64,000 bases of DNA, from the IMG/VR virus record IMGVR_UViG_3300029319_000007; one strand, 5' to 3'. This DNA comes from a virus. Shown here one piece after another: positions 1 to 64,000 of this stretch. The notes beneath the pieces were generated by a model. The model saw nothing but the letters and a program-made list of their open reading frames with translations, was not told the origin of the DNA and made no database searches. The position numbers and the translations under genes are program-made. The stretch's first letter is position 1, and every line of letters starts with the position of its first letter.

Positions 1-1
1 T

Positions 2-328
2 AGCAATCAATTCTCTATATTTGTCGTCACTATCAACTTGTGAAAGACCTGCCATCCAGTCATGCACACTACGATAGTTTGTTAAATCTTCATCAACAAT
101 AAAAGATATAGTTAAATCTTCAAATGTTAAATCATTACCTGGTATTCTTATAGGCATAAGTCTAGTAGGTTGTTGTATTTCTGCAAGTGATACACCTGGT
201 ATATTTGCTGTAATACAATTAAACTCTACTCTAGGTAATTTTGTTGTTTGAAATCTAAACTTAGTAGGATCTGAATAGTCTAATCCTGTGCCTGTTGCTT
301 GTTTACTTGCTAATGTTGTTTCTGTCAT
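2..328 (-). CDS. gp3: Tail completion/sheath stabilizer gp3 (5' part, runs off window)
   Basis: Hand translation from ATG 328: MTETTLASKQ...DPTKFRF..KLPRVEFNCITANIPGVSL...PGNDLTFEDLTISFIVDEDLTNY...W, typical gp3 motifs; directly downstream of gp23. Confidence 0.85.
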   Translation of the reverse strand, partial: MTETTLASKQATGTGLDYSDPTKFRFQTTKLPRVEFNCITANIPGVSLAEIQQPTRLMPIRIPGNDLTFEDLTISFIVDEDLTNYRSVHDWMAGLSQVDSDDKYRELIA

Positions 329-333
329 ATTAG

Positions 334-341
334 TATTTATG
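334..341 (-). promoter_or_regulatory. T4-type late promoter variant (CATAAATA), 5 nt upstream of gp3 ATG
   Basis: Matches the gp55-dependent TATAAATA box with one mismatch. Confidence 0.6.
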
Positions 342-342
342 C

Positions 343-370
343 ATAAAAAAAGGGGGCATAAACGCCCCCT
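343..370 (-). terminator. Rho-independent terminator after gp23
   Basis: Minus strand AGGGGGC-gtttat-GCCCCCT followed by a T run. Confidence 0.85.
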
Positions 371-399
371 CTCTTAATTCTCGTTGTATAAACGATCTC

Positions 400-1665
400 T
401 TACATAAGGTTAGATACTTTAACCATTCTGTAATAGATGTTTGCTTGATCAGTTCCAGTATCAGAAGCTTGAGCAGATGATTCTGCAAATGGGTTTCTGA
501 TTAAACCATATCTAGTTTTGAAACCAATTTTTGGTTGGAATGTATCTTCTCCAACTGCTCTCACCATTTGTAGTGGAACATATGGGCAATAGAACATACC
601 AGCGTCATAAGGTGAAGTACCTTTATAACCTACAACATAGTATTGAGCAGCAGTATTGTTTGACGCATATGGGTCAATATATACTTTGTATCTGCCGTTT
701 AGAGTACCAGCAAAAGTATTACCAGTATCATCTACATTGAGATTATTGTTAAGAGCAGGAGCGTAATCTAATACACCCGCCATTTGTAGAGCAGAAGCAA
801 CATCAGAAGAACAAATAATGATATTACCTTTTCCTCTTCTTGTTTCTTGTGCGATTACATTAGCGTCTCTCTCAACTTGGAACATTAACCCTTTGAACTT
901 CTCAACTGACCAACGACCGTTTGAATCTGTGTCAAGGTCAAAAGTACCTGAAGTTGTTGTGTTAATGTTAGCACCTTTTTTCGCTTTTTCGTAAATTGTT
1001 CTTACTACTTCTCTGTTGATCTCTGCAAGGATCTCAGCAGACAAGATGTTTGCTAATTCAGTTTCAGCGTCTAAACCGTGGATTGCTTTTAAGTCTTGAG
1101 CAAGTTCCATTGTGTATTCTGCTTTTAACTGTCTAGTTTTAGCAGTCACAGTAGATTTCTCAATACTGAAAGCCATCTCAGCGAAAGATGAACTTGCTTC
1201 AGCAGTTGCTGTTGCAATACCAGTACCAGCGGTTACACTAGTAGTAGTATCGTTCATTAACCCTGGATTTAGGGACGCACTATGTGTACCAGTTCCAGAG
1301 AAATCTGAATCTGCTTCGTTGAATAGTGCTTCTGTGCCTGAGTTTGAAGTAAATCTGGACTTCATTGCAAAGATAAGACCAGTTGGTCCTGTCATTGGTT
1401 GAACGCCACAGATGTCGTATGCGATAAGATTTGGCATCGCTCTTCTTACAAGTGAGATTAGGATTGGATCCCAATTCGCAACAGCAGCGTCACCTGTTAT
1501 GTTTGCAATCTCACCCAAGAATGCTTTGTCTTCTTTCGCAGCCTTTTCTTGGTTTTCAAGAATAACGGAAGTCACGGCTCTTTTGTAAGGGTTATCTATT
1601 TTTGGTAGATCCGCATGCTCAAGTACCGGAGCCCATTTTTCCTGTAAGTTTTGTGAATTAAACAT
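400..1665 (-). CDS. gp23: Major capsid protein gp23
   Basis: LVRRAMPNLIAYDICGVQPMTGPTGLIFAM, ELAQDLKAIHGLDAE, FQPKIGFKTRYG. Confidence 0.98.
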   Translation of the reverse strand: MFNSQNLQEKWAPVLEHADLPKIDNPYKRAVTSVILENQEKAAKEDKAFLGEIANITGDAAVANWDPILISLVRRAMPNLIAYDICGVQPMTGPTGLIFAMKSRFTSNSGTEALFNEADSDFSGTGTHSASLNPGLMNDTTTSVTAGTGIATATAEASSSFAEMAFSIEKSTVTAKTRQLKAEYTMELAQDLKAIHGLDAETELANILSAEILAEINREVVRTIYEKAKKGANINTTTSGTFDLDTDSNGRWSVEKFKGLMFQVERDANVIAQETRRGKGNIIICSSDVASALQMAGVLDYAPALNNNLNVDDTGNTFAGTLNGRYKVYIDPYASNNTAAQYYVVGYKGTSPYDAGMFYCPYVPLQMVRAVGEDTFQPKIGFKTRYGLIRNPFAESSAQASDTGTDQANIYYRMVKVSNLM

Positions 1666-1689
1666 TATGTTTATCTCTCCTTATAGTTA

Positions 1690-2967
1690 TTAATTTCCGT
1701 AGATATCTCTACTTTTTCCCCTACTGATTGCAGCCGTATAGCGTGCCATTGAATCTGACAAATCTGCTACTATGTTACCATCATTGGAATCTTGGTTTAC
1801 TGTATCAACATTTTCTGTTGATTCTGGTGCTTTTGCTTGACCAAAATAACTTTCTTTAATTGTTGAAAGTTTTTTCTTATATGCGTCTGCACCTTCGAAT
1901 GCTACATCTTCTACTAAAGATTTCATCTTTTCTTTTTCAGTATCAGCCATTCCTTCTACTGCTTCTTCAAAGATTTCGTCTTTTGTGTAACCTTCGATTA
2001 ACTTTTTGTCTTCGATAGACTTCTCTGTCATTTCATTGACTTTAGATTTCATATCTTCCAGTTCTTTTTCTTTTGCTTCTAGAACATCATACTTTTCATC
2101 TGGAACATCAATGTAATGATCTTCGAATAGTTGTTTTAGACCTCCGATAAAGTCTTCAGCGATTTCTCCCTTAATACCTTTTTCGATTGCTAATTCGTTG
2201 TCAGTCATCCATTGTTCTACAACATAGTTTAGATAATTGTCAACTTTAACTGTTAAGTCTTCTTTAACTTGTTCTTTTGCTTCAGTCATTTCACTTTCGT
2301 ATTCACCCTCTAATCTTACGATTTCAGATTTTACTTTTGACTTGACTGCTGCTTCAAAGATAGTTGCTGCTTTAGTCTTAAACTCTTCCGATAATGAATC
2401 ATCACCAGAAACAAGAGCGTTAACATCATCTGAAACATCAATAGATTTTACTCTATTTTCTACTGCTTCTTTATTAACTTTCTTATCTTCTGCTTCTTCT
2501 TCTTTATCGTGACTGTCTTCATCATGATTTTTCATTGCTGACATCATTTTGTTATATGAAGCAGCAATATCTGCTTTCTTCATTTTACTCATTTCGTCAT
2601 ACATTGCTTGAATCATACCAGACTTAGTTTTAGGCATTTCTGCTTCTTTAACTATCTCTTTATCGTCTTCCGCTTCATTACCTTCTGCTTTCATGTGCTT
2701 ATCAGCAGCAAGTTTTTGCATAGGTTCTGGTGCAGCGGCACCTTTCGTAGGCGCTGAAGTGTCTTTTTTCACCTTTTTAGCGGCAACATCTGTTGGTGAA
2801 GATTTTGCGTCAGGACTAACTACTGCTGCCCCACCGTCTTCTTTTTCACCATCAACTTTACCCATAGGATCTGCTTTACCTGCACCCTTAGTAGGTGCGT
2901 TAGCGACTTCTTCAACTCCCTGAGGAGTTTCAACGATATCATTTTCGTTTTTGATTTCGTCTGTCAT
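1690..2967 (-). CDS. gp22: Prohead core scaffold protein gp22, with N-terminal extension
   Basis: LSEEFKTKAATIFEAAV, VDNYLNYVVEQWM, LFEDHYIDVP; acidic coiled coil; between gp21 and gp23. Confidence 0.93.
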   Translation of the reverse strand: MTDEIKNENDIVETPQGVEEVANAPTKGAGKADPMGKVDGEKEDGGAAVVSPDAKSSPTDVAAKKVKKDTSAPTKGAAAPEPMQKLAADKHMKAEGNEAEDDKEIVKEAEMPKTKSGMIQAMYDEMSKMKKADIAASYNKMMSAMKNHDEDSHDKEEEAEDKKVNKEAVENRVKSIDVSDDVNALVSGDDSLSEEFKTKAATIFEAAVKSKVKSEIVRLEGEYESEMTEAKEQVKEDLTVKVDNYLNYVVEQWMTDNELAIEKGIKGEIAEDFIGGLKQLFEDHYIDVPDEKYDVLEAKEKELEDMKSKVNEMTEKSIEDKKLIEGYTKDEIFEEAVEGMADTEKEKMKSLVEDVAFEGADAYKKKLSTIKESYFGQAKAPESTENVDTVNQDSNDGNIVADLSDSMARYTAAISRGKSRDIYGN

Positions 2968-3010
2968 TTGTGTATCTCTCCTAATTTGATATCAAATTTT
3001 TGCGTATAAC

Positions 3011-3018
3011 TATTTATT
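3011..3018 (-). promoter_or_regulatory. Late promoter variant (AATAAATA) upstream of gp22
   Basis: ATAAATA core followed by GT, as at other late boxes in this window. Confidence 0.5.
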
Positions 3019-3673
3019 ATTTTGTTAGTTTTCGCATAAAGTTTTCAAAAGCATGTGCCTCTGTTTTTGCTTTACGCTGTCTAGTTTCACGCTCAATTTG
3101 TTCTTGGATTTCAGAAACATCTTGTTCTTTAATGATTCCGTTGTCCCAAACCCATTCTTTACCTTCCATTACGCCATTGACGAATGCTTGAGGTGCTGAA
3201 GGATCTGCGACAATGTCAGCGGCAGTCGCTAAGTAAAAGTCTGATTTTACATAATTTGTGCCACCTTTATTCTCTAGAGTACCCATGCCTCTAGAAGAAA
3301 CTCCTAATTGTGCGCCTTCGTCTATTAAAGACTTGACGATTTTACCGTAAGGCGTATCAGTAATCTTTGCTTCACCTATATAATTACCTTTATTATCAGG
3401 TTCTAATCTAGTGATTATATGTGATACTCTCTCTAAGTTTACAGTCGGTCCATCAGGATGCCCTAATTCACCAAATGCTCTCTTACGATCTATAAATTCT
3501 TTTCTATAACGACCAACTTCTTTGTCTAGAACTTCCATAGGGTAAACACGACCATTTCTGTTTTTGATGTTCGCTTGCATAAAAATACCACGAATGTAGT
3601 GTTTTTTACTGCCATCACCCTTGTCCTCAACAATGTATTGACAATCGTTGATTTCTTCTCTTATTAGTTTCAT
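3017..3673 (-). CDS. gp21: Prohead protease gp21
   Basis: NRNGRVYP, GELGHP, GVSSRGMG, DIVADPSAP. Confidence 0.97.
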   Translation of the reverse strand: MKLIREEINDCQYIVEDKGDGSKKHYIRGIFMQANIKNRNGRVYPMEVLDKEVGRYRKEFIDRKRAFGELGHPDGPTVNLERVSHIITRLEPDNKGNYIGEAKITDTPYGKIVKSLIDEGAQLGVSSRGMGTLENKGGTNYVKSDFYLATAADIVADPSAPQAFVNGVMEGKEWVWDNGIIKEQDVSEIQEQIERETRQRKAKTEAHAFENFMRKLTK

Positions 3674-3699
3674 TTAACTGTCCCCTATGCGTATTGTAT

Positions 3700-3707
3700 T
3701 ATTTATC
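3700..3707 (-). promoter_or_regulatory. Late promoter variant (GATAAATA) upstream of gp21
   Basis: ATAAATA core in the intergenic gap. Confidence 0.5.
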
Positions 3708-4094
3708 TTACCTAACTTCTAAAATGACAGTATAACTGTCACCTGATACGAAATTATGCGTACTAAACAATATGTCTCCTGTTGGCGATGTAGCATTATT
3801 TGCTATCTGTATCGCCGGTGTTTGTAAATCTATTGTGCCTGAACCACCTAAAAACAATGCTGACGCATTAGTTGATCCGTCAAATAAGATTTCAACGGAC
3901 CCTTTTGGGTCCGTTGTGTTGATACTATAAATTACTCTTGCAATCTTTGTACTTGATGACGCATGATTTAATGCACTTGCGTCAACCTTTGTCACAAGAC
4001 TTTCTCCTGTGCCATCACTTTTGTTTGTGAACTTCATAACGGTTTTAGAACCGCTTACATCAGATATTGTTTGACTTGTTACCGTATCAGCCAT
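3708..4094 (-). CDS. Hypothetical beta-rich virion protein (paralog of 4094-4498)
   Basis: Shares VDASAL, LFD, GSG and TGDIL motifs with its neighbour; lies in the head operon. Confidence 0.6.
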   Translation of the reverse strand: MADTVTSQTISDVSGSKTVMKFTNKSDGTGESLVTKVDASALNHASSSTKIARVIYSINTTDPKGSVEILFDGSTNASALFLGGSGTIDLQTPAIQIANNATSPTGDILFSTHNFVSGDSYTVILEVR

Positions 4095-4498
4095 TATCTT
4101 GTTTGTCCTGAAGCGTCATAACCTTTTGATTTAGTGACTTCGATTATAAATGTACCTGTCACAGCACTTGAGTTAGTGATAAGTATATCGCCAGTCACAC
4201 CTGTACTTTCTGGATTAGTGATCAATGGTTGTTTACCATGAAAACCATACTCACCAGAACCATGTACTGATATTGCGTGATCATCTGTGCCTGCGTCAAA
4301 CAAAAATGTCACATCACTTGTTAATGCTGTTGTGTTCCATTTAATACTTTTTATGTGTAGTGTTGGGTTAGACGAATGCCCTCTTAATGCACTTGCGTCA
4401 ACACACACTACTGCTGAATTTGTGTCGTTATTGATTTCGAACATTCTTACTGTTCTAGTTGCACTATCGACTAAGTTTCTTGCGTTTACTATTGCCAT
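4094..4498 (-). CDS. Hypothetical beta-rich virion protein (paralog of 3708-4094)
   Basis: Same shared motifs; AGGAG SD; TAATG coupling to the next gene. Confidence 0.6.
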   Translation of the reverse strand: MAIVNARNLVDSATRTVRMFEINNDTNSAVVCVDASALRGHSSNPTLHIKSIKWNTTALTSDVTFLFDAGTDDHAISVHGSGEYGFHGKQPLITNPESTGVTGDILITNSSAVTGTFIIEVTKSKGYDASGQTR

Positions 4499-4510
4499 TT
4501 TTACTCTCCT

Positions 4511-4762
4511 TTATATGGTTAGACCTGTTTCTTTTGCGAAATAGGTTTCAATGTCTTTTGGTTGTACTCTATATTTTTTCGCTACATCTCTCATAACTTT
4601 AGGAAATGTAGTTAAAACTTTTTGTGGTGTTTTTGCCATCATAGCAAAAACATCATCAACTGCCTTCTTTGTCTTAGGCGCCAGTTTTTTATAAGTTAAA
4701 GACCTTTTGTGTTCGTCTTTTTCTTTAATTGTCGATCTCAACTGGTTCAGCGTTATCGCCAT
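4511..4762 (-). CDS. Basic hypothetical protein at the gp68 position
   Basis: 83 aa, Lys-rich, overlaps the gp67-like gene; identity inferred from synteny only. Confidence 0.45.
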   Translation of the reverse strand: MAITLNQLRSTIKEKDEHKRSLTYKKLAPKTKKAVDDVFAMMAKTPQKVLTTFPKVMRDVAKKYRVQPKDIETYFAKETGLTI

Positions 4763-4931
4763 CTTTCGCCTCTGGTTCTTTTGTTAATATAGTGCCTGCT
4801 AAATCTTTTCTTTTAGTATCTAACTCAGCACCTACTTTGTCTGACAAAGCAGACTTAAATTCTTTTTCTGCTTCTACATTATCGCCTTTATCTAAAGCGT
4901 TAATCATGTTTCTTGTATTCTCAATACTCAT
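4725..4931 (-). CDS. gp67: Prohead core protein gp67-like
   Basis: MINALDKGDNVEAEKEFKSALSDKV resembles the T4 gp67 N-terminal helix; directly after portal. Confidence 0.65.
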   Translation of the reverse strand: MSIENTRNMINALDKGDNVEAEKEFKSALSDKVGAELDTKRKDLAGTILTKEPEAKDGDNAEPVEIDN

Positions 4932-6466
4932 TAAAATCCTCCGTCATCTTGTTTTTCACTAGGGTCAGGTAATATGCCTGACGATATTTCATCTTTGATT
5001 TTTTCTTTTTCTTCTTCTACCTCAGCGTCTGTCATTTTAAGTATTCGTTTCATAACGAAATCTTTTGAATATACATCGCCTAACATACCACTCTCTTTAA
5101 TACTTCTAAAGATTTCCATTCTTTCTTTGAGCATTTCACTTTCTTTTATTTCTGCGAAATAACCGTCATTTACATAGTGATATTTAATTGTTTGAGATAG
5201 ATTGTTTTCCCAATCCTCGATAGTCACAATACCTTTGAGAATAAGTTGTGTTTTGAGTAGATCATGAAATAAAGTATTGAATCTATTTCTTAATCTAGAA
5301 ACAAATTTTGTGAACTTTAATTCATCACGATTTATCTCAGTTGATCTACCTAACTGTAATCCACCTGCTGCTTCACTATCTAATCTAGAATAAGGCACAT
5401 TTAGAGATTGATATAACTTTTTTTGAAAGTATTTTATATCATCTATCTCACCTAGATTTGAACCACCAGGTAGTGTAGTTATTTCAGTACCTCGACCTCC
5501 TTCTCGTCTTGGTAACCAAAAATCTTCTAACATACTCATATATTTTCTATCGTCTCTAATTTCACCAGTAGAGGCGTCATATACAAGTTTGTTTCTATAT
5601 CTGTTCATTACATCTTTGAGATATTGTTCTGCCTTTATTTTAGGTAGATTACCTACATCAATGTAAAATATTCTTCTTTCAGGTGCTCTTGATATACGAT
5701 AGATAACAATACTATCTTCAATCATACGCAACTGATTAACTGGTTTGATTGCCTTATGTAGATATGATAAGATTAAATTTTTTTGTTGATCTACAAGACC
5801 ACTAGGACAAAATGCAATTGAATCTTTTGCAATCTTTAATCCTGTAGTCGCACTTGCGGCAGGTTGTACACCTTTTTCGTTGTAAATAAAAAATTCTTCA
5901 AACTCTACTGCACCAGGTTTGTTTGGGTCTTTAGGTGCAAACTCACCACCAGGTTTTGATTTTGGTGCTCTTACTTTTTTAATTTTTCTTGGGTCGATAT
6001 ATCGTAATTCAGTTATACCTTTTTTAACATCTTTAGGGTCTATTATTTTATGATAAACTATTCTACCATCAACATACCATCTACGAAATATATCATGACC
6101 TTTTTGTTCAAACTCTAATAGTCTTACTATATTTTTAAACTCGTCTTGTATTCTTTTTCTAATTCCTGCTGAGAATGGCACTTCATCAAGTGATAGTTTT
6201 ACTACCTCTTGTGTGTCGTCAACAACAATTGATTCGTTAATAATATCTTCGACTGCCATATCACACTCTGGGTGCATAGCAATTTCTCTATATCTACGAA
6301 TTAAATCTGCTTCGTTATTTACTTTTCCTTCGATATCAAGATAGGTCCCATAATGACCACCACCCATAATAGTCTGTGTACCGTCATCTGGTGTTGGTGC
6401 GGTAAATTGTTGACTATTAGGTTTAGTATCTTTTCTCTTGATCTCAAAACCAAATATTTCTGCCAC
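4931..6466 (-). CDS. gp20: Portal protein gp20 (GTG start)
   Basis: IYRISRAPERRIFYIDVGNLP, EDFWLPRREGGRGTEITTLPGG. Confidence 0.98.
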   Translation of the reverse strand: MAEIFGFEIKRKDTKPNSQQFTAPTPDDGTQTIMGGGHYGTYLDIEGKVNNEADLIRRYREIAMHPECDMAVEDIINESIVVDDTQEVVKLSLDEVPFSAGIRKRIQDEFKNIVRLLEFEQKGHDIFRRWYVDGRIVYHKIIDPKDVKKGITELRYIDPRKIKKVRAPKSKPGGEFAPKDPNKPGAVEFEEFFIYNEKGVQPAASATTGLKIAKDSIAFCPSGLVDQQKNLILSYLHKAIKPVNQLRMIEDSIVIYRISRAPERRIFYIDVGNLPKIKAEQYLKDVMNRYRNKLVYDASTGEIRDDRKYMSMLEDFWLPRREGGRGTEITTLPGGSNLGEIDDIKYFQKKLYQSLNVPYSRLDSEAAGGLQLGRSTEINRDELKFTKFVSRLRNRFNTLFHDLLKTQLILKGIVTIEDWENNLSQTIKYHYVNDGYFAEIKESEMLKERMEIFRSIKESGMLGDVYSKDFVMKRILKMTDAEVEEEKEKIKDEISSGILPDPSEKQDDGGF

Positions 6467-6491
6467 TACTTTTTTCTCCTTTATATTATAT

Positions 6492-6516
6492 AGGGGGTCA
6501 AAAAGACCCCCTTTTT
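6492..6516. terminator. Hairpin between gp19 and gp20, possibly a bidirectional terminator
   Basis: AGGGGGTC-aaaaa-GACCCCCT; T-run follows on the + strand, AT-rich on the - strand. Confidence 0.65.
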
Positions 6517-6522
6517 ATTCAC

Positions 6523-7050
6523 TTATGTTGTAGTGTTGCTTTCCCAATATTGGTATCTCCAAGTACATGTGAATTGTTCTAACTCAGTCGCTGGTGCGTA
6601 AGTTAATTCAATTGCTTCTAATGACTTAGGAAACATACCTCTAAAGGTATAAGACTTGATTGTGTTTCCGTTTCTATCTAAGTGATCTACGAAAGCGTCA
6701 ACTTGATAATCTACAGGATTAACTAAACCTTCATTATCTGAATGATTGTTAATACCGTTTGACCATCTTTCAATTGCATTTCTGATACTAAAGTCTGTAT
6801 CATTAATGATTGTAGTTGTCCACTCTGCAAACTCTCTATCACCTGCTAGATAAACATTTCTGCCTCTAAAAGGTATAGTGATTTCACCTAGTGTTGACGC
6901 AGGTAGTTGAGTAGAAGTACATAAAAATGCCATGCTCTCTGTCTCTCCACCTACAGCAGCGAATCCAGGAAAAGGTAAAGTAACCTTAAACTGGTTTGCT
7001 CTTGCGCCGCCGCCTTTGAGTTTTGATACGAAATCAGTTATATTAGCCAT
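6523..7050 (-). CDS. gp19: Tail tube protein gp19
   Basis: GGARANQF, PFRGR..LAGDREF.EW..TIINDTDF. Confidence 0.96.
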   Translation of the reverse strand: MANITDFVSKLKGGGARANQFKVTLPFPGFAAVGGETESMAFLCTSTQLPASTLGEITIPFRGRNVYLAGDREFAEWTTTIINDTDFSIRNAIERWSNGINNHSDNEGLVNPVDYQVDAFVDHLDRNGNTIKSYTFRGMFPKSLEAIELTYAPATELEQFTCTWRYQYWESNTTT

Positions 7051-7064
7051 TTTCTATCTCCCTC

Positions 7065-9074
7065 CTATGCGCCTGCAACTTCACTAAATGCAACACCTGA
7101 TCGTGTAGCAATAAAGTTAAGTTTGATGAAGTTAATAGAACGATTAGGTTTGATGAATATGTCAGCAATAAATTCGTTTCTATCAATTACTTCACCTGTG
7201 TTGTTTGTTTCGTCACACACTACTGAGAAGTCTGTTAAACCTCTTCTACCTTGTATATCTCTTAGGAAAGGTTCTACTAAGTTTCTAAATTGTGCTCTTG
7301 TAAATTCATCATTGAACTCAAAGAGTTGAAATTTAGCAGCAGTAGATATTGCTTTCTCTAAAGTGATAAACAGTCTTCTAACATTAATTCTGTCAAAAGC
7401 ACTAGGTTTTGTTTGTGCCGTTTTGTCCCCAAATAGAACAGTACCTTGACCAGGGAATGTCACAACTGGATTTACTCTTGCTTTGTAGAGTTCATCTCTT
7501 TGTGTCTGATTAGGGTTGAACGCAAGTTTTACAGCACCTCTAATTTGTCCTCTACTGAAACCAGCAGGTGAAAAGTGAGGGTCTGCTACTGTGTCTGTTC
7601 TTGCACATAATCCAGCAATGTCACCGTTTAATGGTACAAATCTAAAGACATCATTATATTTGTCGTATTGATATTTGTAACCACTATCAATGACAGCATA
7701 AGAAGAACTAGAAAGTCCGTCTGCGAATGCTTTTACATTTGCTGTTTGTGATATTGGGTCTGATACATTTACAACATCTGCTCTTGCAGGTGAAATAAAT
7801 GCTACTATATCTTTTCTTGCTTCTGCAATATCAATCATTTTAGTAGCGTGAGTATCTCCAGTTGCGTCTGCTGCTGAAGCACCACCACCTTGTGATGGTC
7901 CGCCAATTAAGAAGTTGATATCTACTGATTCTGCGTCAGCAAATTTATCATATGCTAATGCCATTTCAGCAAGAGTAGGTTCGTTGTCGTCTGTGCCGCC
8001 TGATAGACTTGCACTAAACACAGCGATTGCTGATGAACCTACAGCGTCAAAAGTTACCGCTACCTTAGTAGTTGCGTTTAACTTAGGTGACCCTGCGTTT
8101 GCTAAAGTTCCTTCATGATCCATCCAGTAAATGAACTCACTATCTCTATAAAGTACATCTACATAAAAGTTTGAATTACCTTGAGCGTCTTTTGCGTCTG
8201 AAGCCTGTGATAGTCCCTCGAAAGTTTCTAAAACAGAACCAGCAGTACCTGAGATACCACCGTCTTCGTCTACAACAGCAATGTGTAATTCATCTGCTGA
8301 AGCACCTGCTGCCGCTGCGTCATCAGTAGTTGATGGTGCGTTAGAAAAATTGAAATAATATTCCCAATGTCTTCTAACATGTGCATTATCTGCTACTGCG
8401 TGTCTTAATCCGCCTGTTGAAGTGTTACCTGTTGCAGGATCAAATCTTGATATTGTTAATACATGAGTTGCAATGTTTGTAACCTTGTAATAATTGCCTG
8501 ATGGAGCAGCAGTGAAGTTACCACTTATATCTCCAAACTCTAATATGTCACCAACTTGTACACCTGTACCTGCGTCTACTGTAACCGTAGTATCGCCAAT
8601 AGATTTTGCACCATTGACCAGATTACTACCGCCTAATAAACTACGATACGCTGTTGCGTTAGTACACATAGAGACTTTAAGATTATTACCGGCCGTACCT
8701 GCTTCTCTTGCCGCCCATGACCCTACATCGGCCTGACCGGTTCCGTAATTGTCTAAGTAATCAGTTGTGTTTTTTATCTGGATACCTGTACCGCCTGAGG
8801 CAGCATTAAGGTTGCCAGTAACCGCTCTGACTACTCGTAAAGCGTTTCCGTACTGTAAAAAGTTGGTTGCACTAAAAAAGTATTCGAAAGTTTTAGCATC
8901 TGGTTTACCAAATACTCTAACATATTCGTCTTCACTAGAGATTAAAGTAATCTCATCCATTGGCCCTTTCTCACTAACAACACCAATAGCACCTATTGAA
9001 GTAGATACTGCAGGTATTACATTAGTAAGATCCTTTTCAGTCACTAGAACACCTGGTGATACTAAAAAAGCCAT
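7065..9074 (-). CDS. gp18: Tail sheath protein gp18
   Basis: SPGVLVTEKD, FSPAGFSRG, FDRINVRRLF, FEFNDEFTR. Confidence 0.98.
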   Translation of the reverse strand: MAFLVSPGVLVTEKDLTNVIPAVSTSIGAIGVVSEKGPMDEITLISSEDEYVRVFGKPDAKTFEYFFSATNFLQYGNALRVVRAVTGNLNAASGGTGIQIKNTTDYLDNYGTGQADVGSWAAREAGTAGNNLKVSMCTNATAYRSLLGGSNLVNGAKSIGDTTVTVDAGTGVQVGDILEFGDISGNFTAAPSGNYYKVTNIATHVLTISRFDPATGNTSTGGLRHAVADNAHVRRHWEYYFNFSNAPSTTDDAAAAGASADELHIAVVDEDGGISGTAGSVLETFEGLSQASDAKDAQGNSNFYVDVLYRDSEFIYWMDHEGTLANAGSPKLNATTKVAVTFDAVGSSAIAVFSASLSGGTDDNEPTLAEMALAYDKFADAESVDINFLIGGPSQGGGASAADATGDTHATKMIDIAEARKDIVAFISPARADVVNVSDPISQTANVKAFADGLSSSSYAVIDSGYKYQYDKYNDVFRFVPLNGDIAGLCARTDTVADPHFSPAGFSRGQIRGAVKLAFNPNQTQRDELYKARVNPVVTFPGQGTVLFGDKTAQTKPSAFDRINVRRLFITLEKAISTAAKFQLFEFNDEFTRAQFRNLVEPFLRDIQGRRGLTDFSVVCDETNNTGEVIDRNEFIADIFIKPNRSINFIKLNFIATRSGVAFSEVAGA

Positions 9075-9126
9075 CTTGTTTTCTCCTTTGAGTAGTTAAA
9101 TTTTAATATTAAAATATTACTGAAAC

Positions 9127-9134
9127 TATTTATA
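9127..9134 (-). promoter_or_regulatory. Late promoter TATAAATA upstream of gp18
   Basis: Perfect T4 late box in the intergenic region. Confidence 0.8.
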
Positions 9135-9145
9135 AAATGCACGAT

Positions 9146-10780
9146 TTACCAACCTTTCTTGTACTTGATTGGTGTCCATGTCGTGCCATATGGGTCTTGA
9201 AAACTTTCAGATTCTTGTAATCCATCATCTACAAAACCAAAAGGCGCCATATCTTGTTCTAACATTTTTGATTGTTCATCTACAAGTCTTGCTCTTATAT
9301 CTTGATCTGTCAATTCTTTAAAATATGTTTGATTAGATAACCACGCAAACATAACAAGACACGCAACTAAATCATCATTAGCACCTTCTTCTGCTTCATA
9401 CTTTTCTTTACCTTTAAGTATGTAAGTTGATAATTCACTAATAATATCAAAATCTTGTATAATGAGTTTATCATGTTCAATTAGTGTTTTTAAGTTTGAA
9501 CAACCTATTTTTTTTACTGCCTTAGTAGTTCTTAATCCTAATTGTGATTGTCTACCACTAAAACCTGTACCTGCGATTTGACCTGATCTACCTCGTTGAT
9601 TAACCATAATAAGATTATCATATTCTAAATCATATTGTAATGTGTCTGCAACTTGACCACCTATATCATTTACTTCAACTAATACCTCTGCATTGTTATA
9701 TGATTTTGCAATCTTGTAAACTATCTGAGGAAATACTAAAGGTTTTATTTCATTGTTTTTATATTTTGCGACAATATTATAAGGTATTCTTGTTGCGTCA
9801 ACAACAACAAATGCTGAATTATCGTTTACTGTGCCTCTCGCAACATCAACTGTAATAACATATCTCTTATCTTTTTTTGGTTCTTCATACATGTCAAGTC
9901 CTGCATTACTTGTTTTAGGATTAACATGAGACATTGTTCTTAATTTAGAACTATTGATTAATGTATCTACACTACCTAAGAACTCACACTCAAACTCTGT
10001 TTGAAATTGTTGTTCACTTGTATTCTTTATTGTTTCTTCTTTCCATTTTTCGTCACGACCAGGTACTTCTGACCAATGCACTTCAATGGGTTTATAACTA
10101 TTGCGTTCATGTATTGCGTCATTCCATAATTTGTAAAACATATTCATACCATGAGGTGTAGAAACTATCATAACTTTAGAACTTGTACCTGAAGATATTG
10201 TAGGATAAACTGAACTAAAAAATTGTTCTGCAATATTTGTAGGCACATATGCGAACTCATCTAAGAATATAATGTTGTATGAACCACCACGAACAGCACT
10301 AGAAGAAGTAGCAGCGGCAAGTATTCTACTACCGTTTTCTAATTCTAAACTACCTTTGTTCCAATTAATTACACCTTGTTGTATAAACTTAGGTAAGTTT
10401 TCATATGCAAGTTGTAATCGACCTAATAAGTCTCTTGCAATCGCTGCTTTGTTTGCAAGTATTGCTATGTTAACATTAGAATTAAATATTGCATAATGTA
10501 ATAAGTATGCGATAATTGTTGTTGACTTGCCTGACTGTCTAGGCAACTTACATATACTAAAACGATTAGTATGAAATGTATCAACCATTTCTTTTTGAAA
10601 GTTAAACATCTTAAATGGTTGTAAACCATGATCAAGTGTCACTATCTTTAAATAGTTTTCTATAAAGTAAATAGGGTTATCTTGACAGCGTATAAATTCT
10701 TCAACTTGTTTTTTTGTGAATTTAACTTTTTGATTTGCTGCCTTTAGATTAGGATTACCTAGATAAGTTTTATTTTCCAT
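9146..10780 (-). CDS. gp17: Terminase large subunit gp17
   Basis: Walker A PRQSGKST, Walker B IIFLDEFA, STPHG, nuclease DVARG and DDLV; no intein. Confidence 0.98.
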   Translation of the reverse strand: MENKTYLGNPNLKAANQKVKFTKKQVEEFIRCQDNPIYFIENYLKIVTLDHGLQPFKMFNFQKEMVDTFHTNRFSICKLPRQSGKSTTIIAYLLHYAIFNSNVNIAILANKAAIARDLLGRLQLAYENLPKFIQQGVINWNKGSLELENGSRILAAATSSSAVRGGSYNIIFLDEFAYVPTNIAEQFFSSVYPTISSGTSSKVMIVSTPHGMNMFYKLWNDAIHERNSYKPIEVHWSEVPGRDEKWKEETIKNTSEQQFQTEFECEFLGSVDTLINSSKLRTMSHVNPKTSNAGLDMYEEPKKDKRYVITVDVARGTVNDNSAFVVVDATRIPYNIVAKYKNNEIKPLVFPQIVYKIAKSYNNAEVLVEVNDIGGQVADTLQYDLEYDNLIMVNQRGRSGQIAGTGFSGRQSQLGLRTTKAVKKIGCSNLKTLIEHDKLIIQDFDIISELSTYILKGKEKYEAEEGANDDLVACLVMFAWLSNQTYFKELTDQDIRARLVDEQSKMLEQDMAPFGFVDDGLQESESFQDPYGTTWTPIKYKKGW

Positions 10781-11174
10781 TTTTCTTTATCAACTTTTGT
10801 AATTCTGCTGTTGAACCTACAAACAAATTATTTTCAACTTTGTTAGGTGCTTTCTTTGTTTCTTCACCTAACTTTTTCATTTTTTCTTGTAGTTGTAAAA
10901 GTTTTTCTGTGACTTCACCCACATTTTTAATTAACTGACCTGCAACTTCATATGTTCTAGGATGCTCTGTTTCTTTTGCAAGTGTTAATATACCATCAAT
11001 AGCGTCTTGTCCTCTCTCTACAAGATTATACAAATTCTCACGACTATATTTGTAATCGTTAGTGATATCCTCTTGTTCTTTAGGACGAGGTATTACAGTT
11101 TTACTTTCAACAGGTACGACATCTTTTTCTGCAATGTCTAATATCTCGTTGAGTTTATCCTCAACTTTTTTCAT
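10770..11174 (-). CDS. gp16: Terminase small subunit gp16
   Basis: DYKYSRENLY, HPRTYEVAGQLIK, NNLFVGSTAELQK. Confidence 0.95.
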   Translation of the reverse strand: MKKVEDKLNEILDIAEKDVVPVESKTVIPRPKEQEDITNDYKYSRENLYNLVERGQDAIDGILTLAKETEHPRTYEVAGQLIKNVGEVTEKLLQLQEKMKKLGEETKKAPNKVENNLFVGSTAELQKLIKKNGK

Positions 11175-11992
11175 TACGAATCTTTATCAGTACCAGAAAC
11201 AGGATCATATGTGTCAGCGTCTTGAAAGAAAGAACGCTCTTCGTTAAATCCAAAGTTATCATCAGCGTCTGCTGTTGTAGGCGTTGGTGTAATAACTATT
11301 CTTTGTTCTCTCTTAGGTGAGTTAACTGCCACATCTGTGTATTGATCAACTTGAACTCTCTTAATAACTTTTTGACTTGTGACAGGTCCATATAAGTACA
11401 TCTTTGCTGTAAAGTTTAAAGTATACATTAATACTCGTCTATCTGTAAACGCACCGTCATAAGTATCTTCGTATGCTACATCATTTAAAACGATAGGTAC
11501 ATCACGAACAATATCTAATGTTGGCATAACATTTAAAGTTATTGTGTAATCTGGTTGAAACATAGGTAATATTTGTTCTACTATTTGTAATGCGTCTTCA
11601 CTATTTTTCGCCATCGCAAATAAAGAAAAACCTACATTATAAGGTACAGGCATAAATGCATGTTGTAATGATTTACTGTCTGAGGTTTTTACCTTTTTAA
11701 ACTTTTGTATTCTATTTAATTTTCTACCTGGGTCATACTGCAAGTTTGTCATTTCAAAACCTAATCTAGGTAATGTAATTGATGTTGTCTTTGGATCTGC
11801 AGCAGAACGAGCAGTATCATTATCTATTCTTTGTAAAAATTTTTGTTTTGGTCCATACGCCAAAGGTACTTTCATTTTTTGTATTGTTTTACCAGTTGAA
11901 TTTTTACGATATACATACATATCGTTGAATAAAGTACCAAACGCAACAACGGTCTTTCGTATCAATTCATGGTATTGAGCATCCTTAAACAT
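11174..11992 (-). CDS. gp15: Tail sheath stabilizer/terminator gp15
   Basis: FGTLFND, VPLAYGPKQKFL, QIVEQILP.FQP. Confidence 0.95.
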   Translation of the reverse strand: MFKDAQYHELIRKTVVAFGTLFNDMYVYRKNSTGKTIQKMKVPLAYGPKQKFLQRIDNDTARSAADPKTTSITLPRLGFEMTNLQYDPGRKLNRIQKFKKVKTSDSKSLQHAFMPVPYNVGFSLFAMAKNSEDALQIVEQILPMFQPDYTITLNVMPTLDIVRDVPIVLNDVAYEDTYDGAFTDRRVLMYTLNFTAKMYLYGPVTSQKVIKRVQVDQYTDVAVNSPKREQRIVITPTPTTADADDNFGFNEERSFFQDADTYDPVSGTDKDS

Positions 11993-12002
11993 TGTTTATC
12001 TC

Positions 12003-12869
12003 CTATTTTCTTACATCACCAAAAGGATTGTTTTCTGAGAAATCAAATATATCATTATCTGAATCAAAGTCATCTAATCCCGCTGCTGTGTCAAATGCTT
12101 TATTATCTGCGTCACTAGTATCAGTTATCATATTCTCTGTGACTGCGTCTTCTAATATTATATATTCTAGATAGTTAGGGTCATCTTCAAGTATGATGTT
12201 ATCACTATCAGTTTCATCAACAATTGTATCGCCTGCTTCTGATAATAATACTTGTACATCACCTGTTATATTTTCTGATAGTAATGAACCTGATGAAGTT
12301 GTGCCACTTTCTAATGATATTTGATTTTCTAAAACATCTAAAGTGACTGTATCTAATCTGTCATCTATATCTTCTACACCAGTTTCAACACTTTCTGAAC
12401 TATATTCCCACATAGAACATTTAAGTTTGAAGATAGGCAGATCATTAATCTGATACATAGGATCTTCATCTTCAACAAAATCAATCTGCCAAAACTTTTT
12501 AAATAATGGCATCCATATAATATCACCTTCTCTAGGTCTATTAATTGAAAGTGTGTTTGATGTATTATCTACTAATATTTCGAATTGTCTTCTTGAAACA
12601 ACGAAAGTTAATTCATCTCTAACTTCTATGCCAAACTTACCTACTAAATCACCTTGACCTGCAAAACCATTTACATCTTCAACATACATCTCAATAGAGT
12701 ATGCGTCAGTAAATTTATCTGTAGTATTTCCTAAAATATCATCTCTAGATATTTCTTCTCTTGGCATGTAATACACATCATTGCCAAAGACTTTAAGTTG
12801 TTCTATTATTAAATCTTCGTAAAGTCTTTTTTCTGCATGTGTGCCATGTGAGAAATAAGTATTTCGCAT
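12003..12869 (-). CDS. gp14: Neck protein gp14
   Basis: DVYYMPR, KFGIEVRDE, RPREGD, C-terminal DFSENNPFG. Confidence 0.94.
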   Translation of the reverse strand: MRNTYFSHGTHAEKRLYEDLIIEQLKVFGNDVYYMPREEISRDDILGNTTDKFTDAYSIEMYVEDVNGFAGQGDLVGKFGIEVRDELTFVVSRRQFEILVDNTSNTLSINRPREGDIIWMPLFKKFWQIDFVEDEDPMYQINDLPIFKLKCSMWEYSSESVETGVEDIDDRLDTVTLDVLENQISLESGTTSSGSLLSENITGDVQVLLSEAGDTIVDETDSDNIILEDDPNYLEYIILEDAVTENMITDTSDADNKAFDTAAGLDDFDSDNDIFDFSENNPFGDVRK

Positions 12870-12873
12870 AGCA

Positions 12874-13701
12874 TTATCCTACCATGTAATTAGGTGGTAA
12901 TTCGTAAGAAAGTTGTATTTGTTCTTCTAACTTTGTAATCTCATCTAGTGCTTGTGTATAGATTTGTTCACCATTCATTTGAACGCCACCTAACATTGCG
13001 ACACCTTGAAACTTAGATAAGTTAGCACCCCATTGTTTTTTAATTAATTGTATTAGATATTTTTTTAAAAAGATATCATCAAATACATTTGTAAAGGTTG
13101 CAGGGTCTAATTTTCTATAACATTCTATAATTAAAAAATCACCTGCGTCAACATCATTTGCCCAATCCATATCAATGTACAATCTACTTTTATGTTGATT
13201 ATATCTTAATGGTTTTTCACCAACTAATATATGATCTAATAAATCTAAATGTCTTAGTGTCATATCATAATGAATAATACTTGTAGATGAAAAGTCATAC
13301 AAGTCATTTAATCTTAATTGATATCTTACATCAAATAAATTTAGATTTGCCTTATCAGTAAAAGGGAAAACTTGTACTACAGATACAACTGACGAAGGCA
13401 TAGGTATATAATTTTTACCTTCTTTGAAAACTGCTGTTACCGTACTATCTGCTGTATCTGTGACAGTAGATAATGTTTCATTTGCTCTTGCTCTGGTCAC
13501 ATCATCTGAGGTGACTTGATATTTAAGATACATTCTCTCAACACCATCATAGTGATATTGTGCGAAATATTGTAGCGCCTCGTCAATACGATCTTCTACT
13601 TGATCATCTTCAACATTTATCTCTATAACAGGTTTACCTAATGCTCTTAGACAATACTGTTTTAGTGTTTCTCTTGTAGTTATTGGGTTATTTTGTGCCA
13701 T
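12874..13701 (-). CDS. gp13: Neck protein gp13
   Basis: LKQYCLRALGKPVIEINV, QWGANLSKFQG..LGGVQMNG. Confidence 0.95.
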   Translation of the reverse strand: MAQNNPITTRETLKQYCLRALGKPVIEINVEDDQVEDRIDEALQYFAQYHYDGVERMYLKYQVTSDDVTRARANETLSTVTDTADSTVTAVFKEGKNYIPMPSSVVSVVQVFPFTDKANLNLFDVRYQLRLNDLYDFSSTSIIHYDMTLRHLDLLDHILVGEKPLRYNQHKSRLYIDMDWANDVDAGDFLIIECYRKLDPATFTNVFDDIFLKKYLIQLIKKQWGANLSKFQGVAMLGGVQMNGEQIYTQALDEITKLEEQIQLSYELPPNYMVG

Positions 13702-13720
13702 GTTATAGTCCTTATCTGAC

Positions 13721-13728
13721 TATTTATA
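13721..13728 (-). promoter_or_regulatory. Late promoter TATAAATA upstream of gp13
   Basis: Perfect box, followed by an AAGGA SD. Confidence 0.8.
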
Positions 13729-16332
13729 TTATCCTAATGCTATCGCTTGTGCAATTGCAAAAGAAGAAGACGCTTTTGCGTCTAATTGTGTTTGAATATT
13801 ACTAGAAACTCCATCTAAATGCCCTATTTCAGTAGAGGTTACGGCACTTACAGATACATCACCACTACCGTCTGAAACTAATGCTCTTGAAGCAGTTAAG
13901 TTTTCCATCTTACTAAACGCAATAGCAGCACTAGATTTAATGTCTGCATTTACTAAGTTTGTAATAGTGTTATTATCACTATCAATACTTTTGTTTGTAA
14001 GTGTATCAGTTGTTGCTTTACCTACTAAGGTATCAGTTGCATTTGGTAATGATACTGTTCTATCTGCTGTTGGGTCTACAACTGTTAATGTAGTTTCAAA
14101 ACTATCATTTGTTGCACCTTCAAATATCATAACTGCGTCTTCAAGTAAAGTTAATGAAGTACCTACAGTTGGCGTATTAATGATAGGACTTGTTAATGTT
14201 TTGTTTGTAAGTGTTTGACTTGCTGCAAGACCAACAAAACTCTCACTTTGTAATGCACTATTAAATTCTGATAAAGAACCAGTAAGTGTATTGTTTGCTA
14301 AATCAATAGATTTATTTGTGAGTGTTTCTGAACCTGTTAAAGAAGCAAAACTTTCTGATTGTAAAGCAGAGTTAAATTCTGCAAGTGAACCTGTAAGTGT
14401 ATTATTTGCTAAATCAATAGATTTATTTGTTAATGTATCAGTTGTTGCCTTACCTACTAATGTGTCAGTTGCGTTAGGTAATGTAATCGTTCTATCAGCA
14501 GTTGGATCTGTGACAGCAAGAGTTGTTTCAAAACTGTCTGCTGTACTACCTTCAAATACAATACTTGATGAGAAGACACCTGCTGATGTCACCTCTGATA
14601 AATTACCAGTTGTAATTACTGTACCTGAAACATTAGGAAAAGTTATTGTTCTATCTGCTGTTGGATCTGTGACAGCAAGAGTTGTTTCGAAACTATCTGC
14701 TGTGCTACCTTCGAATACAATAGTTGGACTATTGATTGTAGGTGAATTGATTGTAGGACTTGTTAATGTTTTATTTGTTAATGTATCAGTTGTTGTTTTA
14801 CCTACTAGTGTATCTGTAGTTGCAGGTAATGTTAAAGTTATATTGCCTGCAAACGCTGAGTGTGCTGGTGCTTGTAATCTAGCATAGTGTGCATTACTAC
14901 TTTCACAATAAAAATCTATTCGTGATTGTGTGCCACTATTTTTAAGTGATATAGAACCACTTTGTATATCTACATTACCATCTAATCTTACAACACCTGA
15001 ACCGTTAGGTGTAATTGCAATATTTCTATTCGAAGCAGATACGATAGCACTTGTTTCTACATCTAAGTCACCACCTAAACTAGGCGAACTATCGTCTGAA
15101 ACATTTGATAGACCTGCACCTGAAGCAGCAGTTGCTGATATAAATGATAAATTACCTGAACCGTCTGTTGCAAGTAGTTGATTTGCGTCACCATCATTAT
15201 TAGGTAAAACAAAACTTATATTACCTGAAATACTAGGCGAAACTAATGAAACATAATGTGAACCATCACTTGGGTCATATAATCTTAAACCTGCACTAGA
15301 AAAAGTACCTTTCGTGATTGATAAATCACCTGTAGTTGCACCAGTAAATGTACCAGTACCTACTGTAAACTCGTCAGCACTTTCATCAAAACCTATAAAG
15401 ACATTTGCACTACTACCTCTTTCACCTACAAGACCTACATCGCCTGAAGGTGTGCCAGATGTGCCAGTTGCTAATTCTATAAGTTTATCAGAAACAGTTG
15501 TATTAGTTGTAGATACAGTTGTTGTTGTACCATTGACTGTTAAATTACCTGTGACTGTTAGATTACCACCTATTGTCGGGTTATCTACAATACCTACTGT
15601 GACTGTACCTGAACTCTCTGCAACTGTAGTTTCATTTGTTGTACCAGCAAATGTTAATGTGCCACCTAATGATATAGCACTTGTATTAGAACCGTCTGAA
15701 ACTGTGATTGATGAATTACTTAATTTAGAATTGCCTATACTACCTGCAAGTTTAGAAGCAGCAATAGATCCTGCCAACATAGTATTTGTGACTGAACCTG
15801 TATCACCTGTAGTGACAATTGTACCTGTGACATTAGGTATTGTAATTGTTCTATCTGCTGTTGGGTCTGTGACTGTTAATGTTGTTTCAAAACTATCTGC
15901 TGTACTACCTTCAAATATAAAACTACCAGTTGTTGTTGCATTACCTGTAATCGCAGGTGTTGTTAATGTAGGACTTGTTAATGTTTTGTTTGTAAGTGTT
16001 TTAGATGTGCCAGAAAATAAAGTATCTAATTGTGCAAGTGTGACACGACCTTCAGTACCACCGTCTGATAATAAAAGTTTATCAGTTGTTGCTAGTGTTG
16101 CACTTTCTAGGTTAGTTGCACCGTCAATATTTACGATTGCCTCTACATTACCAAACTCTAATGCACTTGCACCAGAATTTACTTTTAATACTTGACCTGC
16201 ACTACCTATTGATAATGATACACCAAGACCACCATGTGTTAGACCTACAGTATCACCTGATTGAAATTCTGCTAGTCCTGTTGCGACATTACTGTCGTTA
16301 AAGACGGCTCTGATTGGTTTTTTATCTGCCAT
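13729..16332 (-). CDS. Long repetitive fibre protein (tail or neck fibre)
   Basis: Four FEG.T.DSFETTL.V.DPTADRT repeats, many TLTNK repeats, tandem 39-aa repeat, C-terminal AIAQAIALG. Confidence 0.8.
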   Translation of the reverse strand: MADKKPIRAVFNDSNVATGLAEFQSGDTVGLTHGGLGVSLSIGSAGQVLKVNSGASALEFGNVEAIVNIDGATNLESATLATTDKLLLSDGGTEGRVTLAQLDTLFSGTSKTLTNKTLTSPTLTTPAITGNATTTGSFIFEGSTADSFETTLTVTDPTADRTITIPNVTGTIVTTGDTGSVTNTMLAGSIAASKLAGSIGNSKLSNSSITVSDGSNTSAISLGGTLTFAGTTNETTVAESSGTVTVGIVDNPTIGGNLTVTGNLTVNGTTTTVSTTNTTVSDKLIELATGTSGTPSGDVGLVGERGSSANVFIGFDESADEFTVGTGTFTGATTGDLSITKGTFSSAGLRLYDPSDGSHYVSLVSPSISGNISFVLPNNDGDANQLLATDGSGNLSFISATAASGAGLSNVSDDSSPSLGGDLDVETSAIVSASNRNIAITPNGSGVVRLDGNVDIQSGSISLKNSGTQSRIDFYCESSNAHYARLQAPAHSAFAGNITLTLPATTDTLVGKTTTDTLTNKTLTSPTINSPTINSPTIVFEGSTADSFETTLAVTDPTADRTITFPNVSGTVITTGNLSEVTSAGVFSSSIVFEGSTADSFETTLAVTDPTADRTITLPNATDTLVGKATTDTLTNKSIDLANNTLTGSLAEFNSALQSESFASLTGSETLTNKSIDLANNTLTGSLSEFNSALQSESFVGLAASQTLTNKTLTSPIINTPTVGTSLTLLEDAVMIFEGATNDSFETTLTVVDPTADRTVSLPNATDTLVGKATTDTLTNKSIDSDNNTITNLVNADIKSSAAIAFSKMENLTASRALVSDGSGDVSVSAVTSTEIGHLDGVSSNIQTQLDAKASSSFAIAQAIALG

Positions 16333-16341
16333 ATCTTATAT

Positions 16342-17499
16342 TTAGAACTGGAAAAGAGTAGGGTCGCTATCTGCTAACGCACTACCATTTGCCAATGTAA
16401 AAGTTTTTGTTCCTGTAAATACAAACTTCTCATCAATAATAGCATTGAACTCAAAGTCTGTGTTTTTTGTTGATAATCCTCCTGCTGCACTAAAAAAAGG
16501 TATAACCCTTGATACTTGACCAGCGGCACCAGCACTACCAGTTGATACAACGGCAAGTTGATTATCACCTGCTTTTGAACCTGCAGGTAATGTCGCACCT
16601 GTTGCTGCGATTGCTATTGAACCTGTTCCGTCTGAACTGATTGTTGCACCACCTAGATTAATTGTTTCTCCTGCTAAGAATATATCTTTCCATCTTTTAG
16701 CAGAACTACCTAAACTTCTAGTGCCATTACCATCAGGTACGATATCTTGATCTACTGCTGATAAATCACTTGCGACTTCACCAAAATCAAACTTATCAGT
16801 TGATGAATTATACTTTAATGCAAAACCATTTGCTTTTGAACTGTCGTCAACATCATCTAATTTTCTTAGATTAACTTCACCACCGCCACCTATTGATGAC
16901 ATTTGTTGTGTGACTATATCTTTAAATTTTTGAAACTCTTTTTTAACTTCATCTAAAGAACCTAATTCAGGTTGTTCTTTTAATGATTTATTTTTACTTA
17001 ATTCTTTTGATGTTAAATCTACTATGGGCGAAATGGTCTTGAGCGTTTCTGTTTCTTCGGGTTGCCTGTGTTCCAAGGTGTCCACAGATTCTCTACTGTC
17101 CACAGATTTTTTTCTTGTTCTTTTCTTTTTAGGTTTTTCTTGACCTGGCGTAATTTCTTTCGTGTGGTCTGCATAGTCTTTGCCAATTTCATAACTTTCT
17201 TCTTTCTTTGTTTCTTTTGCAAGTTGTGATAGTTGAGATAATAAACCTACTTTATCTTCTTTAGTAGTGACCTCTGGTTCTTTAAGTAATTTCTTTTTAG
17301 GTTCTGGTTGTGGTACAGGTTTTACTTTTGTTACCTTTGCAACCTGAGATAATTCTGCCATCATAGTGGCAAAAGAACTATCTTGATTTAACTCTTTTAT
17401 TTTGTCTTGTTTCTTTTGTTCTTCTTCTTGACGAACTTTACTTAGTTCATCTAGTAAAGAACCTAGATCATTAGAAACATCAACATTATCTTTACTCAT
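16342..17499 (-). CDS. Hypothetical virion-associated protein: charged helical N-half, fibre-like C-half
   Basis: GGGGEVNLRKLDDVD linker, then a LGSSAKRWKDIF fibre motif. Confidence 0.6.
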   Translation of the reverse strand: MSKDNVDVSNDLGSLLDELSKVRQEEEQKKQDKIKELNQDSSFATMMAELSQVAKVTKVKPVPQPEPKKKLLKEPEVTTKEDKVGLLSQLSQLAKETKKEESYEIGKDYADHTKEITPGQEKPKKKRTRKKSVDSRESVDTLEHRQPEETETLKTISPIVDLTSKELSKNKSLKEQPELGSLDEVKKEFQKFKDIVTQQMSSIGGGGEVNLRKLDDVDDSSKANGFALKYNSSTDKFDFGEVASDLSAVDQDIVPDGNGTRSLGSSAKRWKDIFLAGETINLGGATISSDGTGSIAIAATGATLPAGSKAGDNQLAVVSTGSAGAAGQVSRVIPFFSAAGGLSTKNTDFEFNAIIDEKFVFTGTKTFTLANGSALADSDPTLFQF

Positions 17500-17501
17500 G
17501 A

Positions 17502-17867
17502 CTATCTTGTGACATTTGGTCTAACTGTCACTATCCCTTGTATTGGTCTTGTTATTGTACTATCAGAAGCAGTAATCTCAACATCATACACATATCTACC
17601 TTCTTCTAGAGCAGCAGTTTGTGTAGATGTTAAACTTAAAGTAATCTTACCAGTTGATGTATCTGAATCTATTGCAGTAGTAAAAGATGTTGATGATGAA
17701 GATGAATATGATTTACGAATCTGTGCCGCTGCTGAATAACCTGATAAATTAAGAATACTATCGTCTTGATATACTGTGATAACTGTACTAAATGTTGCAC
17801 CTTGATCCATTGTCAAATTTGCAATGGCAGCGACATTTGGGGCAGTCGTGACTGTGGTTGTTGGCAT
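17502..17867 (-). CDS. Small Ig-like/BppU-like structural domain protein
   Basis: DQGATF, LSGYSAAAQIRK, GKITLSLT..QT..L..GRYVYDVE. Confidence 0.7.
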   Translation of the reverse strand: MPTTTVTTAPNVAAIANLTMDQGATFSTVITVYQDDSILNLSGYSAAAQIRKSYSSSSSTSFTTAIDSDTSTGKITLSLTSTQTAALEEGRYVYDVEITASDSTITRPIQGIVTVRPNVTR

Positions 17868-17891
17868 ACTGAAATCTCCTGTTCATACTAT

Positions 17892-18566
17892 TTATGCTTT
17901 TTTCGCCGCCTTACCTCTAAACCATGCAGGTAAACCCACATGAGGTCTTCCATCATATATGTTATCTTCTGCACCTTTTGTTTTCGCATTATTGTAATGT
18001 AAGAAAACTTGACCACAATCTTCACCTTCAAATGCTTCACGCCAATGTTCACATAGATTACCTTTGTAAACTAACATATCTCCAGGTTTTAAGACAACTT
18101 TTTTACCGTCAGTCATATCTGAATGATACCTACCATCTTTTGCATAACCTTTTTTAGGATCATTTTCAATATAGATTGGCCATGGATCACCACCTAGATT
18201 TATAGTTGTTGAAATCTCACATGAGTATCTATCTTTATGTCTTTTCAACACATCACCTTTTTTATAGATACGAGCATATGAATATGTAGGTATTAAACTC
18301 ATACCTGTATGTTTTTCCATAACAGGTTGTGTCTTTAATAATAAAGTGTCCATTGCAATATCGCAATAGTGTGAGTATGTGTTTGGTACTTGTTCGTCAG
18401 ACCATACACCCCATTCTTCTGTAAATGGTGAAATAAATCTTTCATCAAACATTGTTCTTGCAACTTGTCGTTTCATTAAAAAATAATTATAGACAAATTC
18501 TGCTACTTTAGGTTCTACTGCTTTTTTAATTACAATATAATTGTTTTTATCAAATTCTGTTTTCAT
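17892..18566 (-). CDS. 2OG-Fe(II) oxygenase (HxD type)
   Basis: YSYARIY..GDVL.RHKDR...PGDML.Y.G...HWRE. Confidence 0.88.
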   Translation of the reverse strand: MKTEFDKNNYIVIKKAVEPKVAEFVYNYFLMKRQVARTMFDERFISPFTEEWGVWSDEQVPNTYSHYCDIAMDTLLLKTQPVMEKHTGMSLIPTYSYARIYKKGDVLKRHKDRYSCEISTTINLGGDPWPIYIENDPKKGYAKDGRYHSDMTDGKKVVLKPGDMLVYKGNLCEHWREAFEGEDCGQVFLHYNNAKTKGAEDNIYDGRPHVGLPAWFRGKAAKKA

Positions 18567-19276
18567 TGTCCTTTTACTCCGTTTACAATCTGATTGCGAA
18601 TTGCTTGAATATTAAAATGTATAAATCTAAAATCTTCATAACCATCATGTAAAGAATATTGATGTGGCATGTAAGAATTAAAAAATATTAATGTGCCAGG
18701 TTTAGGTACATAGTGTACTTTTTCATTTGCATAAGATAATTTAGTTGTATCTTTCTGTTTTAATCCTGTCATCAATGCACCTGGTCTAGGATCATGAAAA
18801 ATAGGTATTGATGTATTAGGTGAACATTTAAGATAATAAAAACCTGATATGTGATTATCAGAATGAATGTGTGTGTTATGATGACCGCCACCATGTTTAC
18901 TAAATTCTTGTACCCAACACTCTGTAAAAAACATTGTGTAATTAGACATATCAAAACCTTGTTCATCTAATATATTTCTTGCTGTATTACCACAATAATC
19001 AACAAACTCACTTAATGCAGGATCTCTTTCAATAGGTCCTGAATGATAAGACATGCCGTGATCTTTTACAGCATTATAATGTTTTGTGCCTAATTCTTTT
19101 TTTCTTTTTTCTTGGTGAGGTTTTTCTCTTTTGTATGCTTCTTTTATATGTTTGTCACATGCTTTATCAATTTTTTTAACCCATTGAGGTTTTTCAATTG
19201 TATATACAGGACAAGAAAAATAATTCTGTGTTTCTAATGTATCTATTTCATTTGTGTTATTAGTCAATAATGCCAT
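18563..19276 (-). CDS. 2OG-Fe(II) oxygenase (HxH, TIGR02466-like)
   Basis: W......HNTHIH...ISGFYYL, FHDPR, PGTLIFFNSYMPH. Confidence 0.88.
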   Translation of the reverse strand: MALLTNNTNEIDTLETQNYFSCPVYTIEKPQWVKKIDKACDKHIKEAYKREKPHQEKRKKELGTKHYNAVKDHGMSYHSGPIERDPALSEFVDYCGNTARNILDEQGFDMSNYTMFFTECWVQEFSKHGGGHHNTHIHSDNHISGFYYLKCSPNTSIPIFHDPRPGALMTGLKQKDTTKLSYANEKVHYVPKPGTLIFFNSYMPHQYSLHDGYEDFRFIHFNIQAIRNQIVNGVKGQ

Positions 19277-19279
19277 AAT

Positions 19280-19939
19280 CTATCTCCATGGTTGTCCTAG
19301 ATTCCAAACTACTAATGAATATCTAGTTCCTTTTGTCACTGGTGCAACTCTATGCCACACAAAACTTGGAAAAACAATAATAGAACCACGAGGTCTAATC
19401 TCTGTACATTCATGTATTGCTTTCTTTTTATCTTGTTCCCAATCTTTTTGATTTCTCATATCAAATTCTAAATTACCACCTGTATACTCATCAGGTTCAG
19501 ACAATGATATCGTCACAGATAACTTTCTTATTTTACCGTGTGAGTTAGGATCATCTGGTTTATTATAAGGAACATCCCAACTATCACAATGCCAACCATA
19601 ATATTGACCAGGACCATATCTTGTGAATTGACAAGATTCAGAAAAATCCCAATCAAAGTTCCAACCTGCTTTTTCGTTTGCTTCTCTAACATATGGATGT
19701 ATTTCTTTATACAACCATGCGTCATTCATCCAAACGATATCAGATTTTCTTTTTACATGAAGTTTTTTAAGTGCTGACTTTTTGAAAGTGCCGTCTTTCT
19801 TAACATTGTTTTCGTTTGCTTCTGCACCACCTGTGACAGCAATTTCAGGTTTGTGTCTTTTTCCATATTCAATTATTTCATCACATGTACGAGGAGTTAA
19901 TGCTGATTGAAAATAATAATAGTAGTTTCTTAAATTCAT
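19280..19939 (-). CDS. 2OG-Fe(II) oxygenase, prolyl-4-hydroxylase/PKHD-like (HxD)
   Basis: QFTRY..GQYYGWHCD, RKLSVTI, YTGG.L, FPSFVWHRV.PVTKGTRYSLV. Confidence 0.92.
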   Translation of the reverse strand: MNLRNYYYYFQSALTPRTCDEIIEYGKRHKPEIAVTGGAEANENNVKKDGTFKKSALKKLHVKRKSDIVWMNDAWLYKEIHPYVREANEKAGWNFDWDFSESCQFTRYGPGQYYGWHCDSWDVPYNKPDDPNSHGKIRKLSVTISLSEPDEYTGGNLEFDMRNQKDWEQDKKKAIHECTEIRPRGSIIVFPSFVWHRVAPVTKGTRYSLVVWNLGQPWR

Positions 19940-19944
19940 TTTAT

Positions 19945-19983
19945 AATCACCTTTTTAATATATAGTAGTCTTAAAAAAGACTA
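19945..19983 (-). promoter_or_regulatory. Conserved intergenic element, copy 1 (hairpin, TATATA box, AAGGTGA SD)
   Basis: Near-identical to 24232-24270; TAGTCT/AGACTA stem. Confidence 0.7.
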
Positions 19984-19984
19984 A

Positions 19985-21427
19985 TTAATTCTGATACTTA
20001 TATCTAATTATAACGACACCTGATCCACCTGCAAGACCATTACCTCCTGGAGCAGCAGCACCTGGTCCGCCTGAACCTCTATTTGCTGTACCAGCAGTTC
20101 CTGCCGCTGTACCACCTGTTCCAGCAGTACCGTCACCACAGTTACCTCTTGCGGCACCTCCGCCAGCATAACCTACACTTGAACCTGTAATTTGTGTGGT
20201 TGCACCATTACCGCCAGGTCCACCTGTATTAGTTCCTGTCATACCACCTCTTGCGGCAATACCGCCTCCGCCGCCTCCGCTTTGGTCGCCTGAACCTGGA
20301 TTGCCTGGGTGTATGCCACCAGCACCACCTTTACTACCTTGTTCAGGACTTACAGGAGGTGTATTACCTGCACCACCGCCTCTTGCACAAGTACCTGGGC
20401 CGGTACCACCTCCGCCGCCTCCACCGCCGCTTCCGCCGGGTTGACCTGGAAAGATTGTACCATTACCTGGAGGAGAACCTCCTCCTCCACCTCCGCCACC
20501 TGCGGATGTGATTGTACTGAAAACTGAATTACCACCATTTGATCCTATTGATGGTGGTTGTGGCGTTGAAGGATGTCCTGTGCCTGCGGATCCTCCTCCA
20601 CCTACTGTGATTGGATATGTTGCAGCTGGAACTGCAAGACCATCTGGTGCGACAATTGGACTTGGTGAAGAAGTGTATGAATCAAATGCTGGTGCTTTAC
20701 CTTCACGATAACCTCCAGCACCTGCACCGCCACCACGGTTACTTGCTTGAGATCCTCCACCTCCACCGCCGCCTCCAACGACTAGATAAGAAACTTTATT
20801 ACTACCTGAGGCATTACCAGCACACGAAACTATAAAGTTTGCGTCACCAGTAAATGTATGTATTTTAAAATCACCTGATGTAGTGACTGTGCCGCCTGTA
20901 GCAGTCACATATTTTGAAGTGAGATTAGCAACATTACTTTCATTTGTAAATAACCAACCTTTTGTTGAATCAATGTAAACTAGTGTTAGAGAAGCACGAT
21001 TTGTGTCTATTACAGCGTCAACAGCAACACCTTGTATGTTGTGACTATTTCTTTGAATAGTAAGATTATTTGTACCAAAGTTAGCAGCATAATCTTTGAT
21101 TGATACCATATCTCCTGCACTTGCACTTGCAGGTAATTTTACAAGACCAGCAGCACTTGAATTATTTACGAAATATCCTCTACCTGCAACCATAGTAGTG
21201 ACTGTACTTCCGTCTGATACAACGACTGCTTGCCATTGAACAGGCGGTACAGTACCACTTGCACCTAGTGCTATTGACTGTCCGTTTACTGTAATACTTG
21301 AATTTGATAATTTTGCATTAGCGATTGAACCCGCTAATTTTGCACTTGTTATAGTACCAGGTGCGATATCTGCCGCTGCTACTGAACAATCTACTAAACC
21401 TTTTGTGCCTATCTGATCTACTGCCAT
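19985..21427 (-). CDS. Gly/Pro-rich adhesin-like fibre protein, paralog A
   Basis: LAGSIANAKL, a gp34-N-like LPASASAGD..IKDYA domain, poly-Gly blocks, GNTPPVSP.QG, C-terminal GGSGVVIIRYK. Confidence 0.8.
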   Translation of the reverse strand: MAVDQIGTKGLVDCSVAAADIAPGTITSAKLAGSIANAKLSNSSITVNGQSIALGASGTVPPVQWQAVVVSDGSTVTTMVAGRGYFVNNSSAAGLVKLPASASAGDMVSIKDYAANFGTNNLTIQRNSHNIQGVAVDAVIDTNRASLTLVYIDSTKGWLFTNESNVANLTSKYVTATGGTVTTSGDFKIHTFTGDANFIVSCAGNASGSNKVSYLVVGGGGGGGGSQASNRGGGAGAGGYREGKAPAFDSYTSSPSPIVAPDGLAVPAATYPITVGGGGSAGTGHPSTPQPPSIGSNGGNSVFSTITSAGGGGGGGGSPPGNGTIFPGQPGGSGGGGGGGGTGPGTCARGGGAGNTPPVSPEQGSKGGAGGIHPGNPGSGDQSGGGGGGIAARGGMTGTNTGGPGGNGATTQITGSSVGYAGGGAARGNCGDGTAGTGGTAAGTAGTANRGSGGPGAAAPGGNGLAGGSGVVIIRYKYQN

Positions 21428-21432
21428 AATAC

Positions 21433-21440
21433 TATTTATA
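21433..21440 (-). promoter_or_regulatory. Late promoter TATAAATA, 5 nt from ATG
   Basis: TATAAATA-GTATT-ATG. Confidence 0.75.
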
Positions 21441-21444
21441 CCCC

Positions 21445-22839
21445 TTATGATCCTTCTTGATATCTATATCTTAAAACTACTATACCTGAACCACCATTCG
21501 AACCTGCGGCACCTGAACCAGTTGCACCACCGCCACCGCCTCCTCTATTTGCTGTGCCTGCTGTACTTGCTTGTGGTGTTGAAGGTCCGCCACCAGTACC
21601 ACCTCCGCCTGGACCACCGGCACCAGGACCACAAGGTGAACCGCCACCGCCACCACCTGCATAAGTGACTGACGAAGCAGTTATTGAGTTTGCAGTACCA
21701 TTACCCCCATTACCTCCAGCATTAGAAGCATCGGGACCTGGTGTGCCTGCAGTAGCAGCACCGCCGCCACCTCCACCACCATCACCACCCGAAGGTGGGT
21801 ATGGCGCACCATTACCACCATTGTTGCCTTGAGGTGGACTTACTGGCGGTGTATTACCTGTACCACCTGTTTTAGTGCTGCCACCTTTGGCACCACCGCC
21901 ACCTGATCCGCCATTTTGGCCTGCACCGTATGAACCGTTTGCGTCTGAACCACCTCCACCTCCCCCAGCAGATGTGATCGTACTAAAAACTGAATTTGAA
22001 CCGTTGCCACCATAATTGTTTGCTGGTGGACCTTTACCTGCACCGCCACCACCTACTGTGATAGGATAAGTTGTTGCTGATGATAATGTTAAACCACAAC
22101 CAGGAAAATCATGTCTGAATCCTCCTGCACCTCCACCACCAGAGTTATCACAACCTCCGCCACCACCACCGGCGACTACAAGATATTGAACTTTATTTGT
22201 ACTACCAGTACCAACACCATTTGCTAAAGTAGAAACAATAAAGTTTCCACTACCAGTGAATGTGTGTATCTTATCATTACCTGATGTTGTGATCGTACCA
22301 CCTGTCGCAGTTAGATATTGGGGTCCTTGTAAATTTCCTACATTGTGTTCATCTGTGAATAACCAACCTTTTGTACTATCTACATAAACTAAAACAACAC
22401 TAGCACGATCAGTTTCTAATATTGCGTCAGCAGCAGTACCTTGTATGTTGTGACTATTTCTTTGTATTGTTAAATTATTAGTGCCAAAGTTTTCTGAATA
22501 ATCTTTTATTGCAATTGTATCACCTCGTGAAGCACTCGCAGGTAATTTTACTAAACCTGCAGCACTAGCGTTATCTACGAAATAACCACGACCTGCGACC
22601 ATAGTAGTCACAGTAGAACCGTCTGATGTAATCTTTGATTGCCAATCTTGTAAATTAAGAGCGTTATCAGAACCACCTAGTGATATTGCCTCACCACCTA
22701 TTGTGATTGTGGTATTTGCTAGTTTATCATTACCTATAGAACCTGCTAGTTTTGCATTAGTAATAGTGCCAGGGGCAAAATCTGCTGCCGCTACTGAGCA
22801 ATCTACAATGCCTCTAGAACCTATCTTAGAAATCGCCAT
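21445..22839 (-). CDS. Gly/Pro-rich adhesin-like fibre protein, paralog B
   Basis: Same architecture as paralog A. Confidence 0.8.
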   Translation of the reverse strand: MAISKIGSRGIVDCSVAAADFAPGTITNAKLAGSIGNDKLANTTITIGGEAISLGGSDNALNLQDWQSKITSDGSTVTTMVAGRGYFVDNASAAGLVKLPASASRGDTIAIKDYSENFGTNNLTIQRNSHNIQGTAADAILETDRASVVLVYVDSTKGWLFTDEHNVGNLQGPQYLTATGGTITTSGNDKIHTFTGSGNFIVSTLANGVGTGSTNKVQYLVVAGGGGGGCDNSGGGGAGGFRHDFPGCGLTLSSATTYPITVGGGGAGKGPPANNYGGNGSNSVFSTITSAGGGGGGSDANGSYGAGQNGGSGGGGAKGGSTKTGGTGNTPPVSPPQGNNGGNGAPYPPSGGDGGGGGGGAATAGTPGPDASNAGGNGGNGTANSITASSVTYAGGGGGGSPCGPGAGGPGGGGTGGGPSTPQASTAGTANRGGGGGGATGSGAAGSNGGSGIVVLRYRYQEGS

Positions 22840-22844
22840 GAAAC

Positions 22845-22852
22845 TATTTATA
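22845..22852 (-). promoter_or_regulatory. Late promoter TATAAATA, 5 nt from ATG
   Basis: TATAAATA-GTTTC-ATG. Confidence 0.75.
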
Positions 22853-22854
22853 AT

Positions 22855-23379
22855 TTATGATACACTTATATCCCAAGATATTATTCTTTTAATTTTCTTA
22901 CTTTCATTAGGTGGACTAAAATGTTGAATAAATTGAGGTACTACAACGATTGTGCCTTCTTGTACTGGTATAGGATAATATACTGTTCTATCAGATACAT
23001 AATCATTCCAAGGTTGCATATAGTTTGTCATAGGTGCGTCTTTAGGTTGATCAAGATATAATATACCCGATAGACCTGTTGAACCGTGATTATGTACAGA
23101 ATGATAATCACCTTTCTTATAACTTACTGACCATGCGTCATCTATTCTAATATCTCTTTGAAGTTTATCAGATAACATTGTTAATTCTTCTTCTAGTATA
23201 ACAATTAAATCTTCTTTAAATTGAATACGAGGCGATTGTCTGTTTGTAGAAAAAGTTTGTATGCCATGTTTACTTTCAGGATGTCTTTTACATAGTGATT
23301 GTAATTTCTTTTTCTTTTCTTTAAAGTTTATAGTAGGTATTGTCCAATAAGGTATATTGAACATTGTCTCTTGAATCAT
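22855..23379 (-). CDS. 2OG-Fe(II) oxygenase (HxH type)
   Basis: WSVSY.KGDYHSVHNH..LSGILYL, EGTIVVVP.FIQH, RIISW. Confidence 0.85.
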   Translation of the reverse strand: MIQETMFNIPYWTIPTINFKEKKKKLQSLCKRHPESKHGIQTFSTNRQSPRIQFKEDLIVILEEELTMLSDKLQRDIRIDDAWSVSYKKGDYHSVHNHGSTGLSGILYLDQPKDAPMTNYMQPWNDYVSDRTVYYPIPVQEGTIVVVPQFIQHFSPPNESKKIKRIISWDISVS

Positions 23380-23588
23380 TCTTCTTCTCCTGCACCACTA
23401 ATTATGCTCATGACAGTATCAAAATTTTCTTCTACTGTCCAACTATTATCAGGCGTCCATAGTGTTGTATGTTTACCCTCATCAGATTTCATTACATCTT
23501 CAAAAATAGATTGTACTTTTGTTATGTCGATTGCAAGTTTTTTACCTTCAAAAGGTGCACTTGCATTTGTAAATATTCTAAACTTCAT
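23376..23588 (-). CDS. Small protein, weakly FlbD/SwrD-like
   Basis: Pattern AIDITKVQSIFE...TTL......VEENFDTV..II; GGAG SD. Confidence 0.4.
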   Translation of the reverse strand: MKFRIFTNASAPFEGKKLAIDITKVQSIFEDVMKSDEGKHTTLWTPDNSWTVEENFDTVMSIISGAGEEE

Positions 23589-23597
23589 TATATACTC

Positions 23598-24227
23598 CTA
23601 AAAATAAGTTTCTGGTAATTGTTTTCTGTTCATTATTCTTAAATTTCCTGATACACTTACTCTTGTACAATCAGATTTATATGGTAAAACCCAATGTTGT
23701 AGTAATGCAGGAAAAATATACATATCACCTGTTTGAGGTAATATTGCATGACCTGTTGTTGCCCATGGTGGGCGTGACATAGTGCCATATTCAAATTGCA
23801 AAGAACCTGGTTTTGTTCCTGTGCCTTCAAACTCTTTTATTTCTTTTTCTATTTCTTCAGGTACATCTACAAATATAACAAAAGAAAAATCACCACCATG
23901 TGTATGTAAAGGATTAAAATCACCTGGTCTCATAAAGTTAACCCATAAATCATCATATGCAATATGCACTTCTCTTTTTTCTAAACCGTGATATTCTAAA
24001 TGACCTTGTCTATATGCGTCAAAAATAGGGGATACTTGTTTATAAAACCAATCTGTGGTTTCATCATTATACTTGACTTGTCTTTTTACATGACCTGCAA
24101 GTTTCTTGTGATAAGATTCTAAATCTTTCTTACCGTCTTCGTGTAGTCTTTCTATTATATGATTGTCTATCTTTGTTGATCCTACATAAGGACCCCAATG
24201 TAAATAACGCATATTAATATTTTTCAT
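23598..24227 (-). CDS. 2OG-Fe(II) oxygenase (HxH type)
   Basis: WVNFMRPGDFNPLHTH, GDMYIFPALLQHWV, RVSVSGN. Confidence 0.88.
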   Translation of the reverse strand: MKNINMRYLHWGPYVGSTKIDNHIIERLHEDGKKDLESYHKKLAGHVKRQVKYNDETTDWFYKQVSPIFDAYRQGHLEYHGLEKREVHIAYDDLWVNFMRPGDFNPLHTHGGDFSFVIFVDVPEEIEKEIKEFEGTGTKPGSLQFEYGTMSRPPWATTGHAILPQTGDMYIFPALLQHWVLPYKSDCTRVSVSGNLRIMNRKQLPETYF

Positions 24228-24231
24228 TTCA

Positions 24232-24270
24232 AATCACCTTTATATTATATAGTAGTCTAAAAAAAGACTA
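24232..24270 (-). promoter_or_regulatory. Conserved intergenic element, copy 2
   Basis: Near-identical to 19945-19983; includes a 16-mer also present at 6478-6493. Confidence 0.7.
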
Positions 24271-25713
24271 TTATTGAGACTTGTATCTTATGATAACAAT
24301 TCCTGAACCACCTGCAGCACCTGGCGCACTATTACCGCCTGACGCCCCACCAGCACCACCTCCTGTATTAGCAGAACCTGCATTACCGTTTTGTGTTGCT
24401 TGAGGTGTTGGTGAACCTTGAGTGACACCGTAACCACCAGCACCACCGCCACCTGAACCGCCTGCCGCTTGAACTGGTGCAAAAGGCGAAACACTTGGGT
24501 TATTCGAATAACGAGAACCCCCACCGCCGCCACCTGCTCGTGTGACATTTGAACCTGTTATAGTATTTGGTGAACCAGCGCCACCTGCACCTCCACCACC
24601 AGGAGATGAATCTCCATTACCAGCAGCGCCACCTGCACCGCCACCACCTCCACTTGTTGCTTGAGGAGTAGGTCCTGTGCCTGTGCCACCATTATTACCT
24701 TGTGAAGGACTTACTGGAGGTGTGTTGCCTGAACCACCTGATGTGCCTGGTCCACTTGCACCCCCACCTGATCCGCCATCACTACCATTTGTGACTTCTT
24801 TACCACCTTTACCACCACCAGTAGATGTAATTGTTGAGAAAACTGAATTTGATCCATTACCAGCACAGTTTGCAAAAGCGTTTGGCGCCCCAGCAGTACC
24901 ACCTGCACCTACTGTAATAGGATATGTTTGAACTGATACAGGAAAAGCACCTGCATTACAACCAGGACTAGGAAAAGATGTTCTATGACCACCTGCACCT
25001 CCGCCACCGCCACCTGATCCGCCACCACCAGCGACTACTAAGTAATCTACTGCTGTTGACCCAGCAGGTAAACCTGCGTTTGATACGACAAAGTTTCCAT
25101 CACCTGTAAATGTGTGAACTCTAAAATCTCCTGTTGTTGTGACTGTGCCACCTGTTGCCTCTACAAAAGGTGTTTGTAAAGAAGTAATATTACTTTCATT
25201 ATAATACAACCAACCTTTTGTTGCGTCAACATATACTAATCTGATTGACGCTTTATCTGTTTTTAATAAACCATTAGCAGTATTACCTTGTATCTTATGA
25301 CCATTGCGATTAATTGTCACACCATTTGAACCAAATGTGCCTGCATAATCTTTTATTGCGATATAATGACCTGCACTTGCACTACTAGGTAATGTGACTG
25401 TGTGTGTTGCTGATGATGTATCTATAAAATAACCACGACCTGAAACCATTGTAGTCGTTGTAGATCCGTCTGCTGTTATAACTGCTTGCCAATCTATAGT
25501 TGGCACACTACCTGAAGCACCTAATGTTATTGATTGACCACCAACTGTTATAGCACTATTTGCCAATTTAGCGTTTGCAATAGAACCTGCAAGTTTTGCT
25601 GTTGCGATAGAACCTGGTGCAATATCTGCTGTTCTTAATGTTCCGTCATCAATCTTTGCTGCTGTGACTGAACTATCTGTTAAACCTGATGTTGTGACTT
25701 TAGTTATTGCCAT
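24271..25713 (-). CDS. Gly/Pro-rich adhesin-like fibre protein, paralog C
   Basis: Same architecture: SVFSTITS.GGG, GNTPPVSPSQG, GSGIVIIRYK. Confidence 0.8.
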   Translation of the reverse strand: MAITKVTTSGLTDSSVTAAKIDDGTLRTADIAPGSIATAKLAGSIANAKLANSAITVGGQSITLGASGSVPTIDWQAVITADGSTTTTMVSGRGYFIDTSSATHTVTLPSSASAGHYIAIKDYAGTFGSNGVTINRNGHKIQGNTANGLLKTDKASIRLVYVDATKGWLYYNESNITSLQTPFVEATGGTVTTTGDFRVHTFTGDGNFVVSNAGLPAGSTAVDYLVVAGGGGSGGGGGGAGGHRTSFPSPGCNAGAFPVSVQTYPITVGAGGTAGAPNAFANCAGNGSNSVFSTITSTGGGKGGKEVTNGSDGGSGGGASGPGTSGGSGNTPPVSPSQGNNGGTGTGPTPQATSGGGGGAGGAAGNGDSSPGGGGAGGAGSPNTITGSNVTRAGGGGGGSRYSNNPSVSPFAPVQAAGGSGGGGAGGYGVTQGSPTPQATQNGNAGSANTGGGAGGASGGNSAPGAAGGSGIVIIRYKSQ

Positions 25714-25715
25714 TT

Positions 25716-27221
25716 TTATCCTGACTGATACTTATATCTTACTATTACTACGCCTGAACCTCCAGCGCCGCCTGGGTTAGAACTACCACCACAGAATCCT
25801 GGTGAACTACCTGCACCTCCACCGCCCCCTTTATTAGCAGAACCAGCGTTGCCTGCAGTATTTCCTGATGGACCTGAAGCACCTCCGCCACCAGGACCAG
25901 CAGAACCTTGATCATATGAAACTCCGTGTATCGCACAAGCAGTACCACCGCCACCACCAGCATATCCTACAGGAGAACCTGTGATATGAGTAGTTGCACC
26001 GTTACCGCCATTACCAGCAACACCAGAACCTCCAGCAGAACCACCGTTACCGCCAGCGCCTCCACCACCACCTGAACCTGGTGTGTTAGTCGCATAATTA
26101 CCTTGACCACCTGGATTGCCTTGTGATGGACTCACGGGTGGTGTATTACCTGCACCAACAACTGCTCTTGGAGGTGGACTACTATTTTGTCCTGCACCAC
26201 CGCCTGAACCACCAGCGCCGCCGTCTGCAACTGGATTAGGTTGAGCGTCTCCTTGTTTTGCACCAGAACCGCCACCGGCAGATGTGATTGTACTAAAAAC
26301 TGAATTTGAACCTGCGTTTCCTCTACTACTACCAGGATGTGGACTACCACCTGCACCACCGCCACCTACTGTGACTGGATAAGAACCAGGCGAAGCAGAA
26401 ACAGTTAAACCTGCTGGTGCGTTTAGAGGAGAAACTGTGTATGAAGATTTAGGTGCGTCTTTACCTTCTCTAAATCCTCCAGCACCACCACCGGCGCCAC
26501 CAGCGCCTGCACCTGAACCACCACCTGCAATGACTAGATATGAAACTTTATCCCCACCACCAGCAGAATTACCTACTGACGCAACAGAGAAAGTGCCATC
26601 ACCTGTGAAAGTGTGTATCTTATCATTACCTGAAGTTGTGACTGTGCCACCTGTAGCAGATGTGAATGTTGCTTTTTGTAGATCAGAAACATCATGTTCG
26701 TCTGTGAATAACCAACCTTTTGTACTATCTACATAAACCATTGTGACTGACTTACGATTAGTTTTTAATAAACTATCAGCAGCAAGACCTTGTATGTTAT
26801 GACTATTTCTTTGTACTGTCGTATTATTAGTGCCAAAATTACCAGCATAATCTTTAATAATAATTGTATCACCTCTAGAAGCACTCGCAGGTAATTTTAC
26901 TAAACCAGCAGCACTAGAGTTATCTACAAAATATCCTTGACCTGCAACCATTGTAGTCACAGTAGAACCATCAGAAGTAATCTTTGATTGCCAATCTACA
27001 TCAACACCTACAGTATGTGAACCACCCAAAGAAACTGAGGTTCCTCTAATTGTTATTGCTGAGTTTGCTAATTTTGCATTTGTGATTGCGTCATCTGCTA
27101 ATCTATCTGACGCTACATTACAATCAGGAAAGTCTGCGGCAACAAGAACTCCGTCAGCAACTTTTGCTGCTGTGACAGCACTTGAATCTAATGCGTTTTT
27201 AGGAAGTTTCGTTATTGCCAT
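25716..27221 (-). CDS. Gly/Pro-rich adhesin-like fibre protein, paralog D
   Basis: Same architecture. Confidence 0.8.
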   Translation of the reverse strand: MAITKLPKNALDSSAVTAAKVADGVLVAADFPDCNVASDRLADDAITNAKLANSAITIRGTSVSLGGSHTVGVDVDWQSKITSDGSTVTTMVAGQGYFVDNSSAAGLVKLPASASRGDTIIIKDYAGNFGTNNTTVQRNSHNIQGLAADSLLKTNRKSVTMVYVDSTKGWLFTDEHDVSDLQKATFTSATGGTVTTSGNDKIHTFTGDGTFSVASVGNSAGGGDKVSYLVIAGGGSGAGAGGAGGGAGGFREGKDAPKSSYTVSPLNAPAGLTVSASPGSYPVTVGGGGAGGSPHPGSSRGNAGSNSVFSTITSAGGGSGAKQGDAQPNPVADGGAGGSGGGAGQNSSPPPRAVVGAGNTPPVSPSQGNPGGQGNYATNTPGSGGGGGAGGNGGSAGGSGVAGNGGNGATTHITGSPVGYAGGGGGTACAIHGVSYDQGSAGPGGGGASGPSGNTAGNAGSANKGGGGGAGSSPGFCGGSSNPGGAGGSGVVIVRYKYQSG

Positions 27222-27226
27222 ATGAC

Positions 27227-27234
27227 TATTTATA
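27227..27234 (-). promoter_or_regulatory. Late promoter TATAAATA, 5 nt from ATG
   Basis: TATAAATA-GTCAT-ATG. Confidence 0.75.
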
Positions 27235-27790
27235 TCAATTGATAGTGAGTTGATAAATTTACAAGAAACCCACTATTTTTGTTTGTTTCAATATAATGTT
27301 CAATATCTGAACTAAACAATATAAATTGATTATATTTTATCTCTTGTTTCCACAATCTATGTTTATTTCTACCATCATCATATTTAAATATCACATTACA
27401 TGGTTCTGGTGTTTCTGATACACAATATAAACAAGATATATCTGGTGAGTTTTCTAAATCCCATGGATTTACATGATTATGATAATTAATATTTTCACCT
27501 GATTGTTGAATGATTGCTCGAACATTTAAATCTGTTTTAGTTGGAGGAACAAGTGTTCTACCATGCAATTCTCTAAAATGATCTCTTATGTAATCAAAGA
27601 ACCATTGTATGTGTTGATGATACGGTAAAGCGATATAATCATCTAAATGCCAAAATTGATCGTCTGTAAGTTTGTTTTCTAAACTAAAATTAGTTAAACA
27701 ATGATTTTCAATTAGTTTTGGTTTTAAAAATGAGATATCACTTACCGTACCTGCGACTAAAAATTTTTCGCTTAAAAGTATTTTTTCCAT
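27230..27790 (-). CDS. Divergent 2OG-Fe(II) oxygenase-like protein (HxH)
   Basis: YHNH...SPDISCLYCV...FILFSSDIEHYI..N. Confidence 0.7.
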   Translation of the reverse strand: MEKILLSEKFLVAGTVSDISFLKPKLIENHCLTNFSLENKLTDDQFWHLDDYIALPYHQHIQWFFDYIRDHFRELHGRTLVPPTKTDLNVRAIIQQSGENINYHNHVNPWDLENSPDISCLYCVSETPEPCNVIFKYDDGRNKHRLWKQEIKYNQFILFSSDIEHYIETNKNSGFLVNLSTHYQLI

Positions 27791-27808
27791 AACAACACCA
27801 TAACAATC

Positions 27809-28348
27809 TTATTGTGCAGCCCAAGATTTAGATGAACTATTCCATTCATATACTTTTGAAGTATCTGAACTTGCAGGTCTAGTTGCTTCCCAACCTTTTG
27901 CATTGTTTGCTTGATATGCTGCTTCATCCCAATAGATACTATATCTTTGAGTTGAACTATCTGTTTCTGTATAAGTCTCTACAGTTGGATAAGTTATTGG
28001 TGCATCCCAACCAGCAGTTGATGTATTCTTCGACCAACTAGTATATGGTTGTGGACCAAAAAATAATTGATTATCTTCATCCCATGAGTAACCTACACCT
28101 GCATAGTTGCCTCTAAATGCTTTTGATTGATCACTAGACAGATTGCCATCAGCGTCATAGTGTTTTCCACCTCTAGTGTTATAAGATGTTTGAATCCACA
28201 TTTGGGCAGGCCATCCGTGTATCTCTTGTAATCTTTGTTGACCTACTGATTCATCTTCTTGATTATCAGCATTCAACATATCACTATTATTCAAAACATG
28301 AACAGCGATTACTTTACCGTTCACACCTAGTTTTGCAAAATGTGCCAT
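27809..28348 (-). CDS. Conserved phage protein often adjacent to Gly-rich fibre genes (possible adaptor/chaperone)
   Basis: MAHFAKL, WIQTSYN, FRGNYAG.GY, PQPY.SW, W.API.YP; strong AAGGAG SD. Confidence 0.6.
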   Translation of the reverse strand: MAHFAKLGVNGKVIAVHVLNNSDMLNADNQEDESVGQQRLQEIHGWPAQMWIQTSYNTRGGKHYDADGNLSSDQSKAFRGNYAGVGYSWDEDNQLFFGPQPYTSWSKNTSTAGWDAPITYPTVETYTETDSSTQRYSIYWDEAAYQANNAKGWEATRPASSDTSKVYEWNSSSKSWAAQ

Positions 28349-28410
28349 TTTATTCTCCTTTTAATTATGAACTACCTCTCACAAGTCAGTCCAATATTAT
28401 ACTAAACTAT

Positions 28411-29829
28411 TTATTGAAACTTGTATCTAATAATGACAACACCTGAACCACCAGCAGAACCTGCCTGTGCCCCCGAAGCACCGCCTCCACCACCGCCTCT
28501 ATTTGCAGTAGCAGATGTTGCTGCTGAACCGTTATCAGCACCATTACCTGCACCAGTACCACCGGTGCCTTTCGAAGTGTTCCAAGTAGGATTACTTAGA
28601 CCACCACCGCCACCGCCGCCACTATAAACTACAGGCGAACCAGTAATGTGATTTGTTGCACCAGCACCTCCAGCACCAGCAGCATTTCCTGGCACATTTA
28701 AATCTGCACCATCATTACCACTACCAGAACCACCGCCTGCACCACCTCTTACAGAAGGCACACTGCCTTGATTACCTCGACCACCGTCACCTCCTTGAGG
28801 CGGACTCACAGGTGGTGTATTACCATTACCTCGTCCTTGATTCCAACCGCCGCCACCGCCAGATCCACCATTCTCAGCAGAATCGCCAGGACCACCTGAT
28901 CCTCCTCTACCGCCACCAGCGGATGTGATTGTTGAGAAAACTGAATTTGAACCACTTGCACTTGAACTAGGTCCAGGTGCAGCACCGCCACCACCTACTG
29001 TGATAGGAAAAGTTGCTGCTGTAATTGGAACACCTGATGTTGAACTATTTGGGTGTACAGTATATGAACCATGATTACCTGTTTTAGCAGAACGAAGACC
29101 TCCGCCTCCACCTCCACCTGCTTGTTCACCGGGTGTGTTTCCACCACCGCCGCCACCAGCAAGAACAAGATAATCAATAGTGTTATTAGGTCCTAAATTT
29201 GATACAACAAAGTTTCCATCACCAGTAAATGTATGTATCTTCTCATCACCTGATGTTGTGATTGTACCACCTGTAGCAACAATTTGTGTTTGTAAATCTG
29301 CAACATTTGATTCTACTATAACTAACCAACCCTTTGTTGCGTCAATGTAAACATATGTGACTGCTGCTCTGTTTGTTTTTATTTCTTGATCATTAGCAAC
29401 ACCTTGAATGTTATGACCATTTCTCTGAACTGTTAAACTGTTTGTGCCAAAATTACCAGCATAGTCTTTTACAATAATAGTATCGCCTGCACTAGCACTA
29501 GCAGGTAGTTTTACTAAACCTGCCGCACTTGAATTATTTACGAAATATCCTCTACCCGCCACCATTGTAGTCACAGTAGAACCATCTGAAACAACAACTG
29601 ACTGCCATGCTATTTTACCTACATCAGCAGAAGCACCTAATGCTGTTGCTGAACTATTAATAGTAATCGATTCGTTTGCTAATTTTGCGTTTGCAATAGA
29701 ACCTGCTAATTTTGCATTTGTTAAAGTACCTGGTGCAAAATCAACATTAGCAAGACCACCATCTGCTACTTCAGTAGTAGTGATTGATTCGTCTGTTAAT
29801 CCGTTTGTTGTGACTTTTGTTAAGGGCAT
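28411..29829 (-). CDS. Gly/Pro-rich adhesin-like fibre protein, paralog E (start likely ATG 29829, MPLTKV)
   Basis: Aligns with the other paralogs from MPLTKVTT; the longer start overlaps the upstream gene. Confidence 0.8.
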   Translation of the reverse strand: MPLTKVTTNGLTDESITTTEVADGGLANVDFAPGTLTNAKLAGSIANAKLANESITINSSATALGASADVGKIAWQSVVVSDGSTVTTMVAGRGYFVNNSSAAGLVKLPASASAGDTIIVKDYAGNFGTNSLTVQRNGHNIQGVANDQEIKTNRAAVTYVYIDATKGWLVIVESNVADLQTQIVATGGTITTSGDEKIHTFTGDGNFVVSNLGPNNTIDYLVLAGGGGGGNTPGEQAGGGGGGGLRSAKTGNHGSYTVHPNSSTSGVPITAATFPITVGGGGAAPGPSSSASGSNSVFSTITSAGGGRGGSGGPGDSAENGGSGGGGGWNQGRGNGNTPPVSPPQGGDGGRGNQGSVPSVRGGAGGGSGSGNDGADLNVPGNAAGAGGAGATNHITGSPVVYSGGGGGGGLSNPTWNTSKGTGGTGAGNGADNGSAATSATANRGGGGGGASGAQAGSAGGSGVVIIRYKFQ

Positions 29830-29830
29830 A

Positions 29831-30913
29831 TTATACTGCTGTTGTAGGCACTCCGTCTGATGAAACAAATGGGTGTTCAGCTATAGCCCACATTAACATT
29901 GTATCAGAACCGCCATTTATTTTTTGGTTATTACCTCTTATCTTGATACCATTACTACAAAAATCTAAAACAGTTGAAGTTGAAACACTATCGTGGGCAT
30001 TGTTTAAGTTTATGTATAATTGAATATTTTTAGGGTTGAAAGGATGCCTTTCACTATCCCAAACTGTTTTATCTCTTGAACCACTTTCACCATTTATTAT
30101 GATACAATATTTTGGTTTAAATCCTAGATATACAAATGGTGCTGAAGCACCAGATTGTGATTGACCTTCATATCTTACCACTTTTGAATAACCTGGTATG
30201 TTTCGAAAACAATACATGATATAATTATCACCATCTGAATTTGTACCACTATTTGTTCCTACTGTCACATTAGTTGAATCTGGTTTTGTGCTGTTAAATG
30301 CAGTTGCATTTGTAGCAAGTGGGTCTGTATTGTTCATATAAATTATTTGATTATCATTATCCATAACATCTGTCCAATGTGAGAACCAAGAGTTGCCACC
30401 ACCACCTCTATTTTTTACTATAACTAAATTAGGTGCTGCACCTAAACCATGTGCAATCGTTCCGTTAGAACCTGTTCCTACATAATCAATAATTGAAAAA
30501 CCTGCTGTAGTATTTGTTTGTCTATTACCACCAGGATTAGAACCACTTTCGTTAAAAGATGTTGTTGTACCACCATTACATTTCCATTGCCAAGCAACAT
30601 AAGTTGCACTCGATTGGTTATAGTTTTGGTCAGTCGAATCTACATCAAAACCATTTGTTTCAAAAGTAAATTTAGCAGGACTATGTGTATCCTCTGCGTC
30701 AGTTTCATGAAACTTTAATTGTTTATCAGAACCTCTATTTGAATCAAAGACGACATGATTGTCTGCTAAACTTGTAGGTTTAACCCACAACCAGTCGGGT
30801 TTAAAATCACCTGCGTTAGCAGAATTTCTAACTTGTAATCCACTACTACCACTACCTGTGTAATGATTGATAGTGAAGTATTCTGAAGGATCATCTATTG
30901 TTGTATATGCCAT
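29831..30913 (-). CDS. Fibre-associated repeat-domain protein
   Basis: MAYTTIDDPS; two or three repeats of Y.G.G...F.P....K...Y(V/I)(A/M)(W/Y).(W/F). Confidence 0.6.
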   Translation of the reverse strand: MAYTTIDDPSEYFTINHYTGSGSSGLQVRNSANAGDFKPDWLWVKPTSLADNHVVFDSNRGSDKQLKFHETDAEDTHSPAKFTFETNGFDVDSTDQNYNQSSATYVAWQWKCNGGTTTSFNESGSNPGGNRQTNTTAGFSIIDYVGTGSNGTIAHGLGAAPNLVIVKNRGGGGNSWFSHWTDVMDNDNQIIYMNNTDPLATNATAFNSTKPDSTNVTVGTNSGTNSDGDNYIMYCFRNIPGYSKVVRYEGQSQSGASAPFVYLGFKPKYCIIINGESGSRDKTVWDSERHPFNPKNIQLYINLNNAHDSVSTSTVLDFCSNGIKIRGNNQKINGGSDTMLMWAIAEHPFVSSDGVPTTAV

Positions 30914-30914
30914 T

Positions 30915-32381
30915 TTAACCGTACTCCGCTAAATTTTTTGTGTTTAATGCATAGTAACCACTAGGAGGTGAGTAGTAAAAATCACCATAACTATTTCCGT
31001 CTGCGTTACCTTGTGCAGTTGCTTTACCTGCAAAACTTCCATCTTGACCAAAGTTCCAAACAGATTGTGCGCCACCACCGCCGCCACCATCATATCCTAA
31101 CATCATAACACCTACAGCAGTTGATAGTGTCCATGACAATTGTTCGTTAGAACCACTTGCAGGATTACCACTATTGATGTATGTGCCATTTCTACCTATC
31201 CATAATTTTCTATTATCTAAGTCTAAAGCAAATTGCACTATATCATTATCTGCAAAAGTAGGCCAACCTGTATTTGTATTTGTTATAGAACCTAAAAATG
31301 TATTACTTTGATTATTTGTGGCACCATCTATTTCAAAACCTGCTGCCATCTTACTACCATTTGCATTTTTTTGATTTAAATTTCTTTGATCTACAATACC
31401 AAAGAAAGGATAGTCACCACCACTTGGACTTTCTAAATACAATTCAACATACCATTTACCTTTATCAGGCATAATTGTTGGGGCAATACCTGCACTATCA
31501 CTTGTACCATGTGCATATTGTTGTAAATTACCTTCACGCATTTCTGGTTCATCAGCACCTGCTGTTAGTAAATTCATTACTGCATAATTATTTGTGCAAG
31601 TGTCTGTCACAATATCTGTGGCTGCAAGATTAGTCACCGTAAAATGTTTATCATTACCAGATGTATCTGCACCTATACCACTAGAGTTTGCACTTGTGCC
31701 TGTTTGTTTAAATTGTAAAAAATGGCCATTGTTTCCATAAGTTCCTGTGTATGCTTTTGGAACCCAAACACCGTTAGTATTAAATTCTCCGAAAAAACTA
31801 GCATCATATTCTACACCATCGATAACATTTACCTCAGTAATATAACCATCATAGTATTGTGATGAACCCTCTCTTGTTCCTATAAAAACAGTAGTGTTAT
31901 CATTAAAATGTTTAAATGTTGAATCCCAAGTTGCAGTTGAAGCCCAATCTGTATATCTTGTTCCGTTAATATACAATTTTACTCTATCTTCGTTTGTACT
32001 ATTATCTGAATCCGTTGAAACTACTATATGATACCACGCTGATACATCTCTAAATACACGGTTTGTCATTCGTGAACCTGCGTCACTTCCACCTGAAACA
32101 TTTATGATTTCTAATCCAGCAGGTGCTGTACCTGCATCATTTGCTCTCAAATTAATACGAAAATAATTGTTAGCGTCAACATAGTGATTGTATAATATTT
32201 GTTGAGCTGCTATTGAACCTCTTTTAATCCAAAAAGAAAATGTGCCATTAGTATTACTACCACTTGCACTAGAACCTAATGCTAATCTTAAATCAGGACT
32301 ATCATCATCATTAAACCTAAGCGAATTACTTATTTCGTATGCTGCTGATTCTGTATTGGCACCTAGTATAGGGAATACCAT
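30915..32381 (-). CDS. LamG/ConA-like lectin plus SPRY-domain fibre protein
   Basis: TFSFWIKR, WYHIVV, VKLYING (LamG); GKWYVE, ALDLDNRKLWIGRNG (SPRY). Confidence 0.75.
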   Translation of the reverse strand: MVFPILGANTESAAYEISNSLRFNDDDSPDLRLALGSSASGSNTNGTFSFWIKRGSIAAQQILYNHYVDANNYFRINLRANDAGTAPAGLEIINVSGGSDAGSRMTNRVFRDVSAWYHIVVSTDSDNSTNEDRVKLYINGTRYTDWASTATWDSTFKHFNDNTTVFIGTREGSSQYYDGYITEVNVIDGVEYDASFFGEFNTNGVWVPKAYTGTYGNNGHFLQFKQTGTSANSSGIGADTSGNDKHFTVTNLAATDIVTDTCTNNYAVMNLLTAGADEPEMREGNLQQYAHGTSDSAGIAPTIMPDKGKWYVELYLESPSGGDYPFFGIVDQRNLNQKNANGSKMAAGFEIDGATNNQSNTFLGSITNTNTGWPTFADNDIVQFALDLDNRKLWIGRNGTYINSGNPASGSNEQLSWTLSTAVGVMMLGYDGGGGGGAQSVWNFGQDGSFAGKATAQGNADGNSYGDFYYSPPSGYYALNTKNLAEYG

Positions 32382-32385
32382 TATA

Positions 32386-33006
32386 TTACTCCTTTACTGG
32401 AAATTCGCCTAATGGTCTTGATGTCACTCCGTCTGTGGTTGTGTAAGTAAATAATGCTGCTAATGCGTCAACATTTGCTGCGTTATCTATTTGTGTTTGC
32501 ATTGAATTACATTTTGTTCTCATATTACCACGCCAAGTTTTCCAACCACTATCCATTGCACTTCCAGTTTCTTGTTCTTTAATTACTCTCCAATCACTTG
32601 GTTGTAAGAGAGCATGACATTGTTGTTCAATGCCATTTTTCTTAATTGTTTTTAAACCTTCTTGTTTTAAATCACCTACATCTTTACCTGTGGGTATGTC
32701 ACCATTAGATTTATCTGTATTAGTGTATAGTAAATCTACTAAAGATTTCGCCGTTGCTGTACCATAAGAACCTTTTACTTTATCAGCGCTACTATCATAA
32801 CTGTAAGTGATCGCAGTATTCAAATAGTATTCATCACTTTTTTTATTTGTTTCATCAATCTCTACTGTATAAACACCAATAGCATTTCTTTCTGCTTCTG
32901 TCCATAATGAAAATATACTAGCAGGATGTTTTAAATCACCTATAGTAATACCTTTATTGCCATTTGGCATTGATGTAATTTTTCCTGATTCTACTACTGC
33001 GAACAT
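32386..33006 (-). CDS. Tail fibre assembly chaperone-like protein
   Basis: LLQPSDWRVIK...WKTWR..MR motif. Confidence 0.6.
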   Translation of the reverse strand: MFAVVESGKITSMPNGNKGITIGDLKHPASIFSLWTEAERNAIGVYTVEIDETNKKSDEYYLNTAITYSYDSSADKVKGSYGTATAKSLVDLLYTNTDKSNGDIPTGKDVGDLKQEGLKTIKKNGIEQQCHALLQPSDWRVIKEQETGSAMDSGWKTWRGNMRTKCNSMQTQIDNAANVDALAALFTYTTTDGVTSRPLGEFPVKE

Positions 33007-33014
33007 TATAACTC

Positions 33015-34019
33015 CTATGATAAGGTTAGGTTTAAGTTTCTACCTACCTCTAAAAATTTTGATCCATTATATCTAAACACAAATAAGTCACCCTTTGCTG
33101 CTGTTGTTGTAAGTGTTGGTGCTGTGTCATCTTTAAACTCGTATGCCGCATTGAACGATAATGTTCTACTACCTGTACCATCTTGTATTACAAGTAAAGA
33201 AATAAATTGTCCTGTTTGTGCATTTGTTGCTGCACCTAATGCTCTACTAGCACCTAGTGTCACCTTTGCAACAGGACTTGTGCCTACATCCCAAGATATT
33301 GTTGAAGCGTCTGTTAGTGTTGCTTCTGGATGTAATGCTGCTCTTGTGAAAGATGTAAAACCTACACCGGAACCATCATCAAATTTTACTAACTCATTAC
33401 CATCAAACTGTTGAATGACAATATCTTTTGCGTCAACCATTGGTTTTAAAACTGTATCACCACTTGAACTTTTTATTTGTAAGTGATTTGTATTTGCAAT
33501 CTTAATATCAATCTGATCGTCAGTTGTACCTGCTGTAATTGTTGTATCAGCGTCAGCGTCTAATATTAAAGTAGAACCATTTAAATCTAAAGATGTTGCA
33601 ACTGTTGGTGTTGTAAGTGTTGGACTTGTAAATAAATTTGCAATCGTTGCCTCTTTTAAAGCAGAGGCACTTGTATCATGTATTAAAATACTATCACCAG
33701 TTGCTGGTGCTTCACCTAAATCTGTTTGAGATGTGATTGAACTTGTTGATAATAAACCACTAGTATCTAATGCAAGACCTAAGAATATAACAAATACTGA
33801 ATCGCCACTTGCTGGGGCAGCAGTAAATACTATTTTAGTGCCACCATCTGAAATACCATAAGCACCAGTTGGGTCTTGAACAACACCTGCTACAGATACT
33901 AAAACAGAAGAACTTGAACCTACCGCATAGTTTAATGTAAATGTTGTTGTTGAACCATCAGCAGTTATCGTTTGTCTTTCAAATGCCCCATAAGAAGGTT
34001 CTCTTGCTATATATGCCAT
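33015..34019 (-). CDS. Tail fibre protein
   Basis: MAYI start, DGSTTTF..V.V.GVVQ.P domain, ILDADAD..TDDQIDIKIA, C-terminal QDGTGSRT..PTLTT domain. Confidence 0.7.
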   Translation of the reverse strand: MAYIAREPSYGAFERQTITADGSTTTFTLNYAVGSSSSVLVSVAGVVQDPTGAYGISDGGTKIVFTAAPASGDSVFVIFLGLALDTSGLLSTSSITSQTDLGEAPATGDSILIHDTSASALKEATIANLFTSPTLTTPTVATSLDLNGSTLILDADADTTITAGTTDDQIDIKIANTNHLQIKSSSGDTVLKPMVDAKDIVIQQFDGNELVKFDDGSGVGFTSFTRAALHPEATLTDASTISWDVGTSPVAKVTLGASRALGAATNAQTGQFISLLVIQDGTGSRTLSFNAAYEFKDDTAPTLTTTAAKGDLFVFRYNGSKFLEVGRNLNLTLS

Positions 34020-34040
34020 ACTCTTTTATTTATTCCTTTT

Positions 34041-34253
34041 TTATAATTTGTCCATTTCTGCTTTTACTTTAGTCCATGTTATTTCTGAGTGAGGACAAGT
34101 TGTTGTCGAAATCAGTTGACCATCAGAATCTTCTCCTGTTTTCCATGATACTTTATTAAATTCTGCTTCAGTTGTTATTTCTCCAATAAAAACCATTTCT
34201 GCATCCGCTTTTAATGTACGAACTGCTTTTACAAATTTCGATATATTATCCAT
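34041..34253 (-). CDS. Small hypothetical fibre-associated protein
   Basis: 70 aa, coupled to the upstream gene. Confidence 0.5.
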   Translation of the reverse strand: MDNISKFVKAVRTLKADAEMVFIGEITTEAEFNKVSWKTGEDSDGQLISTTTCPHSEITWTKVKAEMDKL

Positions 34254-34762
34254 TATGCTAACACCTCTAATAATTGAATATAAGATTCTTTACTATTTTG
34301 TTGAAATCTTGCTGTACCATTACTTCCTGTATTACTAATTGCACCTTGTGTTTTATATGTCACACTACTTGTGCTTGATGGAGAGTCCACATACATTAAA
34401 GAAGTAAGTCCTCCATTTTTTATAGCACCAACACCGCCTGCTTCAATCCACCATATATTAGACCACTCATGAATTGCAGTTGAATCTCTCATTAATTTAT
34501 ATTTTAACCAACCATCTTCATTGTCTCTATCAGTTGCAGATATTTGCGAAATCATAATTAAAACTTTACTAGATGTTGCTGATGGAGTTATAGAAGCCGA
34601 TAGGTTGGTATCTGCTAAAGTTGTTGAAGCAATATTTGTAGCAGTAGTTGATGTTGCTTGCACGACTTGTGCTATTTTTCCAACACCACCCACAACACCT
34701 GTACTTAGCAGTTTACCTGCTGTTGTTATTAAATTTGCATGTCCTCTTGTTATTGCACCCAT
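34253..34762 (-). CDS. Fibre tip beta-sandwich protein
   Basis: GKIAQVVQ, SITPSATSSKVLI, DSPSSTSSVTYK, C-terminal LLEV. Confidence 0.6.
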   Translation of the reverse strand: MGAITRGHANLITTAGKLLSTGVVGGVGKIAQVVQATSTTATNIASTTLADTNLSASITPSATSSKVLIMISQISATDRDNEDGWLKYKLMRDSTAIHEWSNIWWIEAGGVGAIKNGGLTSLMYVDSPSSTSSVTYKTQGAISNTGSNGTARFQQNSKESYIQLLEVLA

Positions 34763-34770
34763 TTTTTATC

Positions 34771-35475
34771 CTACTGTATTGGTAAAAACCTAAAAGTTAT
34801 TTCTGCACTACTCGCTGGAGCAGTTTGAAAAGTTAGTGTTGTTCCTGATATTGTATAGTCGTCTGTAGGAACTAAACAGATACCATTTACAAAAACTAAA
34901 ACATCATTGACAGCACGACCACTTGTTATTGTAAATCCAGTAGTTGAACCATCACCTGTTGCTTTACTGTGTGTGTATTGTGCTGCTAGAGGATTAAATC
35001 CTGTAGCAGTACCACTATTTACTATTGAACTGCCTGATAAGATAGTAAAAGTATTAGCAGTAAATCTGAAATCATCAGCACCTGCAATCTTAATATCAAT
35101 CTGATCGTCTGTATCTGCGGTAATACTTGTATCACCATCAGCGTCTAATATTAACTCTGTTCCATTATAATCTGCTATATTAGCAAATGCTTCATTACTA
35201 AAAGTTGTTATAACATATATTTCTGCTGAAGCAACTGGCGCACTAGAGAATGTAATTCTTTTTAAATCACCTGATCCATCTACCCCTAATGTGTACGCTT
35301 TACCACTACCTGGTTCTTGTCTAACATTTTCAACAAATACTTGTAAAGCATTCTCACCACCCGCAGGTACTTTGTTTGCTAAATCAAATGTTGTTGTAGA
35401 ACCGTCACCTGTAAAAGTATCCTTTGTAGGTGCAACTCTAAAGTTAGATGTTGGTCTTGAACCTATATACGCCAT
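34771..35475 (-). CDS. Tail fibre/baseplate-associated protein
   Basis: Two GDGSTT.F..VFV domains flanking an ILDADGDTSITADTDDQIDIKIAG module. Confidence 0.7.
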   Translation of the reverse strand: MAYIGSRPTSNFRVAPTKDTFTGDGSTTTFDLANKVPAGGENALQVFVENVRQEPGSGKAYTLGVDGSGDLKRITFSSAPVASAEIYVITTFSNEAFANIADYNGTELILDADGDTSITADTDDQIDIKIAGADDFRFTANTFTILSGSSIVNSGTATGFNPLAAQYTHSKATGDGSTTGFTITSGRAVNDVLVFVNGICLVPTDDYTISGTTLTFQTAPASSAEITFRFLPIQ

Positions 35476-35490
35476 TCGTTAGTCCTTTTT

Positions 35491-35862
35491 TTACACATCT
35501 TCTAGTACAGATACAATACCGTCAGCGGCACTTGCTGTACTTGAAGTCATTTTTAATACATCACCGGCAGATCCACTATGTTGTAATACAAGTTTGTTTC
35601 CTGACATAACCTCTAGTGAGGAACCTGCAGGAATACTTGCGTCTTTCACAACATAAACATCATCACTCGCACCGCCAAGAGCGTCAATAAATACATCACA
35701 AGTTATACCTGCTGTTGATTTGTTTGCAATAGTGATTCCGATGACTATACTTTCTAATGCTGAAGAACCTGACCCGGCAGGCACAGTATAGACTGTACTA
35801 CCTGAAGCACCTTCTCCAGTACCTATGTCTTTTTTGACAAATCTTTTAAAATCGTTAGCCAT
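35491..35862 (-). CDS. Small structural protein that typically follows AIA.A.ALG-ending fibres
   Basis: MANDFK, VYTVP, IGITIAN, IPAGSSLE...GNKLVL...D. Confidence 0.6.
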   Translation of the reverse strand: MANDFKRFVKKDIGTGEGASGSTVYTVPAGSGSSALESIVIGITIANKSTAGITCDVFIDALGGASDDVYVVKDASIPAGSSLEVMSGNKLVLQHSGSAGDVLKMTSSTASAADGIVSVLEDV

Positions 35863-35878
35863 TTGTTATCCTTTTTAC

Positions 35879-35886
35879 TATTTATA
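35879..35886 (-). promoter_or_regulatory. Late promoter TATAAATA
   Basis: Perfect box followed by an AAGGA SD. Confidence 0.75.
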
Positions 35887-35887
35887 C

Positions 35888-36790
35888 TTATCCTAATGCA
35901 ACCGCCTGAGCAATTGCGAAAGCATTTGTTGCTAATGCAACACCGCCTTTTGTAATGTTTCCAGCCTCAATAGTTCCAGTCGTTGTCAAATTCTCATTAC
36001 CAAATGATATTGCACCTGAACTATCTGTTATAGAACCACCTGTGACTGTTAATATTGCTGATCCAGTTGTATCAGCAAAACTTGTTGATGATGTTCTTGC
36101 AAGGTTACCCATAAGAGAGTGTGAAGAACATTGATAATACAATCTTTGAGGCGTTGCAGTTGATACTACTATTTGTGTATATGCACCTGAACTACCTGGT
36201 GTACCATTTGTTGTGACACCTGTTGTATATTGTGTATTTTTTCCAGAATCTAGATAGAATGCTAATGGGTGTGAACTATTAGAACTATCTGATTGATCAA
36301 ATCTATATGTATTACCTGGTTCAAATTGTATGAAAGGTGCTTCTACACCATTAAGAGTATATCCTAATGATGAACCTGAACCATGGTATATATGAGCAGA
36401 TGTTTTAGTTATTCTCTTTACTTCAATTTCTGTATATGTATTTGAACCATCAGCATTATGTTGTGCCCCTAATAAATCAAAGTAAACATTTTCTGATACA
36501 TCATTTGCAATCGCAAGTGTTAAAGTATCAGTTGCACTTACAGTAGCAGAAATACTTGTGCCTGTGACTAATAAAGTATTACCTGTGACAATTGTTTGTG
36601 TAGTAGAACCATCAGATAAAGTAAAACCAGTACCAGTTATACTAGTATTAATTTCATTTACTGCTGCTACAATCGAACCTTTAGCAGTTGTGCCTAAAGA
36701 TGATAAGTCACCAACATCAGTACCTAACGAATTAAAAGTCGTTCTAAAATTATCTAATGTTTGTGTCGTTGCTACACTTCTTACTGCCAT
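35888..36790 (-). CDS. Fibre protein with a cupredoxin-like domain
   Basis: TYRFDQSD.SN..HPL.F ... LYYQCSSHSLMG; C-terminal AIAQAVALG. Confidence 0.7.
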   Translation of the reverse strand: MAVRSVATTQTLDNFRTTFNSLGTDVGDLSSLGTTAKGSIVAAVNEINTSITGTGFTLSDGSTTQTIVTGNTLLVTGTSISATVSATDTLTLAIANDVSENVYFDLLGAQHNADGSNTYTEIEVKRITKTSAHIYHGSGSSLGYTLNGVEAPFIQFEPGNTYRFDQSDSSNSSHPLAFYLDSGKNTQYTTGVTTNGTPGSSGAYTQIVVSTATPQRLYYQCSSHSLMGNLARTSSTSFADTTGSAILTVTGGSITDSSGAISFGNENLTTTGTIEAGNITKGGVALATNAFAIAQAVALG

Positions 36791-36791
36791 T

Positions 36792-37010
36792 TTACTTTAC
36801 CAATTTTCCTAATAATTCTTTTATTTCAGATAACTCTGCTTTTAAATTATTTATTTCTCTTACAGCATATCTCAAATCATTATTACTTTTTCTTGCCTCT
36901 CTAACTCTTTGCATATAAATTGAATAGGCATTTTTATCTGTGTTCACAATACCATTAGATACTCTTTCTCTTACTAATGATGTGTGCCCTTCTACTTTTA
37001 TATAACTCAT
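36792..37010 (-). CDS. Small coiled-coil protein downstream of the DUF4815-like gene
   Basis: KVEGH..LVR....GIVNTD...Y...EINNLK.ELSEIK.LL. Confidence 0.6.
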   Translation of the reverse strand: MSYIKVEGHTSLVRERVSNGIVNTDKNAYSIYMQRVREARKSNNDLRYAVREINNLKAELSEIKELLGKLVK

Positions 37011-40000
37011 TATATTGCCAATGCTATTGTTCTCATATCTTTTATTCTAGGTGGATATGCAGGGTTAGTTGCCTTCATTACTATTTTAATTTTAAATGAC
37101 CCGAACTCAGGTATGTCTGTTTCACCATAATTGAAGTCAAAGAAATTTGTTCTATACGCTTCGTTGTAAGGTGACTGTGATCTTTCTTCACTATTTTGTA
37201 AAGTGTTTGATTGTGTCATTTCAACATAAGGTATTTCACTCATAGGTGTTTCATCATCTGGTGCTCTTGTCTTACGATACACTTCAATCTCTGATGTAGG
37301 AAAAACATTTGCTGCTAGTCTTACTTCAAGAGCAGTTGAAGGATTTTCTAGTGTGACTTCTCTCGTTATATATTTTGCAGCAGCACTACCACCATCTGGA
37401 TCTGTTTCTGCTATGAAACCAGTTGTATTACTATTAGTAGGACTATCTACTTTGTTATGAATACATAATACATTTGTTCTATTTAAATCAATCACAGGTG
37501 ATAAGTTTGGATTTGCAGTTATCATTTTAATTTGATAATCAAAAGATTTAGCACTTGATAAGTAAGTTGTTTCATTTATACCACTTAGTATTGCTTTTGC
37601 ACTTGTGAAATAATAGTTATCGTTTGCAATAACATTTGTAAATGTTGTATCTTTTGAATATGCAGTTTCACTACCGTGTATTGATTGTGTAGTTGTTGTT
37701 TTAACAGAATGTGAAACATCTGTCTCTGGTAAAATTAATTGACCTATTTGAGGTTGTATAACTTCGTAAGCACGATCTTGTGTTGCAACAACAACAGTAC
37801 CACCTACAGCACCAGTTGATGTTGCAGGGTCGCCTGATAATGTGATTGTGTATGTATCCTCTGTGACATTGCCTATACTATGTGTGCCGTTAATAACACT
37901 ACCTGCAATACCATTAAAGTCACCTGTACTTGATAAACCAGATATTGTGACTTTACTTGGACTACTATCATTCATACCGTGACCTGGGTGTTTAATTCGA
38001 ATAATGTTAGGGTTACCACCAAAAGCAGAACCACTACCTGAACTACTATCTGTCTCAATAGGATTATTACCTAATGTTTTACTTGCGACAGTATCGTTTG
38101 TTAATAATAAAGTACCCTCTGTATCAACTGTAAATTGTGCTTGATATAAAGTAAACTTTAAATCTTCCATTTGATCTTCTGTCCATAGTGTTGTGTTTTG
38201 TGAACGGAAGAAAGAACCTAGTAAAGGTTGTTGTGAAACTCGTCTATCACTTCCTAAAATATTATCACCTAATCTAGAAACAAATGCTTTATATTTTTGA
38301 CTGTCAGGTTTTACTATAACAGCATATTCTTTACCACCTTGTAAGAATACAGGACTAGAGAAAGTAAATGTTGTTGCACTTGAAGCGTCAGTTGATGTAT
38401 TAACTGAACTTGGGTTTAGTATTACTTCACTAAATGGTACAATTCTAGTGCCTGGTCTTCCTTCAACTGTTTCTACAAGATATACTTTTACAGGTATATT
38501 ATCGTCTTTTGTTTCAAAGTATAAATCTATTTTTGAAACAAATGCACCCTCTAAATCATTTATGAAAAATGATTGTGCGATAGGATCTCTACGCCTTCTC
38601 GCTCTACTACCTCTTGCATTTCTTCTTCTTCTTCGTCTTCTAAATGTTGGTTGATTATTACCACCGCCTCCGCCGCCTCCGCCACTTGATGGTGGATTAC
38701 TTACAACGGTTGTCACACGATCTACTGTTCTTCTTGCTTCTTCTTGTGAAACTGTTTCTGATCTAATAATTGGCACCCTTGTTGATTGTATTGTTTGTTC
38801 AGTAGTGACTTGTAAACCACGAGCAGTAAATGTGCCTTCTGCAAAAGTATCAACGCTATCATCATCACTTGCATTTGTTGATGAACTTGTTAATCTGAAT
38901 ATTCTTTCACCTATTCTAAATCTAACTGTATCACTATTAGGTATTGTAAATGTTCCTGATACAGCACCGTTTGCGTCAGTAGTTAACGCACCGCCAAGAA
39001 CACCAGCATTTGGTGTGACACTTGTTGATACATCTTCATTATCAAAGAAAGGAAAAACTCTAGTATTAGGTTTTAATCTAGTTGCAGTAAATGTAATTGT
39101 TTGAGAACGAATGAAAGGTATAAATGCAACATCAACTACACGATTACCAAATGATTGTGATATAACATTTGAACCTGCAATCGATCTAGTAATACCTGTT
39201 CTTGTTGCTGTTCCTGTTCTACCTTGTACAGTTGTTGTTGTATTACCTGATGATGATCTATTTGTAAATCTACCTGTCCAGTTAGTTTGCCATTCATTCC
39301 ATACAGTACCAAAACTATTTGTACCTGCTGTTAAAGCAGTCATAGTATCAAATAAATTTTCATCATTTATAATTAAGTCAGGTCTTCTATCGATATCTTT
39401 CCATTCGTCTGTATCTGGTGATAATGAAATCTCACCTTGATATTGAAATACTAAGAAAGGATTACAGTTTACTGATTTAGTTGCAAATTCATTTTCAACC
39501 ATAACAGCATGTGTATAAGGTAGTGTTATCATGTCACCAGTTTTTTGATAACCTTGACCACTTCTTAAACTATCTGTATTGAATGATGAACTCTCAATTA
39601 ATTTTACTTGATCAGTAAAGTGTGTAGGTCTTAACTCACCTTCTACCATATCAATACCTGCTCTGTACTCAGACGATCTAACATCGCCTACATTATGACC
39701 TTTGAAACTATCAACTATAATACCATTTTTAAATCTATCTAAACCTGTCACAGCGTCTTGTATCTGTGTGTTGATTGCTTGTTGTTCTAATAATGAGAGT
39801 TGAGTATAGTATTCTACATTTTTAATTCTTGTTTCAAGTTTACCTATATCTCTCATTGTGAATCTTCTATTATCAAGCGGTGTCACTATTACATCATCAG
39901 TAGAAAAAGTAAACGCTGGTAAATGTAAATAATATAATAACATAGCGTCATCAACTATATCAGGTCTTTGTGGGTCTATTGCACTTTGTCCTAATAGTTG

Positions 40001-43000
40001 TTCAAATTCACCATCTTTAGTTAAAACAACTCCGTCTGTTCTTGCAAGATAAAATTCAAAGTCACTTGTAAGATCACTACCTGGTTTAGGCATATCAACA
40101 GCGGATGCGCCAGAGTTTACAAAATTCTTTGCACCTGTAGCGTCTTTATTATTGAAACCTACAACTTCACTATCGTCCGAAACTCTTGGTCTAAAATCAA
40201 CACACTCTCTTAATTCTAATAATCCTTTTGATGGACTATCAAAAGAAGGAATGTTTCCGTATGAAACAGCACCTGAATAACTATCTACACTAAAGTAATC
40301 TCCTGCCCCATGTGAGAAGAAATCAAATGTAATTAATAATCTACCAGTTGGCGCTAGAGCACCAGGTTTTCTAATAATAGAACCTATATCATAGAAACTA
40401 TCTCTTTGACCATTATCTAAATCAAATCTATCTGTAATATCTGTATCACTTGTTGTTGCTGCTGTACTAAAGTCTGCTGCCATATGTACAGATTTTAAAG
40501 CAAATATATCTGCCTTACCTAAACTTATTCTACTTTCACTCGCTAGTGCTAATGTATTTACAGTTGTAGTTGAATCTGAGGATAGAGTTTTTGTTTTTTC
40601 ACCTGCAACACTTCTTGTTATAGTTGCTGATAATTTTACTTTTGCTGTTCTAAAGTTAGCACCTAAATCTACTGATAACTGTCTACCTGTTGGAGTACCT
40701 GTTAAGGTAAAGATTGCTGAACCCTCATGGTTATTACCAGAAAGAGAAACAAGATCACCAACAGCACCTGAACTTGCACCTGCAGTCATTATATGTAAAG
40801 TAAAGTCTGCCTCACTATGACTATCAAATGTTTCATTTGCACCTGCATTGAATGTAGCAGTACCATTTGAATCTAAAGTCTCTACAAATGTTCTTCTTAC
40901 TTTATGACTTGTATCTGTAATACCTGAGTTATCGTCTGTTTTTAAAGTCTTAATAACATTAGCAGGTAGTTTGTAGATAAGTGAGTTTTGATCTACATTA
41001 TTTAATTTTGCTCTTCTTCTTCTAATTGGTGAAGCAGTTGTAATATCTGCTGATCTTGTTGCAGTTGCGATTGTTAATGCAGTATCACTTGTAATAGCAG
41101 AAACAACAGCAGTAAGTGTTTCACCTGTGTTGTCAGTAAATTCTATTACATCACCAGTAATTAACTCACTTGTGAATCTTGTATTTTGACCTACAGCGGT
41201 AGTATCATTATTACCAAATGTAATTGTACCTGATAATGTTTTAAAACTATCGTCAGTTGTATCAGCAGCACTTGTTGATAAAACTGTGTCTGCTGTAAAT
41301 ACTGGATCACTTGCTTGTGAAACTTGTTTTACATCAGCAATAGTATAAGTCTGAACACCGTTTCTATCAGTTGCATTTGCTTTTACAGTAGCACTATTAC
41401 CTGTTTCGTCTGTGACTGTTTCACCTGATACGAATGTGCCTTTTACATTTGAAAGAATATATAACCCAGCAGCGACAGAAGTTGCTTCAATAATACCAGT
41501 TGCACCTGATGTGCCGCCTGTTAATGTTTCTCCTGCTGCTAAAGTAAATGAACCAGTTGTCACAACATGAGTAAACATGTCAACATTAAATAAACCTAAT
41601 TTATATACTGAGGTTGTATTACTTGAAGTTGCACCTGCTGTGCCTGATTTGTATTCAAAGAATCTAGGTTTTGCACGACCTATTGTATGTAAGTCAGTTG
41701 ATGAACCTACATTTGCAGTACCTCTACTTGATGTTGCTTCTTTTAATAAAGTTATTTCTTTAAATGCCTCAGTCTCACCTGATACTGTGCCTAAGTCAGG
41801 AAGACCATGAATGTTTGTGACATCTAAAAACGAACCTATATTTAATCTTGTTGTTGAGTTGTTAACTGTTTGTACATCTCTTGCTTTTTGTATTGTTAAA
41901 AATTTTGTACCTGTAGTTTCTAATTCATAACCTTTTACATATGCTTTGCCTGGTGAGAAACCTAAGGCAAGTCTTGCTTCAGATTCAGTCGCCGTAAACT
42001 CACCACTCTCATATTTACCACTACTATCAGCAGTATAGATACCACGATTTGAACCATCATTCTTATGTTCTCTTACATCTAAATCAAAAGGTCTAATTAC
42101 ATAATCACCACTTTCGTCTGATGTTCTTCGAGCAAGTGTTTCTTCTAAAATATTGTAATCTGTTCTTTTAACTATTCTTTCAATGTCACCATCATTAACT
42201 CTTAATACTTCTACAAAGTTAGTATCGTCTGTAGCAGTTAAACTTTTCTTCGCAAGTGTTAATGCGATTTTAAATCTGTGAGCACCTGGGGCATTAATGT
42301 TTGATGTGCCTTGTGCATTATCATTTAAATTAGTATCATCTTCTGGTGTGACAAAACTTTCTGTGACTGTGAAACCTACTCTAAATGTAGGTGAGTTTGA
42401 ATATGCGTCTAGTATTAAAGTTTCTTCATCATTCTTTACAAAGAAACCATTTATGAAATATACACCTTCTTCTACTTTTACAGCACTTGCTAAACCTGTT
42501 GCATTTGAACTTGTAGGTAATGAAGTGCCTGAAGTACCAACAACAGCAGTAAAGGCAGTACCTTCACTAGTTGTACCTGAAAGTGTTTCACCTTCTGTAA
42601 ATGTTGATGATGTATTATTAGTTCCTGTCTTTGTGTATGTGACATATAAAGTTGCAGCAGCAGTTGAAGTTGCCTCACTTGTATTTGTAACCTCTGCAAC
42701 AACACCTGATGTTTGTCCTGTTAAAGTTGTACCTGATATAGAAGCAGCAGTTGATGTTGTATGACTTGCTAATTTTACATAACTATATTCTGCATTGTAG
42801 TTGACTTGACCAGGTATGACCATTGTGCCATCTTTGAAAAGATGTTGACCAAATCTATCTACTTGATTTTGTAATATTGATTGAAGTTGTGTTAACTCTC
42901 TACCTTGTACGGCAAAACCTGGTCGAAATAAAACTCTATGAAATTTATTACTCTCAGCAAAGTCATCATAGTAAGGTGATACATTAAAATTTGTTGCCAT
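37010..43000 (-). CDS. Large virion structural protein (DUF4815/VrlC-like)
   Basis: NVSPYYDDF, VLFRPG..VQGRELTQLQSILQNQ, LARRT.DESGDY, RRFTMRDIG.LE.RI, RFKNG..VDSF, DPIAQSF. Confidence 0.88.
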   Translation of the reverse strand: MATNFNVSPYYDDFAESNKFHRVLFRPGFAVQGRELTQLQSILQNQVDRFGQHLFKDGTMVIPGQVNYNAEYSYVKLASHTTSTAASISGTTLTGQTSGVVAEVTNTSEATSTAAATLYVTYTKTGTNNTSSTFTEGETLSGTTSEGTAFTAVVGTSGTSLPTSSNATGLASAVKVEEGVYFINGFFVKNDEETLILDAYSNSPTFRVGFTVTESFVTPEDDTNLNDNAQGTSNINAPGAHRFKIALTLAKKSLTATDDTNFVEVLRVNDGDIERIVKRTDYNILEETLARRTSDESGDYVIRPFDLDVREHKNDGSNRGIYTADSSGKYESGEFTATESEARLALGFSPGKAYVKGYELETTGTKFLTIQKARDVQTVNNSTTRLNIGSFLDVTNIHGLPDLGTVSGETEAFKEITLLKEATSSRGTANVGSSTDLHTIGRAKPRFFEYKSGTAGATSSNTTSVYKLGLFNVDMFTHVVTTGSFTLAAGETLTGGTSGATGIIEATSVAAGLYILSNVKGTFVSGETVTDETGNSATVKANATDRNGVQTYTIADVKQVSQASDPVFTADTVLSTSAADTTDDSFKTLSGTITFGNNDTTAVGQNTRFTSELITGDVIEFTDNTGETLTAVVSAITSDTALTIATATRSADITTASPIRRRRAKLNNVDQNSLIYKLPANVIKTLKTDDNSGITDTSHKVRRTFVETLDSNGTATFNAGANETFDSHSEADFTLHIMTAGASSGAVGDLVSLSGNNHEGSAIFTLTGTPTGRQLSVDLGANFRTAKVKLSATITRSVAGEKTKTLSSDSTTTVNTLALASESRISLGKADIFALKSVHMAADFSTAATTSDTDITDRFDLDNGQRDSFYDIGSIIRKPGALAPTGRLLITFDFFSHGAGDYFSVDSYSGAVSYGNIPSFDSPSKGLLELRECVDFRPRVSDDSEVVGFNNKDATGAKNFVNSGASAVDMPKPGSDLTSDFEFYLARTDGVVLTKDGEFEQLLGQSAIDPQRPDIVDDAMLLYYLHLPAFTFSTDDVIVTPLDNRRFTMRDIGKLETRIKNVEYYTQLSLLEQQAINTQIQDAVTGLDRFKNGIIVDSFKGHNVGDVRSSEYRAGIDMVEGELRPTHFTDQVKLIESSSFNTDSLRSGQGYQKTGDMITLPYTHAVMVENEFATKSVNCNPFLVFQYQGEISLSPDTDEWKDIDRRPDLIINDENLFDTMTALTAGTNSFGTVWNEWQTNWTGRFTNRSSSGNTTTTVQGRTGTATRTGITRSIAGSNVISQSFGNRVVDVAFIPFIRSQTITFTATRLKPNTRVFPFFDNEDVSTSVTPNAGVLGGALTTDANGAVSGTFTIPNSDTVRFRIGERIFRLTSSSTNASDDDSVDTFAEGTFTARGLQVTTEQTIQSTRVPIIRSETVSQEEARRTVDRVTTVVSNPPSSGGGGGGGGNNQPTFRRRRRRRNARGSRARRRRDPIAQSFFINDLEGAFVSKIDLYFETKDDNIPVKVYLVETVEGRPGTRIVPFSEVILNPSSVNTSTDASSATTFTFSSPVFLQGGKEYAVIVKPDSQKYKAFVSRLGDNILGSDRRVSQQPLLGSFFRSQNTTLWTEDQMEDLKFTLYQAQFTVDTEGTLLLTNDTVASKTLGNNPIETDSSSGSGSAFGGNPNIIRIKHPGHGMNDSSPSKVTISGLSSTGDFNGIAGSVINGTHSIGNVTEDTYTITLSGDPATSTGAVGGTVVVATQDRAYEVIQPQIGQLILPETDVSHSVKTTTTQSIHGSETAYSKDTTFTNVIANDNYYFTSAKAILSGINETTYLSSAKSFDYQIKMITANPNLSPVIDLNRTNVLCIHNKVDSPTNSNTTGFIAETDPDGGSAAAKYITREVTLENPSTALEVRLAANVFPTSEIEVYRKTRAPDDETPMSEIPYVEMTQSNTLQNSEERSQSPYNEAYRTNFFDFNYGETDIPEFGSFKIKIVMKATNPAYPPRIKDMRTIALAI

Positions 43001-43009
43001 CTATCGCCC

Positions 43010-44401
43010 CTAAAACTCTATGATTAACTTAACATTCTCCGTTTGATCTGACGCTCTAGATATTGGTTTTCTATTTTCAATATAAAGAATATCACCAGTA
43101 TCGTGTGTTAGTTCTGGTGTAGTGTCATGTGAACTCGGAGTACCTGTTGCACTAGAAGTAGCGCCTGTGACTGTATGTGTACTAGCAAATGCTACTAAGT
43201 TGCCATTGCTATCAACACCTTGATCTGCAAATTGTGGTTGTATGTATCTTAATACTTTTGTAGTAGAATTAAAATCAACAACAAAACCTACAGCACCAGT
43301 TGTTGCTTGTGTTATCTTTTCGTCTGCCTGAAATGAACCTGGTGTGCCACTAAATGTAATTGACTTAGTTGCGTCTAGTGTAGTTGCAGTTGCAGTTGAA
43401 CCGGTTGTGCTATCAGTTGGGTTTCTTAATAATGATATTCTTCTAAAATCATTACCTGTACTGAAATCACCTGAACCATCTGCTTGTGTTAAATCAAGAT
43501 TTGTCATTACAAAGAAAGCACCTAACTCTGCAGGTATATCAGCAGCATGTCCGCCTGGTGGCGAAATAATAAAATCTATATCTGATCCTGATACATCGCC
43601 AAAGTCACTTGCTTTGACACTTGCATATGTGTAACCTGAACCAGCAGTTGTGATTGTGACTGAACTCACGGCGTTTGATGAAACAACAATTGTTGCTTTA
43701 CCACTTGATCCATCACCACGAATATCTACACCTGTATAAGTACCGTTTGTTCCGCCTGATCCTCCAGCAGTAATTTTCACATGTTCGATTGCGCCAGCAG
43801 TCGTTGAGTAATCTGTACTCTCAGTTGAAGCATGTATGAAATCAGTTGACATAAAGTTTGCTTGTTCAGAAGCAGATAATGAATACATGTATTTCCATTT
43901 ATAACTATCACCAGTTGTGAATACACTTGTTGATTTATTACCTGATGGTTCTACTGTTGAAGCACCACCACTATTATTATCGATACATTTATATACATCA
44001 AATGTACTATTCATTACATAGAAAGTTGCGTCATATAAAGAACTAGCACCACTATCACTTGTAATAGTTGAACCTGCACTATTGATATCACCATAGTCGT
44101 GTCTGTAATAATCATATACTGTACCTGTAGTCCAGTTTCTTCTAGGTATCGCTAGTGTGACATCTGAAGATGTTAATTTTTTAGCAGATAGAAAATCATC
44201 ATATGCGTAATATTCTACTTGTCCTACATCATCTACCGGTGTTGGTGGGGATGCGTCTGTTCCGTCATTAAATGCTTGATTGTCTGCGAATGCTTGAGGT
44301 CTACCTATTGCCAGATAGTAAGTATCTGCGCCCTCACCAAAACTTTCTTCGAACTGTCTAGCATTGTGTAATCTAAAATCTTTTGTTATAATTGCTGGCA
44401 T
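43010..44401 (-). CDS. gp8: Baseplate wedge protein gp8
   Basis: FYVMNS...VYKC..N, D.YKWKYMY, GDILYIENR.PI.R..DQTE.VK.IIEF. Confidence 0.92.
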   Translation of the reverse strand: MPAIITKDFRLHNARQFEESFGEGADTYYLAIGRPQAFADNQAFNDGTDASPPTPVDDVGQVEYYAYDDFLSAKKLTSSDVTLAIPRRNWTTGTVYDYYRHDYGDINSAGSTITSDSGASSLYDATFYVMNSTFDVYKCIDNNSGGASTVEPSGNKSTSVFTTGDSYKWKYMYSLSASEQANFMSTDFIHASTESTDYSTTAGAIEHVKITAGGSGGTNGTYTGVDIRGDGSSGKATIVVSSNAVSSVTITTAGSGYTYASVKASDFGDVSGSDIDFIISPPGGHAADIPAELGAFFVMTNLDLTQADGSGDFSTGNDFRRISLLRNPTDSTTGSTATATTLDATKSITFSGTPGSFQADEKITQATTGAVGFVVDFNSTTKVLRYIQPQFADQGVDSNGNLVAFASTHTVTGATSSATGTPSSHDTTPELTHDTGDILYIENRKPISRASDQTENVKLIIEF

Positions 44402-44416
44402 GTTTACTCCTGAAAC

Positions 44417-44424
44417 TATTTATA
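44417..44424 (-). promoter_or_regulatory. Late promoter TATAAATA upstream of gp8
   Basis: Perfect box followed by an AGGAG SD. Confidence 0.75.
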
Positions 44425-44432
44425 CAACATAT

Positions 44433-47400
44433 CTATGATCTTGATGTATTAATTTGTGCTGGTATGGCATATCTAGTTCCAATCTTTGTATTGAAGTCAC
44501 CTAATTGATTTAATTCGCCATCAAGTGAAGTGTCGCCTGTACCAGTTAATCTTATATTATTTAGTCTTGTTAATTTAACAGCGTCTGAATCCATAGTATC
44601 ACTTGCTGCTTCTCTTTTTATTTCACCACCTGTTTCTAGTAGTAAATCGTCACCTGCATTTGTAGATGAACCGTCTGTACCGTCTATTAATAATTTATCG
44701 GGCACATGATTAAATGCACCAAAGGCAAATGTACCAATAGCACTCATTCTTGCACCTGCATATACAAACCCTTGATTTACTGTGGTTGTTCTAAAACTTG
44801 TTTCTCTATCATCACCTGTATCAATAGTAATATCTAAATTTAAAGTGACATCTCTAGAAGCAGAGGCGAAAGATTCATCTGCCTCAATACCTAATTGAGG
44901 ATTACTACGAAGTGAGGTACCGTCAGTAGTAGTACCTAATCTTCTACCTATCTTCTCACTAAAGATTACTCTGAATGCTTCTATAATCTCATCTTGTTCA
45001 ATACCTGCTGTGATTGTTCTACCTGATCTTAACTTAGCGTCAAGTCGTGTACGAATAGTCACCTCACCTGCAAGGTAGAATCCTGCTGGGTGTACAGCAG
45101 ATTTTAAGTTTTCTCTATACTCTGATAATGCCTCACCTACTTTTACAACATAAGAATAATCTTGATAGTATAAACTATCTTGTATCTTCTTTGTAGATTC
45201 TGATATATGACCATCAACATTTGAATATTCACCATCTGTCTCAACAACTGTATTTGCAGTTGCAGTTGAGGATGCTTGATCTGCATTTCTAACACGAGCA
45301 GTTTCACCTGATGTGCCGCCAGTAATTGTGACTTTATCGTCAAATGTACCTACGACATCCGTTAATGTTAATATATTTGTATTACCATCAAAACTTTCTA
45401 CTACACCTGAAACAGTATCGTCTGTTTCTAATTGTAATCTACTATCAGTTGAACCATTATGTGATATGATTATAAAATCTGTTTCTTGATTGTCAACATA
45501 TATTGTATGAACTAATCTATTGTTGCCTTCACTATCTTCCGTAATTATACCGTCTTGTTCAAAACCATCAAACACAGCAGTTTCATTATCTTCTTCAAAC
45601 TCTAATAAACCGCCACTTTCTAATTCAATACCACCATGATCATCTTCTAATCTAAATTGTGAATGTCTGAAGTCTTCTAGTAAGATAGAAAAATCTTGAG
45701 GCACAAAACTCTCTACTGTAAGATTATCTTCAGCAGTTGTTGTGATAGTCTCACCTGTAGAAAATGCACCTGACAATGTATCAATTTGCATATGCACTTT
45801 TGGATTCATAATAGGTGCTTGTTCGTATCTATACCCATGATCTAATACTTTTGCACTTAGTGCTTGACCTACGGTACTTGATACAGGAAATAATGCTACA
45901 CCTGAACCGCCAGTTGATGTGACAGATACAGTAGGTAAAGATAAGTACCCACCACCTTTATTTGTAATTTTAATTTTTGTGATATCACCAGTATTAGAAT
46001 TAGTTTGATCTTCCATAACTATCTGATCAGTTGAACTATCTTCTAATATAAGAATACCATTTTCTAAACTATCTTGTTCTAATTGAAAACCACCATTAAC
46101 TACAGCAACTTCACCTGCAAGTCCTGAACCGTCAGTAGGATTAGTGACACTTAATACATCACCCACAGCATAACCTGAACCTGCAGTTTCAACGATTATA
46201 TCATCTATACTACCATATGTTATTTGTTCTATCAATGCATTAAGACCAACACCACCTCTTTGATTTTTTACAGGTACATTTTCACTTACAGAATAATAAC
46301 GACCACGATTAACAAAGTTAACATCATCAGCAATACTTTCTATATTCAATGTTAATGTTGTATCAGGATTATCATTCTCGATACCTGTTATCGTAGCAAA
46401 AGTTTGTTGTAAAACTTTATTACCATCTTCTAATAATAAATCATCACCTGCGTCAGTAGATGAACCGTCTGTGCCGTCTAAGACCATTGCATGTCCTAAA
46501 CTATTTTGAAATGTGCCTGTTATATTATCTTTGTTTAATACAATAGTAGCAACATCTCTTTGAATGCCGCCTAAATTTACAGCATTAACTGTGACACTTT
46601 CTACAACAGCAGTTGCTTCATTAACAACTGTGTTACCTGGTATGTTTGCTTGTGTAATTGTTTGACCTGATAGTTTAGTCATATCACCATCAGAAGGTGA
46701 TACTAAAGTTGCCTTTAAAATTTTTTGTGTGTTAAAATTACCGTCACTAACTCTTAACAAGTCAACTGTAGGATAATAAATCTCAGGTGTCTCATTGAAC
46801 AATGCACGAAAAAATATTTCATGACCTTTCTTTGTACCTTTTCTTTTGTACAAAGATAAAATATTTTTTGTTAGTTGCCTTTTGTTTAGACCACTTGTTA
46901 AGTCGTTAGGTATTGTTTGTAGAAATGAATTTCTAAATTGAATAAAGAAATCATCTAGTGTATCATTCACATCAGCGTACTCTAGGATTTGTGATATAGT
47001 TTCGTTAGGGTTTGCCCTATATCTTGATATCACACCTTGAGCACCTGATGTGCCACCTGTTATAGTCTCTCCTGTTATAAACTTGGTGTTTGCAGTTATA
47101 TATAATTCTAAATTGTCTGTATCTTCAGCAAGTATAGTTGCAGTCTCACCTGATGTTTGACCTGTGACTACTTCACCTTTACTAAACTCACCTATAGTTT
47201 CTTGTTCGTCAAGTATGTAATCACCAGCATTATTACTTTTTGCGTCTGTACCATCTAATGCTAAAAATGATTCTGTTTCTGTTTCTAAAAGTATTTGATC
47301 ACTTGCACTTACACTTGACAACACAATTTGTGCTGAGTCCATAAAAGTATAATACTGTTTAATGAACTCCACAAGTAGTGGGTCATTTGCTTGAATGTGT

Positions 47401-47453
47401 TCAGGAAACTGCCTACTTACTAGAGGGTTTATTTTCTTTGTGAACTTTGCCAT
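44433..47453 (-). CDS. gp7: Baseplate wedge protein, gp7-like
   Basis: YKRKGT....IFFRALFNE, IQDSLYYQDYSYVVK, VHPAGF; between gp6 and gp8. Confidence 0.75.
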   Translation of the reverse strand: MAKFTKKINPLVSRQFPEHIQANDPLLVEFIKQYYTFMDSAQIVLSSVSASDQILLETETESFLALDGTDAKSNNAGDYILDEQETIGEFSKGEVVTGQTSGETATILAEDTDNLELYITANTKFITGETITGGTSGAQGVISRYRANPNETISQILEYADVNDTLDDFFIQFRNSFLQTIPNDLTSGLNKRQLTKNILSLYKRKGTKKGHEIFFRALFNETPEIYYPTVDLLRVSDGNFNTQKILKATLVSPSDGDMTKLSGQTITQANIPGNTVVNEATAVVESVTVNAVNLGGIQRDVATIVLNKDNITGTFQNSLGHAMVLDGTDGSSTDAGDDLLLEDGNKVLQQTFATITGIENDNPDTTLTLNIESIADDVNFVNRGRYYSVSENVPVKNQRGGVGLNALIEQITYGSIDDIIVETAGSGYAVGDVLSVTNPTDGSGLAGEVAVVNGGFQLEQDSLENGILILEDSSTDQIVMEDQTNSNTGDITKIKITNKGGGYLSLPTVSVTSTGGSGVALFPVSSTVGQALSAKVLDHGYRYEQAPIMNPKVHMQIDTLSGAFSTGETITTTAEDNLTVESFVPQDFSILLEDFRHSQFRLEDDHGGIELESGGLLEFEEDNETAVFDGFEQDGIITEDSEGNNRLVHTIYVDNQETDFIIISHNGSTDSRLQLETDDTVSGVVESFDGNTNILTLTDVVGTFDDKVTITGGTSGETARVRNADQASSTATANTVVETDGEYSNVDGHISESTKKIQDSLYYQDYSYVVKVGEALSEYRENLKSAVHPAGFYLAGEVTIRTRLDAKLRSGRTITAGIEQDEIIEAFRVIFSEKIGRRLGTTTDGTSLRSNPQLGIEADESFASASRDVTLNLDITIDTGDDRETSFRTTTVNQGFVYAGARMSAIGTFAFGAFNHVPDKLLIDGTDGSSTNAGDDLLLETGGEIKREAASDTMDSDAVKLTRLNNIRLTGTGDTSLDGELNQLGDFNTKIGTRYAIPAQINTSRS

Positions 47454-47456
47454 AGA

Positions 47457-49307
47457 CTACGAAGCATAACTTGATGTTGTTGTATAACCTATACCTGATG
47501 TAGTATCAAAAGTATCTGCGTTTACACTTACAGTTGTATTAGTTTCATCTATCGCTAATATTTGATTACGAACTGGAACTAAGTCAACTGAATTAGGTAT
47601 AGTTGTTAATCTTATGTCAGTTGATGTTGCACCATCTACATTTGAAACAGTTGTAATAAACAAAGAGTTTAGTGTGACTGTACCGTTTGTGTAATCAATA
47701 GTGCCTTGTGTATTGTTTGTATATGTTCTTGTTTGTCCTACAAGATAATACAATCTTACATTACCTGCACCATCATCATCTAAAAAATATTCATTAGTTG
47801 TATCACCATTTATTTTAAAACCTGATGAAACTAAAATACCACCTGCACTTGCATTGTGTGCTGAATGTGGGTTGTAAAATGCATTATTAAATTTAATTGT
47901 ATAAGTTGTTGCGCCAGTTGTTGTTGCAGTAAATGACTTATGCATTTTGACAGTTGTAATATTTGATAAGATTGAAGTATCTACTTTGTTTATTGTCTCA
48001 ATAAATTTTGAGTGTCTAAACACATTATCAAATTGTTGTAAGTTGTTATTATTAAAATTAGTTATAGCAGTAGATACTAGTGCCTTGATAGTATCAGCAG
48101 ATCGTGTTGTTGTTTTAGCGTCATACTTAACATTTACATTTAATTGAATAGATGTAGTTTCAGGATCTTGTATGATAGGTGTAATACTTGCCACATTGAA
48201 ATCTTTTAATTGTGTAATAATATCTGTTTTAGTTGCCTCAGTTAATGTTGCACCTGCAACAGGATTAATTGAAATATATACACGACCATAAACAGGCGTG
48301 TCATTATCTTCACCGCCCCATACAGAAACAGATTTTGCATTTGTATAAATTTGTTTTACTTTACTTTGATAATCTTTAGGTGTGACTGTTCTATTCTGAG
48401 AAGCATATTGTCGTGGTGCATTAAATCGAATACTATCAGGTGTTTCAGGTTGAGCACCGTTTGCTGAATTAGTTGCAGTAGTTATAGTGACATTAGAAAA
48501 ACCACCTATGTTGCCTGATAAACTAAATGAACTTGCACCATTACTTTCTTGTGCGTTTGTGACTATGTAAGATAGTGTCACAATATTACCAGTTGATAAA
48601 GCAGCACCGAGAACTCCGTCACCAAACTTAACTTCGTATTGTTGATCTTCAGCACCTTCTAGATAATAAACTTTTGATGATGATGTAATATCTGCTAGAT
48701 CAGTTGCAAGTGTGTATGTAGATGTTGTTGTATCACCTGAACTATTTTGTACAGTCACTAATAAAGTAGTTGTGTCTGCTAAATTATTTTTTATTAAGAA
48801 TCTTTGATCTGCGTCAGTAGTATCTACTGTGTATTTGTTTGAAATAAGTGTGCCTTCATAAACTTCTAAATTAGAAAAAGTATAAACACCATCAACTGGC
48901 GAAATTGTTGTTGCGTCTTTAACAATGTAGTTATAAGATACACCATCGACTGTAGTTGTAAAAGTTGTGCCACGAGCGGCGGTCAAAGTTGAACCGGTTG
49001 CATTGTTAACTACAACATTTAAATATGCAACAGGTGATGTTGCACTTCTTGGTGTATACCCAACATGTTTTGCATGTGATACAATACTGTTTCTTAAATC
49101 AGCACTATCTAAAAACATTTCGTTAGCAAGAACATTTGCATAGACAGCATTGTAATGTGTGTTATAGGCAAGTACATCTAATATAGTTGACATACCTGAA
49201 CCTTCAAAATCATAATCTGTAAATTGATCTTGTTGTCTTAGAAAAGTTTTTAAATTACTTTTGATTGTATCAAAATCTAACTCTGTGACATTAATTCTTT
49301 TTGGCAT
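47457..49307 (-). CDS. gp6: Baseplate wedge protein gp6
   Basis: LDFD.IK.NL..FL..Q..FTDYDFEGS, LAYNTHY, FGDGVLG, QNR.VT..DY. Confidence 0.96.
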   Translation of the reverse strand: MPKRINVTELDFDTIKSNLKTFLRQQDQFTDYDFEGSGMSTILDVLAYNTHYNAVYANVLANEMFLDSADLRNSIVSHAKHVGYTPRSATSPVAYLNVVVNNATGSTLTAARGTTFTTTVDGVSYNYIVKDATTISPVDGVYTFSNLEVYEGTLISNKYTVDTTDADQRFLIKNNLADTTTLLVTVQNSSGDTTTSTYTLATDLADITSSSKVYYLEGAEDQQYEVKFGDGVLGAALSTGNIVTLSYIVTNAQESNGASSFSLSGNIGGFSNVTITTATNSANGAQPETPDSIRFNAPRQYASQNRTVTPKDYQSKVKQIYTNAKSVSVWGGEDNDTPVYGRVYISINPVAGATLTEATKTDIITQLKDFNVASITPIIQDPETTSIQLNVNVKYDAKTTTRSADTIKALVSTAITNFNNNNLQQFDNVFRHSKFIETINKVDTSILSNITTVKMHKSFTATTTGATTYTIKFNNAFYNPHSAHNASAGGILVSSGFKINGDTTNEYFLDDDGAGNVRLYYLVGQTRTYTNNTQGTIDYTNGTVTLNSLFITTVSNVDGATSTDIRLTTIPNSVDLVPVRNQILAIDETNTTVSVNADTFDTTSGIGYTTTSSYAS

Positions 49308-49750
49308 TATCTACTTCTTTCTAACATTGTTTGTAAAGTTATTAATTCACCTGGTACATTGACAACATAAAAACTAATTGTGACTTCGTAAGAATTAACA
49401 TCAGGTTGTGCCGAAGCAATAACTGACACTAGTCTAGCACGAGGTTCAAAATTTTCTATACACTCTGCAATCGTTCTTTGTAAAACATTTGCAGTTATAG
49501 GATTCATAGGTTGAAAGAGCATTGCTCTTACACTAGAACCTATCTCAGGATGAAAAGGTCTTTCATAATGATTTGTAAGAATAAGATTTCTCACAGACTG
49601 TTTTACAGCGTCAACATCTTTCTTAACAATAACATCACCTGACGCATTATTCTTTTCAAATGACAATGATACATCTCTGTAAAGTCTAGATGATCTAGAA
49701 CTTGCATTTGTTCTTGAAGCGTCTGTATATCCTGATTGAAGTATTGCCAT
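49307..49750 (-). CDS. gp25: Baseplate wedge subunit gp25
   Basis: AVKQSVRNLILT...ERPF.P.IGS, FEPR. Confidence 0.94.
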   Translation of the reverse strand: MAILQSGYTDASRTNASSRSSRLYRDVSLSFEKNNASGDVIVKKDVDAVKQSVRNLILTNHYERPFHPEIGSSVRAMLFQPMNPITANVLQRTIAECIENFEPRARLVSVIASAQPDVNSYEVTISFYVVNVPGELITLQTMLERSR

Positions 49751-49756
49751 GTAAAC

Positions 49757-49764
49757 TATTTATA
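49757..49764 (-). promoter_or_regulatory. Late promoter TATAAATA, 6 nt from the gp25 ATG
   Basis: TATAAATA-GTTTAC-ATG. Confidence 0.75.
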
Positions 49765-49766
49765 TA

Positions 49767-50030
49767 CTAACCTGCAAAAACATTAGAAGAACCTGATATA
49801 GTGTGACCACATGAAGCGGCGTCACCTGATCTACAAACACCTTTACCATTTGCAAATACAGTAGATGACTTGCCTACCATGGGTGGCGTAGGTGAGTGAG
49901 GTGAAACACCATGAGAGGCGACTTTATCACCTACACGAACTACACCTGATCCGTTTGCGTTGACATTACCACTACCTTCTATCGCAACACCACCAGCGAT
50001 GTCAACACCGTTTCGTGAAACGCCAGGCAT
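49767..50030 (-). CDS. PAAR spike-tip protein (gp5.4-like)
   Basis: R.GD repeats, V.ANG, His/His/Cys metal ligands (SHG..PH, SCGH), GSSNVFAG. Confidence 0.9.
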   Translation of the reverse strand: MPGVSRNGVDIAGGVAIEGSGNVNANGSGVVRVGDKVASHGVSPHSPTPPMVGKSSTVFANGKGVCRSGDAASCGHTISGSSNVFAG

Positions 50031-50176
50031 TATCTACTGTTGCCTTGCCCAACACCTCTTTTGAATTGTCTTCGTTTGTGTTTGTTCTTTGGTTTTGTTC
50101 TAGAACTATCACCTATAGATGTGCGTTTCTTTACGCCTCTCTCATAGTTATTGTTTATATTAAGTCCCTTTGCCAT
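50030..50176 (-). CDS. Small basic protein, 48 aa (not in ORF track)
   Basis: MAKGLNINNNYERGVKKRTSIGDSSRTKPKNKHKRRQFKRGVGQGNSR; TAATG overlaps at both ends. Confidence 0.75.
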   Translation of the reverse strand: MAKGLNINNNYERGVKKRTSIGDSSRTKPKNKHKRRQFKRGVGQGNSR

Positions 50177-50271
50177 TATGCCTCATGTTCACAGTTTGCA
50201 CAACCGCATGAACCACAAGAACCACCATTACTACAATGACACCCATGTCCGCAGTTTTTACATGTACCCAT
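50176..50271 (-). CDS. Metallothionein-like peptide, 31 aa (not in ORF track)
   Basis: MGTCKNCGHGCHCSNGGSCGSCGCANCEHEA, 8 Cys and 3 His; AAGGA SD; TAATG coupling at both ends. Confidence 0.75.
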   Translation of the reverse strand: MGTCKNCGHGCHCSNGGSCGSCGCANCEHEA

Positions 50272-50402
50272 TACTTTCCTTTTTTCTTTGTAGTCTTCTT
50301 TTTCTTTTTGACTACCTTTTTCTTTGTTGTTTCTTTCTTCTTAGGTGGTAGTACATTCTCTGATTTACCCCAACCTGACCATAATTTACTAAAAAATCCC
50401 AT
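50271..50402 (-). CDS. Lys-rich peptide, 43 aa (not in ORF track)
   Basis: MGFFSKLWSGWGKSENVLPPKKKETTKKKVVKKKKKTTKKKGK; GGAG SD. Confidence 0.7.
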   Translation of the reverse strand: MGFFSKLWSGWGKSENVLPPKKKETTKKKVVKKKKKTTKKKGK

Positions 50403-50495
50403 AAAATCTCCGTTTCATGTGCGACATGCTGACGCACCATTTATTAAGTCATTGAAAAACAATACTTTTTTCTTATAAAAAAGTGTATTATATGC

Positions 50496-50524
50496 TTGAC
50501 TTTCTACTATTTATAGTGTACCGT
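50496..50524 (+). promoter_or_regulatory. Candidate sigma70-type early promoter overlapping a minus-strand late box (50508-50515)
   Basis: TTGACT-17 nt-TACCGT with TG before the -10; TATAAATA on the - strand inside the spacer. Confidence 0.55.
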
Positions 50525-50555
50525 AAGAGTATATTTAATTGAAAGGAACTATATT

Positions 50556-50831
50556 ATGAAACTTAAATTTAACAATCTACCTGAGATCCTAGAATGGATC
50601 AGAGATCCTCAACACAAAGAACATTTGTTCTTATTGCAAGCAGCGATTGCTGAAGCAAAAGGTTCTAAGTCCTCTAAGTCTCAATTTAATGTTGGCGATA
50701 AAGTAATCTTTGGTAGACCTAATGGTCGTAAACATCATGGTTTTATTGTCAAAAAGAATCCTGCGAAAGCAGTTGTCGATTGTGCCGGTTCTAAGTGGCG
50801 TGTACCTTACTCTCTAATGGAGGCAGCGTAA
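50556..50831 (+). CDS. Hypothetical protein with an SH3-like C-terminal barrel
   Basis: FNVGDKV.F......G.IVK.NP.KA.V.....WRVP; GAAAGGA SD. Confidence 0.6.
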   Translation: MKLKFNNLPEILEWIRDPQHKEHLFLLQAAIAEAKGSKSSKSQFNVGDKVIFGRPNGRKHHGFIVKKNPAKAVVDCAGSKWRVPYSLMEAA

Positions 50832-50926
50832 TGAAAAAACAAAAATTTAAATATGTCTTCAATCAACAATCTACTATTATTATTTTATTATTAATATTAG
50901 TATTACAAGGATTTGAGGTACTATAA
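50831..50926 (+). CDS. Small membrane peptide, 31 aa
   Basis: MKKQKFKYVFNQQSTIIILLLILVLQGFEVL; TAATG coupling at both ends. Confidence 0.55.
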   Translation: MKKQKFKYVFNQQSTIIILLLILVLQGFEVL

Positions 50927-51114
50927 TGAATGTACATATAGAATTTGCTGTCACCCCAACACCAGGACCTGTTTGGGGTGAACTTGATATGGTTCACATA
51001 TCAATACCAAAAAGAAAATTCAAAACTCTAAAAGATGTTTATGATAAGTGGTATAAGAAGACCGGTAATAAAGCAAAAAAAATTAAAATGATTAAGGAGA
51101 AAGTTATATTATGA
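50926..51114 (+). CDS. Hypothetical protein
   Basis: 62 aa, GAGG SD, coupled. Confidence 0.55.
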   Translation: MNVHIEFAVTPTPGPVWGELDMVHISIPKRKFKTLKDVYDKWYKKTGNKAKKIKMIKEKVIL

Positions 51115-51290
51115 CATACGAAGAAATGAATGATAAGATTACCAAATTACTTGTTCACGCTGAAGGCGAAATGAATAAGATAATTGAAGACTATAATGAA
51201 AACAATGAAGACGGTGATGAAGTTGATACCGTTGATCTATCAAGTAAGTTTTCACCATTACTAGATTATGTTGAAGACTACTCACAATAA
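51111..51290 (+). CDS. Small acidic protein, 59 aa
   Basis: MTYEEMNDK...DYVEDYSQ, 17 D/E; AAGGAG SD; ATGA overlap. Confidence 0.6.
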   Translation: MTYEEMNDKITKLLVHAEGEMNKIIEDYNENNEDGDEVDTVDLSSKFSPLLDYVEDYSQ

Positions 51291-51307
51291 TTAGAAAGGT
51301 ATATATT

Positions 51308-51538
51308 ATGATAATTAAAATTGGCGATAATGTTTCTGTTAATCAAAGAGGATCAATTCTTCCTAGAGAAGGAGTGATTACAGGTATATCTATTGGTCTT
51401 ACTAAATCTGATCCTGCAGGTGAGTTAGGTATCAATCTAAAAGAATATGATACTGAAATGAATTACCTAGGTTCTATTGATTACAAAACTGATAGTGGTG
51501 AAAACTATTGGGCATACTTCTCACAAATAGAATGTTAG
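51308..51538 (+). CDS. Hypothetical protein (SH3-like)
   Basis: IKIGD.V...REG.IT.I...WAY; GAAAGG SD. Confidence 0.6.
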   Translation: MIIKIGDNVSVNQRGSILPREGVITGISIGLTKSDPAGELGINLKEYDTEMNYLGSIDYKTDSGENYWAYFSQIEC

Positions 51539-51678
51539 AAAAAATTTTAAAGTGTAAAATTAAATATGATAAACTTGCATTGAGAGAACCTCGTACAGGA
51601 CAGCAAGTTTATGACCGTATCGTTTGGGAAAGATTAAGATCAATCCTGATTAAACGATACGGTCGATTAGATGATTAA
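51532..51678 (+). CDS. Hypothetical protein, 48 aa
   Basis: MLEKILKCKIKYDKLALREPRTGQQVYDRIVWERLRSILIKRYGRLDD. Confidence 0.5.
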   Translation: MLEKILKCKIKYDKLALREPRTGQQVYDRIVWERLRSILIKRYGRLDD

Positions 51679-51878
51679 CCTCTTACTTCTTCTGAAGTAG
51701 TAGGCACTTCAATGTCGCCAACATCTCCTGTTGGCATTTCAATTGTGATTTTTGGTACAGGCACCTCGTCAATGACTTGTAGTGTCTGTTCACCGTAATA
51801 ATGTCCTAACCAAAAAGCACCTATTACGATTAAAACATAAAGTAATCGTTTGAAGCGGTTCTTAGTTATATCTCTCAT
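51675..51878 (-). CDS. Small single-TM membrane protein
   Basis: Basic N-terminus, hydrophobic LLYVLIVIGAFWLG. Confidence 0.55.
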   Translation of the reverse strand: MRDITKNRFKRLLYVLIVIGAFWLGHYYGEQTLQVIDEVPVPKITIEMPTGDVGDIEVPTTSEEVRG

Positions 51879-51881
51879 GTT

Positions 51882-52040
51882 CTATGCCTTCCATCTTTTC
51901 CAAAGATTAGCACCTACCCAAGCGATTAAACCCCACTTGACTAATGCCATTGGTGCAAGAATACCTGTAAACAGGCAGATGATTAACAGAATAAGTCCGT
52001 AATCTTTCCATGCGTCAATATTTTTTAACCATTTATCCAT
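51882..52040 (-). CDS. Small two-TM membrane protein, 52 aa
   Basis: MDKWLKNIDAWKDYGLILLIICLFTGILAPMALVKWGLIAWVGANLWKRWKA; AAGGAG SD. Confidence 0.6.
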   Translation of the reverse strand: MDKWLKNIDAWKDYGLILLIICLFTGILAPMALVKWGLIAWVGANLWKRWKA

Positions 52041-52069
52041 AAGAATTTCTCCTTTTGTTATATGTTTAT

Positions 52070-52936
52070 TTAGAATGTTAATTTAGTTCCTACTGAGTAG
52101 TGATCTAAATCTGTACCAGTATTCACATCATCATGCTGATATTCAGCATAGACGCTTAAGTTATCTGATACACCGTGAGATAGACCCACAGTATAATACA
52201 CTCCAGTTCCTTCTTTATCTCCGTAACCTACGGTGACATCTTTCCAACCTACTGTTGCTTCCATACCTGAAAGGTCTGTAGCAGCATCTTTGATTGTGTA
52301 AGTTGAAGCGATAGTTAAATCACCGAGATTTGTGGATGCACCTGCACCCCAATAAGAGATATCGTTTACAACATCATCAGCGTATCCAACAGCGACATCA
52401 ATGCCTTGTAAAGAATGAGAGTAAGAAACTTCCCATTCGTCCATGCCATCTTCGCCAGTTGAACCGTCAACGATAGTCATTGCTTCTAGTCCACCCAAAG
52501 CAAACTTTGCAGTATTACTTGAACGGTCTGCATACTTCCATATGGCATTACTACCATAGACTTCAAAGTTAGCAGTCTTGTTTACATTACCAAATGGGTG
52601 AGATTGTCTACCTACAGATAATGCCGCACCGCCAGAATTTTCTAAACCGACATATGCAAGACGACTATCAAAGGTATTCGAACCACCATCATCAACATCA
52701 AGACCAACTTCTAACTTTGCAAAACCAGTAATCGTATCTCCTTCAACGCCTAAGTCTATAAACTCTACGCCTACTTTTGATCCGTTATTTTCTAGTTTAC
52801 TATATGCTGTGCCAGAAGAATTTTGATCATGTGATAATTTATAATTGAAAGTACCATACGGTATGATCTCAGTTGCCATTGCACCATAAGTGAAAAACAG
52901 CATACCAATTGCCGTAAGGGTAATTAATCTTAACAT
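52070..52936 (-). CDS. Gram-negative outer-membrane porin
   Basis: Signal peptide, SKVG, KLE.G.D, SRLAYVGL...GRQ..P, C-terminal YSVGTKLTF (BamA-type signal). Confidence 0.88.
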   Translation of the reverse strand: MLRLITLTAIGMLFFTYGAMATEIIPYGTFNYKLSHDQNSSGTAYSKLENNGSKVGVEFIDLGVEGDTITGFAKLEVGLDVDDGGSNTFDSRLAYVGLENSGGAALSVGRQSHPFGNVNKTANFEVYGSNAIWKYADRSSNTAKFALGGLEAMTIVDGSTGEDGMDEWEVSYSHSLQGIDVAVGYADDVVNDISYWGAGASTNLGDLTIASTYTIKDAATDLSGMEATVGWKDVTVGYGDKEGTGVYYTVGLSHGVSDNLSVYAEYQHDDVNTGTDLDHYSVGTKLTF

Positions 52937-53028
52937 GTATTCTCCTTTGTAAAATATGATTATAAATCTATAATCGAACCCAGGACGGGTTTTAATGTAT
53001 TCCTCGAACTTTATTCATATCATATTAT

Positions 53029-53412
53029 TTAGTCAATTCGAAACCATTGGTCGTTCACAATCGTATCTATTTCTTTTCGACCTTCTTCGCTGATCCAGTC
53101 AGAAACAATATAGGCACTAATATGTGTATAACCTTGGCGTTTCGCCCATATGATACGCCGACCCCCACAATGATATTTTCGCAATACACCATTATTTTTT
53201 AGATCACGAACTATCACAGGATTTAACAGACCTTTCTCCGATAAATCCGAAAATAATTCTTTATACGGTATATCGTATTCGTCTGCATACTCTGTCCACT
53301 CATTCACAGGTACATTGTCCCACTTGTATGTCAATGTTGATAAATCTGCAATGATATGCTTATGAGGGAAGTTTACATTTTTCGCTGTGAGAATATTTTT
53401 GCCAGTAGTCAT
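53029..53412 (-). CDS. ParB/Srx-like domain protein
   Basis: L...L...GLLNPVIV....GGRR.IWAK..GYTHI.AY. Confidence 0.7.
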   Translation of the reverse strand: MTTGKNILTAKNVNFPHKHIIADLSTLTYKWDNVPVNEWTEYADEYDIPYKELFSDLSEKGLLNPVIVRDLKNNGVLRKYHCGGRRIIWAKRQGYTHISAYIVSDWISEEGRKEIDTIVNDQWFRID

Positions 53413-53740
53413 TTGAATTTGTATAAAGAAAAACTTTTTCCCAAGACGCTTGATCTACGATATGATAACAATCGATATGAGTATACCCTCTTTGTTTGGC
53501 ATACCATACTCTTTGATGACCGACAGATACTTCATAACCATTATACGATACAATGATAGGATGTTGCATGCCGTGTTGATCGAGTTCTTTCATCAAACAC
53601 TCTAAACGAAAGTGTGCTTCTTTGTCCCGATTGATTCTTCGATAGTCTATGAAGTTGCCGAGTTCTCTGATACTATAGACTTTGTGATATTCGGGAAACT
53701 CTATGTGTTTTGCGGTAAGGATTTTTTGAAAGGTTGGCAT
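53360..53740 (-). CDS. ParB/Srx-like domain protein (paralog)
   Basis: GMQHPIIV....VGHQRVWYAKQRGYTHIDCY. Confidence 0.72.
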   Translation of the reverse strand: MPTFQKILTAKHIEFPEYHKVYSIRELGNFIDYRRINRDKEAHFRLECLMKELDQHGMQHPIIVSYNGYEVSVGHQRVWYAKQRGYTHIDCYHIVDQASWEKVFLYTNSNDYWQKYSHSEKCKLPS

Positions 53741-53756
53741 ATGTATATATAGTTTT

Positions 53757-53933
53757 ATGAATTTAGAGCGATTCCCTACAGCAGAAGAAAGATATCCAAG
53801 ACGAGGCGAACCATTACCAGAGAAAACAAAAGAAGAACATCTATGGTGCGGTACACCCGAATGTTGTCAATCATGTGATACAGCAGAACCTGTACAACTA
53901 GAATTAAACTTCGAAAAAGATACTAACGAATAG
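53757..53933 (+). CDS. Small Cys-cluster protein, 58 aa (not in ORF track)
   Basis: MNLERFPTAEERYP...HLWCGTPECCQSCDT..VQLELNF; preceded by TATATATA-GTTTT-ATG. Confidence 0.6.
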   Translation: MNLERFPTAEERYPRRGEPLPEKTKEEHLWCGTPECCQSCDTAEPVQLELNFEKDTNE

Positions 53934-53936
53934 TTC

Positions 53937-54099
53937 ACCAGTTTCCCCCTAGACACAATCACAGATCGTATTGATCAACGCCATCAAAAAGATATAACCT
54001 AGATAACCACCTAATAGAGTAATTATTATCCAATCAAATATTCTCATAAGTGTCTATTGCATTTATAGTTTAGAAAAGTTTACCAGTTTCCCCCTAGAC
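53937..54099. repeat. 18-bp direct repeat ACCAGTTTCCCCCTAGAC at 53937-53954 and 54082-54099
   Basis: Exact duplicate, extends to 23 nt with one mismatch; encloses a 32-aa ORF. Confidence 0.85.
53949..54047 (-). CDS. Small membrane peptide, 32 aa, inside the direct repeats
   Basis: MRIFDWIIITLLGGYLGYIFLMALINTICDCV; stop codon lies within the repeat. Confidence 0.5.
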   Translation of the reverse strand: MRIFDWIIITLLGGYLGYIFLMALINTICDCV

Positions 54100-55205
54100 T
54101 AGTTTAGGTTGATAGGGGTACCATTAATATCATTCTCACCCGAACTATCTAATAACATTTTATCACCACTAGAGATCGTCACCTTATTCGAAGCGTCAAC
54201 CCTAAAGTTATCACAAGATATATTCACATCATCATTACTTAATAGATTCACATTACCGTTTACATTCATATTCAAGGCACCATCACGAACCATTATATTC
54301 AGATTAGAATTAGAACCTACCTCGATATCAAAATGATTATTCGAACCATCTAGTTTATTTACTTTGAGTTTCAAAGACTTATCAATCGTTTCAATCACAT
54401 CACCTTCAACGAGAGAAGACTTATCAGACGAAACAACCTCAAACATCTTCGATACAATATGAGAAACATAGGTACCATCATTAGAATATTCTTGATAAGA
54501 TCCTGACGCATGACTTAACAATATACGATTATAACTGCTCGTATCGTCAAACTCAAACAAGTGCCCGCTCTCAGTATTGTAAACATGGTTCTTCGGGTAG
54601 GTAGGTTTATAAGTGCCTATCTTTGTAGCGTCATTCGCCGTATCATCTACAACAAGTGGTTCACTAAACTCTGTCGCATTACTGCCTCTTACTGTTAATG
54701 TGCCTAAGACTGTAGGTATTGTAAACTCATCAAAGTCTGCTGAAGGTATACTGGTCTTTCGTATAGTGTCACGATTGACTGCATTACTGCTCGTAAGACT
54801 GCCTCTGGCGTTCTCATGTATATCACTGCTGTTTGCCGCCTTAGGGTATACAGACTGCTTGTATTCGTCCTTCGTGTCATCTGTGCTTCTACGATTAGGA
54901 TCATTAAACCCTGTATCAGGATCGCCTAGTGATTCGGGTATACCTGGTAACCCGCCAAGTATAAACGGTTCTTGACGATCTGTGTCAAAAAAACCTACGA
55001 GCACCCAAGTGCCTTCTACAAAGAAAGACGGCGTAGTGCCTAATCCACTATTACTGCCATCATGTGTTATAACTGTTGCCCAAGGCAAATCATTTGTAGG
55101 TAGAGATACTTTGTCCTCTGTGTGTAGACCTAGTACACGAACTTTCAGACGACCCAACTGTTTAGGATCTGATCTGCTCTCTACAACTCCGTAATAAGTT
55201 TTCAT
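54099..55205 (-). CDS. gp5: Baseplate hub/central spike gp5 (OB fold and beta helix, no lysozyme)
   Basis: GVVE.R.DP..LGRLKVRVLG.H, LPWA, YPKNHV..TESGH.FEFDDT, C-terminal INLN. Confidence 0.92.
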   Translation of the reverse strand: MKTYYGVVESRSDPKQLGRLKVRVLGLHTEDKVSLPTNDLPWATVITHDGSNSGLGTTPSFFVEGTWVLVGFFDTDRQEPFILGGLPGIPESLGDPDTGFNDPNRRSTDDTKDEYKQSVYPKAANSSDIHENARGSLTSSNAVNRDTIRKTSIPSADFDEFTIPTVLGTLTVRGSNATEFSEPLVVDDTANDATKIGTYKPTYPKNHVYNTESGHLFEFDDTSSYNRILLSHASGSYQEYSNDGTYVSHIVSKMFEVVSSDKSSLVEGDVIETIDKSLKLKVNKLDGSNNHFDIEVGSNSNLNIMVRDGALNMNVNGNVNLLSNDDVNISCDNFRVDASNKVTISSGDKMLLDSSGENDINGTPINLN

Positions 55206-55399
55206 ATATCTAAAAATTTTTTCCCATAAGTTGTTTGTTTTATAGAACTACGATCACTATTCTTTTGATCTTTTGCGTAATTGACACCCTTTACAGAATC
55301 TTGTAAATTTTGTAAACGCTTCTTCTCTAAAAGGTCATATAAATCAAGGGTTTTATTACTACGCAATACCTTCATTCTATGCTCTATCCAGTCTTTCAT
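55202..55399 (-). CDS. Hypothetical protein
   Basis: 65 aa, coupled to both neighbours. Confidence 0.45.
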   Translation of the reverse strand: MKDWIEHRMKVLRSNKTLDLYDLLEKKRLQNLQDSVKGVNYAKDQKNSDRSSIKQTTYGKKFLDI

Positions 55400-56754
55400 T
55401 ATAATCTACTCACTACTTCTGTAGGTGTTAAATTGACATCTTTATTGTTGTCTTCGATACTCTGCTGACCTTCTTCATATGCAAACTCTACAGACGATTT
55501 GATACAATCACAAGTTGTCACATAACCTTGAGGATCAACTCTATGATTGACACTTTCTATTATATATCGACCACTATCAAATACATCATACACTTCATCT
55601 GTGTTTGTTGTGTTAGGTTCGTGTCGAGGTAAATCTAATCTGATGACATCACCTGCCGCAAGATTACTATTACCATGCATTGATACTTTCACTCGTTTAA
55701 AATATGACGCAGTTTCACGAACACGATCAGGATCTTTTGAACCATTGTTTGTATAGTCATGTGTGTCGTTCTCGTCTATACTGTGAAGATACTTGTCGAA
55801 AGAGGAGAGAGATACGGTGCCATCGGAAAAATCGAATAATGATTGTGTATCTTTCTCTGGTGTTTTTGTGTATAACCCAAATCCATCGGCGTTCTTCGAT
55901 TGTTGATATGTTTCGTAAGATGAAACATTCTTTGTAAATGATTTACCTGTACGATTAAAAACATAGTGTGTATTGTTGAGTAAACCGTTTGATGTATCTC
56001 GTAATGTGTCTTGACCGCCTGTGACTATGAAAGATAATAATGTTCTCATTTCTGTAGGTGCGTCAACTCTTGGTCTTTGATACGCTGTAAAGAAACTTTC
56101 TACAACTTCTCTTGGTTCATTACCGTCAAACAATAATTCGTTCTTCGATACAAAGTTATAACCTCTATGATTTTCGTAGAATAGATAACCTGCTGTTGTG
56201 TGTTTCTTTGATATACTACGATTTGCACACATACGAATGAACTCGAAAGGGTGTCGATTATTACCCAACATATGTAAAAACTTACTACTTTCTTCTGTAA
56301 AGAAAGGTTTCTTTGTCTTCAATGTATTTTTTAATATCTTCTTGACGATCTGATCACTTGAACCTCTAAATGCACCTTTGATTCTTGTTTGTGAATTACG
56401 CATAGCGTCTATTGATATGAAGTGTAATTCATATGTTTGTTCAGTATTCTTTGTTGCAACAATATTGTCTATCTTGTATATGCGACCTCGTATTGTTTTG
56501 AAATCTATTTCTTCACATTCGTCATTTGTTCTTAGTCGAAACTCTATTTCTTCTTGACCTGTCATAGACATATTCGCACGGTGATTCATAGTATCACGCA
56601 TGATTAACGATCCTGACATGAAGGGTGAATGTATATCTTCGTAAATGTTTAACTCAATCATTAAATTACGAACTGAAACTCTAGGTAATAACTGACCTAC
56701 GATTTGTATATCGTTTAACTCGTACTCGCCAGCAGTAAAATCTTCATATTTCAT
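55399..56754 (-). CDS. Baseplate hub protein (gp27/phage late-control D-like)
   Basis: IYEDI..PF.SG.L...D, YLFYEN..GYNF, GNS.L.AGD.I, SGRYII..V.H. Confidence 0.78.
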   Translation of the reverse strand: MKYEDFTAGEYELNDIQIVGQLLPRVSVRNLMIELNIYEDIHSPFMSGSLIMRDTMNHRANMSMTGQEEIEFRLRTNDECEEIDFKTIRGRIYKIDNIVATKNTEQTYELHFISIDAMRNSQTRIKGAFRGSSDQIVKKILKNTLKTKKPFFTEESSKFLHMLGNNRHPFEFIRMCANRSISKKHTTAGYLFYENHRGYNFVSKNELLFDGNEPREVVESFFTAYQRPRVDAPTEMRTLLSFIVTGGQDTLRDTSNGLLNNTHYVFNRTGKSFTKNVSSYETYQQSKNADGFGLYTKTPEKDTQSLFDFSDGTVSLSSFDKYLHSIDENDTHDYTNNGSKDPDRVRETASYFKRVKVSMHGNSNLAAGDVIRLDLPRHEPNTTNTDEVYDVFDSGRYIIESVNHRVDPQGYVTTCDCIKSSVEFAYEEGQQSIEDNNKDVNLTPTEVVSRL

Positions 56755-56756
56755 TG

Positions 56757-57266
56757 TTATCTCTGTATGAGAAGTCTAAAATCATCAACAAATTTTGTCA
56801 CAAACGCACGGTCAAGTAATCTAATGCGTCTTTTCTTATCGTTCTCAATTTCTTCGTATTCATAGTTTGTAATTGCTGTCGCACCGTCTGTATCACTAGA
56901 CACAATTAATTTCTTTGTTGTATCGCCAGATGTCGCATTGATCTCATGATGGTGCGTAGCATTCGGGTTCGAATACTTATCGTTTACATACTGAGACAAT
57001 GCAACTTGATCTAGCGGCCAATCATAACGGGAGGTTATGTTGTTTATTGTCACAATTAACCAGTGTAATTCTGAATCACCGTAATATTTAAATGCGACTA
57101 TGTCGGGTTGTTCGCCGTCTTTGACATTATACTCGTCAAATGTAAGAGTATTGACTTTTACATTACTTTTTAGGTTGACACGGCGTAAAATATCTGTTAT
57201 AAGTGTCTGATCATCTGTATTCTGTAGATCATATTGATATAGAGGAAACTTTTCGAAGTATGCCAT
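56757..57266 (-). CDS. gp53: Baseplate wedge gp53 (LysM-like)
   Basis: YF.KFP, GEQPD.VA..YYG...LHW, DWPL, NYEYE...ND.KR.I.LL. Confidence 0.93.
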   Translation of the reverse strand: MAYFEKFPLYQYDLQNTDDQTLITDILRRVNLKSNVKVNTLTFDEYNVKDGEQPDIVAFKYYGDSELHWLIVTINNITSRYDWPLDQVALSQYVNDKYSNPNATHHHEINATSGDTTKKLIVSSDTDGATAITNYEYEEIENDKKRRIRLLDRAFVTKFVDDFRLLIQR

Positions 57267-58426
57267 TAGAATCCTGCCTTAATCATTTCTTTTGTCATTA
57301 CTTCTGTCTCTGTGAATTTAAGTGTCAAGTTTGTTTCAATGGGTGCAGGACTACCGTCAACTAGTCTAAAGTGTTGACTTTCACCGCCAGGACCAAAAGA
57401 TACATTAACACTATTACATACACACGAATGAATCATAGGATACCATTTGTTTTGTTGACCTTGATACATGTAAAATATATCAAACTCTGCAGGCATTCTA
57501 AAATGTCTACCTACTTTCTCACCGTACATACGCTCTGGCGCAGCATGAAACTTAAATAGTCGCACAATATCATCTACAACACGCACTTCGTTTTCAGATC
57601 GTGGTGTAAATCTAAAAGTGTACTCAAATTCTCTGAAACCTGTGCCTACAAATATTGCCTCTAACGCAGGATTAGGTGCTTCATTTAATATTTTATTCAG
57701 TTGTGCTGTTCCTTCTCCTAAACCTACGAACTCACCTACTTTCAATGCGCCTTTTTGTAATCCTATCTCACCTAAAACACTTGAAAGTGTAGCAGCGTTT
57801 TCTGCACCGCCTTGTGCTGCTAAAAAATCTCTTAACGATTGACCTTCTCCTAAAACACCTGCTGTTTGTGCTACTAAACCCGCAAGACCTGTCTCACTAT
57901 TTTTGTAATCATGCGAATACGATACAGATAAATTAGGTGGTAAATACAATGCGATTGTGTCTCTAGACTTTACAAAGTTTTCTTCACGCAAATTATAACT
58001 TGTACTAAAACCTGGTCTTTCATCTGCTGTCATATTAAATCTCTCTTTATCTTCGGGTATAATTTTACCTGAATTAGCAGTTTTAGATGAGAAATTTATA
58101 CCTTCAAATGCTTCTTCTGTAGTATCACCACCTCCTATTGGACTTTTACGAGCAGCAAAAGATTTAGTAGGACTTATGTACTTAGAGTTTTTTCTTTCAA
58201 AGACATGAAATAGAATATAATGACCAAAATCATTATTACCTAAATCTTCAGGATATTGATGAACAGCGTAAGAATAAGGATCGCCTTCTAAATTTAAGTG
58301 TGATGTGTCTGAACTACTATTCGCACCTCTACTTAGATCAGGTTTTTCTATTGGGTTCGCTTGTTTTGCTGCCCCAAATATATTACCTGTAATTCTATTC
58401 TTTAATCTCTGTAAACTGCTTGACAT
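57266..58426 (-). CDS. gp48: Baseplate tail tube cap gp48
   Basis: YPEDL, IALYLP, NP..E.IF.G..FR.F.Y.F.F.PRS..E, L.F.ETE. Confidence 0.9.
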   Translation of the reverse strand: MSSSLQRLKNRITGNIFGAAKQANPIEKPDLSRGANSSSDTSHLNLEGDPYSYAVHQYPEDLGNNDFGHYILFHVFERKNSKYISPTKSFAARKSPIGGGDTTEEAFEGINFSSKTANSGKIIPEDKERFNMTADERPGFSTSYNLREENFVKSRDTIALYLPPNLSVSYSHDYKNSETGLAGLVAQTAGVLGEGQSLRDFLAAQGGAENAATLSSVLGEIGLQKGALKVGEFVGLGEGTAQLNKILNEAPNPALEAIFVGTGFREFEYTFRFTPRSENEVRVVDDIVRLFKFHAAPERMYGEKVGRHFRMPAEFDIFYMYQGQQNKWYPMIHSCVCNSVNVSFGPGGESQHFRLVDGSPAPIETNLTLKFTETEVMTKEMIKAGF

Positions 58427-58438
58427 AATACTATTTAT

Positions 58439-58927
58439 CTAGTATAACGGAGGTATTGTAGACCAATGTTTCAATACATCCTCTGTTATAATCTGAAAAT
58501 TATAACCTCTTTTATCACAATACTTCTTACATGCTGTCCACTTCGCCTCGTTAATTACATATTGTTCTGCATTGTATCGCCATGATTTTGTCTTGCGTTT
58601 AGGTATTCTAGGGGGTTGTGTCTGTTTTTTTGGCTTGACTTCCCACACGGTTTCTGTTATATTACCTTCTTTGTTGCGATATTTAAGATAAACATCAGGA
58701 AAATACCTGTGTATTCTATTTGTCATAGGGTTTCGATAAGGTACAAAGAACTCCTCACTCGCCCATTTTATAATTGCAGGATTACTGTCTAAATACTTAA
58801 ACACAGTTAGTTCCCAAGATGATCTGTATATTATATTAGACGGATCACCCTTGTATTTGTTTGGATTTTTAGGTCTAAATTTACCTTGAACTAACATCTT
58901 ATTACTCATGCGTTTTATCTTCTTCAT
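58439..58927 (-). CDS. gp4: Head completion protein gp4
   Basis: P.NP.KY.GD...IIYRSSWE, WASEE, HRYFPD, EVKP..QT, N.AKW. Confidence 0.93.
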   Translation of the reverse strand: MKKIKRMSNKMLVQGKFRPKNPNKYKGDPSNIIYRSSWELTVFKYLDSNPAIIKWASEEFFVPYRNPMTNRIHRYFPDVYLKYRNKEGNITETVWEVKPKKQTQPPRIPKRKTKSWRYNAEQYVINEAKWTACKKYCDKRGYNFQIITEDVLKHWSTIPPLY

Positions 58928-58933
58928 TCTAAT

Positions 58934-58947
58934 TATTTAGATAAATA
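58934..58947. promoter_or_regulatory. Back-to-back late promoter variants for gp4 (-) and gp2 (+)
   Basis: CTAAATA on - and GATAAATA on + within a 25-nt gap between divergent ATGs. Confidence 0.6.
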
Positions 58948-58952
58948 GTCAT

Positions 58953-59477
58953 ATGGCGTCAATATTTGATACAATAAAACAACAAGCGGGTGACAAAGAA
59001 AAAAGTCTTAACTGGTACAAAGGTAAGATAAATGCTTTGTCAAGTAGAATATCTGCAAGTCGATTGATGAGAGATGGTAAGTTAAGAAAAGCACCTGTAT
59101 TCAATCGTCTTCACTTTTTTAGATATGACCCAAAGACAAAAGCAGTATTACCTTACTATGATTTGTTTCCGTTAGTCATGCCTATACAAACTGCACCTGG
59201 TGGTTTTTTAGGAATTAATTTTCACTATCTACCTATACCTGCAAGAATGGCATTATTAGAAGCGCTTGACAAAAAGAAGTTTAGAGGCAACTATAGTAAT
59301 TTAAAAAATTTAAAGTATATTAAACCTACTCTTAAACACTACTTGCGTTCACAATTTGTTTCAGGTTTTTTAGATTTAGAAGAAGATGATTACGCACCTG
59401 CAATATTCATGCCTGTTGCACAATGGAGAAAAGGCACACCATCACAAGTATATCGTGATAGTAGAAGGAGATATTAA
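58953..59477 (+). CDS. gp2: DNA end protector gp2
   Basis: YDPKTK..LPYYD.FPLV, GFLGINFHYL, KHYL. Confidence 0.93.
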   Translation: MASIFDTIKQQAGDKEKSLNWYKGKINALSSRISASRLMRDGKLRKAPVFNRLHFFRYDPKTKAVLPYYDLFPLVMPIQTAPGGFLGINFHYLPIPARMALLEALDKKKFRGNYSNLKNLKYIKPTLKHYLRSQFVSGFLDLEEDDYAPAIFMPVAQWRKGTPSQVYRDSRRRY

Positions 59478-59923
59478 TGAACAAATTAGGCGACCCAACA
59501 GATTTTAGTTATAGAGTAAACAAAGTAATCAAAGTTGTAGATGGTGATACAATAGATGTAATACTTGATATGGGTTTTGATATCATGTACAAACAAAGAG
59601 TAAGACTATTTGGTATTGATACACCAGAAAGTAGAACAAGAGATTTAGAAGAAAAGAAGTATGGTCTTCTATCTAAAAAGTTTTTACAAGAACACTTAAA
59701 AAGTGCTTCTCGTATTGCAATCAAAACTTACAAAGGCGATGAAACAGGAAAGTTTGGTCGTATATTAGGTGATGTATGGTGTGACGGTGTAAGTGTAAAT
59801 AAACTAATGTGTAAAAAAGGTTACGCTGTTGAATACTACGGTCAAAATAAAAATTTAGTAGAAGCAGCACACATGAAGAACAGAAAAAAATTAAACAAAT
59901 ACAATAGTAGGTTATCAGGTTAA
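59477..59923 (+). CDS. Staphylococcal nuclease (SNase)-like protein
   Basis: KVVDGDTID, RVRLFGIDTPE, GKFGRILG. Confidence 0.9.
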   Translation: MNKLGDPTDFSYRVNKVIKVVDGDTIDVILDMGFDIMYKQRVRLFGIDTPESRTRDLEEKKYGLLSKKFLQEHLKSASRIAIKTYKGDETGKFGRILGDVWCDGVSVNKLMCKKGYAVEYYGQNKNLVEAAHMKNRKKLNKYNSRLSG

Positions 59924-59926
59924 GTC

Positions 59927-60868
59927 ATGGCGATTTTTAGACAAGGCAAAAGAGTAGGACCCTTTGATATTCGTATCGGGTTACCTAGGGGTAGAGAATA
60001 CGACAATATCCCAGGCGATCCTAGAATAAAACAAAGAGCAAATCCTGAAACGACAATCAATCGTTTTCGTGCAGCAGTTTCAAGAGGTGAAGGTCTTGCA
60101 AGAAATACTCGTTTTCTAGTCAACATACAATTACCTAAAGGTAAAATATTACAAGAATTAATACAATCAACAAGTAGTAAAGCAAGATCAGGTATAATTA
60201 TAGATGATCAAGCAGCAGGTCCTATGCCTTATCTACAATCAGATAAAGTTATGTCACCTGACGCAGCATTACTATGCACAGACATTACAATGCCTGCAAG
60301 AACTTTTAACAATAGTCCATATCGTATTGCAGGTGCACCGTACAAATATCCTACACAGGTTCAATACGGTGATATAACTGCAACATTTATAGGTGATAAG
60401 TTTTTACGACTAAGAACTTTCTTCGAAATGTGGCAATCTACGATATATAATAATCAAACAGGTTTATTCAATTTCTATAAAGAATATATTGGTGATATTG
60501 ATGTATTTCAGTTAGGTCAATTTGATACAACTAATGATCGTGATGACGCAACATACGGTGTTAGACTTCGTGAAGCATATCCTACTGCAATAAATGAAAT
60601 ACCATATTCTTCAGGTGGTCAAAATGATTATGTTAAAATACAAGTCACATTTGCATATAGAGATTGGTTAAACTTTAATCTTGATGTTGATTCAGTCGGA
60701 AAAGTAGGCGGGTTATCAGCAGGAGAAGTAAAACCAGAAGGTGGATTCTTATCAAGTTTACCACCTGAATTAAGAAGGGTTGGGCGTAATGTGAGAGACA
60801 CATTGAAGCGTTCAATACCTATTGGAAGAGTTTTTGGTGGGAAGGTGTTTCCACCATTTACATTTTAA
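59927..60868 (+). CDS. Baseplate-tail tube initiator (gp54/gp19-like)
   Basis: GLAR..RF.V, C....MP, FFE.WQ, L.EAYP..I, VTFAYR.W. Confidence 0.78.
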   Translation: MAIFRQGKRVGPFDIRIGLPRGREYDNIPGDPRIKQRANPETTINRFRAAVSRGEGLARNTRFLVNIQLPKGKILQELIQSTSSKARSGIIIDDQAAGPMPYLQSDKVMSPDAALLCTDITMPARTFNNSPYRIAGAPYKYPTQVQYGDITATFIGDKFLRLRTFFEMWQSTIYNNQTGLFNFYKEYIGDIDVFQLGQFDTTNDRDDATYGVRLREAYPTAINEIPYSSGGQNDYVKIQVTFAYRDWLNFNLDVDSVGKVGGLSAGEVKPEGGFLSSLPPELRRVGRNVRDTLKRSIPIGRVFGGKVFPPFTF

Positions 60869-60887
60869 ATTATAAGGAGATAATATT

Positions 60888-61592
60888 ATGGCATTGCCAA
60901 AATTAAATACACAAACATTTGAGTTGAATGTTCCTAGCACAGATGAAAAAGTTAAGTACAGACCTTTTCTCGTTAAGGAAGAAAAAGTCTTACTACAAGC
61001 ACAACAAAGTGAAAAACCAGAAGAAATGGCAGACGCATTAGTTCAAGTAATTAACAACTGTACATTTAATAAAATAAATGCAGCACTTCTACCATCATTT
61101 GATATAGAGTATATCTTTTTAAAGATTAGATCAAAGTCAGTAGGTGAGAAAGTTGATTTAATGATTACATGTCCTGATGATAATGAGACAAAGGTAAAAC
61201 ACACAGTTGACTTATCAAAAGTAGAAGTTGAAGTAGATGAAGACCACAATAACACAATATCATTGACTGATAATGTAAGTGTTGTTATGAGTTATCCTAC
61301 AATCAAAACTTTTCAAGGTGCAAACTTACAAAACATGAATGCTGAAGAAATCATCAATCTAACAGGTCGTTGTATCTATCAGATTGTTGACGGCGTTGAA
61401 ACTTACGAAACAAAAGATTTAAATTCAAAGGAGATAGATGAGTTTTTAGAAAACTTAACACAAGATCAGTTTGCTAAAATTCAATCATTCTTTACTAGTA
61501 TGCCTAGATTAAAGCATGATGTAAAGGTGACTAATCCTAAAACAAAAAAGAAAGGTACGGTAACACTACAAGGTATGCAAAGTTTTTTTTAA
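60888..61592 (+). CDS. gp26: Baseplate hub assembly protein gp26
   Basis: MALPK, YRPFLVKEEK.LL, FDIEYIFLKIRSKSVGE, FF..MP.L. Confidence 0.93.
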   Translation: MALPKLNTQTFELNVPSTDEKVKYRPFLVKEEKVLLQAQQSEKPEEMADALVQVINNCTFNKINAALLPSFDIEYIFLKIRSKSVGEKVDLMITCPDDNETKVKHTVDLSKVEVEVDEDHNNTISLTDNVSVVMSYPTIKTFQGANLQNMNAEEIINLTGRCIYQIVDGVETYETKDLNSKEIDEFLENLTQDQFAKIQSFFTSMPRLKHDVKVTNPKTKKKGTVTLQGMQSFF

Positions 61593-61786
61593 TTTGCCTC
61601 GCACACATTGATTTAGAGGCGTATTATCAATTAAACTTTAACATGATACAACAACATCATTGGTCGTTGACTGAAATAGAAAACATGATACCTTATGAAA
61701 GAGAAATTTATTTAACTATGTTAAACGAACATATTAAAGAAGAAAATCGAAAGATGAAAGAGCAACAATCTAAAAGGGGTAGATAA
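61592..61786 (+). CDS. gp51: gp51-like baseplate hub assembly catalyst, in the -1 frame of gp26 (first ATG only at 61643)
   Basis: ICLAHIDLEAYYQLNFNMIQQHHWSLTEIENMIPYEREIYLTML...; SLTEIENM.P.ER.IY is the gp51 signature. Confidence 0.8.
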   Translation: MCLAHIDLEAYYQLNFNMIQQHHWSLTEIENMIPYEREIYLTMLNEHIKEENRKMKEQQSKRGR

Positions 61787-62134
61787 ATGGCAGACGAAGA
61801 AAAAAAGATAACAGTTGACGCAACGCCTGAAGTTAAAGAGGCAGATGTTAACGGTGATAATCACATCTCAGAAGCAGAGATGTCAATGATGTTAGAGGCA
61901 AAAAAGAAAAGACTAGAAGATGAAGACGCAATGCGTGACGCACAAAGAAATATGGCATGGTTTGCTTTAGCAGGTATGTTATTATATCCTTTTGCTGTCT
62001 TGATTGCAAGTTGGGTTGGTTTAGAAAGTGCAAGTAAGAATTTAGGTAGTATGGCACCTACTTACTTTGTATCAGTTGCAGCAATAGTTGCTGCCTTCTA
62101 TGGTAAATCTGCATACGAAAAGAAAAACAAGTAA
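61787..62134 (+). CDS. EF-hand-like, two-TM membrane protein (holin-like?)
   Basis: DVNGDNHISEAE loop; two hydrophobic helices. Confidence 0.6.
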   Translation: MADEEKKITVDATPEVKEADVNGDNHISEAEMSMMLEAKKKRLEDEDAMRDAQRNMAWFALAGMLLYPFAVLIASWVGLESASKNLGSMAPTYFVSVAAIVAAFYGKSAYEKKNK

Positions 62135-62140
62135 TAAAAA

Positions 62141-64000
62141 ATGGCTGATTTTAAAGATGTAGTTCTAAGGTTACAAGAGAACAAAAACGATAACAGACAA
62201 GCATTTGTAGAACAAACGCAAGAGTTATCTAAAGTTTTTGCTGAGAGTATTAAATCTCAGAATAGATCCTTTGGGCAATCTTTATCATTACAGACAAACA
62301 AAACAAATCAAACACTAACAAATATCGCTTCGACTTTACAAGGATTACAAAGTGTATTTACTGCTGATATGAAAGCAGACAAAGACTTTATAGGTCCTTT
62401 ACCTGAAGGTCAAGAACAAAATATAAATTCATTAACAGGCATATATGATGTCTTAGTTTCTATTGATACAAACTTAAAAGAACAATTTAATTATGATAAA
62501 AGAGCAGACAATGAAGCAGAAAGAAAAGCACTAAATCAACCAGGTGGTTTAGGGTCAGGTGCATTCCCAATACCTTTACCTGTCACAATGGAAAAAGGTA
62601 GTAAGGGTGGGATAGCAAAAATGTTTGGCGCTGCAGGTGCTCTTGCTGCTGGTGCTCTTGCAAGTGCAAAAGGTATTGCTACTATGGGTCTTGCAATATC
62701 TGCTTTCTTTGGTGGATTAGTATTAGGTAATGAAGCATTAGGTATGGCAAAAGAATCAGGTTTTGACTTTAACATGACTGCAACAAAAGACGCCGCTAAA
62801 GGTTTCTCTGGCATAGTGCAAGAGTTATCACCTGAAGCAATGATTGCATTAGGTGGTATTATTGCTGCTGGCGCTGTTGCAACAAAAGGTGGTGGTAGTG
62901 CTACAAAAATGGCACTAGGCGTAGGTCTCATGGGTGCTGCTATTACAGCATTCTTTGGTGGGTTGTTATTAGGTAATACAGTTCTTGAAGGTGTAGGTTC
63001 AGTTGTAGGTACAGACTTTAGTGGATTTAAAAAAGTCGTTGCAGGATTCGATAGTGTCATAAGTGAAATGTCAGATTCAACAATGCTTGTAATAGGTACT
63101 TTGATTGCTGCTGCTACAGTCGCAAGTTTTAAAACATCATTGAAAGGGCAGGCAATGGGTCTTGCTGTTGCCTCAATGGGACTTGCAATAACAGGTTTCT
63201 TTGCAGGTCTTGTTGCTGGGGATGCATTACTTGAAGGTATCTCTGTAATAGGTGGTAATTTAAATCTATCAAATTTAAAATCAGTTGTTATTGGATTCAA
63301 TGATGTCATAGGTGCATTGACTACAGAATCATTAACTGCATTAGGTGTTATCTTTGGATTATCGTTCTTAACAAGTTATGGTACAGCATCAAAGGCATTA
63401 AAAGTAGGATATGGTATGACTGCCATAGGTGCAGGTATATCAGGATTCTTTGTAGGACTTGCTGCAGGTGACGCTGCTTTATCATTCTTAGGCACAGACT
63501 TTACAGCATTACCTACTCTCATACAAAACTTTGGCGACGCTATAGGTAATCTTTCTGATCGTGCATTAGTTGTATTAGGTAGTTTATTAGGTGCAGGCGG
63601 TCTTATAGGAAAACTTGGTGGTGCAGGATCAGTAGCAATAGGTATGGGTGCGATAGGTGCTGGCATAGCAGCATTTTTCGCTGCATTTGGTGTTGCAGAT
63701 TTTGTTGCTGCAAATGTAGGTGATGGTAGTTCATTTGTAAACTTAGTAAAAAACTTTGGCGAAGCAATAGGTTCACTTGATACAACTGCTTTAATTGCAT
63801 TGGGTGGTTTATTAGGTGCAGGTGCAATCTTTGGTATGGTCCCAGGCGCTGCAGGTGCTGCTGCAATAGGTATGACAATGATAGGTGCTGGAATTGCAGG
63901 TTTCTTTTTAGCATTTGATGGTCTTGCAAAACTAGGTTCTGTTATTGGTGTTGATGGTTCATCAACTAAAAAACTTATTGAAAATATGGTTAGTGGTGTT
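62141..64000 (+). CDS. Tape-measure-like protein (5' part, runs off window)
   Basis: Open from ATG 62141 (MADFKDVV) to the end; helical N-terminus, then ~80-aa G/A-rich hydrophobic repeats (G.AI..FF.GL..G); follows gp26/gp51. Confidence 0.75.
   Translation, partial: MADFKDVVLRLQENKNDNRQAFVEQTQELSKVFAESIKSQNRSFGQSLSLQTNKTNQTLTNIASTLQGLQSVFTADMKADKDFIGPLPEGQEQNINSLTGIYDVLVSIDTNLKEQFNYDKRADNEAERKALNQPGGLGSGAFPIPLPVTMEKGSKGGIAKMFGAAGALAAGALASAKGIATMGLAISAFFGGLVLGNEALGMAKESGFDFNMTATKDAAKGFSGIVQELSPEAMIALGGIIAAGAVATKGGGSATKMALGVGLMGAAITAFFGGLLLGNTVLEGVGSVVGTDFSGFKKVVAGFDSVISEMSDSTMLVIGTLIAAATVASFKTSLKGQAMGLAVASMGLAITGFFAGLVAGDALLEGISVIGGNLNLSNLKSVVIGFNDVIGALTTESLTALGVIFGLSFLTSYGTASKALKVGYGMTAIGAGISGFFVGLAAGDAALSFLGTDFTALPTLIQNFGDAIGNLSDRALVVLGSLLGAGGLIGKLGGAGSVAIGMGAIGAGIAAFFAAFGVADFVAANVGDGSSFVNLVKNFGEAIGSLDTTALIALGGLLGAGAIFGMVPGAAGAAAIGMTMIGAGIAGFFLAFDGLAKLGSVIGVDGSSTKKLIENMVSGV

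What the first reader, a model, noticed from the sequence alone, without database searches (positions are those of the whole stretch)
17892..29829. Alternating array of Gly/Pro-rich adhesins and 2OG-Fe(II) oxygenases: candidate phage virion-hydroxylation system
Seen: in transcription order the block is adhesin E, conserved protein, oxygenase; adhesins D and C, oxygenase, small ORF, oxygenase; adhesins B and A, three oxygenases. That is 5 adhesin paralogs and 6 oxygenases (2 HxD..H, one P4H/PKHD-like; 4 HxH..H), all co-oriented inside the late structural region, several behind late boxes. All five adhesins share GNTPPVSP(E/P/S)QG and carry Pro-rich loops (PSTPQPPS, PYPPS, SSPPP) between poly-Gly strands. 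Known: poly-Gly repeats form polyproline-II bundles in T-even gp38 adhesins; 2OG oxygenases are abundant in marine T4-like phages with mostly unknown substrates; P4H enzymes act on PPII peptides. Inference: these enzymes are dedicated late modifiers that hydroxylate Pro (or other residues) on the receptor-binding proteins, tuning stability, receptor specificity or later glycosylation, rather than metabolic or DNA-repair genes.
Basis: partly seen in the sequence, partly recalled or inferred. Interest (0 to 1): 0.88.

Follow-up and report, generated by a model that had tools for sequence, protein, structure and literature searches.

The report
Phage fibre genes travelling with oxygenases
In this marine SAR11 phage, five glycine-rich tail-fibre genes, a small fibre-accessory gene and a set of iron/2-oxoglutarate oxygenase genes form a cassette that moves as a unit between unrelated phages, which makes the untested idea that the enzymes hydroxylate the fibres worth an experiment.

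Summary
The anatomy is real. On the minus strand of a T4-like pelagimyophage host-recognition region lie five paralogous fibre proteins, one small conserved protein ("cons") and six oxygenase-fold genes.

- **Fibres:** each has a CBA120-TSP4/T4-gp10-like anchor and a cyanophage Pam3 gp24-like glycine-rich head.
- **Oxygenases:** five have conserved metal triads. The sixth belongs to a family that has mostly lost them.
- **"Ferrochelatase":** the gene labelled this way in the literature (oxy1) is a 2OG-oxygenase fold.

All 58 evaluable contigs fetched through oxy1 carry fibre/cons genes directly upstream. The same order occurs in three unrelated SAR11 phage types, some cyanophages and two freshwater phages.

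The link is one-way. Nine complete phages have fibre plus cons and no such oxygenase. Oxygenase relatives also sit in replication or metabolic-gene contexts.

A proline-rich loop (NTPPVSP) tracks oxygenase presence, but this cannot be separated from shared ancestry. Hydroxylation itself is untested; I give it about 0.4.

The scan met the same kind of cluster before on other DNA (e1-3448693, e1-3448694, e1-3279377). The oxygenase/"ferrochelatase" co-location is published; the tie to the fibre cassette is not, as far as my searches of the held library show.

The parts
17892..18566 (-). oxy1: Fe(II)/2OG oxygenase fold with HxD...H. This is the family mislabelled 'ferrochelatase' (phrog_2954).
   Evidence: PHROG hit; no Pfam ferrochelatase hit; invariant H110, D112, H174; AF2 pLDDT 92 and Foldseek matches to prolyl hydroxylases and other 2OG enzymes.
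18563..19276 (-). oxy2: PF13759-type oxygenase, HxH...H.
   Evidence: Pfam 5.6e-14; invariant H136, H138, H205; PDB relatives 3bvc and 2rg4 are uncharacterised.
19280..19939 (-). oxy3: PF13640 (P4H/PKHD-type) oxygenase, HxD...H plus RxS (phrog_61).
   Evidence: Pfam 1.9e-16; PKHD-type hydroxylases 3dkq and PiuC; invariant H117, D119, H196, R206, S208.
19959..19983 (-). Junction element between glyA and oxy3: 7-bp hairpin, then a TATATATTA box; an AAGGTGA ribosome-binding site follows.
   Evidence: Sequence; two copies in the window against 0 expected; conserved before oxy3 in 11 related loci.
19985..21427 (-). glyA: glycine-rich receptor-binding fibre paralog.
   Evidence: Gly_rich_2; alignment.
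21433..21440 (-). TATAAATA late-type box, 5 nt before the glyA ATG.
21445..22839 (-). glyB: fibre paralog.
22845..22852 (-). TATAAATA box before glyB.
22855..23379 (-). oxy4: PF13759-type oxygenase, HxH...H.
   Evidence: Pfam 1.8e-09; PHROG 81.
23376..23588 (-). Small conserved ORF (70 aa), function unknown.
   Evidence: No family hit; homologs between oxy5 and oxy4 in L063, L068 and L069, and after oxy1 in L033.
23598..24227 (-). oxy5: PF13759-type oxygenase, HxH...H.
   Evidence: Pfam 5.2e-14.
24246..24270 (-). Second copy of the hairpin + TATATAATA junction element, between glyC and oxy5.
24271..25713 (-). glyC: fibre paralog.
25716..27221 (-). glyD: fibre paralog.
27227..27234 (-). TATAAATA box before glyD.
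27230..27790 (-). oxy6: divergent PF13759-like protein. The His triad is present in this copy but lost in most of its family, so it may be a pseudo-enzyme.
   Evidence: No Pfam or PHROG hit; hhalign probability 55%, E 1e-4; triad columns.
27809..28348 (-). cons: small fibre-accessory protein (phrog_7759). It sits directly downstream of a Gly-domain fibre gene in all 15 fetched cultured or complete phage records where both were detected.
28411..29829 (-). glyE: fibre paralog, and the one that was modelled. Residues 71-176 form the TSP4/gp10-like anchor; residues 180-472 form the Pam3 gp24-like TNF-like + Gly-rich head.
   Evidence: AF2 pLDDT 77; Foldseek and VIA-align; hmmsearch to TSP4, E 8e-14.

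Best explanation
Shown. The block is part of the host-recognition cluster of a T4-like SAR11 phage (pelagimyophage). It encodes three kinds of gene.
- Five paralogous receptor-binding fibres attached at the baseplate. Each has a TSP4/gp10-like anchor and a Pam3 gp24-like glycine-rich head.
- One small accessory protein, cons, which sits directly downstream of a fibre gene of this head type in all 15 fetched cultured or complete phage records where both were detected.
- An optional oxygenase module. Its core is the pair oxy3 (P4H/PKHD type) and oxy1 (the so-called ferrochelatase, in fact a 2OG-oxygenase fold). It is extended by PF13759-type paralogs and one mostly degenerate copy.

Fibre, cons and the oxy3/oxy1 pair are inherited and exchanged as one cassette among unrelated phages of SAR11.

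Inferred.
- The oxygenases are cytoplasmic enzymes made together with the fibres.
- They hydroxylate the fibre head, most plausibly prolines of the conserved NTPP(V/T)SP loop, before or during folding.
- The modification tunes stability or receptor binding. It is not essential for the fold.

The confidence figure refers to this inferred step.
For: 1. Reverse linkage. Of 80 IMG/VR loci fetched through oxy1 (55-94% identity), all 58 with enough upstream DNA have fibre/cons genes directly before the oxygenase run. The one apparent exception is an ORF-overlap artefact.
2. The same order recurs on unrelated backbones:
   - HTVC023P-type podophage: gly x4 - cons - oxy6 - oxy3 - oxy2 - oxy1.
   - HMO-2011-type podophage HTVC033P: gly - cons - gly - oxy3 - oxy2 - oxy1.
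   - Pelagimyophages HTVC008M and Mosig.
   - Cyanophages S-CAM8, S-MS29 and ACG-2014b keep a Gly-domain gene near oxy3-oxy1(-cons).
3. The order holds through the whole oxy1 tree despite changes in fibre copy number, domain duplications, an inversion and insertions.
4. HTVC027P has the same phage type and host strain as HTVC023P, yet it lacks fibre, cons, oxy1 and oxy3 together.
5. Two small freshwater phages each have exactly one 2OG gene, and in both it sits next to cons and the fibre gene.
6. Enzyme type: oxy3 is PF13640/PKHD. The best structural matches of oxy1 are protein prolyl hydroxylases. phrog_3531 joins an oxy1-like and an oxy3-like part in one protein.
7. Loop correlation. The loop between GGSGGGG and QG has at least 2 Pro in 96% of 196 fibre domains with oxy3/oxy1 in the locus. 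It is Pro-poor (GSGTSG) in 11 of 13 domains from nine 2OG-free genomes.
8. Gene layout: same orientation, gaps of 8-62 nt, fibre genes on both sides, and a conserved junction element before oxy3 and oxy5.
Against: - There is no direct evidence of modification or binding.
- Nine complete phages carry fibre + cons with no PF13640 or PF13759 gene at all. In phage Melnitz the oxygenases lie at least 27 kb from the fibre genes. The fold therefore does not need these enzymes.
- The solved relative, Pam3 gp24, was described as needing only a chaperone (PMC9608196).
- In Mosig, S-CAM8, S-RIM32 and Syn30, oxygenase homologs sit with heme oxygenase, pcyA, endonuclease V, carbamoyltransferase or replication genes.
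- The HTVC008M fibre-like protein lacks the Pro loop although oxy3 and oxy1 are adjacent. In that phage the oxygenases are on the opposite strand.
- The loop correlation has no phylogenetically independent support: one supported independent pair.
- Foldseek scores for oxy1 are nearly as good for small-molecule and nucleic-acid 2OG enzymes as for prolyl hydroxylases.
Confidence: 0.4

Rival explanations
1. Hitch-hiking metabolic or host-takeover genes. The oxygenases act on small molecules, nucleic acids or host proteins. They sit beside the fibre genes only because the fibre region is the permissive, recombination-prone island of these phages, so whole blocks are swapped together.
For: - The region is the known hypervariable host-recognition cluster, which holds many non-fibre genes (PMC7029224).
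- In Mosig the oxygenases are contiguous with endonuclease V, heme oxygenase and pcyA.
- In S-RIM32 and Syn30, oxy1-like genes lie among early or replication genes.
- HTVC027P has other 2OG genes near its tail genes but no Gly fibres.
- The fibre family functions without the enzymes in nine genomes.
- The literature treats these genes as auxiliary metabolic genes (PMC9599517, PMC11561400).
Against: - A generic hotspot does not explain why this particular enzyme pair is next to this particular fibre family in 58 of 58 contigs and on three backbones.
- It does not explain why the adjacency survives inversions, insertions and copy-number changes.
- It does not explain why the single 2OG gene of two small phages lies exactly there.
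- It does not explain why 53-61 kb podophages keep 3-4 such genes in that order.
Confidence: 0.3
2. Receptor or envelope modification. The oxygenases alter a host surface molecule, for instance LPS or another envelope component, as the Fe/2OG enzymes LpxO and KdoO do. This would block superinfection or stop progeny from sticking to debris. They would be co-inherited with the fibre because both concern the same receptor.
For: - Linkage with receptor-binding genes across backbones that share the SAR11 host.
- Glycosyltransferases in the same islands have been proposed to change the host surface (PMC7029224).
- That Fe/2OG lipid A and Kdo hydroxylases exist is from my own knowledge; I did not test it here.
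Against: - By eye, the translations show no N-terminal hydrophobic signal or membrane segment.
- The enzymes are far more conserved (oxy1 55-94%) than the fibre heads they accompany, the opposite of what specificity matching predicts.
- Similar cassettes occur in phages of cyanobacteria and of freshwater hosts.
Confidence: 0.12
3. The target or partner is another assembly component rather than the fibre head. That could be cons or a neighbouring fibre protein. Alternatively, some copies act non-catalytically as binding or scaffold proteins during fibre assembly.
For: - cons lies between fibre and oxygenases in most arrangements, and directly after oxy1 in S-CAM8 and S-MS29.
- The oxy6 family keeps its position while losing the metal ligands in 11 of 19 members.
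Against: - cons occurs with the fibre in nine genomes that have no oxygenase.
- Few cons positions are conserved, and no Pro is invariant.
- The metal triads of oxy1, oxy2 and oxy3 are invariant, which argues for catalysis.
Confidence: 0.1

Closest known systems
Co-located '2OG-Fe(II) oxygenase + ferrochelatase' genes of HTVC023P-type pelagiphages (Wittmers et al. 2022, PMC9599517; also PMC11561400)
   Same: These are the same gene families. HTVC023P gp65, gp66 and gp67 are homologs of oxy3, oxy2 and oxy1 (phmmer E 1.7e-87, 5.4e-64 and 6.8e-82). The adjacency of the 'ferrochelatase' to an oxygenase is reproduced here.
   Different: Those papers read the genes as iron/heme-related metabolic genes and do not mention fibre or glycine-rich genes (0 occurrences). 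Here the 'ferrochelatase' is shown to be a 2OG-oxygenase fold. The pair is also shown to lie directly downstream of a fibre + cons cassette on several phage backbones.
Cyanophage Pam3 tail fibre gp24 with its chaperone gp25 (PDB 7YPX; PMC9608196)
   Same: The head of glyE (residues 194-472) superposes on gp24 with Z 15.2, rmsd 2.7 A over 184 residues and 32% identity. A small gene follows the fibre gene, as gp25 follows gp24.
   Different: The anchor here is TSP4/gp10-like rather than an alpha-helical bundle. There are five paralogs. cons shows no detectable sequence similarity to solved chaperones. The Pam3 paper describes only a chaperone as needed for fibre assembly.
T-even gp38 adhesin (phage S16) and the ALK/LTK glycine-rich domain
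   Same: They share the glycine-rich lattice architecture. ALK/LTK domains match with Z 6-7 over about 125-140 residues. The Pam3 paper relates gp24 to S16 gp38.
   Different: These proteins are not gp38 family members. They are about 480 residues long with their own baseplate-type anchor, they are not tip proteins of a gp37 fibre, and S16 gp38 did not appear among the matches.
CBA120 TSP4 / T4 gp10 attachment domains
   Same: Residues 71-176 match with Z 16.6, rmsd 1.5 A and 29% identity. hmmsearch gives E 8e-14.
   Different: What follows the anchor is a glycine-rich head, not a tailspike depolymerase.
Viral structural-protein hydroxylases of giant viruses (PBCV-1 prolyl 4-hydroxylase, mimivirus collagen lysyl hydroxylase; from my own knowledge, not tested here)
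   Same: A virus-encoded Fe/2OG enzyme of the P4H type encoded together with Pro-rich structural proteins.
   Different: Those are eukaryotic viruses with collagen-like or (PAPK)n substrates and with biochemical proof. My searches of the held paper library found no report of a tailed-phage virion hydroxylation.

Membership tests
Fe(II)/2-oxoglutarate oxygenase superfamily | Double-stranded beta-helix fold | tested here: met
   oxy2-oxy5 match Pfam PF13640 or PF13759 above cut-off. For oxy1, the AF2 model (pLDDT 92) gives Foldseek E about 1e-8 to many 2OG enzymes. oxy6 is supported only weakly (hhalign probability 55%).
Fe(II)/2-oxoglutarate oxygenase superfamily | Conserved metal-binding triad (HxD/E...H or a variant) | tested here: met
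   The triad is invariant in the oxy1, oxy3 and oxy2/4/5 alignments. This does not hold for the oxy6 family: 11 of 19 members lack it, although the window copy has it.
Fe(II)/2-oxoglutarate oxygenase superfamily | 2OG-dependent turnover | not testable with these tools
   Needs enzyme assays.
Protein prolyl 4-hydroxylase | P4H-type catalytic domain | tested here: inconclusive
   oxy3 is PF13640, and its nearest solved relatives are PKHD-type hydroxylases of unknown substrate. The top structural matches of oxy1 are PHD and P. putida P4H, but other 2OG classes score almost equally.
Protein prolyl 4-hydroxylase | Hydroxylation of a Pro-containing protein or peptide substrate | not testable with these tools
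   Only a raw correlation between a Pro-rich fibre loop and oxygenase presence, without phylogenetic support.
Ferrochelatase (the database label of oxy1) | Ferrochelatase domain or fold | tested here: not met
   No Pfam ferrochelatase hit at E 0.1. The model is a beta-helix oxygenase fold with HxD...H. Atlas clusters named 'putative ferrochelatase' carry PF13640.
Pam3 gp24-type glycine-rich tail fibre (Pfam Gly_rich_2) | PF21722 match and a TNF-like + glycine-rich head | tested here: met
   Pfam E 2.2e-13 and 4.5e-10. VIA-align Z 15.2 to 7ypx_A and 13.4 to the Bxb1 tail tip.
Pam3 gp24-type glycine-rich tail fibre (Pfam Gly_rich_2) | Dedicated chaperone encoded downstream | tested here: inconclusive
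   cons is in the right position in all 15 fetched cultured or complete phage records where both genes were detected. No similarity to gp25 or Tfa proteins was detected, and cons was not folded.
T-even gp38 adhesin | Small monomeric tip protein that docks on gp37 | tested here: inconclusive
   The architecture differs: about 480 residues with a TSP4/gp10-like anchor. S16 gp38 was not among the listed matches, which does not exclude distant kinship of the glycine-rich part.
TSP4/gp10-type baseplate attachment domain | Sequence and fold match to the N-terminal attachment domain | tested here: met
   hmmsearch E 8e-14 to 7rej. Z 16.6 with rmsd 1.5 A; T4 gp10 Z 12.9.

The most novel reading that the evidence does not exclude
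Tailed phages of oligotrophic aquatic bacteria carry a portable receptor-binding cassette in which Fe(II)/2OG oxygenases hydroxylate a proline-rich loop of the glycine-rich fibre head. The phrog_61 / phrog_2954 pair belongs to it; both families rank among gene categories reported as enriched in marine viromes. This would be the first enzymatic hydroxylation of a phage virion protein. It would also give a substrate to part of the long-unexplained marine-phage 2OG-oxygenase repertoire.
Probability: 0.35. Interest if true: 0.85.

Novelty: new variant of a known kind. Interest (0 to 1): 0.6.

Why it matters
2OG-Fe(II) oxygenases and the so-called ferrochelatases are reported as abundant and seasonally enriched genes of marine phages. 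They are currently read as metabolic genes with unknown substrates (PMC9599517, PMC11561400).

Three results here change how those counts should be read:
- The 'ferrochelatase' is an oxygenase.
- The oxy3/oxy1 pair is tied to one family of receptor-binding fibres.
- The whole cassette moves between myophages and podophages of SAR11.

Together they turn an open question into a bench test with cultured phages, or with E. coli co-expression. If the enzymes do modify the fibre, host recognition in the most abundant marine phage-host pair would depend on a post-translational step that genome-based host prediction ignores.

Tried and rejected
- **Complex prediction** of oxy3 + oxy1 + the fibre head: score 0.00, verdict 'no answer'. 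It counts neither for nor against binding.
- **Whole genome:** none is held for this window.
- **Megablast** of the block against cultured phages found nothing.
- **hhalign** of the oxy1 family against the oxy3 family gave no similarity. The fold was settled by modelling instead.
- **cons:** a profile search against solved structures gave only chance-level hits. The Atlas search returned only unnamed viral clusters.
- **Independent-pairs test** of the Pro-loop / oxygenase correlation had one supported pair and no power.
- **Fibre contigs without the trio:** searching five such contigs for oxy1 found nothing, but they are 5-24% complete fragments, so this shows nothing.
- **Promoter and terminator scans** were at chance level. 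The count of TATAAATA boxes is also at chance (9 against 8.6 expected); only their strand and position are notable.
- **PiuC:** a literature search for its substrate gave nothing useful.
- **S16 gp38** did not appear among the structural matches.
- **Rejected reading:** that all six genes are active oxygenases (oxy6).
- **Rejected reading:** that the fibre needs the enzymes to fold (the nine oxygenase-free genomes).

Full report
**Context**

The window is the structural module of a T4-like marine myophage, nearly all on the minus strand. It holds the major head protein, portal, sheath, terminase and neck proteins, then a long fibre region, then baseplate gp8/gp6-like genes.
- No cultured phage matches at the DNA level. 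The nearest protein relatives are Pelagibacter phages.
- The block 17892-29829 lies in what Zaragoza-Solas et al. call the hypervariable host-recognition cluster of pelagimyophages. That cluster sits between the neck genes and VrlC (PMC7029224).

**Checking the observation**

- The five Gly-rich proteins are 56-64% identical. All carry G-N-T-P-P-V-S-P-x-Q-G.
- The family is huge in marine metagenomes: at least 7,754 clusters. The motif is nearly invariant in a 69-sequence sample.
- oxy2, oxy4 and oxy5 are PF13759 with an invariant HxH...H. oxy3 is PF13640 with HxD...H and RxS.

Two of the six 'oxygenases' needed work.
- **oxy1** has no Pfam oxygenase hit, and databases call it ferrochelatase (phrog_2954).
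  - Its family has invariant H110-x-D112...H174.
  - A pLDDT-92 model is a typical 2OG-oxygenase fold. Its best matches are protein prolyl hydroxylases, although many other 2OG enzymes score almost as well.
  - The ferrochelatase label is therefore wrong.
- **oxy6** has the three histidines in this phage, but 11 of its 19 sampled relatives have lost them. Its similarity to the PF13759-like profile is weak. It is best called a degenerate copy. An earlier agent of this scan saw the same thing in another pelagiphage (e1-3448693).

All oxygenase genes I could detect in the 64 kb lie inside the block.

**What the Gly-rich proteins are**

An AlphaFold model of glyE (pLDDT 77, above 85 in the folded parts) has two known parts.
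- Residues 71-176 match the N-terminal attachment domain of CBA120 tailspike TSP4: Z 16.6, rmsd 1.5 A, 29% identity, and sequence E 8e-14. They also match T4 gp10 and gp9.
- Residues 180-472 match the TNF-like plus glycine-rich head of the cyanophage Pam3 fibre gp24: Z 15.2, rmsd 2.7 A over 184 residues, 32% identity.
- The same head region matches a Bxb1 tail-tip protein (Z 13.4) and, more weakly, the ALK/LTK glycine-rich domain (Z about 7).

They are therefore baseplate-attached receptor-binding fibres. 'Adhesin' is fair; 'gp38' is not the right family.

**The small conserved protein**

cons (phrog_7759) turned out to be the most faithful partner of the fibre.
- Its homologs occur in 33 cultured or complete phage records. 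These span pelagiphages, cyanophages, the OM43 phage Melnitz, roseophages, a siphophage of an actinobacterium and freshwater podophages.
- Using an HMM of the fibre head built here, the cons gene in all 15 fetched records where both were detected is directly preceded by a Gly-domain gene.
- By position it resembles the Pam3 chaperone gp25 (PMC9608196), but no sequence similarity to any solved protein was found.

*Forward.* 51 IMG/VR loci were fetched with glyE. Most show gly-gly-oxy3-oxy2-oxy1 or gly-cons-oxy6-gly.

*Reverse.* 80 loci were fetched with oxy1 at 55-94% identity. All 58 with enough upstream DNA have fibre/cons genes directly before the oxygenase run. The single 'none' is an ORF-overlap artefact.

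*Across backbones.* This matters more than the contig counts. The same order occurs on unrelated phages:

| Phage | Type | Order |
|---|---|---|
| HTVC023P | 61-kb podophage | gly x4 - cons - oxy6 - oxy3 - oxy2 - oxy1 |
| HTVC033P | HMO-2011-type podophage; its cultured relatives infect Roseobacter or SAR116 | gly - cons - gly - oxy3 - oxy2 - oxy1 |
| HTVC008M | pelagimyophage | fibre-like - cons, with the oxygenase block inverted |
| Mosig | pelagimyophage | fibre-like - small gene - oxy3 - oxy1 |

- The window's oxy1 and oxy3 are closer to those of HTVC033P (64% and 59%) than to those of other myophages (45% and 40%). The cassette has therefore crossed morphotypes.
- HTVC027P shares type and host strain with HTVC023P, yet lacks fibre, cons, oxy1 and oxy3 together. 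It has other genes in their place.
- Three cyanophages keep a Gly-domain gene within a few kb of oxy3-oxy1(-cons).
- Two small freshwater phages own exactly one 2OG gene each, and it abuts cons and the fibre gene.
- On an oxy1 tree the fibre...oxy3...oxy1 order runs through all clades except two cyanophage outliers.

**The limits of the linkage**

The association is one-directional.
- Nine complete genomes with fibre + cons have no PF13640 or PF13759 gene anywhere: HTVC025P, CRP-143, Greip, CRP-207, phiPsal1, ctn9Y15, cta1H496, ct2KA10 and zth2-2.
- In Melnitz the oxygenases lie at least 27 kb from the fibre genes.
- Some pelagimyophage contigs have a fibre pair followed directly by the next fibre-assembly gene with no trio. 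These are fragments, so the trio could be elsewhere.
- Oxygenase relatives also occur away from fibres. In Syn30 they sit among replication genes. In S-RIM32 they sit among small early-type genes.
- In Mosig the cluster continues into endonuclease V, heme oxygenase and pcyA.

So the fibre does not need the enzymes. An enzyme that depends on its substrate would show exactly this asymmetry, and so would a mobile block that simply stays intact.

**A candidate target**

The loop between the conserved GGSGGGG and QG motifs of the head differs by class.
- In 196 domains with oxy3/oxy1 in the locus, 96% have at least two prolines and 85% have PP, typically N-T-P-P-V/T-S-P.
- In 13 domains from the nine oxygenase-free genomes, and in Melnitz, the loop is short and Pro-poor (G-S-G-T-S-G). 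Only two of those 13 have two or more prolines.
- Mosig and S-CAM8 carry a different Pro-Gly-rich insert there. The HTVC008M protein lacks the loop altogether.

The raw table for de-duplicated domains is 137 / 10 / 2 / 13. On a tree built without the loop columns there is only one supported independent contrast, so the correlation cannot be told apart from shared ancestry. The motif region is modelled with pLDDT near 89, so it is part of the folded head rather than a floppy linker.

**Expression signals**

- All nine TATAAATA boxes of the window are on the coding strand, each just upstream of a minus-strand ORF start. Those in the block lie 5 nt before the ATG with no ribosome-binding site between. 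Three precede glyA, glyB and glyD. Their number alone is at chance.
- The junctions glyA-to-oxy3 and glyC-to-oxy5 carry a duplicated element: a 7-bp hairpin, TATATAWTA, then AAGGTGA. It does not occur by chance and is conserved at the same junction in 11 related loci.
- This fits separate tuning of oxygenase output within the late fibre operon, but it is not proof of timing.

**Weighing the explanations**

| Explanation | Weight | Main argument |
|---|---|---|
| Enzymes hydroxylate the fibre head | 0.40 | Specificity and persistence of the adjacency, P4H-like enzyme types, the Pro loop |
| Hitch-hiking accessory genes of a recombination-prone island | 0.30 | Fits the metabolic-gene neighbours and the oxygenase-free fibres, but not the specificity |
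| Modification of a host surface molecule matched to the fibre | 0.12 | Weakened by the high conservation of the enzymes and the absence of export signals |
| Another assembly component as target, or non-catalytic roles | 0.10 | cons position, and oxy6 keeping its place while losing its metal ligands |

The complex prediction gave no answer and carries no weight.

**Novelty**

The oxygenase/'ferrochelatase' co-location is published and read as metabolic (PMC9599517, PMC11561400). The fibre fold is published as well (PMC9608196). This scan also met similar clusters before on other DNA: e1-3448693, e1-3448694, e1-3279377 and e1-5703893.

Four things are, as far as my literature searches show, not reported:
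- The oxy3/oxy1 pair is bound to the Gly-fibre + cons cassette across phage families.
- The 'ferrochelatase' is an oxygenase.
- One paralog family is catalytically degenerate.
- A Pro-rich head loop tracks the enzymes.

This is a new variant of known kinds, with a clear experiment attached.

Noticed in passing
window 52070-52936 (-): A 288-aa Gram-negative porin homolog (Pfam Porin_4, E 2.5e-12) is encoded inside the baseplate region of the phage. It is an unusual accessory gene.
   Followed up: no
window 9127, 13721, 21433, 22845, 27227, 35879, 44417, 49757, 50508 (-): All nine TATAAATA boxes lie on the coding strand, each just upstream of a minus-strand ORF start; those in the block lie 5 nt before the ATG with no Shine-Dalgarno sequence between. 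Late mRNAs here may be nearly leaderless. By contrast the oxygenase genes oxy3 and oxy5 and cons have strong AAGGTGA / AAGGAG sites.
   Followed up: partly
window 58439-58927 (-) and 59477-59923 (+): A TnsA-like endonuclease (PF08722, E 7e-20) and a staphylococcal-nuclease homolog (PF00565, E 5e-16) sit at the strand switch next to baseplate genes.
   Followed up: no
PHROG phrog_3531 (362-aa profile), seen through window 17892-18566 and 19280-19939: oxy1 matches profile positions 50-168 and oxy3 matches positions 186-361 of the same family. Some phages therefore encode the two as one fused protein, which suggests the pair works together.
   Followed up: partly
L150 4145-4993, L151 4037-4984 and 5361-6290, L152 3949-4986; Greip gp59 (L147): Gly-domain fibre proteins upstream of cons are annotated in GenBank as 'baseplate wedge protein gp6' or 'DNA stabilization protein'. 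These labels look wrong.
   Followed up: partly
L149 3994-4899 (Pontimonas phage phiPsal1): The Gly-domain reading frame spans two annotated short genes (phiPsal1_022 and 023). The fibre gene there may be mis-called.
   Followed up: no
L054 7736-10636 (HTVC008M): The five-gene oxygenase block is inverted relative to the neck and fibre genes around it. It has its own TATATATA box 6 nt before the first ATG.
   Followed up: partly
window 17502-17867 (-) and 16342-17499 (-): In pelagimyophage contigs a 121-aa protein (phrog_1084 / phrog_3304, 'L-shaped tail fiber assembly') and a 385-aa fibre protein usually follow oxy1 directly. The oxygenase trio is thus flanked by fibre genes on both sides.
   Followed up: partly
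window 37010-43000 (-): A 1,996-aa ORF lies in the fibre region between the block and gp8. I did not examine it.
   Followed up: no

Follow-up and report, generated by a model that had tools for sequence, protein, structure and literature searches.

The window, a 64,000-nucleotide stretch of the IMG/VR virus record IMGVR_UViG_3300029319_000007, belongs to a T4-like pelagimyophage whose nearest isolates are HTVC008M, Mosig and Melnitz (Kyanoviridae). On its minus strand, the genes run in the order gp4, gp48, gp53, a tail protein, gp5, an island of 4 kb, a TATAAATA box, three small ORFs and the gene of the PAAR spike-tip protein, followed by a second TATAAATA box, gp25 and gp6. The features around the small ORFs are listed in the direction of reading:

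50508-50515, minus strand: putative T4-type late promoter box TATAAATA, 105 nt 5' of the Lys-rich ORF
50271-50402, minus strand: Lys-rich 43-aa peptide with an aromatic N-terminus, a poly-Lys tail and a net charge of about +15
50176-50271, minus strand: 31-aa Cys8His3 peptide, the minimised member of a family with the frame C-x2-C-x-H-x2-H-C ... C-x2-C-x-C-x2-C
50030-50176, minus strand: basic 48-aa peptide in which the core K-R-T-S-I-G ... N-K-x-K-R-R ... G-Q-G is kept, net charge about +13
49767-50030, minus strand: PAAR spike-tip protein, 87 aa (PF05488, E 2e-9; phrog_281, E 5e-20)
49757-49764, minus strand: second TATAAATA box, after the PAAR stop and just ahead of gp25
49307-49750, minus strand: gp25-like baseplate wedge protein or sheath initiator (PF04965, E 1e-13; phrog_261, E 6e-46)
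47457-49307, minus strand: gp6-like baseplate wedge protein (phrog_219, E 6e-186)

The layout described in the first-pass annotation was reproduced. The Lys-rich, Cys-rich and basic ORFs and PAAR are chained through TAATG, with a one-base stop/start overlap at all three junctions, the middle ORF encodes a 31-aa peptide that includes 8 Cys and 3 His, and a perfect TATAAATA lies upstream of the small ORFs at the distance listed. The junction of gp25 and gp6 overlaps in the TAATG manner too, so such overlaps are the usual packing of this genome and give no special evidence for a functional link. The raw count of TATAAATA in the window, 9 copies against 8.6 expected by chance, is not what makes the box meaningful; its strand, position and conservation are, because all 9 copies lie on the coding strand and all 9 in intergenic DNA, 5-105 nt 5' of a gene start, and because 52 of 69 related loci have the box no more than 250 nt before the Lys-rich ORF. 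Its copy ahead of the small ORFs qualifies as a putative T4-type late promoter, and the late expression proposed for these ORFs is probable. The boxes at 21433, 22845, 27227 and 49757 (minus strand) end just 5-6 nt before the next ATG; as T4-type late promoters, they would leave next to no leader. Between gp5 and the late operon, the 4-kb island (window 50556-51538 on the plus strand and 51675-53740 on the minus strand) holds several small plus-strand ORFs, a porin-like gene whose name comes from HTVC008M, small TM proteins and two overlapping ParB-like fragments.

Conservation of the small ORFs was assessed in viral contigs fetched through gp25 alone, 80 in number, 71 of which carried enough upstream DNA. 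The Cys-rich ORF occupied the same slot in 70 of these 71 loci, and the remaining one held a different Cys-rich ORF. Among 37 distinct DNA versions of its 26-codon core, pN/pS was 0.16, and the variable sites at codon positions 1, 2 and 3 numbered 8, 10 and 24. All 11 ligand residues (Cys and His) were invariant despite alternation of TGT with TGC and of CAT with CAC. The ORFs are far beyond chance, and the 31-codon Cys-rich frame is a real, selected gene; conservation of the ORF and of its Cys pattern, either of which could have failed the earlier proposal, holds for both. The Lys-rich and basic ORFs, which are conserved in related loci with pN/pS values of 0.39 and 0.29, are also under purifying selection. 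PAAR itself gave a value of 0.60 in related loci, which is inflated by its allele classes. In myophages infecting SAR11, the most abundant bacteria of the sea, the tail-tip operon carries the Cys-rich gene as a fixed member.

The 31-aa peptide has no significant match in Pfam, PHROGs or the PDB sequences, and USP30, raised by the PDB sequence profile search, was rejected, as that search gave chance matches only. A profile search of 1.84 billion protein representatives recovered 55 relatives at E<1e-3, and a further search brought 311 relative clusters at 90% identity, none with a Pfam domain and all named 'hypothetical' bar one odd JGI name. The exception, a 53-aa member (P0005, from L167-L170) named 'NADPH-dependent glutamate synthase beta subunit-like oxidoreductase', almost certainly owes its name to spurious transfer from a Cys-rich motif. 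Annotation pipelines thus mostly miss the gene or label it hypothetical, and the family comprises hundreds of clusters in marine viromes. Among prokaryotes, sampled as one genome per species for 185,579 species, just 3 MAG contigs matched, which makes the family essentially phage-only. A tblastn search with the 31-aa peptide and with a long-form relative against 50,697 phage records returned no match; since a profile search found the family gene in HTVC008M (E 1e-15) and Mosig (E 1e-13), this null result probably stems from filtering of low-complexity sequence and from the shortness of the query. A feature search in the ESM Atlas yielded unnamed clusters with scores of at most 0.85. In the literature, no paper was found on the family or on Cys-rich peptides beside phage PAAR, and in the DeepMetagenome paper phages appear merely as a benchmark.

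Typical relatives are 45-60 aa long and share 9 fixed ligands in the frame C-x2-C-x-H-x2-H-C ... C-x2-C-x-C-x2-C, the fixed non-ligand residues N, G, G-x-P-L-x-K, I-E-V and R, and a middle part of 15-30 residues that includes hydrophobic and aromatic residues. The window peptide has the same ligand frame, with the hairpin down to five residues and two ligands added. PAAR-linked and unlinked members, groups that are clades and not independent samples, differ in median length (31 aa vs 51 aa), in Cys+His fraction (0.35 vs 0.19) and in the median number of aromatics (0 vs 3), and C replaces S before H-C in 34 of 37 PAAR-linked forms. Judged from its sequence, the 31-aa peptide is a minimised form of an uncatalogued and unannotated phage-restricted family of tiny, putatively metal-binding proteins, a family that is new and of a known general kind, that of small Cys/His metal-binding proteins. 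Apparent fusion proteins in public protein collections were considered as Rosetta-stone evidence and rejected, both those of the family with the basic peptide (P0001) or with a second Cys-rich family (P0054, P0082 and P0123) and those with a paralogue (P0058 and others). The three examined (P0001, P0054 and P0058, from L263-L265) translate solely when TAG is read as Q, so these 'fusions' are gene-caller read-through of adjacent in-frame ORFs and count as adjacency only.

Metal binding by the 31-aa peptide is very likely, given its metallothionein-like composition and the strictly conserved Cys/His pattern. The AlphaFold model of a long form contains a β-hairpin with strands at residues 19-25 and 36-42 (pLDDT 70), and the model of the window form has almost no secondary structure, with 5 residues between its two halves. 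The frame reads as a zinc-ribbon or cross-brace-like knot that would hold two metal ions, presumably Zn, probably at two tetrahedral sites formed by ligand groups 1+3 and 2+4. The holo-peptide would be net negative, as against its partners of about +15 and +13. Zinc ribbon and rubredoxin-knuckle mini-proteins (PF13248, PF13240; ribosomal L28; the lasso domain of thymidine kinase) resemble the long forms in that two C-x2-C knuckles flank a β-hairpin, a modelled one in the long forms. The scores of this likeness reach no family threshold: Pfam Zn_ribbon_1 and Zn_ribbon_3 gave sub-threshold E values of about 0.02 in 1-2 of 33 long forms, and the VIA likenesses to zinc ribbons and FYVE ran from Z 2.3 to 3.3, the best being the 3.3 to L28 and none being significant. 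In contrast to the mini-proteins, the phage family has five more conserved ligands (H, H, C and C, C), which imply a second metal site, and the hairpin is gone from the window form. Cross-braced two-zinc modules (FYVE, RING and PHD) offer another comparison, in that the four serial ligand pairs of the phage family could form two interleaved sites. FYVE was among the best fold matches, with non-significant Z values of 2.2-2.9; unlike it, the phage family has no basic lipid-binding motif, is half the size and occurs in phages only. Foldseek returned nothing at E<1, a fold search with the 31-aa model gave no match at Z of 2 or more, and a BFVD search brought up members of the family itself and generic zinc ribbons, and nothing else. 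If the knot is read correctly, the family shows how a folded zinc mini-domain was whittled down to a peptide of which one-third is metal ligands.

The first-pass annotation had regarded the peptide as a metallothionein-like molecule, and a phage metallothionein or metallochaperone would buffer or capture scarce Zn (or Fe) late and deliver it to virion proteins such as PAAR. The composition of the window peptide agrees with the metallothionein part of this proposal. With 26% Cys, 10% His, zero aromatics, three CxxC and two CxC, it falls within an operational compositional definition of metallothioneins, and the unlinked long forms fall outside it. What stood of the claim was this composition and the conserved Cys/His pattern; membership of a described metallothionein family did not. 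The window peptide has no match to the described families (Pfam Metallothio_*, PF02069) at E values up to 10, none of these families was found among the 33 long forms, and the best match among relatives, to Metallothio_5, had an E value of 0.033 in 3 of 18, below threshold. The bacterial metallothioneins SmtA and BmtA (PF02069) are comparable to the window peptide in their small size; its 11 Cys/His ligands equal in number the Cys9His2 set of SmtA, which also has a zinc-finger-like core. The window gene differs from SmtA/BmtA in having no sequence match, in its Cys spacing, in not being host-derived and in lying behind a putative late structural promoter box instead of a metal-regulated promoter.

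The lineage-specific changes of the peptide also bear on this proposal. PAAR-linked forms gained ligands, including the C in place of S noted above, and lost the hairpin, a different Cys-rich family takes the slot in L073, L183 and L184, and the Cys-rich peptide and PAAR are the sole constant members of the upstream operon across the HTVC008M-like and Mosig-like lineages; the HTVC008M operon has an extra 89-aa gene, and the Mosig-like operon has a lipoprotein instead of the Lys-rich peptide and no basic peptide. Loss of the hairpin, gained ligands and replacement by another Cys-rich family suggest that metal-binding capacity itself is selected, which fits a metallothionein-like reading and a structural knot equally well. 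A metal store is, however, harder to reconcile with relatives that are folded, contain aromatics and keep fixed non-ligand residues, with a phage-only family that includes no host-derived metal-homeostasis gene, and with a putative late structural promoter and a low-copy baseplate operon, an odd design for a metal buffer.

A dedicated PAAR metallochaperone would be expected to co-occur with PAAR. The window PAAR scores 37.9 bits against PF05488 (cut-off 27), and its likely metal ligands in the alignment are H40, H45, C74 and H76, which are kept within a class, H76 being invariant across classes. Linkage was counted in 67 family loci that were fetched through the peptide itself and had at least 1.2 kb downstream, with counts that are not phylogenetically independent. 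PAAR, gp25 or gp6 lay nearby in 19 of these 67, all 19 being HTVC008M-like or Mosig-like, and the other 48 had none of them; the tie to PAAR exists only within pelagimyophages. Homologues unlinked to PAAR are the very outcome that the first-pass annotation had named in advance as speaking against the chaperone role. Melnitz, whose kinship to the window phage equals that of Mosig, provided a second line of evidence. Its PAAR is 68% identical to that of HTVC008M, yet no family member was found anywhere in the Melnitz genome by a search in which HTVC008M and Mosig served as positive controls. In this Methylophilales phage (L182, MZ577097.1 79415-80738), gp5 is directly followed by PAAR, and the gap between PAAR and gp25 holds a 51-aa ORF and a nuclease-like gene, with no Cys-rich, Lys-rich or basic peptides.

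The PAAR proteins of the relatives fall into at least 4 classes (86, 87, 91 and 97-98 aa) that share only about 40% identity with each other (L003-L082). Identical Cys-rich peptides pair with different PAAR classes, and the peptide was not found to co-vary with the PAAR allele. Upstream of gp25 in the same loci, the flanking genes are nearly identical and the PAAR classes are shuffled among them, a pattern suggestive of frequent exchange of spike-tip alleles. A chaperone function dedicated to PAAR is not supported, and nothing specific links the peptide to metal supply for PAAR, for the cupredoxin-like fibre or for Fe oxygenases, the recipients that had been suggested. The metallothionein or metallochaperone reading as a whole is rather unlikely. 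In T6SS, accessory genes beside PAAR/VgrG encode adaptors or chaperones, the Tvp complexes among them (PMC13373197). These accessories are like the phage gene in that a small gene lies beside PAAR and could aid spike assembly; they differ in that the phage family mostly occurs without PAAR.

Outside the PAAR-linked loci, family members adjoin genes of the tail tube (phrog_45), a virion structural protein (phrog_13138), endolysins, an Rz-like spanin, terminase and DUF1353 (phrog_1158, with the PHROGs name 'tail assembly chaperone'), and some lie in metabolic-gene islands of cyanophage-like contigs. The context is variable and dominated by late, virion and lysis modules. The lysis neighbours raise the possibility of an envelope or lysis accessory, in which the Lys-rich product would be a cationic membrane-active peptide and the Cys-rich one would modulate it or a lysozyme. 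Endolysin genes (L123, L151 and L156), a lysozyme domain (L157) and an Rz-like spanin (L178) lie beside PAAR-less members, as do small lipoproteins and small TM proteins including DUF6356, and the N-terminus of the Lys-rich peptide is aromatic and amphipathic. The Cys-rich peptide nevertheless has no signal peptide, its neighbours in the window are baseplate genes, and the adjacency varies and may merely reflect islands of small late genes; such a role is very unlikely.

The second Cys-rich family, unrelated to the first, has the core C-x-C-D-P-C-x-C, a length of 27-36 aa and 9-10 Cys. In the pelagimyophage loci L073, L183 and L184, the Lys-rich peptide is followed by a second-family Cys-rich peptide and then directly by PAAR, with no basic peptide (L073:136-629 in the first of these loci). 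Linkage to PAAR was seen in 3 of 77 second-family loci, and the family is otherwise widespread. Of 80 second-family loci (L183-L262; e.g. L245:2165 and L255:3758-4144), 29 have an IscU-like Fe-S scaffold gene on the same strand and no more than 2.5 kb away, against 0 of 160 first-family loci; many of these second-family loci may be one phage lineage. This synteny bears on the idea that the Cys/His frame binds Fe in a rubredoxin-like manner, or a cluster, rather than Zn. The first knuckle of the window family is of the C-x2-C-G type of rubredoxins and zinc ribbons, and Fe-S assembly genes lie near some members, namely SufBD in L180 and an IscA-like gene in L176. However, IscU is absent from the surroundings of the first family in the loci counted, the Rieske, CDGSH and ferredoxin motifs were ruled out as candidates by the ligand spacing, and Pfam 'FeS' gave an E value of 0.8 in 1 of 33 members. 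An iron or iron-sulfur peptide is highly improbable.

In the PAAR-less loci L160, L192, L255-257 and L260, the gene right after a Cys-rich peptide of one or the other family encodes a homologue of the basic peptide, and in phages without PAAR further peptides with poly-Lys tails come before Cys-rich ones. This recurrence indicates that the recurrent unit is a Cys-rich knot between two polycations and not a knot with PAAR. One consequence could be a small zinc protein directed at nucleic acid or at the host, which would form a nucleocapsid-like or protamine-like set with the two polybasic peptides, acting in DNA or RNA condensation, end protection or co-injection, or else would bind a host protein. 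The position of a putative zinc-knot gene between those of peptides charged about +15 and +13, the recurrence of the basic family beside Cys-rich peptides elsewhere and the weak fold likeness to ribosomal zinc-ribbon proteins all point this way. Retroviral nucleocapsid CCHC zinc knuckles likewise combine a small zinc knot with highly basic sequence; in the phage the basic parts are separate gene products, and the ligand spacing differs. On the other side, the Cys-rich peptide is acidic and not basic, has no DNA-binding motif and gave no significant sequence or fold match, and host-takeover genes are usually early, whereas the peptide gene lies behind a putative late promoter box. A nucleic-acid- or host-directed function is distinctly unlikely.

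These considerations lead to a different proposal, put forward tentatively and with somewhat less than an even chance, that the peptide is a structural metal knot which serves virion assembly or delivery together with polycationic late peptides. The frame of the family carries nine ligands that flank a modelled β-hairpin and would form a zinc-ribbon or cross-brace-like knot with two metal ions. In the window lineage, the hairpin was cut to five residues and two ligands were added, which gave rise to the metallothionein-like composition. A T4-type late transcript would then carry the Cys-rich peptide together with the Lys-rich peptide, the basic peptide and PAAR. The product would be a small, strongly anionic structural metal knot, neither a metal store nor a dedicated PAAR metallochaperone, and with its polycationic partners it might act as a virion-assembly accessory or as a tail-tip component that is carried in the virion or ejected. 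The structural knot is preferred because ligands and non-ligand residues are fixed, because a hairpin is modelled and because the late and virion context recurs without PAAR; the partnership with polycations is proposed because basic homologues follow Cys-rich peptides of two unrelated families without PAAR. Several observations count against the knot: the models are moderately confident (pLDDT about 70) and have no significant structural match, a different Cys-rich family fills the slot in L073, L183 and L184, and PAAR-linked forms are richer in ligands and free of aromatics. Gene neighbourhood within islands of small phage genes is, moreover, a weak guide to function.

A wider and doubtful version of the structural-knot proposal is a mobile three-peptide module in marine phages, composed of a poly-Lys peptide, a Cys-rich knot of either family and a basic peptide of the K-R-T-S-I-G...N-K-H-K type. 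Here the anionic metal-thiolate peptide might chaperone, neutralise or metal-load the polycationic virion peptides. The spike-tip operon of SAR11 myophages would have captured this module, with the knot minimised to a metallothionein-like peptide of 28-31 residues.

If the peptide belongs to the virion or to its assembly, it would be an unrecognised component of T4-like baseplates, and if it buffers metal, it would open a viral route into the trace-metal economy of the zinc-poor and iron-poor ocean. The question has been narrowed in that the polybasic peptides are no less candidate partners than PAAR is. A recurring trio was also seen in further contigs of marine myophages (L091, L105, L107, L117, L120, L130, L178 and others), in which DUF1353 (phrog_1158) lies upstream of the family peptide and a small membrane protein (DUF6356), a lipoprotein or a second Cys-rich peptide lies downstream, sometimes with an adjacent Rz-like spanin or endolysin.
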